A DNA stretch of 39,918 bases from Pseudomonadota bacterium (GTDB taxonomy: Bacteria > Pseudomonadota > Gammaproteobacteria > Steroidobacterales > Steroidobacteraceae): contig JAFEGC010000001.1 of NCBI GenBank assembly GCA_018240265.1, positions 1 through 39,918 of the forward strand, in the 5' to 3' direction. Below the pieces are notes generated by a model, which saw nothing but the letters and a program-made list of their open reading frames with translations, was not told where the DNA came from and made no database searches. How positions within the stretch are numbered: position 1 is the first letter of the stretch; each line of letters opens with the position of its first letter. Shown piece after piece: positions 1 to 39,918 of this stretch. The translations under genes and the position numbers were made by a program.

Positions 1-51
1 CCTGCCAAATCGTCAGTTTAATCTATCATTTTGATCAGAAAATAGCGTATT

Positions 52-68
52 GATAGCGCTTTGCTATC
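52..68. promoter_or_regulatory. Candidate operator: perfect inverted repeat GATAGC-N5-GCTATC in the AT-rich leader upstream of the ocd-arginase operon
   Basis: Read directly: gatagc (52-57), gcttt, gctatc (63-68). Related half-sites are CTATCA at 23-28 and ATAGCG at 42-47. Positions 1-100 are visibly more AT-rich than the rest of the window. SD GGAGG at 114-118 sits 5 nt before ATG 124. Confidence 0.3.
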
Positions 69-123
69 TTCTTGTTAGCCGTGAATCCTCCGATCATAGG
101 CTCATCATCCGGGGGAGGCAGAC

Positions 124-1191
124 ATGGTCGATTACATCGGCGTGAGCGACGTGGCGCGCATCATTTCCAGCATGGGTGCCGGCGCTTTCATGGAAAGGCT
201 GGCGGGGGAGATCGAGGCTGATTACCGGCGCTGGAGCCAGTTCGAGAAGTCCGCGCGCCTGGCCAGCCACTCGCCGGTGGGCGTCATCGAGCTCATGCCC
301 ACCAGCGATGGCCGGCTGTATTCCTTCAAGTACGTCAACGGCCATCCCAAGAACACGGCGCAGGGCCTGCTCACCGTGACCGCGTTCGGCGTGCTGGCGG
401 ACGTGGACACAGGCTATCCGCTGCTGCTGTCCGAGCTCACCGTGACCACGGCGCTGCGCACGGCGGCCATGTCGGCGCTGGCGGCGAAGTGGCTGGCGCG
501 GCCCGGCTCACGCGTCATGGCACTGATCGGCAACGGCGCGCAGAGCGAATTCCAGGCCATCGCCTTTCACCGGATGCTCGGCATCCGCGAGCTCAAGCTG
601 TTCGATGTCGACGGCGCGGCCAGCGCCAAGCTGGAACACAACCTGCGCGCCCTGCCCGAGTTGTCCGACTTCGATATCGTGCGCACCGGCTCGACGCAGG
701 AGGCCTGCCGCGGCGCCGACATCATCACCACCGTGACCGCCGACAAGCGCAACGCCGTGATCCTCACCCCGCCGATGATCGCGCCGGGCACGCATGTGAA
801 CGCCGTCGGTGGCGACTGCCCCGGCAAGACCGAACTGCATGCCGACGTGCTGCGCATGCCGCAGGTGCGGGTGGTGGTGGAATACGAGCCGCAGTCGCGC
901 ATCGAGGGCGAGATCCAGCAGATGCCGGCGGATTATCCGGTCGTCGAATTCGCGGACATCTGCTGCGGACGCGCACCGGCGCGCACTTCGCCGGCGCAGA
1001 TCACCATTTTCGACTCGGTGGGCTTCGCGCTTGAGGATTACTCGGCGTTGCGTTTCCTGCATCTGCTGGCCTCGGAACAGCGCGACGCGTGCCGCCAGAT
1101 CGACCTGGTGCCGCGCCTGCCGGACCCGAAGGATCTATTCGGCGGCACGCTGGGCGGCGGCCGGCGCGCGCGGCTGCGCAAGGTATCTTGA
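124..1191 (+). CDS. ocd: Ornithine cyclodeaminase (mu-crystallin/OCD family)
   Basis: 355-aa ORF. The N-terminus carries family-typical strings (RRWSQFEKSAR...GVIELMP...YSFKYVNGHPKN). Rossmann-type segment ALIGNGAQSEFQ. SD GGAGG lies upstream. The stop is 2 nt before the arginase ATG. Confidence 0.9.
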   Translation: MVDYIGVSDVARIISSMGAGAFMERLAGEIEADYRRWSQFEKSARLASHSPVGVIELMPTSDGRLYSFKYVNGHPKNTAQGLLTVTAFGVLADVDTGYPLLLSELTVTTALRTAAMSALAAKWLARPGSRVMALIGNGAQSEFQAIAFHRMLGIRELKLFDVDGAASAKLEHNLRALPELSDFDIVRTGSTQEACRGADIITTVTADKRNAVILTPPMIAPGTHVNAVGGDCPGKTELHADVLRMPQVRVVVEYEPQSRIEGEIQQMPADYPVVEFADICCGRAPARTSPAQITIFDSVGFALEDYSALRFLHLLASEQRDACRQIDLVPRLPDPKDLFGGTLGGGRRARLRKVS

Positions 1192-1193
1192 TC

Positions 1194-2144
1194 ATGATCG
1201 AGCGGGTCAGCCTGATCGGCGCGCCCACCGACATCGGCGCCGGCATGCGCGGTGCGTCGATGGGTCCGGAGGCGTTGCGCGTCGCGGGCATCCGCGCCAC
1301 GCTCGAATCGCAGGGCGTGCTGGTGCTCGACCGCGGCGACGTCAAGGGTCCGGCCAACCCGGTGCTGCCGCCGGTGAACGGCTACCGGCATCTGCGCGAA
1401 GTCCAGGCCTGGTGCCAGGCCGCCCATGATGCCGTGTACGCCGAGCTGCGCGGCGGCCGGCTGCCGATCCTGCTGGGCGGCGATCACGCGCTCGCCATCG
1501 GTTCGATCAGCGCCGTGGCGCGGCACTGCCGCGACCGCGGGCTGCCGCTGCGCGTGCTGTGGCTGGACGCGCATGCCGATTTCAACACCAGCCAGCTCAC
1601 ACCCAGCGGCAACGTGCACGGCATGCCGGTATCCTGCCTATGTGGCTACGGTCCGCCGGAACTCACGCACATGAGCGACGCGATGCCCGCGATCGAACCG
1701 CACTCGATCCGCCAGATCGGCATCCGCAGCGTCGACCAGGGAGAGAAGCGTTTCGTGCACGAAGTGGGTCTGGAAGTGTTCGACATGCGTTACATCGACG
1801 AGGTGGGCATGCGGCGCACGCTGGAAGTGGCGCTGCAGGAGCTGCCGGACGATGCGCACCTGCACGTGAGCTTCGATGTCGATTTTCTCGACCCGGACAT
1901 CGCGCCCGGCGTGGGCACGACGGTGCCGGGCGGCCCGTCCTACCGCGAAGCGCAGCTGTGCATGGAAATGATCGCCGACACCGGCCGCATGGGCTCGCTG
2001 GACGTGATGGAATTGAACCCCGCGCTGGACCTGCGCAACCGCACCGCCGAAGTGGCCGTCGACCTGGTGGCCTCGTTGTTCGGCAAGAGCACGCTGATGC
2101 GCCGTGAAAACGGCATCGCGCACGACAAGCGCGACATCGCGTAG
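1194..2144 (+). CDS. rocF: Arginase (ureohydrolase family)
   Basis: The track ORF 1089-2144 contains an internal ATG at 1194 (MIERVSLIGAPTDIGAG...). Mn-binding ureohydrolase motifs are present: GGDHALAIG, DAHADFNT, SFDVDFLDP. The upstream 35 codons overlap ocd and look non-coding. Confidence 0.92.
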   Translation: MIERVSLIGAPTDIGAGMRGASMGPEALRVAGIRATLESQGVLVLDRGDVKGPANPVLPPVNGYRHLREVQAWCQAAHDAVYAELRGGRLPILLGGDHALAIGSISAVARHCRDRGLPLRVLWLDAHADFNTSQLTPSGNVHGMPVSCLCGYGPPELTHMSDAMPAIEPHSIRQIGIRSVDQGEKRFVHEVGLEVFDMRYIDEVGMRRTLEVALQELPDDAHLHVSFDVDFLDPDIAPGVGTTVPGGPSYREAQLCMEMIADTGRMGSLDVMELNPALDLRNRTAEVAVDLVASLFGKSTLMRRENGIAHDKRDIA

Positions 2145-2239
2145 CTTCCGCCGCGAGCTTTAAGCGGCAGGTCGCGTAAAGGCCCGCGCACGCGTCGGGC
2201 AGCCCGCAGCGGCGGACCGCCCGGTCGCGGCGCGATCCA

Positions 2240-4195
2240 TCAATCGCTGGTCTGGGTACCCGTGTAGTAGGTAATCACATAAGCCCGTATGCTGCCGTCG
2301 GCCTGCGGCACGCCATACACCTTGACCTGCGCTCCGCTGACCAGGTTTGCGGTCAGCGCATTCAGGCCGGCCGCCGCGGTCAGATCCTCGGGGCTCACGC
2401 TGACCACACCGCCGGTGCGGTCCACCTGATAAGCAAGCGTCGCGGAGCCGCTCGCGGTCGATACCATTACCGGGATCGCCATCACCCCGCCATTCACCGT
2501 CATGGTGAAGGAACCGTTGGCGAAGCCGTTCGCCACCGTTCCCAGCGGCAGGCGCGTCGGCATCAGCACCGAGTTGGCCGCAACCCAATCGTTGTTGGCC
2601 GAATCCCAGCGCGCGAACGTCGCACCCCAGGGCGTTAGCGTGCCCACCGTGCCGCCGGCATTCACGCTGCCGTTGGCGATGTTGACGAAGTCGCCGATGG
2701 CGGCGGCGCCGGTGTGCAACTCGCTGGGATAGGCAAAATTCCACCACTTGAATCCGCTCACATCGTTGCCCTGCGCATCCACGCCGTTGGACTCGGTCGA
2801 GGCCAGATAGCCGAGACGATAGGTGTAGTCGTCGCCAGCGGTGCGAAACTGTCGCGTCTGCACGAACCCTGCGTCATCGGTCAGACCGATGCGACCGTCA
2901 TAGGTCGCAGTCTCGATATCCACAGCCTGCGCCACCAAGTGGGCTGCCAACGGATCGACTACGCTGACATGCACCTTAAAGCCGCGCACCAGCCGCTGGC
3001 TGGCGAGAAAACTCGCACCGGTGGCAATCGGCGTGGCATCCGACAGCGCGTCCTGCGGAGCGCGAAAAAAGAACTGGGTGTTGTCGTCGATACCAAGCGT
3101 GACGGGACGACCCGTCTCGTCGGTCACCTCGATGAGCGAACCGCCCGCATTTACGTGAAGCACGTGGCCCTCCGGGCTCAGCCACACCGAATTGAAGCTG
3201 GCCGAGGTCCAGATGCGCGTAGCCACCAGCGTACCATCTTGCTGATAGCGCGCGGCAACACGTACGTACTTGCCGGTGAGTGTGGCGCTCTGCGCCGCAA
3301 AGTCCTTGATCAACGCGCGGGTCCGGGCATCGACGTCATAGAACCAGCTACCGTTGATGGCATCGGCTTGGATGGTCAACGTCTTGCCGGTATCCACCGC
3401 GGTTTCTGGATTGCTCACCGGCCGCTGCGCCAGGAGCTTGTCGATGCTGATCGAGGCGTTGTCGGTTGCCACTGCGTTCACCTTGCCGTAGGTGTGGCGC
3501 AGCACAAGCCCGCGCAGGTCGCGCACCGGGCGGTGCCGAACGGAGCCGTCGAAACGCACGGCCCAGAGGGTATTGCCCGATCCCACCGGACGGTGACCGA
3601 CGATGAAGGCCGGATGCGCCAGATCCACTTCCAGATCCAGCGCGCCGTTGCCCGATGCGCTCACCACCCACGGCGAATCGAATCCGATGTGCGCCGCGGT
3701 CCACATGCCGGGCGCACTGCCCTGCGCATCCTGGATCTGGATCTGTTCGGGCGGGATGGTGACGCCGGGCGTACCGTCGAAGCCGGCTTGCGGATCCTGC
3801 GCCACGGTCAGTGTCACATCGCCCGCGTTGGCGGCCAGGGTCAGTTTCGCACCGGTGTAAGTGCCCTGCGGCACGCTGATTTGCCCGAGCAACTCGCCGA
3901 TCTGGTCGAGTTCGGCCAGATTCACCACCGGTGCCGGGGATTCGGCCGTGAACACCCGCACCGCATCACCGCCGCCCTGCGGTAGCAGATCCACAGCGAG
4001 CACCTTCACGCCGATCACGCTCCAGTCCTCGCTCGAAGCATCGCTGAGAATCAGCGGCACCTGCACCGGTGCCGTGGTAGTCACCGAAGGCGAAATCTGG
4101 GCCGAACCCGTTCCGCCACCTCCGCCGCCACAGGCGGTCAGCAGCACGGTGAGCGCGCCGGCGGACAGGAGAGATATCGACGATGTTGGCTTCAT
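2240..4195 (-). CDS. Large lipoprotein; N-terminal DUF4382-like domain, remainder uncharacterised
   Basis: Internal ATG at 4195 is preceded by GGAG 6 nt upstream. Signal peptide plus lipobox: MKPTSSISLLSAGALTVLLTAC followed by GGGGGG. The segment VPLILSDASSEDWSVIGVKVLAVDLL...VNLAELDQ...VPQGTYTGAKLTL matches my memory of the DUF4382 pattern. The remaining ~500 aa gave no recognisable motif. Confidence 0.8.
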   Translation of the reverse strand: MKPTSSISLLSAGALTVLLTACGGGGGGTGSAQISPSVTTTAPVQVPLILSDASSEDWSVIGVKVLAVDLLPQGGGDAVRVFTAESPAPVVNLAELDQIGELLGQISVPQGTYTGAKLTLAANAGDVTLTVAQDPQAGFDGTPGVTIPPEQIQIQDAQGSAPGMWTAAHIGFDSPWVVSASGNGALDLEVDLAHPAFIVGHRPVGSGNTLWAVRFDGSVRHRPVRDLRGLVLRHTYGKVNAVATDNASISIDKLLAQRPVSNPETAVDTGKTLTIQADAINGSWFYDVDARTRALIKDFAAQSATLTGKYVRVAARYQQDGTLVATRIWTSASFNSVWLSPEGHVLHVNAGGSLIEVTDETGRPVTLGIDDNTQFFFRAPQDALSDATPIATGASFLASQRLVRGFKVHVSVVDPLAAHLVAQAVDIETATYDGRIGLTDDAGFVQTRQFRTAGDDYTYRLGYLASTESNGVDAQGNDVSGFKWWNFAYPSELHTGAAAIGDFVNIANGSVNAGGTVGTLTPWGATFARWDSANNDWVAANSVLMPTRLPLGTVANGFANGSFTMTVNGGVMAIPVMVSTASGSATLAYQVDRTGGVVSVSPEDLTAAAGLNALTANLVSGAQVKVYGVPQADGSIRAYVITYYTGTQTSD

Positions 4196-4437
4196 GACAG
4201 GCTCCGTTGGTTGACACGACCCGTAAGGCACACGCGCCTTTGCATCGGGCAATGCCGGATCAAACGGGTCATGCCGTCGAACGTTGACCACGGTTGTACC
4301 ACCGTCGCCATCCGCCGACGCCGGCGGTGGTCGCAAGTCGCAAAGTGTGCGTCCCGCACGCCCCGCTTGTGGTTATCATTCCTGCCCGCGCGCGGCCTTG
4401 TGGCGGTGCGCATTGACCATAATCATCGAGGCGACAC

Positions 4438-5661
4438 ATGGGCCCATTGGCGGGCGTGAAAATTCTGGATCTGAGCCGCGTGCTCGCGGGACCGTGGGCC
4501 ACGCAATGCCTGGCGGACTTCGGTGCCACGGTGTGGAAAATCGAAAAACCTGGGAGCGGCGATGACACACGCCAGTGGGGCCCGCCCTGGCTCAACGATC
4601 GTTGCGGGCGCGCCAGCGGCGAGTCCGCCTACTACCTGAGCGCCAATCGCGGCAAGCAGTCAGTCGCCATCGACATCAGTCAGCCGCGCGGGCAGGCGCT
4701 GATCAAGGTGCTGGCGCAACGGGTCGACGTGCTGGTGGAAAACTTCAAGGTGGGAGGGCTCGCGAAATACGGGCTGGACTACGCCTCGTTGCAGCCGCTC
4801 AATCAGAGCCTCATCTACTGCTCCATCTCGGCGTTCGGACAGGATGGACCGGAGGCCGCCGGCGCCGGATATGACGCCATGATGCAGGGCAAGGGCGGAC
4901 TCATGAGCCTCACCGGCAATCCCGAGGATGAGCCGGGCGGCTCGCCGCAGAAAGTGGGCGTGGCGGTGTGCGACCTGATGACCGGCATGTACGCCGTGGC
5001 CGCCATCCTCGGCGCGCTGTACGAGCGGCGCGGTTCGGGGCTGGGCCAGCACATCGATCTGGCGTTGCTCGACACGCAGGTGGCGATGCTCGCCAACCAG
5101 AACATGAACTTCCTGCTGTCGGGACAATCACCCAAACGCATGGGCACGGCGCATCCCAATCTCGTGCCCTACCAGGCGGTGCGGGCGCAGGACGGAGACT
5201 TCATGCTGGCGGTGGGCAACGATCGGCAGTTCGCCGACTTCTGCCGCGTGGCGGGGCAGGAGGCGGCGGCGAGCGACGTGCGCTACGCCACCAATTCGGC
5301 GCGCATCGCCCATCGCCGCGAACTGGTCGAGGACATCGGCCGCTGGTGTGGCGCGCACCCGCGCGCCTGGTGGCTGGAACAGCTCGGCCGCGCCCATGTC
5401 CCCTGCGGCCCCATCAACGATCTGGCAGCCGTGTTCGAGGAACCGCAGGTCAAGCACCGGCGCATGCGTCTGGATCTGCCGCACCCGCTGTCGGGCTCGG
5501 TACCGCAGGTGCGCAATCCCGTGCTGTACTCGCGCACCACACTCGACTATGGCGCGGCGCCACCGCTGCTCGGACAGCAGACGGCGCAGGTACTGGCGGC
5601 GCAGACCGGGTCGAGTCCGGAGCAACTGGCCGAACTACGAGCGCTGGGAGTGATCGGCTGA
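4438..5661 (+). CDS. Family III CoA-transferase (CaiB/BaiF type)
   Basis: N-terminus MGPLAGVKILDLSRVLAGPWATQCLADFGATVWKIE is the hallmark of family III CoA-transferases. GAGG SD lies 8 nt upstream of the ATG. Confidence 0.9.
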   Translation: MGPLAGVKILDLSRVLAGPWATQCLADFGATVWKIEKPGSGDDTRQWGPPWLNDRCGRASGESAYYLSANRGKQSVAIDISQPRGQALIKVLAQRVDVLVENFKVGGLAKYGLDYASLQPLNQSLIYCSISAFGQDGPEAAGAGYDAMMQGKGGLMSLTGNPEDEPGGSPQKVGVAVCDLMTGMYAVAAILGALYERRGSGLGQHIDLALLDTQVAMLANQNMNFLLSGQSPKRMGTAHPNLVPYQAVRAQDGDFMLAVGNDRQFADFCRVAGQEAAASDVRYATNSARIAHRRELVEDIGRWCGAHPRAWWLEQLGRAHVPCGPINDLAAVFEEPQVKHRRMRLDLPHPLSGSVPQVRNPVLYSRTTLDYGAAPPLLGQQTAQVLAAQTGSSPEQLAELRALGVIG

Positions 5662-6000
5662 GGAGCGGCGCGCCGTCTTGCGCGGTGCGTGCGCTGACTT
5701 CGGTTTGTCGGGCGCGGCGTATGCTGCGGCGGGTTCGGCGACCGCGGCGACTTTTGCCAGGGGACCCGTCATCGGGCCGGCCGGCATCGGTTCCGCGCTC
5801 TTACGTTCCATCACGCTGCGCAGATTGGCATCGACGCGCTCGCGCTTCTTGAACTCGGCGATTTCCTCACGATCCACCGCCACGTCCGGCGGCACCACGA
5901 ACCCCAGCCGCACCGAACCGCCGCGGATGCGCTGCACCGACACGACGATGTGCTCGCCGATGCGCAACTTCTGGCCGGCGCGCCGTGTGAACCCTTGCAT
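5635..6000 (-). CDS. CsrA/RsmA-family RNA-binding protein paralog with ~60-aa C-terminal extension
   Basis: The core MQGFTRRAGQKLRIGEHIVVSVQRIRGGSVRLGFVVPPDVAVDREEI aligns by eye to E. coli CsrA ([47 protein letters not shown]). The start is uncertain. ATG 6000 has no clear SD. The track ORF instead begins at GTG 6102, which overlaps the stop of the upstream OYE gene (GTGA). The 3' end overlaps the convergent CoA-transferase by 27 nt. Confidence 0.7.
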   Translation of the reverse strand: MQGFTRRAGQKLRIGEHIVVSVQRIRGGSVRLGFVVPPDVAVDREEIAEFKKRERVDANLRSVMERKSAEPMPAGPMTGPLAKVAAVAEPAAAYAAPDKPKSAHAPRKTARRSSADHSQRS

Positions 6001-6098
6001 GCCGGCAAAGCTAACATGCGACTGCTCGTCCAAGCTACCGCGCGCACTACCCGCCCCACCGGAGTGAGACAGGCCGCGTGCGCCGAAGGTCGCGGCGT

Positions 6099-7547
6099 TC
6101 ACGGCGGCACCAGCCGCCGCTTGCCGTCCTTGGTCAGCATAAGCCCGGGCTCATCCAGCGCATCGCGATCCCACAGCTCGCAGGTCACTTCGCGATGCCG
6201 CTGATCCAGCGCTTCGCAATAATTCGTGTACTTGCACACCCGCACCGTGCCGCCCTGCCCGTCGCGCACCTTGCTAAACCAATCCGGGTCGGCCAGCGCC
6301 GCCCGCGCCAAGGCGATGATGTCGGCCTCACCACGCTCCAGGCTCGCTTCCGCCTGACTGAAGTGATGCACGCCGCCAGCCAGCACCGTCGGCGTGACGA
6401 GGCCCGCCGCACGGATCGCGTGCCGGATGCGCGTGGCCGGTTCGCGGTTACGGCCGAAGGGGCCGCGCGCATCCGAGTAGTACGAGGGCATGCACTCATA
6501 GCCGCTGCGGCCGGTATAGGGATATGCCGCCTCGCCCACCTTGGGTTGCGCGGCATCCTCGAACTTTCCGCCGCGCGACAGCGAGATAAAGTCCATGCCG
6601 GCGCCAGCCAGGCGCGCGGCGAAATACTCGGCATCCTCCACCGTGTTGCCGTCCTCGATGCATTCTTCCGCCAGCATGCGGCAGCCCACCGCGATGCGCG
6701 AACCGACCGCCGCGCGCACCGCCGCCAGCACTTCCAGCGGCAGCCGCACGCGCGCCTCGCGCTCACCGCCGTAGCCATCGTCGCGCGTATTGCGCGCCGA
6801 CAGGAACGAGGCCATGGTGTAGGCGTGCGCATAGTGCAGTTCCACGCCATCGAAACCGGCCTGCGCGGCGCGCTGCGCGGCTGCGGCGAAAATGCCGGGC
6901 AGGGTCTGCGGCAGATCGCGGATCGCCGGCACGTGCAGGTCGGTGACACGTTCGCGAAAGCCGTGTTGCAGCGATTCCCAATCGCGCGGGCTCAACGCCT
7001 GCCGCAACTCGTCGTCGGTGAGTGCGGCCAGGCGCTCGCGCACCAGCGCCTCGGGCGCATCGGCCGGCAGACGCAGATGGTCTCGATGCGAGGCCTCGAT
7101 GCGCAGATGTTGGCCGAGAAACTTCTCGCGCGATGGCCGGCGCCGGATGCCCAGGAAATCGATGATCTGGATGAACAGTCGCGTCTGGCCGCCGCTGGCT
7201 CGGCGCACCGTTTCCACCAGGCTCGCAAGTCCCGGCACGAAGCGGTCATGGCCGATGCGCAGCAGCGGACCGCTGGGCACGTCGCGCACTCCCGTGGCCT
7301 CGACCACCAGCACGCCGGGCCGGCCGCGCGCGAAGCGCTCGTACCATTGCAACACCGCGGGCGTGACCTCGCCTTCCTCGGATGCCCGCCACGGCACCAT
7401 GGCTGGCACCCAGGTGCGCGAGGTCAGCCTCACCGGTCCGACATCGACCGGTGAGAACAACCGCGAGCGCTGCGCCACCGCCGCATCGGGCCAGGGTTCG
7501 CAGATCGGCGCGTACTTGATACGCTCAGGTGGACGCCAGGTTGCCAT
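6099..7547 (-). CDS. NADH:flavin oxidoreductase, Old Yellow Enzyme family
   Basis: 482-aa ORF with OYE-type strings (GFDGVELHYAHAYTMASFLSARNTRDDGYGGEREARVRLPLEVL). C-terminal Cys triad CKYTNYCEALDQRHREVTC. The start overlaps the RidA 3' end by 23 nt. Confidence 0.88.
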   Translation of the reverse strand: MATWRPPERIKYAPICEPWPDAAVAQRSRLFSPVDVGPVRLTSRTWVPAMVPWRASEEGEVTPAVLQWYERFARGRPGVLVVEATGVRDVPSGPLLRIGHDRFVPGLASLVETVRRASGGQTRLFIQIIDFLGIRRRPSREKFLGQHLRIEASHRDHLRLPADAPEALVRERLAALTDDELRQALSPRDWESLQHGFRERVTDLHVPAIRDLPQTLPGIFAAAAQRAAQAGFDGVELHYAHAYTMASFLSARNTRDDGYGGEREARVRLPLEVLAAVRAAVGSRIAVGCRMLAEECIEDGNTVEDAEYFAARLAGAGMDFISLSRGGKFEDAAQPKVGEAAYPYTGRSGYECMPSYYSDARGPFGRNREPATRIRHAIRAAGLVTPTVLAGGVHHFSQAEASLERGEADIIALARAALADPDWFSKVRDGQGGTVRVCKYTNYCEALDQRHREVTCELWDRDALDEPGLMLTKDGKRRLVPP

Positions 7548-7977
7548 GGGTGGGTAGCTTCACGGTTGCTTCAGAAACTTCGTCGGGGATCACTGCGGTG
7601 GCCTCGATTTCCACCAGCGCGTCTTTTTCCATGAGTCCGGCCACCTGCACCACCGACATGGTGGGAAAATTCTTGCCCATCACCGAACGATAGGCGGCGC
7701 CGATGGCTTGGATTTCCTGATGATACGCGTCGCGGCTGACCACGAACCAGGTCAGGCGCACGATGTGCTCCGGCCGGCCGCCGGCGCCTTCCAGCACGGC
7801 GGCAATGTTGAGCAGCGCCTGGTGCACCTGCCCGGCCAGCGTGCTTTGCACGAAATTGCCCTGCGCATCCCAGCCAATCTGGCCGGCGATGTAGATGGTG
7901 CGGCCACGCGCGGCGATGCCGTTGGCGTAACCTTTGGGCCGCGGCCAGTTCGCAGGCTGCAGAATCTCATGGGTCAT
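7525..7977 (-). CDS. ridA: RidA/YjgF-family enamine/imine deaminase
   Basis: 150 aa. YjgF/RidA-type sequence: [18 protein letters not shown]...[18 protein letters not shown]...VEIEATAV. Its ATG overlaps the stop of the acyl-CoA dehydrogenase (ATGA at 7974-7977). Confidence 0.9.
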
Positions 7978-9167
7978 TTGGATTTTTCCTGAAGCAGTTC
8001 CCTGCCGATGATGAGTTTTTGAACTTCGCTCGCACCCTCGTAGATGCGCAGGCTCCGTATGTCACGGTATAGCCGCTCCAGCACCTCGCCACGTACCACG
8101 CCGCGGCCGCCGAACATCTGCAGCGCACGATCGATGATCCACTGCGCCGACTCGGTGGCGGTGAGCTTGGCCATGGCCGCCTCGCGCGTCACGTTTTCGC
8201 CGCGGTCGCGCAGCCACGCGGCGCGGTAGGTAAGCAGCGCCGCCGCATCGATCTGGCAGGCCATGTCCGCCAGCGCCGCCTGGGTCAACTGGAAATCCGC
8301 CAGCGTGCCGCCGAACATGCGGCGCGCCTTGGCATGCGCCAGCGCCTCGTCCAGCGCGCGGCGCGCGAAGCCCAGGGCCGCGGCGGCCACAGTGGTTCGG
8401 AACACGTCCAGCGTGCGCATCGCGATCTTGAACCCCTGCCCCTCCTCGCCGATACGCTGCGCGGCAGCGATGCGACAATCCTGGAAGGCCAGGCGCGCCA
8501 TCGGGTGCGGTGCGATCAGATCGATGCGCGAGGCGACGGACAGGCCGGGCGCATCGGCATCCACCACGAAGGCGGAGATGCCCTGCGCGCCGATGCTGCC
8601 GTTGGCACGACGCTCACCTTCGGCGGTGCGCGCGAACACGCAGTAGAAGTCGGCAATGCCGCCGTTGGAGATCCAGGTCTTCTCGCCCGCGAGCCGGTAG
8701 GCATCGCCCTCGCGCCGCGCCCGCAACTGCATGGCGGCCACATCCGAGCCCGCCTGCGGTTCGGACAGTGCGAAGGCTGCGATGGCCTCGCCACGCGCCA
8801 CGCGCGGCAGATAACGGCGCTGCAGCGCCGGATCCGCGGCCAGCGACAGTGCGCCGCTCCCCAACCCCTGCATGGCGAAGGCGAAATCCGCCAGCCCGTC
8901 GTGGTAGGCCAGGGTTTCGCGGATCAGGCCGATGGCGCGCGCGTCGAACTCCTGCAGTGCGCCGCCGAATTCACGGCGCACGCAGTAGCGCGTGAAGCCA
9001 GCCTCGCCCAGTGCACGTACCAGCCCGCGGCAATGCGCGTCGGCGGCCGGGCCGTCCTCCGGATGCTCCGTTCCGAGCGAGCGTTTCGCCCAGGCGCCGA
9101 TGTCATGCGCGAGCTGGCAGTGCGCGGCGTCGAAGAACGGCCAGTCGGTGTGGTTTGCGAGCCGCAT
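7974..9167 (-). CDS. Acyl-CoA dehydrogenase
   Basis: The track ORF 7974-9668 is over-extended; ATG at 9167 ([13 protein letters not shown]...) gives a typical ~397-aa ACAD. It has [16 protein letters not shown] and a C-terminal IYEGASEVQ catalytic-Glu region. The start overlaps the stop of the hydratase (TGATG). Confidence 0.9.
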
Positions 9168-9996
9168 CAGTTGCCCTGGAACCGTGGGCGCTGTTTGGCC
9201 GCGAACGCCTCGAACGCGCGGCGGAAATCCTCGGTCTTCATGCACAACGCCTGCGCCTGCGCCTCGGACTCGATGGCCTGATCCAGCCCCATGTTCCATT
9301 CCTGGTTCAGCATGGTCTTGGTGATACCGTGCGCGAAGGTGGGACCGGCGGTGAGCGACTGCGCCAGCGACTGCGCCTCCTTCTGCAGCTCCTCGCCCGC
9401 GATCAACCGGCTGTAGAAGCCGCAGGCCAGCGCCTCCTCCGCCGGCACGCCGCGCCCCGACAACAGCCACTCGGCGGCACGGCCGTGGCCGATGAGCCGC
9501 GGCAGGATGGCGCAGGCGCCCATGTCGCAGCCGGCAAGGCCGACGCGCGTGAACAGGAAGGCGGTCTTGGAATCCGGCGTGGACAGGCGGATGTCCGAGC
9601 ACATGGCGAGGATGGCGCCGGCACCGGCGCACACGCCTTCCACTGCGGCGATCACCGGCTGCGGGCAACCGCGGATGGCCTTGACCAGATCGCCGGTCAT
9701 GCGCGTGAAGTCCAGGATTTCCGGCATGCTCATGCGCGTGAGCGGACCGATGATCTCGTGCACATCGCCCCCCGAGCAGAAGTTGCCGCCGGCACCGGCC
9801 AGCACCACCACCTTGACGTCGGTGGCATAGACCAGGCGCCGGAACAGGTCGCGCAGTTCGGCATAGCTGTCGAAAGTCAGCGGATTCTTACGATCGGGCC
9901 GATTCAGCGTCGCCCAGCCGATGGCATCGCGCACCTCCCAGCGAAAATGCCGCGCCTGATAGCCCGCCAACGATTGTTTGCCCACATCCATCTCAC

Positions 9997-10000
<4 letters not shown>
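9167..10000 (-). CDS. Enoyl-CoA hydratase/isomerase (crotonase) family protein
   Basis: Crotonase pattern: [17 protein letters not shown]...[17 protein letters not shown]...[17 protein letters not shown] chose GTG 10000 because GGAGGAG lies 7 nt upstream and it overlaps the SDR stop (GTGA). The alternative start is ATG 9991. Confidence 0.86.
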
Positions 10001-10778
<778 letters not shown>

Positions 10779-10782
<4 letters not shown>

Positions 10783-13061
10783 ACCGGCCCCACCGCGGTC
10801 GCCGCGCGTTCCGCATTGCGCTCGGCCTGGCTCTTGGCCGACAGGTAGGGCAGCGGCCAAGCCTGTCGCGCATAACCCTGCTGCGCCGCCTGCTGCAGCG
10901 ACCACGACGGGTTGGCCAGGTGCGGGCGCGCCAGCGCGCACAGGTCGGCACGGCCCGCCGCGATGATGGAATTCACGTGATCGGCCTCGTAGATATTGCC
11001 CACCGCGATGGTTGGCACCTGCAGCGTGTTGCGCACCAGATCCGAGAACGGCGTCTGATACATGCGCCCGTAGACCGGTCGTTGCGTGGGTACCGTCTGG
11101 CCGGTGGAAATGCCCAGGATATCCGCGCCCGCATCGGTGAGCGCGCGCGCGATGGCCAATAGATCCGCCTCACTCAGACCCTGCGGCGCCCAATCGCAGG
11201 CCGACAGACGCACGCTCAGGGGTTTGTGCGCGGGCCAGGCTGCGCGCACCGCCGCCAGCACCTGCAGCGGGAACCGCACGCGGTTCTGCACGCTGCCGCC
11301 GAACTCATCGGTGCGGTGATTGGTGAGCGGCGAGAGGAAGCTCGCCAGCAGGTAACCGTGCGCCATGTGCAGTTCCAGCATGTCGAAACCGGCCTCATGA
11401 CCGCGCCGCGCCGCGCCGGCGAAATCCGCGGTGATGCGCTGCATGTCGGTGTCATCCATGACCTTCGGTGTCTGGCTGATGCCCGGCAGGTAAGGCAGCG
11501 CCGAGGGCGCGCACAGCGGCCAGTTGCCCGCGGGCAGCGGATGATCGGCCTGCTGCCATCCCAGCTGGGTGGAACCCTTGCGGCCGGCGTGCCCGATCTG
11601 CAGGCAGAACCGTGCCGCGCTTTCGGCGTGCACGAAATCCACGATGCGCTGCCAGGCGCGCATCTGCTCCTCGTTCCAGATGCCGGTGCAGCCCGGCGAG
11701 ATGCGCGCATCGGCCGAGGTGCAGGTCATCTCGGTGAACAGGAGTCCTGCGCCGCCGACGGCGCGGCTGCCGTAGTGAACCAGATGCCAGTCTCCCGGCA
11801 CGCCATCCACGGCGCGATACTGCGCCATGGGCGAGACCACCACGCGATTGTCCAGCCGCATGCCGCGCAGGGAAAACGGCAGGAACATGGGCGGGCGCGA
11901 CTCGTCCACGCGGTTGCGTCGTGCCAGATCCGCCTCCACCTCGGCGATGAAGCGCGCATCACGAACTTTCAGATTCGCGTGGCCGATGCGCTGCGAGCCC
12001 GACAGCAGGCTGTAGGTGAACTGCAGTGGGTCAAGATCCTGGTAACGCGCCACGTTCTCGAACCACTCCATGCGATTGCGCGCGGCAGCTTGCAGCTTCA
12101 GCGCCTCGATGCTGCGCTCGGACTGGTAGCTGGCCAGACCCGCCGGCACATCGGTGGCGCGCGCCAGGTGATGCACCAGCGAAATCGCATCTTCCATGGC
12201 GAGCTTGGTGCCCGAACCGATGGAAAAGTGCGCGGTGTGCGCGGCATCGCCGATCAGCACGCGGTTGCCGGCATACCAGCGCTCGCACACGATGCGGTTG
12301 AAATTGAGCCAGGCCGAGCCGCGCAGATGCCGCGCGTTGGAGATCAGCTTTTCGCCGCCCAGATAGCGCGCGAACAGCCGTTCGCAGAAGTCGATGGACT
12401 GCTGCGTGTCTGCCTGATCCAGGCCATGTGCCTGCCAGGTCTGCTCGCGGGTCTCGACGATGACGGTGGACAGGTCGCTGCTGAACTGATAGGCGTGAAT
12501 CTGGAACCAACCGTGCTCGGTTTTCTCGAAGGCGAAGGTGAAGGCGTCGAACTTCTGCCGGGTGCCCAGCCAGATGAAGCGGCACTTGCGCACGTCGATG
12601 TCGGGTTTGAACACGTCCTGATGGCGCGCGCGGGTCTTGCTGTTCACGCCCTCGGCGACCACCACCAGGTCGGCGCCGTCGAACTGCGCATCGTCGTCCA
12701 GTTCCACCTGGAAGCGTTGGATCACGCCCAGCTCGGCCGCGCGCTCCTGCAGGATGTTCAGCAGCTTCTTGCGCGCGATGCCGGCGAAGCCGTGGCCGCT
12801 GGTGCGGATGGAGCGGCCCTTGAAATGCACGTCGATGTCGTCCCAGTGGTAGAAGTTCTCCACGATGCGCGCATGCGAGGGTTCGTCCGCCGCGGCGAAG
12901 TTGCCCATGGTCTTGTCGGAGAACACCACGCCCCAGCCGAAGGTGTCGTCCGACTGGTTACGCTCGTACACTTCCACCCGGGCGGCGGGCAGCGCTTTTT
13001 TGAACAAGATGGCGCAGTACAGACCGGCCGGTCCACCGCCCATGGCGACGATGCGTTTCAT
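10779..13061 (-). CDS. Bifunctional aryl-CoA monooxygenase/reductase (2-aminobenzoyl-CoA monooxygenase/reductase or salicylyl-CoA 5-hydroxylase type): N-terminal FAD monooxygenase fused to a C-terminal OYE-like reductase
   Basis: 760 aa. The N-terminus [20 protein letters not shown] carries GxGxxG, and [22 protein letters not shown] is a flavin-monooxygenase motif. The C-terminal half is OYE-like ([40 protein letters not shown]). This fusion architecture is characteristic of that enzyme family. Confidence 0.9.
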
Positions 13062-13106
13062 GGCGTGATTATAGGCTCAAGGCATATCATTTTAAACCTG
13101 AAATAA
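13062..13106 (-). promoter_or_regulatory. 45-bp AT-rich intergenic island with a perfect TATAAT 6 nt upstream of the monooxygenase ATG; candidate internal (possibly leaderless) promoter
   Basis: Minus-sense read: TAA-TTATTTCAGGTTTAAAATGATATGCCTTGAGCCTATAATCACGCC-ATG. TATAAT is at 13068-13073. A TTTAAA -35-like hexamer lies 17 nt upstream (13091-13096). There is no SD between the -10 and the ATG. Confidence 0.3.
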
Positions 13107-14621
13107 TTAGGCGGACCCCGCCAGGCGCAGGTTTGCGATCGCGGCGGCGAGCTTGGCGCCACTGTCGTCGGATAACGCCGCCTCGCGCAACGCCCGCACC
13201 TGCTGGGCGCCGCGGCCGCTACCGACCAAGCCCTCCGCCAAGGCGCAGATCTCCCCGAACGAGCGCCAGCCGCGCTCGTGCGTCGAGCCATAACCCTTGA
13301 CCAGGTTCTGGCACTCGGCCACTTCCACCGCCAGCGCGTAATCGCTCCCCGCCAGTCCGCGGATCTGACTCAACCACTGTTCGATGCGCGCGTTCTCGGT
13401 GACGTAACGCAGCGTACCGCGGCGCAGGCGGCGCAGGCTCGCCAGCACGCGCAACGACAGAAAGCCGCTGATGCTGGACGTGCAAACGCGTCTGCCTGAG
13501 GTGAAGCGCGACAGGAAACGCGAGGCGCGGGGCGAGGCCAGCAGGCGACGGCCCAGGGCCGCCGGGAGCGTGGCGCAGATTTCCTCCACCTGCGGCTTGA
13601 CGAACTCGTTCACGCGCACGAGATCGGTGGGCGCCGCACGTACCTCTGCGCGGATCTGCTCGAAGCGGCCGGCGCGGGTTTTCACCTGCGCCACGCGCAT
13701 CACGTCCTCGAAGCTCATCCACAGCGCCAGCGAACGCGCCACCACCTCAGTGAGCCGCGTCGATTCGTTGGGACGCGGCTCCCGCCGCAGCATGTCGGCG
13801 ATGCGATCCAGGTACAGACCCGCGTAGCGGGCGTCCTGGTAATCCACCAGTCGCGCCACCGCGCGGGTCAGCAGCTCGTGCAAGGGCGACGGAAACTCGC
13901 CGGCGATGCGCGCCGTCAAGTCATCAGCCAGACGCGCGGACACAGCGAACGCGGTGTTCCCGGCGGTGGACGCCGGCTTCACGCCCGTGCCTGCTTTCGC
14001 CGCAGCCGCCGCGACGCGTCCCGCCTCGAACGCCAGCAGGCTGGCTTCGACACCGACACCGGATTCACGAATCGCCGCCTGAAAATGCCGTGTCTCCCAC
14101 GGCAGGACGCCGCTGCCGGCGATGGCGCCGAAAATCACCGCGCTGATGCGCCCGCCGGCGCGCTCCGCCACCGCCGCCATGTCGAAGGTCACCAGACGTG
14201 CGGCGGCCGAGGCTGCGCCCGCCAGCAGCTCCGTTTCGGAAGCGCGGCCATCGCCCAGCGAGGATTTCTCGCCGATGGTGTAGTCACGATGCGTCGAGGC
14301 GATGAGCGTGGTGCGCTCGGGAGTGACCAGGCCGCGGTTGATGGCGCGGCCCGCTTCCAGCAGTTCGGAGGCGACCACGATGTCTACGTCGCCGGGGCTG
14401 GGCATCAGCGCCATCACCGGCTCGCGCCCGTCGCGCAGCGCCGAGCGCGGAAAGAACTCCAGGTAGTAGATGGTGGCGCCGGTGCGCTGCGCCACTCCGG
14501 GTACCGAGGTGGCCTGCGCGAGATAGTCGGCGCTGCGCGCCGTCAGCACCAGCCAATCGGTGACCACGCCGCCGCCCTGCCCGCCCAGCGCGGCGACGGT
14601 GAGGGTGATGGGCCGGGTCAT
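13107..14621 (-). CDS. iorB: Indolepyruvate/2-oxoacid:ferredoxin oxidoreductase, beta (IorB-like) subunit
   Basis: Internal ATG 14621 (MTRPITLTVAALGGQGGGVVTDWL...) with GGAG 5 nt upstream. The N-terminal GGQG nucleotide/CoA-type motif is typical of the IorB/gamma domain. The ATG overlaps the iorA stop (ATGA). Confidence 0.88.
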   Translation of the reverse strand: MTRPITLTVAALGGQGGGVVTDWLVLTARSADYLAQATSVPGVAQRTGATIYYLEFFPRSALRDGREPVMALMPSPGDVDIVVASELLEAGRAINRGLVTPERTTLIASTHRDYTIGEKSSLGDGRASETELLAGAASAAARLVTFDMAAVAERAGGRISAVIFGAIAGSGVLPWETRHFQAAIRESGVGVEASLLAFEAGRVAAAAAKAGTGVKPASTAGNTAFAVSARLADDLTARIAGEFPSPLHELLTRAVARLVDYQDARYAGLYLDRIADMLRREPRPNESTRLTEVVARSLALWMSFEDVMRVAQVKTRAGRFEQIRAEVRAAPTDLVRVNEFVKPQVEEICATLPAALGRRLLASPRASRFLSRFTSGRRVCTSSISGFLSLRVLASLRRLRRGTLRYVTENARIEQWLSQIRGLAGSDYALAVEVAECQNLVKGYGSTHERGWRSFGEICALAEGLVGSGRGAQQVRALREAALSDDSGAKLAAAIANLRLAGSA

Positions 14622-16732
14622 AGGCGCTCCGGCGCAGGCGCGGCACGGCCACCCAACAGCCGGATGATGCCCATGCGCAACGCGTGCACGAAGCGATCCC
14701 AGCCTGAAGGGTTCTGGATGATGTCGGCGCGATAGAACGACGGACACAGCACCGCCGCGTGCGCCACTTCGCCGCACACCCCGCAGCCCACGCAGGAATT
14801 GTCCACGTAGGCCACCGGATCACGCCGCAGCGGATCGGGATGGGTCTTGATGGTCAGCGAAGGACAGCCCGACAGGCGCACGCAGGAGTGGTCGCCGGTG
14901 CAGACGTCGGCGTCCACGCCGAAGCGCTCACGTACCACGCGCTTACCCTGCCCCACCAGTTTCTTCAGGAGCGGCGCGATGCGCCGCTGGCGATTCAACT
15001 GGCACTCGCCCTCGGCGATGATGATCTTCGGACCGACGAAGCGGGTCTGCAGCGCCTCCTTCAGCACGCTCATGGCCTGGCGCATGTCGTAGGTGCGGAT
15101 GGTGCGCACCCATTCCACGCCCACGCCGCGCACCGCCGTCTCGATGCGGTTGCGCGCGTGCCGGTTCTTCACCTCGGCGCTGGAGGAGGGAATGTACTGG
15201 CCGCCGGTGGCGGCTGAGTAGCCGTTGTCGACGATGATGGTTACGCCGTCGTGCTGGTTGAACACGGCGTTGCCGATGCCGCTGGTCAGGCCGTTGTGCC
15301 AAAAGCCGCCGTCGCCCATCAGGGACAGGGCGCGGCGCTCGTTGGGAATGTTGAAGGACGCGCCGCTGGCCGCGCCCAGGCCATAACCCATGATGCTGCC
15401 GCCGATGTCGAAGGGTGGGAGCGTGGCGAAGGAATGGCAGCCGATGTCCGCACTGACCTGCATCGGGCCCAGCTCGCGCGCCAATAGCTTCATCGAGGCG
15501 AACAACGGCCGCTCCGGGCATCCGGTGCACAGGCCGGAGGGACGCAGGGGCACGTTGCGGATGAGCTGCGTCGCGGGCAGCAAAGGCTTCGCCTGCTCGG
15601 GCAGGAAGCCATATTCACCCAGGAACTGGCGCAGGCCCGCGAACAGCACCGCACCGGTGTACTCGCCGGCCATGGGCAGCGGCCCCTTGCCCACGATGCG
15701 CGTCTGCAAGTCTGCCTTACGCAGGAACAGGCTGGCCGCCTGTTCGATGAACTCGGGTTGGCCCTCCTCGACGATCAGGATGGCGCGCTTGCCGGTGGCG
15801 AAACGCACGAACTCCTCGCCCAGCAACGGATAGGTCGCGTTCAGCACATATAGCGGGATCTGCGACTCGCCGAACACATCGGCGAGCCCGAGCCGTTCCA
15901 GTGTGCGCAGCACGGTGTTGTACAAACCGCCCTGCAGCACGATGCCGATGTCGGCCTTGCCGTCCGCGAAGAACTCGTTCATGCCGCGCTCGCGGATGAA
16001 CTTCTCGGCCGCCGGCCAGCGCTGCTCGATCTTGGCCCGCTCCTGCGCGTAAGTGGAAGGAGGCAGGATGATGCGGTCAAAGGTGCGCGTCGGATGGTCC
16101 ATGGCCTGGCGCAGCGTGAACGGCGGGCGGCGGTTGTCCTTGGTGCGAAAGCGCCCCACCACGTGGCAGGCGCGGATGCGCATCATCAGCATGACCGGCG
16201 TGTTGCTGGCCTCCGACAGCTCGAAGCCCTGTTCCACAGCCTGCACCAGGCAGGGCAGGTTCGGCCGCGGGTCCAGGAGCCAGATCTGCGACTTCATGGC
16301 GAAGGCGTGGGTGCGCTCCTGCATGATGCTGGCGCCCTCGCCGTAGTCCTCGCCCAGCACGATGAGCGCGCCACCCACTACGCCGGCGGAGGCGAGGTTG
16401 GACAGCGCGTCCGAGGCTACATTGGTGCCGACCGTGGACTTCCAGGTCACCGCACCGCGAATGGGATAGTTCACCGAGGCGGCGAGCATGGCCGCGGCGG
16501 TGGCCTCGTTGGCCGAGGACTCGAAGTGCACGCCCAGCTCGCCCATGATGTCGGTGGCATCCGCCAGCACGTCCATGAGATGGGACACCGGCGCGCCCTG
16601 GTAGCCGCCGACATAGCCCACGCCCGACTGCAGCAGCGCCTTGGTGACGGCGAGAATGCCCTCGCCCTCGAACAATTCGCCGGCGCCGAGCCGCAAGGAC
16701 TCCACTTCTTTCGCAAACGATCGCTCAGCCAT
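14618..16732 (-). CDS. iorA: Indolepyruvate/2-oxoacid:ferredoxin oxidoreductase, alpha (IorA-like) subunit; TPP- and 4Fe-4S-binding
   Basis: ATG 16732 (MAERSFAKEVESL...); the track start at 16750 is a GTG. TPP motif MGDGGFWHNG. C-terminal ferredoxin-type Cys clusters CTGDHSCVRLSGCPS and CVGCGVCGEVAHAAVLCPS. Confidence 0.9.
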   Translation of the reverse strand: MAERSFAKEVESLRLGAGELFEGEGILAVTKALLQSGVGYVGGYQGAPVSHLMDVLADATDIMGELGVHFESSANEATAAAMLAASVNYPIRGAVTWKSTVGTNVASDALSNLASAGVVGGALIVLGEDYGEGASIMQERTHAFAMKSQIWLLDPRPNLPCLVQAVEQGFELSEASNTPVMLMMRIRACHVVGRFRTKDNRRPPFTLRQAMDHPTRTFDRIILPPSTYAQERAKIEQRWPAAEKFIRERGMNEFFADGKADIGIVLQGGLYNTVLRTLERLGLADVFGESQIPLYVLNATYPLLGEEFVRFATGKRAILIVEEGQPEFIEQAASLFLRKADLQTRIVGKGPLPMAGEYTGAVLFAGLRQFLGEYGFLPEQAKPLLPATQLIRNVPLRPSGLCTGCPERPLFASMKLLARELGPMQVSADIGCHSFATLPPFDIGGSIMGYGLGAASGASFNIPNERRALSLMGDGGFWHNGLTSGIGNAVFNQHDGVTIIVDNGYSAATGGQYIPSSSAEVKNRHARNRIETAVRGVGVEWVRTIRTYDMRQAMSVLKEALQTRFVGPKIIIAEGECQLNRQRRIAPLLKKLVGQGKRVVRERFGVDADVCTGDHSCVRLSGCPSLTIKTHPDPLRRDPVAYVDNSCVGCGVCGEVAHAAVLCPSFYRADIIQNPSGWDRFVHALRMGIIRLLGGRAAPAPERL

Positions 16733-16779
16733 GGCACGCCCCCGCTTCACGTCCGGCGATGCGCCGGATCATGCCCGGA

Positions 16780-16808
16780 ACTACACGTACATTCACGTGA
16801 AAAGTCAA
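16780..16808 (-). promoter_or_regulatory. Candidate sigma70-type promoter of the iorA operon with a perfect 10-bp palindrome (TTCACGTGAA) in the spacer; likely MarR operator
   Basis: Minus-sense read: TTGACT (16803-16808), 17 nt, TGTAGT (16780-16785). Palindrome TTCACGTGAA is at 16792-16801. A second perfect inverted repeat, TCCGGCG-N3-CGCCGGA, is at 16752-16768 in the 5' leader. The region lies between divergent iorA and marR. Confidence 0.4.
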
Positions 16809-16843
16809 GCAATCCGCGGGGCGCTTTGCGCGTGGCACAAAAG

Positions 16844-17365
16844 ATGGCAGTATCGCGCGCAATGAAACCGGCCAGAAAACCGGCGCGGGCGCGCCGTGCA
16901 GACGCGAAACTCCTGGCGGACCCGGCCTACGCGCGGTTCCTGCTGGACGACTCGCCCTTCTATCTCATCGCCCGCACCGGCGGCCGCTACAATCTCGACA
17001 TGCAGCGCATCATGAAGTCCGTGGACATGGACGTGCCGCGCTGGCGCGCGCTGATGATCCTGCGTGAGCGCAATCCCTCCAGCGTGTCGGAAATCGCCGA
17101 GCGCACGGTGATCCAGCTGTCCACGGTGACGCGCGTGGTGCAGCGCCTGCAACGGCAGGGCCTGGTGAAGCTGGCCAGCCGCAAATCCGATGCGCGCAAG
17201 ACCGACGTCACGCTCACGCCACGGGGCGAACAGGCGGTGCAGCAGGTGCGCAAATGCGCCAGCCGCATCTACCGGCTGGCTTTCCACGACTTCTCGGCCC
17301 GCGAGATCGAAGCCCTGAACACCCTGCTGCGCCGAGTCTACGCCAACCTCGACCTGCGGCTCTGA
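16844..17365 (+). CDS. MarR-family transcriptional regulator
   Basis: This is the C-terminal 173 aa of track ORF 16094-17365; the upstream part is antisense to iorA. Winged-helix pattern: RWRALMILRERNPSSVSEIAERTVIQLSTVTRVVQRLQRQGLVKLASRKSDARKTDVTLTPRG. ATG 16844, with an alternative at 16862. Confidence 0.87.
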   Translation: MAVSRAMKPARKPARARRADAKLLADPAYARFLLDDSPFYLIARTGGRYNLDMQRIMKSVDMDVPRWRALMILRERNPSSVSEIAERTVIQLSTVTRVVQRLQRQGLVKLASRKSDARKTDVTLTPRGEQAVQQVRKCASRIYRLAFHDFSAREIEALNTLLRRVYANLDLRL

Positions 17366-17379
17366 CCGCCGCGCCCTTC

Positions 17380-18165
17380 TTACCCCGCCGGCACCAACGC
17401 CAGCACCCGCAGCGGGCTGCCCGAGCCGTTGACGATTTTCAGCGGCGGAGCGATGACCATCGCGCCAGTGGGTGGCAGCTGGTCGAGATTGGTAAGACTG
17501 GCCAGGCCGAACTTGTTGCTACCGTGCATCAGGGTATGGCAGGGGAACATGGGATCGAAATTGGAGGCCTGGCCCGCGTCGGTGCCGACCGTTTCCACAC
17601 CCACGCCCAGCACGTCGCGCTGCTTGGCCAGGAATTCCACCGCCGACTTGTGAAAGCCCGGCGTGTGCGCGCCGTCCTGCTTGATATTAAGGTAATCCTG
17701 CGGGTTTGCGCGTTTGGACCAGTCGGTGCGCACCAGTACCCAGGACTTGGGTGTGATGCGCGCATGGCGCTTCTCCCAGCTCTGCACGCCCTCCTCGTTG
17801 AGCAGGAAATCCGGATTGGCCGCCACTTCCTTGGCCACGTCGATGACGAAGGCCGGACCGATGAACCGCTCCACCGGAATATTGTGAGTGGCGTTGTTGG
17901 GATAGTCCTTGCCGGTGACCCAGTGGATGGGCGCGTCGAAGTGCGTGCCGGTGTGCTCGCCGCAGGCAATGTTGTTCCAGTACCAACCCGGCCCGCGCTC
18001 GTCGTAACGGGAAATCTCCTGCATCGAGAATGGCTTCGACGGTGCGAAAATCGGCGGCAGCTGGATGACGGGTGTGGCCGCCTGCAGCGGCTGGGTGAGA
18101 TCCACCACCTTGACTGCGCCGCTCGCCAGCGCCTGCAGCAGGGCTTCCAACGCATTGCCGGCCAT
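17380..18165 (-). CDS. Cyclase-family metal hydrolase (kynurenine formamidase / isatin hydrolase fold)
   Basis: 261 aa. Signature HTGTHFDAPIHW (HxGTHxDxPxH). AGGAG SD lies 8 nt upstream of ATG 18165. The gene is convergent with marR with a 14-nt gap. Confidence 0.87.
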   Translation of the reverse strand: MAGNALEALLQALASGAVKVVDLTQPLQAATPVIQLPPIFAPSKPFSMQEISRYDERGPGWYWNNIACGEHTGTHFDAPIHWVTGKDYPNNATHNIPVERFIGPAFVIDVAKEVAANPDFLLNEEGVQSWEKRHARITPKSWVLVRTDWSKRANPQDYLNIKQDGAHTPGFHKSAVEFLAKQRDVLGVGVETVGTDAGQASNFDPMFPCHTLMHGSNKFGLASLTNLDQLPPTGAMVIAPPLKIVNGSGSPLRVLALVPAG

Positions 18166-18304
18166 GAGTCGATCTCCTGAAGTTTGAAGTTGAACGTGGG
18201 AACCTTATGAATACCGCGCGGCCATGGGCTACGCGCACGCACCGCCGCGCGTCCTGCGCTATTCTATTCCAGCCCCGGCGCCTTTCAAGCTTAAAGGAAT
18301 TCGC

Positions 18305-19663
18305 ATGCCGCTATGTCATTTGATCGCCTCGCTGGCCCTGTTGTCGGCCCTGTCGCTGCCGACCATGGTGGCATATGCGCAGGCCGTCTCCACACAGGAG
18401 GTCTCCACGTCCGCCAGTGCCGCGGGAATACCCGCCTCGGACGCCGCGCTCGATGCCCGGCTCGACCGGCTGTTGCGCCAGACGCCGCTGATCGACGGTC
18501 ACAACGACCTGCCTTGGGCACTGCGCGAGAACTACGGCGAGCAGTCCCTGAACGTGAATTTGAATGCCAACACCGCCCTGCTCTCCAAACCCTTACAGAC
18601 CGACATCCCACGCCTGCGGGCCGGGCACGTCGGCGCGCAGTTCTGGTCGCTGTGGATTCCGGTGGACACACCGGACGCCGCCGCCATACAGACCACGATC
18701 GAGCAGATCGACCTGGTGAAATCCATCGTGGCGCGCCATCCGCAGGCGCTGCAACTCGCCACCAGCAGTGCGGAGATCCGCCGCATCCATGCCGCTGGAC
18801 GCATCGCCTCGCTCCTGGGAATGGAGGGCGGGCACCAGATCAACGATTCCATGGCCGCGCTGCGCCAGATGTACGATCTCGGCGTGCGCTACATGACCTT
18901 GACGCACACCTCCAATACGCGCTGGGCCGATTCGGCCACGGACAACCCCCAGCACAATGGTCTCACGCCTTTCGGCAAGGCCGTCGTACACGAGATGAAC
19001 CGGCTGGGCATGATGGTGGACTTGAGCCATGTCTCGGAGCAGACCATGAACGCGGTGCTGGACGTGACCCGCGCGCCGGTGATGTTCTCGCATTCGTCGG
19101 CGCGCGCACTCAACGATCACCCGCGCAACGTCAGCGACGCCGTGCTGCGCCGGGTTGCCGCCAACGACGGCGTGGTGATGGTGAACTTCTATCCTGGTTA
19201 CATTTCCGAGGCACGCAACCGCTGGCTCGCCGACCGCGCCGCCGAGCAGACGCGTTACAACAGTCCGCCGTACCAAGGCCTGTACATCGGCCAGCCGGAA
19301 CGCGCCGCACAGGCGCTCAAAGCCTGGGAGGCGGCGCACCCCAAGCCTGCCGTGTCGGCGAGCATGCTGGCCGATCATGCGGATCACATCCGCAAAGTAG
19401 CAGGCGTTGCGCACGTGGGCCTGGGTTCGGACTTCGACGGCGTGGAGGATCTGCCCGATGGCATCAACGGCGTCGACGGCTTCCCGGTACTGCTGAAGGA
19501 GCTGATGCGCCGCGGCTGGTCCGATTCCGACATCCGTGCGCTGGCCGGTGAGAACCTGCTGCGGGTCATGGCCGCCAATGAAGCCACGGCGCGCGCCATG
19601 GCCAAGGAATTGCCTTCCACCGCCACACTCAAGGCGCTGGATTCACCGCCGCCGCATCATTGA
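18305..19663 (+). CDS. Membrane/periplasmic dipeptidase, peptidase family M19
   Basis: ATG 18305 is preceded by AGGA. Signal peptide MPLCHLIASLALLSALSLPTMVAYAQA. M19 motifs: LIDGHNDLPWALR, LGMEGGH, YMTLTHTSNTRWADS, VDLSHVS, FSHSSAR, GLGSDFDG. Confidence 0.9.
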   Translation: MPLCHLIASLALLSALSLPTMVAYAQAVSTQEVSTSASAAGIPASDAALDARLDRLLRQTPLIDGHNDLPWALRENYGEQSLNVNLNANTALLSKPLQTDIPRLRAGHVGAQFWSLWIPVDTPDAAAIQTTIEQIDLVKSIVARHPQALQLATSSAEIRRIHAAGRIASLLGMEGGHQINDSMAALRQMYDLGVRYMTLTHTSNTRWADSATDNPQHNGLTPFGKAVVHEMNRLGMMVDLSHVSEQTMNAVLDVTRAPVMFSHSSARALNDHPRNVSDAVLRRVAANDGVVMVNFYPGYISEARNRWLADRAAEQTRYNSPPYQGLYIGQPERAAQALKAWEAAHPKPAVSASMLADHADHIRKVAGVAHVGLGSDFDGVEDLPDGINGVDGFPVLLKELMRRGWSDSDIRALAGENLLRVMAANEATARAMAKELPSTATLKALDSPPPHH

Positions 19664-19671
19664 AACATCGC

Positions 19672-19703
19672 GCGGAGCGCTCTCAGTGCGCCGCGCGCTC
19701 CGC
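19672..19703. terminator. Possible hairpin between convergent genes (GCGGAGCGC / GCGCTCCGC, 14-nt loop)
   Basis: The 9-bp perfect stem is read directly (19672-19680 pairs with 19695-19703). There is no U-tract, and the 3' arm lies inside the end of the Rieske CDS, so the terminator function is doubtful. Confidence 0.2.
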
Positions 19704-20774
19704 ATCCGAGCGCCGCTTCAAATACTTGCGCATGGCGATGGCCGCGCGATCGCTGCCTACGGAGATCTCGTAGACCTCCTCGCCGGCGGCCACCAGCGCC
19801 TGTTCCACCGCCTCCAATCCCTGCACGTCCTCGTTGAAGGCCTGAAACAGCTGTTGGTGCATGAATTCGGTGATCTCCGCGCGATCCAGCGCAAAGTCCC
19901 GGCCGTGGACGATGAAATAATGGGTGGCGTGCTGCGATTCCGGCGTCGGAATGTGCGCGGTCTTGATCTGGAACACCGGCCGGGAAGACTCCGGCAGGGT
20001 CGAGTCATAGAACTGCGCCGTCACCACGTGCAGCCCGGGCGAGACGAACTCGGAAGTCGCGATCCGCGCCGCCGCGTCGTGCCCAATACCGGTGGGTTCG
20101 GCCCACACCGGCGGCAGACGCGTGGGAATCACGCTCCGGCGCAGCACGAAGCGATTCTCCTCGATGAGCACATCGTAGGGTGCCGAGACGTAGTCGGGCG
20201 TGCCGAAAGTGCGCGCATGCAAAAAACTCAGATGCGTAAGATCCATGAGATTTTCATGCAGACCTACATAACTGGCATGCAACGGCAAATACCCTTGCGA
20301 TCGATGCCAGTCGTCCGCCGCCAGCCAGGGCTGCTGCGGCACGCGCGCCGGATCGGCATGCGCGGGGTTCCCCATCCAGATCCACACCAATGGACCGTAT
20401 TCCACCACAGGGTACTGCCGTACGCCGATGCCCTTGGGACAGGTGGCCTGCGAGGGAATCTGGATGCAGTCGCCCTGCGCGTCGTAGCGAAACCCGTGGT
20501 AGCCGCAGACGATGGTGTCGCCGTCGAGCGTGCCCGCCGACAGGGGCAGCGAGCGGTGCGCGCAACGATCCTCCAGCGCAACCGGCCGGCCCTCCTGGGT
20601 GCGGAACAACACCAGGTTGCGGCCCAGGACGCGGCGCTTCAACAACAGACGACCGATCTCGCTGCCGAAAGCCGCCACGTACCATTCGTCGAATATGAAC
20701 GGTGTGTTCCGATCCGCCAGGGATTGGGCCGCGGCGCGGGAAGCGCGGATAAGTTCGCGTGAGGGCAAGGTCAT
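19683..20774 (-). CDS. Rieske [2Fe-2S] aromatic-ring hydroxylating/demethylating oxygenase, alpha subunit (VanA/phthalate-family type)
   Basis: Internal ATG 20774 (MTLPSRELI...) with GGAGAA upstream. Rieske motif CAHRSLPLSAGTLDGDTIVCGYHGFRY. Mononuclear-iron motif HENLMDLTHLSFLH. No reductase or ferredoxin partner is present in the window. Confidence 0.9.
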   Translation of the reverse strand: MTLPSRELIRASRAAAQSLADRNTPFIFDEWYVAAFGSEIGRLLLKRRVLGRNLVLFRTQEGRPVALEDRCAHRSLPLSAGTLDGDTIVCGYHGFRYDAQGDCIQIPSQATCPKGIGVRQYPVVEYGPLVWIWMGNPAHADPARVPQQPWLAADDWHRSQGYLPLHASYVGLHENLMDLTHLSFLHARTFGTPDYVSAPYDVLIEENRFVLRRSVIPTRLPPVWAEPTGIGHDAAARIATSEFVSPGLHVVTAQFYDSTLPESSRPVFQIKTAHIPTPESQHATHYFIVHGRDFALDRAEITEFMHQQLFQAFNEDVQGLEAVEQALVAAGEEVYEISVGSDRAAIAMRKYLKRRSDAERAAH

Positions 20775-21361
20775 GGCTTGTTCTCCGACACCGACTCCTG
20801 TGCCGGAGTCGCCTCGATGAGTGTACGCCGGGCATCCCGGGTCAACGCTGCCTTGGATCGCTCCACCGGCGCGCCTACCTGCAAGCGGCGTGAAAAAGCC
20901 CGCGTCTGGCGGCTGGCGCCCACCTTCAACGTCACCACGGCACCCAGGCGATACTCGCCGTCGGCCGGTGCCGTCAAGCTCAGCGTGCGCTGATACGTCT
21001 GGCCCTGCTTGACCGCTTCCAGGCGCAGGGGATTGTCCACCACCGCAAGCGCAAGCCCGGCGCTGGGAACCCACTCCACCAGCAGCTCGTCCGCATCGAC
21101 GCCCGGCGTGACTTCGACGCTTAACTCGATCGGGGTATTGGCGGCGAGATGCGCCGGTGCGGAGAAGCGCAAGTTCACCGGTGCCGCATACTTGCCGCGC
21201 GCGGGGGTGGCGGCGCGCGCCGCGGCGGCTTGCGCTGCTGGCGCCGCGGCCCGCGCGACTGCCTCATCCGGCGCCGTCGTGGCGGCCGGCGTCCCCGCCG
21301 GCGCGGCGCCCCACGCCGCCAGCAACGGTGCAATCAGGATCAGGGAGCTCGAATGACGCAT
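20771..21361 (-). CDS. Small secreted hypothetical protein (Ala/Pro-rich linker plus probable beta-sandwich)
   Basis: 196 aa. Signal peptide MRHSSSLILIAPLLAAWGAAPA. GGAG SD lies 8 nt upstream. It starts 16 nt after the metalloprotease stop, and its own stop overlaps the Rieske ATG (ATGA). I recognised no family. Confidence 0.65.
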   Translation of the reverse strand: MRHSSSLILIAPLLAAWGAAPAGTPAATTAPDEAVARAAAPAAQAAAARAATPARGKYAAPVNLRFSAPAHLAANTPIELSVEVTPGVDADELLVEWVPSAGLALAVVDNPLRLEAVKQGQTYQRTLSLTAPADGEYRLGAVVTLKVGASRQTRAFSRRLQVGAPVERSKAALTRDARRTLIEATPAQESVSENKP

Positions 21362-21377
21362 ACGGGTGGCTCCGTCT

Positions 21378-23753
21378 TCAGTTGATCGAGATGTTGAAAC
21401 AAGTCAGACCCTTGGGCGAACTGGTGGTGTTCGAAAACTCATACACCTCCACCACGTAGGTGCCGGCGGTCAGCGACTGCGTCAGCGTCTCGTTGTTGAG
21501 CATCGAAGATTCCGCCGAGGCGATCAACCCGGCGCCGAACAGTTCCAGGTCGGGATCGGTGCTGCTGGGGCCCGAGGCGCGAGTCGCCTTGATGGTGACC
21601 GAGCGTGGCGAACTCAGCGTAAATTTCAGAAATTTGCTCACCCCGATCTTGTTGCCGTCGTGATTGGGATCGAAGTTGTCGTTGCTGCATACGTTGGACA
21701 CCGTGCCCGGCACCGTGGCCGACCCATACAGCGGCAGAATGGATGAGTCACCGGCATTGTTCGTCTCGCCGGCACCCCACTCGTCGAAGCTCGGATCCGA
21801 TACGGCGATATCCTGCTCGTTCAAGAGGGCATCGATGCCGGCCGAGACCGCTGCATTGCGGGCCTTGAGCGCAGCCGCAAAAGGATAAATGCTGGTCACG
21901 GCGCGTGTGGTCACCATCTCGTTGTTCATCACGGTGTAGATGGGGCCGAAACCCAGGCCGAGGTTGTCCGCGCCATCATTGGTCGAATCGAACACATCCC
22001 AGAGCACCCGCGCGACCGAGGCTTCGCTGTACCAGCCGGGGTTGGTTGCCCCGGCACACAAGGGCAGCTGCGCATCGTTCTCCAGGGACAGACAACTGCC
22101 GTCGGCCTGCCCGCTGCCGTTCGAATCCTGGTAGACGCTGCGATTGATGGCCATGCCGGAGAATGCATCGCCCCAGCCTTCGCTGAATGCAACCCGCAGG
22201 TCCAGGCGATCCCCACCGCGGTGAACGCCGCCAAAGCTGTCGTCGCGCGAGAAGCTGTCCTGGAAATAATGGCCCCACTCGTGCGCGATGACGCTGGCAT
22301 CGTATTCGTCGGTGTCGGTGTTGGCATCGCCCAGGACGTAAATGGCATCACCCGTGGGAGGATGGGCGGTAGGATCGGCTGGATTGAACTGTGTGGTCTG
22401 GATGTCGCCGTTGGCGGGGTTGAAATTGCCGATGTTGGGAATGTTGTCCACGCTCCAATACAGATCCAAGTCCGGAAACACGGCAGTGGCGTTCGAGCCG
22501 AGCACCAGAGTGGTGGCCTGATACACCGTGTCCAGGATGGCGAACGGCGCCGCGGCGCGAGTGGTGGTGTAGCTGCTACCACCCCAACCGGACGGAGCGT
22601 TGAGATTGCGCTGACTGTCCGCCATGCCGCTGTTGAAGTCCGCGCCGGTCACCGCGTACAGTGCATTGGAGTTGGTATTGTCGAGCACGCGGTAATGCCA
22701 GGCGGGCGTGCCGGTGCGCAACATCTCGGCCTTGACCCGCAGGAATAAGCCGGTGTTGGCGGGCACGACCAGGGAATATGCGCCGCCGGCATCGGTGCTG
22801 GCGCTGGCCGCCACCGTGCTGCGATCCGAGGTCTGCACCGCTTCCACCAGCACGCCGCGCGCGGGTGACTGAAGGGCGCCAGTGTTGTAACCGGTGTAGT
22901 TAAGGCCGATGCCGTTTGCATTGCCCGGCACCTTGTCAAAGGTCACCGTGCCGCTCACCGTCACGGAGGTCGATGAAGAGGAAGTGACGGTGTAATGCGT
23001 GACGACGGTGACCGGACTGCCGGTCAGCGGCCGCGAACAGCCCGCATCCGCGCATACATTGATGATCACCGTGCCGTCGTAGGTGCCGACGGAAATCGTC
23101 GCGGGCGAGGCGAATTGCACCGTGACGGCGGCATGCGTCGGGTTGGTCACGACCGTGCTCACCGACTCGATGCCGGTCACCGCCACGGACTCCGGCGTGC
23201 TCACTTGTATCGTGGGGACGATATCCTCCCCCAGATCCATCGTGAGCTTGACGGTGCCGGTGGGCGCATCGCCCGTCGTCGGAGCCGATACCGACAGCGC
23301 GGTGGTATTGGCGAGCACCGACCCACCGGTGGCCTGCGTCACCGTGTAATGCGTGGTCACCGCGGCCGGACTGCCCGTGAGCTGGGTACCGCAGGCCGCG
23401 TCGGTGCAGGCCTTGATGGTCACCGTATCGTCGTAGGTGGCAGCGGTCAGCGAGGACGGCGCCTTGAAGGTGATGGTCACCGTGGCGCTGCTGGAACCGT
23501 TCACCGCCACGACGACATTGTCGACCCCGTTGTTGGTGGTCGTGGCCGTCACGGCGGGCGAGCTCGCGCCGCTCAAGCTGATGGTCACGGTGACGGCGCC
23601 GGTGGGCGCCGCGTCGGTGGTCAGAGCCGATACGCTCAGCGTGGTCTTGTCCAGCTTGATGGAACCGCTGGGCGCCGGGGAACCGCCACCGCCTCCGCCA
23701 CAGGCCGTCAGGGCCAACGCCCCCACCCCAATCCATTTGCGCATGAGCTGCAT
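21378..23753 (-). CDS. Multidomain zinc-metalloprotease lipoprotein (gluzincin-like HExxH...E) with a C-terminal PPC-type domain
   Basis: Lipobox MQLMRKWIGVGALALTAC followed by GGGGGG. Two ~115-aa repeats each end in a Cys pair plus THYTVT (KACTDAACG..HYTVT; NVCADAGCS..HYTVT). A carboxypeptidase-regulatory-like segment follows (VSGTVTFDKVPG...GGAYSLVVP). HEWGH is at 22269-22283 with FSEGWGDAF 30 aa downstream. The C-terminal segment ...TAGTYVVEVYEF... is typical of pre-peptidase C-terminal domains. The start (23753 vs 23744) is uncertain. Confidence 0.85.
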   Translation of the reverse strand: MQLMRKWIGVGALALTACGGGGGGSPAPSGSIKLDKTTLSVSALTTDAAPTGAVTVTISLSGASSPAVTATTTNNGVDNVVVAVNGSSSATVTITFKAPSSLTAATYDDTVTIKACTDAACGTQLTGSPAAVTTHYTVTQATGGSVLANTTALSVSAPTTGDAPTGTVKLTMDLGEDIVPTIQVSTPESVAVTGIESVSTVVTNPTHAAVTVQFASPATISVGTYDGTVIINVCADAGCSRPLTGSPVTVVTHYTVTSSSSTSVTVSGTVTFDKVPGNANGIGLNYTGYNTGALQSPARGVLVEAVQTSDRSTVAASASTDAGGAYSLVVPANTGLFLRVKAEMLRTGTPAWHYRVLDNTNSNALYAVTGADFNSGMADSQRNLNAPSGWGGSSYTTTRAAAPFAILDTVYQATTLVLGSNATAVFPDLDLYWSVDNIPNIGNFNPANGDIQTTQFNPADPTAHPPTGDAIYVLGDANTDTDEYDASVIAHEWGHYFQDSFSRDDSFGGVHRGGDRLDLRVAFSEGWGDAFSGMAINRSVYQDSNGSGQADGSCLSLENDAQLPLCAGATNPGWYSEASVARVLWDVFDSTNDGADNLGLGFGPIYTVMNNEMVTTRAVTSIYPFAAALKARNAAVSAGIDALLNEQDIAVSDPSFDEWGAGETNNAGDSSILPLYGSATVPGTVSNVCSNDNFDPNHDGNKIGVSKFLKFTLSSPRSVTIKATRASGPSSTDPDLELFGAGLIASAESSMLNNETLTQSLTAGTYVVEVYEFSNTTSSPKGLTCFNISIN

Positions 23754-23929
23754 GGGCGCAGACCCTAACACAAAGCGGCAGTGGCGCAAGATTCCGCGCA
23801 CCGGTCCCGGGCCTTGTCGGCGACCGGCGACGGCAGCGCGCCAACATGTCTCGGCCACAACGGTACGACCATATGCGCCAACCGGCGGGCCGCGACCTGC
23901 CAGGTCCGCGCCCCGCCTCCGCCAACCCT

Positions 23930-24691
23930 TCAGTTCGTGATCTTGCGCAACACCAGCACGAACTTGTCGGTCTTGCCCAGCATGGGCGGCTTGTAGGAAA
24001 TCTGGTCGCGCGCATCCTCGGGGTGTCGCAGCGCTTCGCTGCGCGCCACCACCTTGAACCCGCGGCTCTCGAAATCCTTCACCGCGAAGGATTCCTCGAT
24101 GCGATGGAGCGAGGAGGCATCAGCGTTGTCGTGACCGGCCTGCGCGGAATGGTCCACCAGCAATAGCACGCCGCCGCGTTTCAAGGCGCGGGCCAGTTGG
24201 TCCAGCACCACCGCCGCGTCCACCTTGGGCCAGACGCCTTCCGCATCGCTCCAATACAGGTCGTGATACACCTTGATGAGCAGCACGGCATCCAGCGAGT
24301 GCGGCTTCAGATTCATCTCGTTCAGATCGAGCGTGCGGTGCTCGACGTTCTTCAGGCGTCCGCCCGCCAGACGCTTGGCGAGTTCCGCATCGCTCCAGTG
24401 ATCGAACGCGGCATTGTTGATCAGCAGCACATGGCCCTTCGGACCTACCAGCTTACCCAGCAATTCGCTGTAGTAACCATCGCCGCCGAGCACGTCGGCC
24501 ACTTTCATGCCCGCACCGATGCCCGTGAGACGCAGGATGTCCGCCGGATGATCCACGCCATCGCGCTTGAGGTCGGCCGCACTGCGCCCCGGCTGCGCCA
24601 CCGCCGCATCGAAACGATCCGCGGCCATGGCAGTGGTCGCCAACATCAGCCCCGCCGCCATCCACAGCCGGTTGCAATACGTAAGCTTCAT
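23930..24691 (-). CDS. Class I SAM-dependent methyltransferase-like protein with N-terminal signal peptide (COG4798-like)
   Basis: ATG 24691 is preceded by GAGGAGGGG; the track start 24697 is a GTG. Signal peptide MKLTYCNRLWMAAGLMLATTAMA|AD. Motif I-like KVADVLGGDGYYSELL. Post-I/II segment LLVDHSA. Confidence 0.83.
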   Translation of the reverse strand: MKLTYCNRLWMAAGLMLATTAMAADRFDAAVAQPGRSAADLKRDGVDHPADILRLTGIGAGMKVADVLGGDGYYSELLGKLVGPKGHVLLINNAAFDHWSDAELAKRLAGGRLKNVEHRTLDLNEMNLKPHSLDAVLLIKVYHDLYWSDAEGVWPKVDAAVVLDQLARALKRGGVLLLVDHSAQAGHDNADASSLHRIEESFAVKDFESRGFKVVARSEALRHPEDARDQISYKPPMLGKTDKFVLVLRKITN

Positions 24692-24752
24692 GGCCACCCC
24701 TCCTCGATTGAACGCCTCTTGCGCAGCATATCAGCTGGCGCCCGGCACGGAC

Positions 24753-26021
24753 TCAAGCAGGCCCTGCCTCCGAATCGCCACCCGCGGGCAGGGCCAGGAG
24801 CGCCGCGAGGCTGATGGCCGCCACCGCGGTCAGGTAGCCGCCGGCATAGGCGATGCCATGCCGCGTGGCCAGAGTCGTGGCGATGTATGGCGCAAGCGAT
24901 GCGCCCAGGATGCCGGCTAAATTAAAGGCCAGCGAAATACCGGTGTAGCGCACCCGCGTGGGAAAGGCCGCCGCGAGATAACTACCAAGCGGCCCGTAAG
25001 TCATGCCCATCAGCGCGAGTCCCACGCACAGAAACAGCAGCACCTGGGGGACAGCCGGCGTTGCGAACCAGGGTGCGAAGCTGAACCCGAACGCCATCAC
25101 TGCGACCTTGGAGGCGATGAGCGTGGCGCGCGCGCCGATCCGGTCGGCCAGCAACGCAGAGGCGGGAATGAGTAACGCGAAAAACACCACACCGATCATC
25201 TGCAGCTTCAGAAACTCTGGGCGCGCGAATCCCAGCGCCGAGGTGGCCCAGCTCAGCGCGAACACCGTCATCAGGTAGAACACCGCGAAAGTGGTCGTGG
25301 CCGCCAGCGTGCCCAGCACCAGCGAACGCGTGTGATGGCGCACCACCGTGAGCAACGGCACGCGCTCGCGCTGCTCGCGCGCCAGGCTTTCGCGAAAAGC
25401 CGGCGTCTCCACCAGCTGCAATCTCACGTACAGACCCAGCGCCACCAGCACCGCGCTGGCGAGGAAGGGAATACGCCAGCCCCATTGCAGCAACTGCGCA
25501 TTGCTCAGCGTCTGCGTCAGCAGCAGGAACACGCCGGTGGAGCACCAGAAGCCCAGCGGCGCACCGAGCTGCGGAAAGCAGCCATACCAGGCATGCCGCC
25601 CCGGCGGTGCGTTCTCGGTGGCCAGCAGCACCGCGCCGCCCCACTCTCCGCCCAGCCCGATGCCCTGTCCCAGCCGGCAGATCGCAAGCCCGAGCGGCGC
25701 CAGCACACCCGCGGAAGCATAGGTTGGCAGCAACCCGATGCAAACCGTGGACAGGCCCATGGTCAACAGCGCCGTCACCAGCGTCGCCTTGCGGCCGATG
25801 CGATCGCCGAAATGCCCGAACAGGGCCGAGCCCAGCGGCCGGGCAAAAAAAGCCAGCGCGAAAGTGGCCAGCGACTGCAGCGTCGCCGAAGCCGGGTCGC
25901 CGGCGGGGAAGAACAGGGTGGGAAACACCAGCACCGCAGCCGTGGCGTAGATGTAAAAGTCGAAGAACTCGATGCCGGTGCCGGCCATGCTGGCCAGCAG
26001 AATGCGCGACGCGTGTTTCAA
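24753..26021 (-). CDS. MFS transporter, metabolite:H+ symporter (MHS) family
   Basis: Hallmark N-terminus GTGIEFFDFYIYATAAVLVFPTLFF and ARPLGSALFGHFGDRIGRK. Multiple hydrophobic TM segments. TTG start at 26021 with GGGAGGG upstream; the alternative is ATG at codon 12. Confidence 0.9.
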   Translation of the reverse strand: MKHASRILLASMAGTGIEFFDFYIYATAAVLVFPTLFFPAGDPASATLQSLATFALAFFARPLGSALFGHFGDRIGRKATLVTALLTMGLSTVCIGLLPTYASAGVLAPLGLAICRLGQGIGLGGEWGGAVLLATENAPPGRHAWYGCFPQLGAPLGFWCSTGVFLLLTQTLSNAQLLQWGWRIPFLASAVLVALGLYVRLQLVETPAFRESLAREQRERVPLLTVVRHHTRSLVLGTLAATTTFAVFYLMTVFALSWATSALGFARPEFLKLQMIGVVFFALLIPASALLADRIGARATLIASKVAVMAFGFSFAPWFATPAVPQVLLFLCVGLALMGMTYGPLGSYLAAAFPTRVRYTGISLAFNLAGILGASLAPYIATTLATRHGIAYAGGYLTAVAAISLAALLALPAGGDSEAGPA

Positions 26022-26109
26022 AAGCCGTTGCCCTCCCTGGCCGCCATTGCATCACATTTGAGGGCCTACGTGCGACGCCGTGATGGCCGCACGGCGCCCG
26101 ACGCGCAGC

Positions 26110-28134
26110 TCAAGTTTCGCTCGTGCCGGTGGCGATCGTGCGGCCGGAACGCGGCAGCGCGCGGCGTACGCTGGTCGACACCGCCTGCAGGCTTACGCTG
26201 GAAATCCTGACCAGATCGCGTCCCTGGCTCTTGGCCTCGTACAGCGCCACATCCGCCTGCGCGATGATGAGGTCCAGCGACACAAGGCCGTTGTCGTTGC
26301 TGGCAAGACCCGCGCTGAAACTCACGTGCGCCGATTCGGGAGCGTCGGGGAGCTTGATCTGCAGCGCCGCCGCGCGTAGCCGCTCGATGCTCAGGAGAGC
26401 CACATCCAGTGTCAGGTCCGGCAGCACGACGATGAATTCCTCACCGCCCCAGCGACCGAGAAAATCCGTGGAGCGCAGCAGTTCGCGTCCCAGGCGCGCG
26501 AACTCCTTCAGCACCAGGTCGCCGGCCGCGTGGCCATAGCGGTCATTGATGGCCTTGAAGTGATCGAGGTCGATGAGGCCGACGGCAAGCGGCCGGTGCT
26601 GATGCGCCGCCGCCACCAGCGCCTGCGTGGCCACTTCCACACTGCGGCGGCGGTTGGGCAGGCCGGTCAGTCCATCGTGGCTGGCCAGGTTCACCAACTG
26701 GCGCCGATGGCGGTAGCCGGCGATCAGGATGTAGATCAACATCGCAATGACTGCGACACCAGCCAGTATCGCGGCAATGGTCCAGCGCAGCTGTTCGGTG
26801 CGGCGCGAGACGCGCTCTTTTTCCAGCGCCAGCTCGTTGGTCAGGCGCAGATTGCGATCCACTTCCAGGTCAGTGTCGAAACGCGCGCGCAGCGCCGCGG
26901 TCTGGCGGATGCGCTCCGCGTCGGCCTCGTGCGAATTGCGTTGCGCATACTCGCTCAAGTCCACAAAGGCTTCCTGGTAGCGCCCCATCGCCGCCAGCGT
27001 GCGTGCGCGCTGCTCGAACAGCGCGGCAGCGCGGCGCGGCGGCATATCATCACCGTTGTCGCGCAGCAGATCGTCCAGCACCGGCAGCGCGCGCGCCGCG
27101 CGGCCCTGCGCCAGGTCGATCCGCGCCAGGCTCGCCAGCGCCTCCTGTTCCACGTCATGGGACTGGGCGGCGACGAACGCGCCAAGGGCAGCGCGGCAAT
27201 GGGTGCGGGCTAGGGCCCACTGCTTCAGGCCGATGCGCGCCTGGCAGTTGCGCAGGTCGGCGAAGGCTACGCCCTGCCGGTCATCGATGTCCTGGCTGAT
27301 GCGACGCGCCGCTTCGAACTGTTTCAGCGCGGGCTCGTACCGGCCGGTACTGCGCAGGATTTCCCCGCGCATGAACAACGCCACCGACAAGTCGATGGAC
27401 TGGTGATGCGTCTCGGCCCAGTCGATCACCTCCTGGTTGAACGACAGCGCCTGGTCCAGCTCACCGGAATTGCGGAACACATGCGACAACCCCTCGGCCG
27501 CCAGCACCCGCTGCTGGTGCCAGCCATGTCGGGTCGCCAGTCGATAGGCGGCGGTGAGATTCTGCATGGCAAGATCGTCGCGATCCTGCCGATACTGCAG
27601 CACGCCCAGCGTGATCTGCAGGCAGACGTAGGGCATGGAGCCCGCGGCGACGCTGGCACGGGCCGTGTCGATCATGGACGTGGCATCCTTCAATCCCGCC
27701 ACGTCGTACACATTGGAAGCCAGCACGCTGAGCAGATCGATGCGTACGTTGTCCGTCACGCGGGATGCATGCTTCAACCCTTCAGCGGCGGCCGCACGCG
27801 CCGCGCGGTCCAGTTCCAGCGCTTCGTTGGCATCGGCCAGCACCGCATACAAACCCGCCAGACGATTGGGGTCGGTATGCGGCAGGCTCCGCTCCGCTTC
27901 CAGCGTGGCCTCGAGCACCTTGACCGCCTTGGCGGGCTCGGCCCTGGACATGGCCTGGAGCGGTGCCAGCGCTGGGTCGCCCATTTCCAGGCAGGCCGCT
28001 TGCAAGGCGCCCGTGGGTACGAGCACAAGCCCCAGCAGCCAGCCCGCGATCAAACGCAGCCCAGCGCCAGGCTTCAGCGTACGGCAGCCACGTTGATTCA
28101 TAGTCTGACGAGCATAGCTGCTGGTCGGGCGCAT
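26110..28134 (-). CDS. Sensor diguanylate cyclase: signal peptide, TPR-like periplasmic region, TM segment, GGDEF domain with I-site
   Basis: C-terminal segment DGLTGLPNRR...DLDHFKAINDRYGHAAGD...RSTDFLGRWGGEEF contains RxxD five residues before GGEEF. TM helix WTIAAILAGVAVIAMLIYILIAGY. Start is ATG 28134 (GGTGG 6 nt upstream) or ATG 28101. Confidence 0.87.
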   Translation of the reverse strand: MRPTSSYARQTMNQRGCRTLKPGAGLRLIAGWLLGLVLVPTGALQAACLEMGDPALAPLQAMSRAEPAKAVKVLEATLEAERSLPHTDPNRLAGLYAVLADANEALELDRAARAAAAEGLKHASRVTDNVRIDLLSVLASNVYDVAGLKDATSMIDTARASVAAGSMPYVCLQITLGVLQYRQDRDDLAMQNLTAAYRLATRHGWHQQRVLAAEGLSHVFRNSGELDQALSFNQEVIDWAETHHQSIDLSVALFMRGEILRSTGRYEPALKQFEAARRISQDIDDRQGVAFADLRNCQARIGLKQWALARTHCRAALGAFVAAQSHDVEQEALASLARIDLAQGRAARALPVLDDLLRDNGDDMPPRRAAALFEQRARTLAAMGRYQEAFVDLSEYAQRNSHEADAERIRQTAALRARFDTDLEVDRNLRLTNELALEKERVSRRTEQLRWTIAAILAGVAVIAMLIYILIAGYRHRRQLVNLASHDGLTGLPNRRRSVEVATQALVAAAHQHRPLAVGLIDLDHFKAINDRYGHAAGDLVLKEFARLGRELLRSTDFLGRWGGEEFIVVLPDLTLDVALLSIERLRAAALQIKLPDAPESAHVSFSAGLASNDNGLVSLDLIIAQADVALYEAKSQGRDLVRISSVSLQAVSTSVRRALPRSGRTIATGTSET

Positions 28135-28307
28135 CGGTCCCCACCGCGTCACGTTTTCGCACTGCAACGTAAAGGCGCGGGCCCCGAATCGCCAGGCGCA
28201 GGAGCCCGGAGAAACGCTGGCAGCGCCCGGGGCGGCGGCGACAACCTGATGCAGTGCTATACTACCGCTCACTTCGAAGCCCGCCCTGCAATGCTCCCGG
28301 AGGTCCC

Positions 28308-28976
28308 ATGCACCAACCGCAACTCATCGCGCCGCTGATGCTGGTATTGCTGGGGCTGGCGGCTTGCTCGCACGATGGTAACGGCAATGGCACGCAACGG
28401 GTCAACGGCTCGGTGCACTTGGTCGCCGGCGAGCCGAACGGCAACGCCGCAACGGTCAATGGCGCCATCAGCATCGACGACAAGGCAAGCTTCGGTTCCG
28501 CCGACTCGATCAACGGCGACATCTGGGTGGGGGCCGGCGCGAGTGGAACCTCGGCCAAGACCGTCAATGGCGGCATCACCCTGGACAAGGGCGCTCGCCT
28601 GAGCGGTGAGGTGACCTCGGTCAACGGCAACCTCACCCTCAACGACGGCGCCGAGGCCAAGGCGGTATCCAGCATCAACGGCACCATCATCATCAACGAT
28701 GCCGTGGTCAATCAGGATATCGCCACGGTGGACGGCGACATCACCCTCAACGGTCATACACGCATCCAGGGCAACATCCGGGTGCACAATCTGCCCCCGG
28801 ACACCGTGCAAGCCGAGCGCCCACCGCCGGTCGTCATCATCGGCCCGGGCGCCACGGTGCAGGGCAAGTTGCGGTTCGAGCATAGCGCCAAGCTGTACGT
28901 GAGCGACAAGGCCACCGTTGGCCCGATCGAGGGCGCCACGCCCATCACCTTCAGCGGGGACAAACCGTTACTGTGA
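28308..28976 (+). CDS. Lipoprotein built of ~7 degenerate 'xVNGxI' beta-helix-type repeats (bactofilin/DUF4097-like)
   Basis: GGAGG lies 4 nt before ATG 28308. Lipobox LVLLGLAAC. The repeats are VNGSV, VNGAI, INGDI, VNGGI, VNGNL, INGTI and VDGDI, spaced about 17-20 aa apart. Confidence 0.8.
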   Translation: MHQPQLIAPLMLVLLGLAACSHDGNGNGTQRVNGSVHLVAGEPNGNAATVNGAISIDDKASFGSADSINGDIWVGAGASGTSAKTVNGGITLDKGARLSGEVTSVNGNLTLNDGAEAKAVSSINGTIIINDAVVNQDIATVDGDITLNGHTRIQGNIRVHNLPPDTVQAERPPPVVIIGPGATVQGKLRFEHSAKLYVSDKATVGPIEGATPITFSGDKPLL

Positions 28977-28989
28977 CCTTCGCCCGCTG

Positions 28990-31251
28990 ATGCGGCCTTT
29001 CCTTCGATGCGGGCTGGCCGCTGCCCTGTCTGTGCTATGGTTTGGCGCCACCGCATGCGCCGCCGTGCGCATCGTCACGGGCCCGACGCCGATTCCTCGC
29101 GGCAATGCCACCTCGCCCCACGACCTCACCGTCATCAACGACAAGCTGGCCTTCGCCATCGCGGTGGAATCGCCCATGCCCTACGGCGTGCCGCGCGGCG
29201 GTATCGTGGACGTGGCGCCGGTGACGGCCCAGGGCATCGGGCGCGATCGCGTGGTGTTCGCCGATTTCATTCCCAACGACTGGGCCGCCTGGCCCAATAC
29301 CTATCAGCGCGTGCGCATCGTACGCAACGATGAGCGGCTGGTACACATCCGCTCCGAGCGCGACTGGGGCAAGGTACGCATCAGCACCGACTACACGCTC
29401 GCCGCCGGCGCCGACACCATCGACATCGCCACCACCATGACCAACGAGGGCGCAACGCTCGCGGATCTGAAGTCGGGTCTCACCCTGTGGCCGAACTCGG
29501 GCTATTTCTTTCAAGTGCCGGGCCTTGGCAGCTTGCAGGTGGGCCGCGCCGAGGCGGCGCTGGCCAAGCGCGTCAGCGCATACGATGAGGATTGGAGCAT
29601 CACGCTGCACGCGCCCTACCTCGACAACATCGACGCCTCGGGTCGCGACCTGCTCCAACTGCATACGCTCAGGGCCGGCGAGAGCCGGCGCTTCGAAGCG
29701 CACTTGCAGGTAGGCTCACGCGGTGACCTCGCGCCAGTGTTGGCGGCGCAGATCGCGCGCGAGCACCTGCCCGCGGGCTCCATCCGCGGCCGGGTACGCA
29801 CGCACGCCGGGGAGCCGCTGGCCGCACCGGTGGTGCTGGTGGAAAAAGCCGGCGTGCTGTACGGGTGGATCGCCGGCAACGACGGTTCGTTCGAAGCGCA
29901 ACTACCCGCCGGGGCTTACCGGCTCTACGCCACCGCCAAGGGCTATTCGCAGGGCCGCGGCATCGATGTGAAGGTCGAGCCCGGCTCCACCACCACGCTG
30001 AATTTCGATGATCTGCAGCCGCCGGCGCGGCTGGCGCTGCAAGTGCGCGATGCCCGCAACGGCCGGCCGCTGGATGCGCGCATCAGCATCGAATCCGGGC
30101 AGCGCAATGCGGTGGGCTATCTCGGCCGGCCGGTGTTCTTCACCGAGCTGGACGCGGTGGGCGATGCGGATCTCACGTTGGCGCCGGGTCACTACGGGCT
30201 GCGCGTTTCATCGGGCGGAGGTTTCACCACGCCCTCGCGTCTGGTGGAACTCGATCTCGCCCCTGGCGGGCGGAGCAAGATGCGCGTGGAACTCACGCCC
30301 GAATTCGAGCCGCGTGCCGGCGGCTGGTTCGGCGCCGACTTGCATCATCACGCCGACCAGGCCGAAGCCGTCACGCCACCGGAATTCCTGGCGCGCTCGC
30401 AACTGGCCGCGGGCCTGGACCTGCTGTTCGTCAGCGATCACGACTCCGCCGTCAATCATGCGCCGCTCCAGCTCATCGCCGCGCGGCGCGGCCTGCCCTT
30501 CATCCCCGGCATGGAGCTATCGCCCTCATGGGGCCACTTCAACGCCTACCCGTTGAAGTTGGGCGAACCCCTGCGCATCGACACCGGCACGGCCACCGCG
30601 CATGAGATCCTCGCGGAGGGTCGCCGACTGGGCGCCATCGCCATCCAGGCCAATCATCCCTTCATCACCTATGGCTACTACACCAGCGCCGCCGCCGGCA
30701 CGGTTCCCGGCGGCTTCGATCCCGGCATCGATTTGCTGGAAATCAACGCCTCGGAACCCGGCGAGGACAAGGTGGCGGCGCAGCTTTGGCAGTACTGGAA
30801 CGAGGGACGCCGGATATTTTTCACCGCCGGCACTGACACGCATGACGTGTGGGAAGCCGAGTCCGGCCGGGTGCGTGTGTTCGCGCACGTGGAAGGCGCG
30901 CTCGATACGGCCGCGTTCGTGCGCGCGCTGAAGGACGGCCACGCCTACGTCAGCTACGGTCCGCTGCTACGGCCCTCGATTGCCTTCGGCGACACGCTGC
31001 GCCTGGCGCCCGGCGCCACCGGCACCTGGAGCGTGGAATTCCAATCCGTCGCCGGACTGCGCCGGGCACAGCTCATCGGCGGCGGCAAGGTCATCGAGAC
31101 CCATGAGCTCGCCGGCGCGCCGCATGCCTGGCGCGGCGATTTTCTCATCGACACGCACAAGGCCGAACCCTGGTACGCGGTGGTGGCCGAGGACGTCGGC
31201 GGCAGGAAGGCCTGGTCCGATCCGCTGCGCGTGGAAACGCTGGCGCGTTGA
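28990..31251 (+). CDS. Exported PHP-domain metallohydrolase (CehA/McbA-like) with a carboxypeptidase-regulatory-like domain
   Basis: ATG 28990 (MRPFLRCGLAAALSVLWFGATACAAV signal). Central segment GSIRGRVRTHAGEPLAAPVVLVE...GSFEAQLPAGAYRLYATAKGY. PHP-type His/Asp motifs: GADLHHHADQ, LFVSDHDS, GMELSPSWGHFNAY, ANHPF, TAGTDTHD. Confidence 0.85.
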   Translation: MRPFLRCGLAAALSVLWFGATACAAVRIVTGPTPIPRGNATSPHDLTVINDKLAFAIAVESPMPYGVPRGGIVDVAPVTAQGIGRDRVVFADFIPNDWAAWPNTYQRVRIVRNDERLVHIRSERDWGKVRISTDYTLAAGADTIDIATTMTNEGATLADLKSGLTLWPNSGYFFQVPGLGSLQVGRAEAALAKRVSAYDEDWSITLHAPYLDNIDASGRDLLQLHTLRAGESRRFEAHLQVGSRGDLAPVLAAQIAREHLPAGSIRGRVRTHAGEPLAAPVVLVEKAGVLYGWIAGNDGSFEAQLPAGAYRLYATAKGYSQGRGIDVKVEPGSTTTLNFDDLQPPARLALQVRDARNGRPLDARISIESGQRNAVGYLGRPVFFTELDAVGDADLTLAPGHYGLRVSSGGGFTTPSRLVELDLAPGGRSKMRVELTPEFEPRAGGWFGADLHHHADQAEAVTPPEFLARSQLAAGLDLLFVSDHDSAVNHAPLQLIAARRGLPFIPGMELSPSWGHFNAYPLKLGEPLRIDTGTATAHEILAEGRRLGAIAIQANHPFITYGYYTSAAAGTVPGGFDPGIDLLEINASEPGEDKVAAQLWQYWNEGRRIFFTAGTDTHDVWEAESGRVRVFAHVEGALDTAAFVRALKDGHAYVSYGPLLRPSIAFGDTLRLAPGATGTWSVEFQSVAGLRRAQLIGGGKVIETHELAGAPHAWRGDFLIDTHKAEPWYAVVAEDVGGRKAWSDPLRVETLAR

Positions 31252-31290
31252 GCCGCGGTATGATGGCCGTCCCATGAGCGACACCCGACC

Positions 31291-31545
31291 ATGAGCAAAG
31301 AAAAGATTCGCGACCTGCTGGGCCAATTGCGGCTCGAACTCAAATCCACCGACGTGGACCCGGCCACGTTATCCCTGCTGCAGGAACTCGACACTTCGCT
31401 GTCGGGCGGCGCGGATCAACCGACCGCGCACCCCACGCTGGTCGATCGCGTGCGCGCGCTGGACGTGCGCTTCGCCGCGCGCCACGAGCGCGCCGAGACG
31501 CTGCTGCGGCAGGTGGTGGATTTGCTGGGGAAGATCGGGGTGTAG
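31291..31545 (+). CDS. DUF4404-family small protein
   Basis: 84 aa. The N-terminal helical segment MSKEKIRDLLGQLRLELKST and the C-terminal ...FAARHERAETLLRQVVDLLGKIGV match my memory of the DUF4404 pattern. No SD was seen. Confidence 0.65.
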   Translation: MSKEKIRDLLGQLRLELKSTDVDPATLSLLQELDTSLSGGADQPTAHPTLVDRVRALDVRFAARHERAETLLRQVVDLLGKIGV

Positions 31546-31546
31546 G

Positions 31547-32188
31547 CTAGCCGCTCGAGCCGCCCGACCTTACCCTCAACCCCCTCGCCACCCCATACAC
31601 CTCACGCGAGCGCGCGCGCGAGGCCGCGGGCTTGCGCACCGCGAGGCGCGTGAACGCCTGGCGCAGCTGTTTGAGATAGGCTTCCGAGCCTTCGCCCTGG
31701 AATATCTTGACCACGAAGTCGCCGCCGACTTTGAGCACCCGCTGCGTGAGGTCGAGCGCCAGCTCCGCCAGGTAAATCGAGCCGGCCTGATCGGCCGAGT
31801 TCACGCCGCTGATGTTGGGCGCCATGTCGCACAGCACGACATCGGCGGGCTGCAATGACAAACGTTGGAGGATTTCGTCGAACACCGCCTGCTCGGTGAA
31901 ATCTCCCTGCACGAATTCCACATTGCGCAGCGCTTCCATGGGCAGGATGTCGGTGGCGATGACCCCGCCCTTCTCGCCGACGATCTTGCCGGCCACCTGC
32001 GACCATCCGCCCGGCGCCGAACCCAGGTCCACCACGCGCATGCCCGACCGCAGCAGCCGGTCGCGTTCGTTCAGCTGGATGAGCTTGTAGGCCGAGCGCG
32101 AGCGATAGCCTTCCTTCTGCGCCTGTTTGACGTAAGGGTCGTTGACGTGTTCCTGCAGCCAGCGGCCGCTGGTCTTGGATCGGGCCAT
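31547..32188 (-). CDS. rlmE: 23S rRNA (uridine2552-2'-O)-methyltransferase RlmE/FtsJ
   Basis: ATG 32188. [46 protein letters not shown]...[14 protein letters not shown] aligns closely with E. coli RlmE. Confidence 0.93.
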
Positions 32189-32246
32189 GTAGAATTGTAG
32201 CGCCAACCCATCATTCCTCTGCCGGGAAAACGGCCAGGAGTCGATT

Positions 32247-33869
32247 TTGATACGCCTTTCCGCGTTGTCGCTGCCACTCGATCATCCACCGCAGGCGTTG
32301 CGCGCCGCCATCGTCCGGCGCTTGGGGCTCCGGGACTCGGACCTGCTGGATTACACGGTATTCAAGCGCAGCCACGATGCCCGCCGCCACGGCGCCATCG
32401 CCCTCGTGTACATCGTCGATGCCGCGGTCCGCGACGAACCCGCGGTGCTCGCGCGCCACGCGCGCGATGCCAACATCCGTCCGGCCCCGGACATGGACTA
32501 CCGCCCGGTGGGACGCGCGCCCGCGGGCCTGCAAGAGCGGCCATTGGTGATCGGTCTCGGACCCTGCGGCCTGTTCGCCGCCCTGATCCTGGCGCAGGGT
32601 GGCTTCCGGCCCATCGTACTGGAGCGCGGGCGCGAGGTGCGCCGGCGCACCCAGGATACCTGGGCGCTGTGGCGCCGGCACATGCTCACGCCCGAGTCCA
32701 ACGTGCAGTTCGGCGAGGGCGGCGCGGGGCTGTTCTCCGACGGCAAGCTCTACAGTCAGATCAAGGATCCGAAGTTCTACGGCCGCAAGGTCATGCAAGA
32801 ATTCGTGCGAGCCGGCGCGCCCGAGGACATTTTGTATCTCGGCCGCCCGCACATCGGCACGTTTCGTCTCACCGGCGTGGTGGCGGCGATGCGCGAGCAG
32901 ATCATCGCCCTCGGCGGCGAGGTGCACTTCGAATCCCGTGTGACCGACTTGCTGATCGAGGCGGGCCAAATCCGCGGCGTGCGCTTGGCGGATGGCGAAG
33001 AACTGCCTAGCCGGCACGTGGTGCTGGCGCCCGGCCACAGCGCGCGCGATGTGTTCCGCATGCTGTTGGCCCGCGGCGTGCACCTGGAACCCAAGCCCTT
33101 CTCCCTCGGCTTTCGCATCGAGCATCCGCAATCGCAGATCGACCGCGCGCGCTTCGGGCCGCAGGCGGGACACCCGGAACTCGGCGCCGCCGACTACAAG
33201 CTGGTGCATCACGCGCGCAATGGCCGCGACGTGTACAGCTTCTGCATGTGTCCGGGCGGCACGGTGGTGGCGGCGACCTCGGAAGCCGGACGCGTGGTCA
33301 CCAACGGCATGAGCCAGTATTCACGCAATGAGCGCAATGCCAACGCGGCCATCGTGGTCGGCATCGACCCGCGGCGCGACTTTCCCGGCGGGCCGCTGGC
33401 GGGCGTGGAGCTACAGGAGCGCCTGGAAGCGCGTGCCTTCGAGCTGGGTGGCGGCGACTACTGCGCGCCGGCGCAACTCGTCGGCGATTTTCTGCGCGGC
33501 GTGCCCTCCCGTGCGCTGGGCGAGGTGCAGCCCTCCTACCAGCCCGGCGTCAAGCTCGGGGATCTGTCGCAGGCGCTGCCGCCGGACATCATCGAGGCAA
33601 TCCGCGAGGCCATCCCGGCGTTTGCGCGCCAGATCCGTGGCTTCGACCGCGGCGATGCCGTGCTCACCGGCGTCGAAACGCGCACCTCCTCCCCCTTGCG
33701 CATCAGCCGCGATCCCGACACCCTGCAAAGCCTGAACCTGCGCGGCCTGTATCCGGGCGGCGAAGGCGCGGGCTACGCCGGCGGCATTCTTTCCGCCGGT
33801 GTGGATGGCATCCGCTTGGCCGAAAGCGTGATTCGAGACCTGTTGAAGAAGGAGGCAGGCGCGGCATGA
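32247..33869 (+). CDS. FAD-dependent oxidoreductase of the COG2509 family (uncharacterised)
   Basis: TTG start 32247 with AGGAG 6 nt upstream. Dinucleotide-binding segment [33 protein letters not shown] and a C-terminal [10 protein letters not shown] are typical of this family. Confidence 0.87.
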
Positions 33870-34588
33870 AACTCGATGAGCTCCGCAAGCTCCATGTGCG
33901 CAAGCACCGCGAGGCCGCGCAGCGTTTCCTGGTGGAAGGCGAACATCCGGTGCTGGAGTTGCAGAAGGCGGCGATGCTGCGCCCGGAGCTCGCCGGCACT
34001 GAACTGCTGGTCACGCGCGAGCATGCGAACTGGCGCAGTCCCTTCCCGGTGCACGTGATTTCGGCGCTGCAGATGGCGCGGCTGTCCGACACGCGTTCCC
34101 CGCAGGGCATCATCGCCGTCGCACCGCTCCTGCGACCGATCGCACCGCGGCGCGGTGAGCGCGCCGTGTACCTGCACGAGGTGGCGGACCCCGGGAACCT
34201 GGGCACCATCCTGCGCACCCTTGCCTGGTTCGGACGATTCCGCTGCCTGCTCAGTTCGGGCAGTGTCGATCCCTACAACTCCAAGGTGGTGCGCGCCAGT
34301 TCCGGCGCCATTTTCCACGTGCCCGTGGAAGAAGGAGTGGCATTGCCCGCGCTGGCGCAACGTTATCCGCGCATCGCCTGCCTGGATCTGAAGGGCGAAG
34401 GCATCGACTCACCCGGGTTTCGAGAGTGTGACGTTTACGTATTCGGCAACGAGGCGCGCGGCCTGCCACGCGCGGAGCTGGCGGAACTGAAAGCCCGATC
34501 GTTCACTATCCACGGCGGCGGCAGCATCGAATCGCTGAACCTCGCCGCCGCGCTGAACATGTGCGCGTATGAGTTGCATCGCGCGTGA
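33866..34588 (+). CDS. TrmH/SpoU-family RNA 2'-O-methyltransferase
   Basis: The ATG overlaps the upstream stop (ATGA), with GGAGG 10 nt upstream. SpoU motifs: LHEVADPGNLGTILRT, VFGNEARGL, IESLNLAAA. Confidence 0.87.
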   Translation: MKLDELRKLHVRKHREAAQRFLVEGEHPVLELQKAAMLRPELAGTELLVTREHANWRSPFPVHVISALQMARLSDTRSPQGIIAVAPLLRPIAPRRGERAVYLHEVADPGNLGTILRTLAWFGRFRCLLSSGSVDPYNSKVVRASSGAIFHVPVEEGVALPALAQRYPRIACLDLKGEGIDSPGFRECDVYVFGNEARGLPRAELAELKARSFTIHGGGSIESLNLAAALNMCAYELHRA

Positions 34589-34774
34589 ACGAGCCGGGCG
34601 GCCGGCACGCCAACGGCGCCCTACTCACCGCACCGGCGCTGCCTTGGCCGCAAAGAGCGATGAATCGCGGCGGCGAGCCGCACCTTCGGTGATTGAGTCG
34701 TAAGGGTGGCGCGCGTAAGCTCCCCGTGGGGTCGCACGGTCGGGATGTCCCGATCGGCAAAACGAGAACGAAAC

Positions 34775-35860
34775 ATGAGTCAACGACGACGCTTCCTGCA
34801 ACAGTCCTCCCTCGCCCTGTTCGGCGCCGCGGCGGCTTCAGCCGCTTCGCGTATGGCGCGCGGCGCCGGGAGCCCTCAAACCACGGCCGCGGCGGCGATC
34901 AAACACGACGGCCCCGTGCTGCGCTGGACACCGCGCCAGCAAGACCTGGTGTACACCTTCGGCGGCGCATCCGCGCGCCAGCGCATCGCGCCCGGCACGC
35001 GCATCATTTCCTGGAGCGAGGACTGCTTCGACGGCGCCATCAAGACTTCCGCCGACCTGCCTTCCAAGGTGCTCACGCCAGGTCGCGACAATCCGCAGAC
35101 CGGGCCGTTCCACATCGAGGGCGCCGAGCCCGGCGATACGCTGGCCATCCGGCTGCTCAGCATCGAGCCGGCGCGCGATTATGCGGTGTCTGCTTCGCTG
35201 CCGGGATTCGGCGCGCTGGTGGGCACTGACCAGACCGCCATGCTGGGCGCCTCGCTCCCGGAAGCTTCCTGGCGTTACGACGTGGATGCGAAACGGCGCG
35301 TGGCACGCACCACCTCGGGCGACGGCCGTCACGTGTGGGAAGTGCCGCTCGCGCCCTTCCTCGGCTGCATCGGCGTGGCGCCGGCCGGCGGCGAGGTACG
35401 TTCCACCATCGTGCCCGGCAATTTCGGCGGCAATCTGGATTGCACGGAAGTGCGCGCCGGCAATACCGTGTTCCTGGGCGTGAACATGCCCGGCGCGCTG
35501 TTCAGTTTCGGCGATGGGCATTACGCCATGGGCGATGGCGAGATCATGGGCGCCGCCATCGAAGGCGCGATGAACGTGGATCTCATCGTCGATCTGATCA
35601 AGGGCGTGAACACGCCCATCCCGCGCCTCGAGAATGCGCAGGAGGTGATGTTCATCGGTTCAGGACGGCCGCTGGAAGATGCGGCGCGCGTGGCCTACAA
35701 GGCCATGGTGGGCTGGGTGCGCGAACACACCGGTCTGTCCGAGCTCGATGCCTATCAGTTCGTGGCGCAGACGGTACGCGCACCCATCATCCAGCTCGTC
35801 GATCCCGAATACACGGTGCTGGTCAAGCTCGACAAGGGCCGGCTGCCGACCCAACGCTGA
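34775..35860 (+). CDS. Acetamidase/formamidase-family amidohydrolase with twin-arginine (Tat) signal
   Basis: ATG 34775. MSQRRRFLQQSSLALFGAAAASAAS is a Tat-type signal. FmdA/AmdA-type strings: GPFHIEGAEPGDTLAIRLLSIEP, NFGGNLDC, GDGHYAMGDGEI. Confidence 0.87.
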   Translation: MSQRRRFLQQSSLALFGAAAASAASRMARGAGSPQTTAAAAIKHDGPVLRWTPRQQDLVYTFGGASARQRIAPGTRIISWSEDCFDGAIKTSADLPSKVLTPGRDNPQTGPFHIEGAEPGDTLAIRLLSIEPARDYAVSASLPGFGALVGTDQTAMLGASLPEASWRYDVDAKRRVARTTSGDGRHVWEVPLAPFLGCIGVAPAGGEVRSTIVPGNFGGNLDCTEVRAGNTVFLGVNMPGALFSFGDGHYAMGDGEIMGAAIEGAMNVDLIVDLIKGVNTPIPRLENAQEVMFIGSGRPLEDAARVAYKAMVGWVREHTGLSELDAYQFVAQTVRAPIIQLVDPEYTVLVKLDKGRLPTQR

Positions 35861-35864
35861 CGCC

Positions 35865-37178
35865 ATGGTCGCCGCCCCCGCCTTCGTCCCGACCCCCGTC
35901 TCCATCAACCGATTGGCGTTGCTGGGCCTGGCGGCGGCCAGCATCGAGTGGTACGACTTCTTCCTCTATGGCGTCGGCGCGGCGCTGATTTTCCCCACGC
36001 TGTTCTTTCCTACGACACTCCCGCACAGCGTCGCGCTGCTCGCCTCATTCAGTACCTTTGCGGTGGGCTTCGTGGCGCGACCGGTGGGCGCGCTGGCCTT
36101 CGGTCACATCGGCGATCGCATCGGCCGCAAGAGCGCGCTGGCCGTGGCCATGGTGCTGATGGGCGCGGCCACCACGCTCATCGCCTGCCTGCCCTCCTAT
36201 GCTGCCATCGGCGTCGCCGCACCCATCGTCCTGGTGCTGCTGCGTTTCCTGCAAGGGCTGGCCATCGGCGGACAATGGGGCGGCGCTATGTTGCTGCTGG
36301 TGGAAAGTGCTCCGCAGGGACGGCGTGGTTTCTACGGGAGCGTGGCACAGGCAGGCGTCCCGGTGGGCGTGGTCAGCGCGAATCTCGCCTTCCTCGCGGT
36401 CAGCGCCTGCACCACGGCCGAAGAATTCGCCGCCTGGGGCTGGCGCATTCCCTTCGTGCTCAGCGTGGCGCTGGTGGGTCTGGGCATTTTCCTGCATCGG
36501 CGCATCGAAGACACGCCGGTGTACCGCGAGCTGCTGCGCCGGCGCGGGGATGCGCATCGACCGCGCGGCTCACCGGTGCTGCAGGCGCTGCGCGAACATC
36601 CGCGCGAGATATTCCAGGGCATCGGCGCGCATATCGCCGTCAACCTGTGTTTCTACATCTGCATCACCTATTCCATCGCCTACGGCACCGACGTCGCCGG
36701 GCTGCATTTACCGCGCACCCTGCTGCTGAGCGCGGTGATCATCGCCAGCGTGACGATGGCGCCGCTCCTGTTGATCGGTGGCGCGTTGTCGGACCGCTTC
36801 GGACGGCGGCGCATCTACATGCTGGGTGCGGTATTGACGGGCATCAGCGCGTTCTTCCTGTTCGCGCTCATCGACAAGGGCTCGCTCCCGTGGGTCGCGG
36901 CCGGCATCGCGGGCACGATGGGCGCCAGCTCCCTGATGTACGGCCCGCAGGCGGCGCTGTTCGGCGAGCTGTTCCGCACGCATGTGCGCTACTCGGGCGC
37001 TTCCGTGGCTTATCAGACGGCCGCCATTCTCGGCGGCGGCTTCGCGCCCATCGTCGCCACCGAACTCACCGCGCACTTCCATTCCACCTTTGCCGTCTCC
37101 TGCTACATGGCCCTCGCCTGCGTCATCGCCTTCATCGCGGTGGCCAGCATGCCTGAAACCTCATCATCGGAGCTTTGA
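35865..37178 (+). CDS. MFS transporter, metabolite:H+ symporter (MHS) family (second copy in window)
   Basis: ATG 35865 lies 4 nt after the amidase stop. SIEWYDFFLYGVGAALIFPTLFF and ARPVGALAFGHIGDRIGRK parallel the transporter at 24753-26021. Confidence 0.9.
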   Translation: MVAAPAFVPTPVSINRLALLGLAAASIEWYDFFLYGVGAALIFPTLFFPTTLPHSVALLASFSTFAVGFVARPVGALAFGHIGDRIGRKSALAVAMVLMGAATTLIACLPSYAAIGVAAPIVLVLLRFLQGLAIGGQWGGAMLLLVESAPQGRRGFYGSVAQAGVPVGVVSANLAFLAVSACTTAEEFAAWGWRIPFVLSVALVGLGIFLHRRIEDTPVYRELLRRRGDAHRPRGSPVLQALREHPREIFQGIGAHIAVNLCFYICITYSIAYGTDVAGLHLPRTLLLSAVIIASVTMAPLLLIGGALSDRFGRRRIYMLGAVLTGISAFFLFALIDKGSLPWVAAGIAGTMGASSLMYGPQAALFGELFRTHVRYSGASVAYQTAAILGGGFAPIVATELTAHFHSTFAVSCYMALACVIAFIAVASMPETSSSEL

Positions 37179-37222
37179 ATCCCTGACCAGCGTCAATGAG
37201 GGCGTGAGAGCCGCGGCATGAC

Positions 37223-38530
37223 TCAGGCAATCCGATTCATCATTTCTTTGACCACGGTGTGCCGAATGGTCCTGAGACAACGGGACTCCCCCGCCATGAT
37301 GGCCGACAATTCGGGGCGCGCCTTGCAAAGCTGCGCATTTTCAGCTTCAACCTCGGCGTAAAGCGTCTCGATCTCTTGCGCCATGCGCAGGCGCAAACTC
37401 TCCAGCATGCGCTCTGCCGTTGCTTTCGCCAGACTCAATGCGGCGCCGGCCTCCATCAGCAAGCCACGCGTGATGTCCGAGAAGTGGCGTACTCCCAGAA
37501 TCGGCCAGGCGAGTGGAGTCTGTATCGGCCAGCCTTTCCTGCCGTACGCGGGCGTGTCGTATGCGGCCACGCTCAACAGGTCATAGAACGGCGCCAGCTG
37601 CACACCCTCATGGGAGACGAGGAAACTGAGGTTTTTCAGATGAGCATCGCCGTTGCCGACCAGCACGTTGAAAACCAGCCAACCGAAGAGCCGGGCACGC
37701 GCCACCGCCGAGCTGCGACACGCGTTGCCCAGTGTCGCCAAGGTTTCAATATTGGCCTGGTTGTATTTGAAGCTGCGGTCCAAGCCCAGCAACTGGCAGG
37801 CGTCGATCACGTGCCTGCGCTGCCAGCCATGAGCGTCGCGCACGCGATCGAAGCGATCGATCAGGTACACCGGTGAGGGAACATAGCGCCGATGAACAGC
37901 GGGTACGTCGAGGCCCAGTCGCGCGGCCAGACGCATCACGAACCATTCATTGATCACGGAATGGGGATAGTCATCGTCCGGGTGATCAGGTTTCAGGATA
38001 TGGGTGGAGGGTGTCGCACCAGCTGGTTCAAACAGCGCGCCATCCTGTAGGACGACCGCGAGCTTGTGCTGGGCGCCGGCCAGCGACATACGCTTGATGG
38101 CGGCATGCGTCAGTGGAACCGCGGGCAGGCTGCTGATGCGCGTCTCCAGAACGTCATCCGGCAGCGAGCGCAACGGCTCCGTTGCTTGAAACCCGCGATC
38201 CGGTGGTAGCAGCGTCAGCGAACCCGCGGATTCCGCGCCGTACCAGGCCAGCAAGCCGAAGGCATCCGCCGCATCCAGCCCGGCGTCCCTCGCCAACAGG
38301 GTACGTTGCCCTTCCTCCGGAAGTAGATTATCGAAGTACCACTGCACGGGGCGGCGGCTTGCACCGTCCAGCAAGGGCGTTGTTGTCAGGGGAAGATGGG
38401 GACTGAGCGCAAAACGCTGAGGGTTTTCCAGCCAGGTTCCGGCATATTGAAAGCTCCAGAGGCCACTCGTTTCCTGCAGAGTGCCTATTTCCGTCTGATC
38501 GATTGACGCACGCAGTAAACGGTCGCTCAC
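37223..38530 (-). CDS. hipA: HipA-family serine/threonine kinase toxin (type II TA)
   Basis: 435 aa. The N-terminal coupling domain (VQWYFDNLLPEEGQR) and kinase core (LAGAQHKLAV, HILKP, GNGDAHLKNLSF) are classic HipA. The GTG start overlaps the hipB stop (GTGA). Confidence 0.93.
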   Translation of the reverse strand: MSDRLLRASIDQTEIGTLQETSGLWSFQYAGTWLENPQRFALSPHLPLTTTPLLDGASRRPVQWYFDNLLPEEGQRTLLARDAGLDAADAFGLLAWYGAESAGSLTLLPPDRGFQATEPLRSLPDDVLETRISSLPAVPLTHAAIKRMSLAGAQHKLAVVLQDGALFEPAGATPSTHILKPDHPDDDYPHSVINEWFVMRLAARLGLDVPAVHRRYVPSPVYLIDRFDRVRDAHGWQRRHVIDACQLLGLDRSFKYNQANIETLATLGNACRSSAVARARLFGWLVFNVLVGNGDAHLKNLSFLVSHEGVQLAPFYDLLSVAAYDTPAYGRKGWPIQTPLAWPILGVRHFSDITRGLLMEAGAALSLAKATAERMLESLRLRMAQEIETLYAEVEAENAQLCKARPELSAIMAGESRCLRTIRHTVVKEMMNRIA

Positions 38531-38793
38531 GATCTGCCCCGGTCGTCACGCCGTTCGTTCAACCAGGCGGCTACGTTGTCAGGCACGTCCACCACGATAC
38601 GGACGCCCAAGCCCTCGAGAACCTGGAACAGCTTTCCCCATTGCACCGACTCGTCGCCGCGTTCGATCTTGCCCAGGAAGTTCTCGCTCACGCCGATACT
38701 ACCTGCCGCATCGTCCTGCCGGATTTTCTGGGCCTTGCGGCTGGCGCGTACTACATTGCCGATGGCCGCTGCATGATCCAGGGGTATCTTCAT
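38527..38793 (-). CDS. hipB: HipB-like XRE-family HTH antitoxin
   Basis: 88 aa. HTH segment VRASRKAQKIRQDDAAGSIGVSENFLGKIERG. GAGGA SD upstream. The gene lies immediately upstream of, and overlapping, hipA. Confidence 0.9.
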   Translation of the reverse strand: MKIPLDHAAAIGNVVRASRKAQKIRQDDAAGSIGVSENFLGKIERGDESVQWGKLFQVLEGLGVRIVVDVPDNVAAWLNERRDDRGRS

Positions 38794-38796
38794 ATT

Positions 38797-38920
38797 AAAT
38801 CCTCACGGTTGTAAGGATTTTTGGTCACAGAAGAGCAAAATGCAAGGAAATCCTCTTGACTGTGTGGATTTTGGATAGACTCACGCCATTTAGCAGAAAT
38901 CCACATGATCATAAGGATTT
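38797..38920 (-). promoter_or_regulatory. hipBA promoter/operator region: three palindromes AAATCC-N12-GGATTT
   Basis: Read directly: op1 38797-38820, op2 38848-38871, op3 38897-38920, with starts 51 and 49 bp apart. A candidate -35 TTGCAT (38840-38845) and -10 AAAAAT (38817-38822) on the minus strand are separated by a 17-nt spacer. op1 covers the -10 and the SD. Confidence 0.6.
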
Positions 38921-39072
38921 TAACGTGAACGGTCCATGATCCAAACCGTACCTTGATAAGCGTCCAACTTATAATTCGCTGACACTCACGTGCACTTCTC
39001 ATAGGTCGGCTTTGAAACGATGATCTCCGAGTCCTCCACAGCTCCTGCATCCATCAATCGTCGGTGCGTTGA

Positions 39073-39918
39073 ATGAACAGCATTCGTCTCGGCTTGCTAC
39101 CCCTGCTGCTCGCCTGCTCAGGGATCGCCAGTGCGGCACAATCTGCGACACCAGCGTCGCCGCCGGCATCGGCAAGCACCCTGATCATCGGCCGCGCTCT
39201 GTCGCCCTCGCCTTTGGCTGAGGATCTGCGCCGTCTCACCGATGAAGTAGGCGGACGGATGACGGGCACGCCGGCCATGGCGCGCGCCATCGACTGGGCC
39301 TTGAACGCCTTCAAGGCGGCCGGCGTCGACGCGCATGCCGAAACCTACATGCTGCCGCTGACCTGGTCGGAGGGCGCAACACGCCTGGAAATAGTGGGTC
39401 CGGTAGCATTTCCGATCACGGTCGTGTCTGAAGGTTGGTCGGCGCCGACGCCGGCCGGTGGCATCGAGGCAGAACTCGTGCATGTGGGCGATGGGAGCGA
39501 GGCGGACTTTGCACGCCTCGGCGTGCGCATCCGCGGCGCCATCTTGCTGGCGGACATGCCGGTGATCCAGACCTGGGCGGACCTCACCGAGGAGTACGAC
39601 CGTGAACTGGCCATCAAGGAGCGCGGTGTACGCGCCGGCGCCAGTGCCATGCTCTGGATCGGCGCGCGCGACCGGCGTCTGATGTACCGTCACACCGACA
39701 CCGTGGACGGCGAGATCTCACCCCTGCCCATGGCGACGCTGGCGCGCGAGGACGGTTTGCGGCTGGCACGCCTGGCGCAAAACTCCGCCGCTCCCGTGCG
39801 CGTGCGTCTGAGCATGCCCAACAACGTCGGCGGTCCGGCGCCCGAGCGCAACGTCGTCGCCGAAGTCCGCGGCCGCGAGCACCCCGAAGAAGTGGTGGTG
39901 CTCGGCGCGCACTTGGAT
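39073..39918 (+). CDS. M28-family peptidase with PA domain, 5' partial (runs off window end)
   Basis: Not in the ORF track because there is no stop. I translated 39073-39918 by hand: 282 codons with no stop. MNSIRLGLLPLLLACSGIASAAQ (signal/lipobox) ... LTDEVGGRMTGTPAMARAIDWALNAFKAAGV ... ERNVVAEVRGREHPEEVVVLGAHLD is the typical M28 pattern up to the first metal-ligand region. An in-frame TGA immediately precedes the ATG. Confidence 0.8.
   Translation, partial: MNSIRLGLLPLLLACSGIASAAQSATPASPPASASTLIIGRALSPSPLAEDLRRLTDEVGGRMTGTPAMARAIDWALNAFKAAGVDAHAETYMLPLTWSEGATRLEIVGPVAFPITVVSEGWSAPTPAGGIEAELVHVGDGSEADFARLGVRIRGAILLADMPVIQTWADLTEEYDRELAIKERGVRAGASAMLWIGARDRRLMYRHTDTVDGEISPLPMATLAREDGLRLARLAQNSAAPVRVRLSMPNNVGGPAPERNVVAEVRGREHPEEVVVLGAHLD

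Follow-up and report, generated by a model that had tools for sequence, protein, structure and literature searches.

How does an aryl-CoA catabolic cluster that lacks an aryl-CoA ligase obtain its CoA thioester? The question is raised by a 39,918-nucleotide stretch of a Steroidobacteraceae genome (the whole stretch analyzed, hereafter the window), where genes for a 2-oxoacid:ferredoxin oxidoreductase (iorAB) precede bif, the gene of a bifunctional aroyl-CoA monooxygenase/reductase. The locus probably serves the catabolism of isatin, an oxidized indole, or of indole/auxin derivatives degraded via isatin, and IorAB would supply the aroyl-CoA instead of a ligase.

Gene content and junctions

The families of the encoded proteins were assigned with Pfam and NCBIfam profiles, which bore out those given in the initial annotation of this DNA:

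4438–5661, plus strand, family III CoA-transferase (family confirmed)
6099–7547, minus strand, second OYE-family flavin oxidoreductase, 482 aa (PF00724, E = 1e-36)
7525–7977, minus strand, RidA-family enamine/imine deaminase (PF01042)
7974–9167, minus strand, acyl-CoA dehydrogenase (PF00441, PF02770, PF02771)
9167–10000, minus strand, enoyl-CoA hydratase family protein (NF006107, 471 bits, cutoff 330)
9997–10782, minus strand, SDR dehydrogenase (PF00106)
10779–13061, minus strand, bif, bifunctional aroyl-CoA monooxygenase/reductase (FAD monooxygenase plus OYE/FMN reductase), 760 aa
13107–14621, minus strand, iorB, IorB-like beta subunit, 504 aa (POR domain and DUF6537)
14618–16732, minus strand, iorA, IorA-like alpha subunit of 2-oxoacid:ferredoxin oxidoreductase, 704 aa
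16844–17365 (alternative start 16862), plus strand, MarR-family regulator (PF12802, PF01047)
17380–18165, minus strand, predicted isatin hydrolase (cyclase-fold, Mn-dependent amidohydrolase), 261 aa (PF04199, E = 6e-40)

Nine genes, from iorA to the second OYE gene plus the hydrolase gene, lie on the minus strand. As annotated initially, the genes from iorA to OYE are co-directional and mostly joined by stop/start overlaps: ATGA at the iorA/iorB, bif/SDR and acyl-CoA dehydrogenase/RidA junctions, GTGA between the SDR and hydratase genes, and TGATG, with a 1-nt overlap, between the hydratase and acyl-CoA dehydrogenase genes. The RidA and OYE genes overlap by 23 nt and are called likewise in the relatives L010 and L013, while a 45-bp gap (13062–13106) separates iorB from bif. 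The MarR gene (ATG at 16844 or 16862) is transcribed away from iorA and toward the abutting hydrolase gene, which is 14 bp distant.

When six aryl-CoA ligases were compared by tblastn with the six-frame translation of the 39.9-kb window, no match was better than E = 0.09, in agreement with the reported lack of an AMP-binding ligase; this absence applies to the window and not to the genome. The cluster contains no ferredoxin gene, and the window encodes nothing that would supply isatin; both points weigh against the route proposed below.

The hydrolase, IorAB and the proposed route

The initial annotation suggested that the cyclase-family protein may be an isatin hydrolase. In phmmer searches against PDB it matched, over its full length, the isatin hydrolases of Ralstonia (5NMP, E = 1.4e-97) and Labrenzia (IHA, 5NNA/5NNB, and IHB, 4J0N; 2e-95 to 5e-81), and it shares 56–60% identity with enzymes whose isatin hydrolase activity has been measured. 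Alignment with the PDB sequences, using the residue list of PMC6117287, indicates that the metal and catalytic residues H71, H75, D77, H81, D196, and H210 are retained, as is the W61/W63 hairpin; at the position equivalent to Gln219 the protein carries Ala, like LaIHB. By these comparisons it is a full-length orthologue of crystallized and assayed isatin hydrolases. It does not group with kynurenine formamidases, which match it at 1e-5 at best, as against 1e-97 for isatin hydrolases.

The iorA product contains a TPP_enzyme_C domain (PF02775, E = 8e-16), a GDGG...VDNGY TPP motif and the C-terminal Cys motifs CTGDHSC..CP and CVGCGVCG..CP; the start of the gene is supported by alignment with L010 and L013. 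Against TIGR03336 it scores 275 bits only, less than half of the cutoff of 650.9, and by this measure it is IOR-like rather than a canonical IorA. No match was found among solved structures and, together with the low score, this means that substrate specificity is not readable from sequence. The iorB product matches NF006179 with 635 bits (cutoff 348) and contains PF01558 and PF20169. We propose that the two subunits form an isatinate:acceptor oxidoreductase (CoA-acylating). Enzymes of the 2-oxoacid:ferredoxin oxidoreductase type are often oxygen-sensitive, whereas the bif product needs O2, which counts against this model.

The bif product scores 1216 bits (cutoff 1078) against NF006101, "bifunctional salicylyl-CoA 5-hydroxylase/oxidoreductase", with PF01494 at residues 7–319 and PF00724 at residues 392–722; among PDB entries its N-terminal part resembles VioD and its C-terminal part OYE. 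In most homologous clusters the SDR gene follows bif, and RidA is a conserved member. The second OYE gene is kept after RidA in Steroidobacteraceae-type clusters, both iorAB-type (L013, L015, L026, L027) and ligase-type (L022). In the close relative L010, bif is cleanly deleted with all else kept, an observation for which the isatinate model does not account.

The proposed route would begin with hydrolysis of isatin to isatinate (2-aminophenylglyoxylate) by the Mn-dependent isatin hydrolase, as suggested by its close orthology to assayed enzymes. The IorAB-like TPP/iron-sulfur enzyme would then oxidatively decarboxylate isatinate with CoA to 2-aminobenzoyl-CoA and CO2, passing two electrons to an acceptor and using neither ATP nor free anthranilate. 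The bif product, assigned to its family by computation, would hydroxylate and reduce this presumed aroyl-CoA substrate. The resulting non-aromatic CoA ester would be processed and deaminated in a β-oxidation-like manner by the SDR, hydratase, acyl-CoA dehydrogenase, RidA and second OYE proteins, a step modeled on ligase-type 2-aminobenzoyl-CoA clusters with which gene content is conserved.

Distribution of iorAB and alternative readings

The initial annotation had also asked whether iorAB and bif occur together where ligases are absent. Among 80 bif loci surveyed, with each species represented by a single genome, iorAB was present in 10, none of which had a ligase, as against 39 of the 70 loci without iorAB (Fisher p = 0.001); all 39 carry 2-aminobenzoate-CoA ligase. 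In the ligase-type loci of Steroidobacteraceae (L017, L022, L023, L028, L038) the ligase gene lies directly upstream of bif, the position occupied by iorAB here. This exclusivity is not absolute: in the actinobacterial cluster of Tsukamurella both a ligase and iorAB stand beside bif. Furthermore, 31 of the 80 loci have neither ligase nor iorAB within their 10-kb flanks, so that a missing nearby ligase is not unusual by itself.

Linkage of this iorAB clade to isatin hydrolase is tight across phyla. The hydrolase accompanies iorAB in nine of the 10 iorAB-containing bif loci and occurs in one of the 70 others (p = 4e-10); with full-flank loci only, the counts are 6/6 and 0/41. Of 52 plasmid records with an IorA homologue, 42 encode a homologue of isatin hydrolase as well, in at least 20 cases within 5 kb, as compared with just 61 hydrolase-bearing records among 72,556. 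Minimal hydrolase-MarR-iorA-iorB modules, free of further pathway genes, are found in Paracoccus and Tritonibacter, and the hydrolase-linked IorA clade is separate from the IorA proteins adjoining FMN 2-hydroxyacid dehydrogenases. The IOR/hydrolase-linked bif genes occupy at least six separate positions in the bif tree and come from three phyla (Gammaproteobacteria, Betaproteobacteria, Gemmatimonadales, and Actinomycetota). We propose that the hydrolase and iorAB form a mobile module, an "isatin funnel", that has repeatedly become attached to bif operons where a ligase would otherwise stand.

A different reading, which appears unlikely, makes IorAB an indolepyruvate/arylpyruvate oxidoreductase yielding indoleacetyl-CoA/phenylacetyl-CoA and linked to the hydrolase through a shared tryptophan/auxin regulon, while isatinate gives free anthranilate, spontaneously or through another enzyme, for activation by a ligase whose gene lies at another place in the genome. 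Among named models IOR_alpha does fit IorA best, but the score is below half of the curated cutoff, and no user of indoleacetyl-CoA was found in the minimal modules or in the window. In auxin operons iadAB come first and the remaining genes suffice for anthranilate formation, which is consistent with this reading; the link is, however, specific to isatin hydrolase and is also seen in loci without iadCDE. The 31 loci with neither gene make remote ligases plausible, and a ligase elsewhere in the genome, which could also exist here, would count against the isatinate model. Tsukamurella, too, fits this alternative, whereas in the 80 bif loci iorAB and ligase never occur together and related ligases lie on the same upstream side of bif.

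It is still less probable that IorAB acts on another 2-oxoacid, either kynurenine-derived, giving 2-aminobenzoylacetyl-CoA, or formed by oxidation of 2-aminomandelate after dioxindole hydrolysis, with the hydrolase opening a non-isatin lactam. Variovorax IadI, for which a broad amidase activity was suggested, apparently acts after C8H7NO2 (dioxindole formula; PMC12633357), kynU/kynA lie near some bif clusters, and IorAB proteins of the sister clade adjoin FMN 2-hydroxyacid dehydrogenases. Against this stand the identity of the hydrolase to assayed isatin hydrolases and the lack of transaminase, tryptophan dioxygenase, thiolase and 2-hydroxyacid dehydrogenase in the window; the 2-aminomandelate variant, moreover, still ends at isatinate as the IorAB substrate. 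The family III CoA-transferase, offered initially as another ligase substitute, would activate anthranilate/salicylate by CoA transfer and leave IorAB unrelated to activation. Its gene adjoins the cluster and is kept in L010, the closest syntenic genome, but it lies on the opposite strand, is absent from other iorAB-bif loci (L013, L015, L018–L027, L032, L077), and best matches succinate-glutarate CoA-transferase, as would suit a dicarboxylate step late in the pathway or some unrelated role. This alternative is highly improbable.

The initial proposal that IorAB converts isatinate to aroyl-CoA in place of a ligase is thus supported by hydrolase orthology, ligase exclusion and cross-phylum hydrolase linkage, and every independent computational test run favors it.

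Regulation and relation to known systems

Three putative regulatory sites were recognized:

13062–13106, minus strand, AT-rich iorB-bif spacer with promoter-like, sigma-70-like TTTAAA-17-TATAAT (13096–13068)
16792–16808, minus strand, MarR-iorA promoter/operator block with -35-like TTGACT (16808–16803), then perfect palindrome TTCACGTGAA (16801–16792)
18261–18288, minus strand, promoter-like TTGAAA-16-TAGAAT 5′ of the hydrolase gene (10/12 in a consensus scan, a match only)

The best solved relatives of the MarR protein are P. putida IacR (7KUA, E = 1e-32), 7L19 (2e-22), and Variovorax IadR (7KFO, 1e-12), placing it closest to the MarR regulators of auxin catabolism (Conway et al., 2022). The window, L010, and L013 share the block CTTGACTTTTCACGTGAAT without any change, although the remainder of the MarR-iorA intergenic region has diverged. 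The palindrome of this block is a predicted MarR operator; overlapping the iorA promoter, it probably allows the IacR/IadR-like MarR to repress iorAB.

L007/L008 and L010 retain both hexamers of the bif promoter, which are weaker in L013. With just 6 nt between the end of the -10 box and the bif ATG, the bif mRNA may be leaderless. The last part of iorB contains a weak hairpin followed by a T-rich tail (13122–13110). Given this conserved promoter, the "supra-operon" of the initial annotation possibly consists of two transcription units: iorAB, under the control of MarR, and bif together with the downstream genes.

The iorAB genes are iadAB, hallmark genes of the iad auxin operons, whose route passes via isatinate. 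In Variovorax, C8H7NO3 (isatinate formula) builds up strongly only in the iadC-K2 strain without iadAB (PMC12633357), consistent with consumption of a C8H7NO3 compound by IadAB. The same nine genes, iadC-K2, restore anthranilate production without iadAB (PMC12633357); at least under overexpression, then, IorAB is dispensable for the passage from isatinate to anthranilate, which counts against the model. No paper was found in the literature that proposes conversion of isatinate to 2-aminobenzoyl-CoA by IorAB. If true, the proposal would fill an enzymatic gap in the bacterial degradation of indole and auxin, the CoA intermediate being made by a thiamine-dependent oxidoreductase and not by the usual ATP-consuming ligase.

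A ligase is the usual solution in such clusters: those of Burkholderia, Ralstonia, and Comamonas have the arrangement bif-SDR-(MarR)-hydratase-acyl-CoA dehydrogenase-(thioesterase)-RidA together with an AMP ligase. A precedent for the IorAB step is the phenylglyoxylate:acceptor oxidoreductase of Azoarcus evansii, which reportedly converts an arylglyoxylate to benzoyl-CoA.

Organization and gene families of the cluster

The co-directional, stop/start-overlapped gene set claimed in the initial annotation is real: the ORFs and their ATGA, GTGA and TGATG junctions were found as described, the family of each cluster gene was confirmed by Pfam and NCBIfam, and a divergent MarR gene adjoins the cyclase-family gene.

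Genes of the cluster (window coordinates, strand, description)
17380-18165, minus strand: cyclase-family gene (isatin hydrolase orthologue), convergent with the MarR gene
16844 or 16862 to 17365, plus strand: MarR regulator gene, divergent from iorA and convergent with the cyclase-family gene
14618-16732, minus strand: iorA, from the ORF call, with a TPP domain by Pfam
13107-14621, minus strand: iorB, ATGA junction with iorA, assigned by NF006179
10779-13061, minus strand: bif, 760-aa bifunctional flavoenzyme, assigned by NF006101
9997-10782, minus strand: SDR gene, ATGA junction with bif
9167-10000, minus strand: enoyl-CoA hydratase gene, GTGA junction with the SDR gene, product passing NF006107
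7974-9167, minus strand: acyl-CoA dehydrogenase (ACAD) gene, TGATG junction with the hydratase gene
7525-7977, minus strand: RidA gene, ATGA junction with the ACAD gene
6099-7547, minus strand: gene of a 482-aa OYE-family protein, 23-nt overlap with the RidA gene

The sole gap among the eight genes from iorA to OYE is the 45 bp between iorB and bif, and identical gene overlaps are present in the gene calls of relatives. The window is most similar to Steroidobacteraceae/Povalibacter MAGs. Its lack of an AMP-binding ligase also held, the best tblastn match of six aryl-CoA ligases in the window having E=0.09. A thioesterase, common in known 2-aminobenzoyl-CoA clusters, is missing from the cluster, and the window contains no indole- or IAA-oxidizing genes and no ferredoxin gene.

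The supra-operon of the initial annotation is read here as two adjacent units. A promoter-like TTTAAA-17-TATAAT sequence lies between iorB and bif (13062-13106, minus strand), with 6 nt separating the end of the -10 box from the bif ATG; it is conserved in three homologous loci (L007, L008 and L010) and weaker in a fourth (L013). From this conservation, bif and the genes after it are probably transcribed separately from iorAB, perhaps as a leaderless mRNA. The hydrolase-iorAB unit is even divergent from bif in several related loci (L019, L025-L027); functional coupling of iorAB and bif does not require co-transcription.

Several other genes surround the cluster. The isatin hydrolase gene is flanked by genes for an M19 membrane dipeptidase (18224-19663, plus strand) and a VanA-type Rieske protein (19683-20762, minus strand), an arrangement kept in L007, with the M19 gene kept also in L010; neither has an evident role in the pathway. 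Directly after the OYE gene lies a CsrA-domain ORF (5635-6000, minus strand) with a long Ala/Pro-rich C-terminal tail, and such an ORF likewise follows the cluster in L010. An acetamidase/formamidase-family gene (34706-35860, plus strand; PF03069), adjoining an ORF whose translation resembles an MFS transporter, and an ORF that looks HipA-like in translation (37223-38530, minus strand) appear unrelated to the cluster.

IorA contains a TPP-binding domain (PF02775, E=8e-16, residues 429-563) with a GDGG...VDNGY motif in its translation. Its C terminus carries the cysteine motifs CTGDHSCVRLSGCP and CVGCGVCG...CP, with no Pfam Fer4 match at E<=0.001, and no relative of IorA was found among solved structures. 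Both subunits fail the curated equivalog models, IorA with 275 bits, less than half of the TIGR03336 cutoff of 650.9, and IorB with 31 bits where TIGR03334 requires 205.8, while IorB passes the broader "beta family protein" model NF006179 (635 bits against 348). This places IorAB in an IOR-like subfamily of its own, extended by DUF6537.

The product of bif is a fusion of an FAD monooxygenase and an OYE/FMN reductase (PF01494, PF00724) that scores 1216 bits with NF006101 (cutoff 1078). The presence of RidA, beta-oxidation-type genes and isatin hydrolase, together with kynU/kynA beside homologous clusters, suggests that its substrate would be 2-aminobenzoyl-CoA rather than salicylyl-CoA; in Aminobacter, for example, a bif cluster is located beside kynA/kynU.

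Isatin hydrolase, iorAB and ligase across genomes

The cyclase-family protein is, by sequence, an orthologue of isatin hydrolase (EC 3.5.2.20), as the initial annotation had implied. It matches in full length the crystallized and kinetically characterized isatin hydrolases of Ralstonia solanacearum (5NMP, E=1.4e-97) and Labrenzia aggregata (5NNA, 5NNB and 4J0N, down to 5e-81), and keeps H71, H75, D77, H81, D196 and H210, which form the HxGTHxDxPxH Mn site and the Asp-His-His triad (compare PMC6117287, where genomic partner enzymes of isatin hydrolases are not discussed). Assignment as a kynurenine formamidase was rejected, since the protein scores 42 bits with TIGR03035 against a cutoff of 223, and its PDB match to KynB lies at about 1e-5, compared with 1e-97 for the match to isatin hydrolase.

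Among solved structures, the MarR protein comes closest to the auxin-catabolism regulators crystallized by Conway et al. (2022), and is nearer to IacR of P. putida (7KUA, 1e-32) than to IadR of Variovorax (7KFO, 1e-12). The spacer between the MarR gene and iorA contains a block, CTTGACTTTTCACGTGAAT, that is invariant in three diverged genomes and includes a hexamer resembling a -35 box as well as the perfect palindrome TTCACGTGAA. This palindrome is a likely MarR operator; operator and ligand of the regulator are putative.

To survey the neighbourhood of bif, one genome per species was scanned with a bif alignment, yielding 80 loci, each taken with flanks of at most 10 kb, which were scored by tblastn for ligase, iorAB and hydrolase. 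The hydrolase is present in 9/10 loci with iorAB and in 1/70 others (p=4e-10), the single exception among the iorAB loci being cut 1.1 kb upstream of bif; among loci with full flanks the figures are 6/6 and 0/41. The same association was observed on plasmids. Among the 72,556 PLSDB records only 61 contain a hydrolase homologue (E<1e-40) and 52 an IorA homologue (E<1e-100); 42 contain both, at least 20 of them within 5 kb. The minimal unit, hydrolase-MarR-iorA-iorB, is found in Paracoccus, and in Tritonibacter it is accompanied by FAD oxidoreductases.

A small IorA tree places the hydrolase-linked proteins in one clade, apart from two Variovorax plasmid copies, L005 (V. boronicumulans) and L094 (Variovorax sp. 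PDNC026), whose distant IorA is 53-61% identical. There iorAB adjoins an FMN-dependent 2-hydroxyacid dehydrogenase gene and ABC or TRAP transporter genes; L094 contains, in addition, a LysR gene and a stretch resembling a thioesterase. Since isatin hydrolase is absent from both loci, their iorAB probably have a different 2-oxoacid specificity. A mandelate-like context was considered for these loci and is weak: the FMN dehydrogenases are recognized by nothing more specific than general L-lactate-dehydrogenase-family models, while the gene of the enolase family resembles an acid-sugar dehydratase. The two loci show only relatives of iorAB beside a 2-oxoacid-generating step. Another group of iorAB genes, with IorA 64.5% identical and matched in two pieces, is carried by linuron-degrading Variovorax/Hydrogenophaga plasmids (H124-H129); these genes share IS1071 composite transposons with neighbouring dca chloroaniline genes, have no isatin hydrolase alongside, and are mentioned with no function given (PMC7313664).

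The same 80 loci revealed a mutual exclusion of iorAB and ligase. A 2-aminobenzoate-CoA ligase is encoded in 39 loci and iorAB in 10, none of which has the ligase (Fisher p=0.001); the remaining 31, many cut by contig ends, have neither. In ligase-bearing Steroidobacteraceae relatives (L017, L022, L023, L028 and L038), whose bif is 69-72% identical to that of the window, the ligase gene lies directly upstream of bif, and the window iorAB occupies this same side. In the Tsukamurella cluster both ligase and iorAB are found beside bif. Annotated clusters of Burkholderia, Ralstonia and Comamonas have the order bif-SDR-(MarR)-hydratase-ACAD-(thioesterase)-RidA with an AMP-binding "2-aminobenzoate-CoA ligase". 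In a neighbour-joining tree of bif, the iorAB-linked copies, found in Gammaproteobacteria, Betaproteobacteria (Telluria, Ralstonia, Burkholderia), Gemmatimonadales and Actinomycetota, take six or more separate positions among the ligase-linked ones; this scatter indicates that the pattern is not one inherited event.

A second type of cluster joins hydrolase and iorAB to genes for a 4HBT thioesterase, Bif, a cupin dioxygenase, FAH, a nitrilase-family hydrolase and a maleate isomerase/racemase (L102, L096, L100 and, in Sagittula, L101), often with indole-monooxygenase-like genes. In R. solanacearum (L102, CP022791.1), the species of the crystallized hydrolase, the gene order is SDR, StyA-like monooxygenase, flavin reductase, hydrolase, FAD oxidoreductase, AraC, iorA(B), thioesterase, bif, a gene of about 380 aa, FAH, nitrilase, racemase and MarR; the RsIHA-type hydrolase is thus clustered with iorA(B), thioesterase and bif. 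The 380-aa gene is annotated as NADPH dehydrogenase, and its position is taken by a cupin dioxygenase in Burkholderia sp. SFA1 (L096), which, like Tsukamurella (L100), has a close variant of this cluster. These clusters could be the genetic basis of the old "indole-isatin-anthranilate-gentisate" route mentioned in PMC6221969.

Proposed conversion of isatinate by IorAB

The protein families, the orthology of the hydrolase, the operon anatomy and the comparative patterns are observed directly; the substrate, product and electron acceptor of IorAB and the substrate of Bif we infer. Isatin would be converted by isatin hydrolase to isatinate (2-aminophenylglyoxylate), from which, with CoA, IorAB would form 2-aminobenzoyl-CoA by oxidative decarboxylation. 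This product would be hydroxylated and reduced by Bif, and the SDR, hydratase, ACAD, RidA and the second OYE-family protein would perform a beta-oxidation-like breakdown with deamination. The proposal of the initial annotation that IorAB acts on an arylglyoxylate is, in this form, the best-supported explanation and a fairly probable one, resting on the exclusion of the ligase and the linkage to the hydrolase.

The family III CoA-transferase, put forward earlier as an alternative substitute for the ligase, was rejected as the main explanation, because its gene is not conserved and is most like succinate-glutarate CoA-transferase. The preferred formation of 2-aminobenzoyl-CoA from isatinate offers no explanation for the loss of bif in the nearest syntenic genome, L010 (GCA_009612955.1; 11545-11662), where bif is cleanly deleted and all other genes are kept. 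Its remnant, corresponding to window positions 10779-13061, consists of 10 codons (ATGAAGCGAATCGTCGCCATGGGGCCGGCATGA) directly before the SDR start, the promoter and initial 8 codons of bif being joined to its final codons, and the deletion junction is the same in three independent samples (L010, L011 and L012).

For decades, bacterial degradation of indole and indole-3-acetic acid has been reported to proceed via isatin and isatinic acid. The genes iadA/iadB (iorA/iorB) serve as markers of auxin-degrading iad operons in plant microbiomes, without assigned function (PMC9613470). A 2025 Variovorax preprint (PMC12633357) makes no mention of iadA/iadB and reports that iadC-K2 alone restores anthranilate; in it C8H7NO3, which is not N-formylanthranilate, and C7H7NO pile up strongly only in the strain that expresses iadC-K2 in the locus deletion and so lacks iadAB. 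The accumulation of C8H7NO3 would fit normal consumption of isatinate by IadAB, and overexpression alone could also account for it. Among the papers searched, none joins isatinate with 2-aminobenzoyl-CoA or names an enzyme for the reaction that follows isatin hydrolase, and isatin and IOR were found together only in Conway et al.

We lean slightly towards a broader reading of IorAB/IadAB as an oxygen-compatible isatinate:acceptor oxidoreductase forming 2-aminobenzoyl-CoA, which would be the missing enzyme after the hydrolase in aerobic degradation of indole and auxin and an ATP-free entry to the aminobenzoyl-CoA pathways, and which with the hydrolase and MarR would constitute a mobile "isatin funnel" that repeatedly displaced the ligase. 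This funnel would feed either the beta-oxidation-like branch, as in the window, or the thioesterase/cupin-dioxygenase/nitrilase branch, as in Ralstonia, Burkholderia and Tsukamurella. If IorAB does make 2-aminobenzoyl-CoA, a function would be assigned to the widespread iadAB, the gap at isatinate in the catabolism of indole and auxin would be closed, and the absence of a ligase from many aminobenzoyl-CoA clusters would be explained. An aerobic, ATP-saving arylglyoxylate oxidoreductase would be added to aromatic catabolism, and the engineering of strains that degrade auxin or indole would gain an enzyme that can be tested directly. Culturable carriers include R. solanacearum, Burkholderia sp. 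SFA1, Ruegeria pomeroyi DSS-3 and Variovorax.

Comparison with known systems

The phenylglyoxylate:acceptor oxidoreductase PadEFGHI of Azoarcus evansii is an oxygen-sensitive enzyme of five subunits acting in anaerobic phenylalanine/phenylacetate metabolism. IorAB resembles it in the proposed chemistry, by which an arylglyoxylate and CoA would yield aroyl-CoA and CO2 through a TPP/iron-sulfur enzyme of the 2-oxoacid oxidoreductase superfamily. The likeness is one of proposed chemistry, not of membership, since only two subunits, both IOR-like, are encoded, the beta subunit carries DUF6537, and the pathway requires O2.

The salicylate route of Streptomyces (sdg) employs a ligase and the salicylyl-CoA 5-hydroxylase SdgC, followed by a thioesterase and a gentisate dioxygenase. 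The window Bif passes the NCBIfam model named after salicylyl-CoA 5-hydroxylase, but the window differs from the sdg route in having beta-oxidation-type genes and RidA. A thioesterase/cupin/FAH variant with iorAB occurs in Ralstonia, Burkholderia SFA1 and Tsukamurella, and not in the window. The window hydrolase shows no substantial sequence-level difference from RsIHA, LaIHA and LaIHB.

The abm cluster of Azoarcus/Aromatoleum evansii and the 2-aminobenzoyl-CoA cluster that Cupriavidus sp. SHE uses in indole degradation, both of the aerobic pathway, are similar to the window in having bif followed by SDR, hydratase, ACAD and RidA genes under MarR control, and the same gene set and order occur in Burkholderia, Ralstonia and Comamonas. 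However, in these known clusters free anthranilate is the starting compound, activated by an ATP-dependent 2-aminobenzoate-CoA ligase, and a thioesterase is often encoded; both enzymes are absent here, where the hydrolase and IorAB module lies upstream of bif and a second OYE gene is added. In a 2018 review (PMC6221969), indole degradation by Cupriavidus is tied to the ligase-dependent 2-aminobenzoyl-CoA cluster, and the role of isatin in indole degradation is listed as an open question.

The iad operon of Variovorax, Achromobacter and Bradyrhizobium shares with the window a divergent MarR gene (iadR), iorA/iorB (iadA/iadB) and a cyclase-family gene (iadI), and at the iad-type Roseibium locus L097 an isatin hydrolase homologue occupies the iadI position. 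The genes iadA/iadB head the iad operons and are exclusive markers of that operon type (PMC9613470; gene table in PMC12852158), IadR binds between iadR and iadA (PMC9613470), and the iad pathway passes through isatin and isatinic acid. The link to iad is based on published gene tables and on roseobacter loci that join iad-type genes with iorAB (L101 and the Ruegeria pomeroyi matches H93 and H144). The "iadA/iadB" of Pseudomonas sp. LY1 (PMC8383072) are unrelated, belonging to an iac-type cluster with different naming.

Unlike the iad operon, the window lacks iadCDE, the Rieske oxygenase that is necessary and sufficient for attack on IAA, and iadFGH/J (ligase, thiolase, SDRs), so that IAA itself is not attackable by the window genes. 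No alpha/beta dioxygenase pair, thiolase or AMP ligase was found in the window, and its only Rieske gene is the single VanA-type one beyond the M19 dipeptidase gene. In further distinction from the iad operon, genes similar to iadA, iadB and iadI are coupled in the window directly to the 2-aminobenzoyl-CoA pathway.
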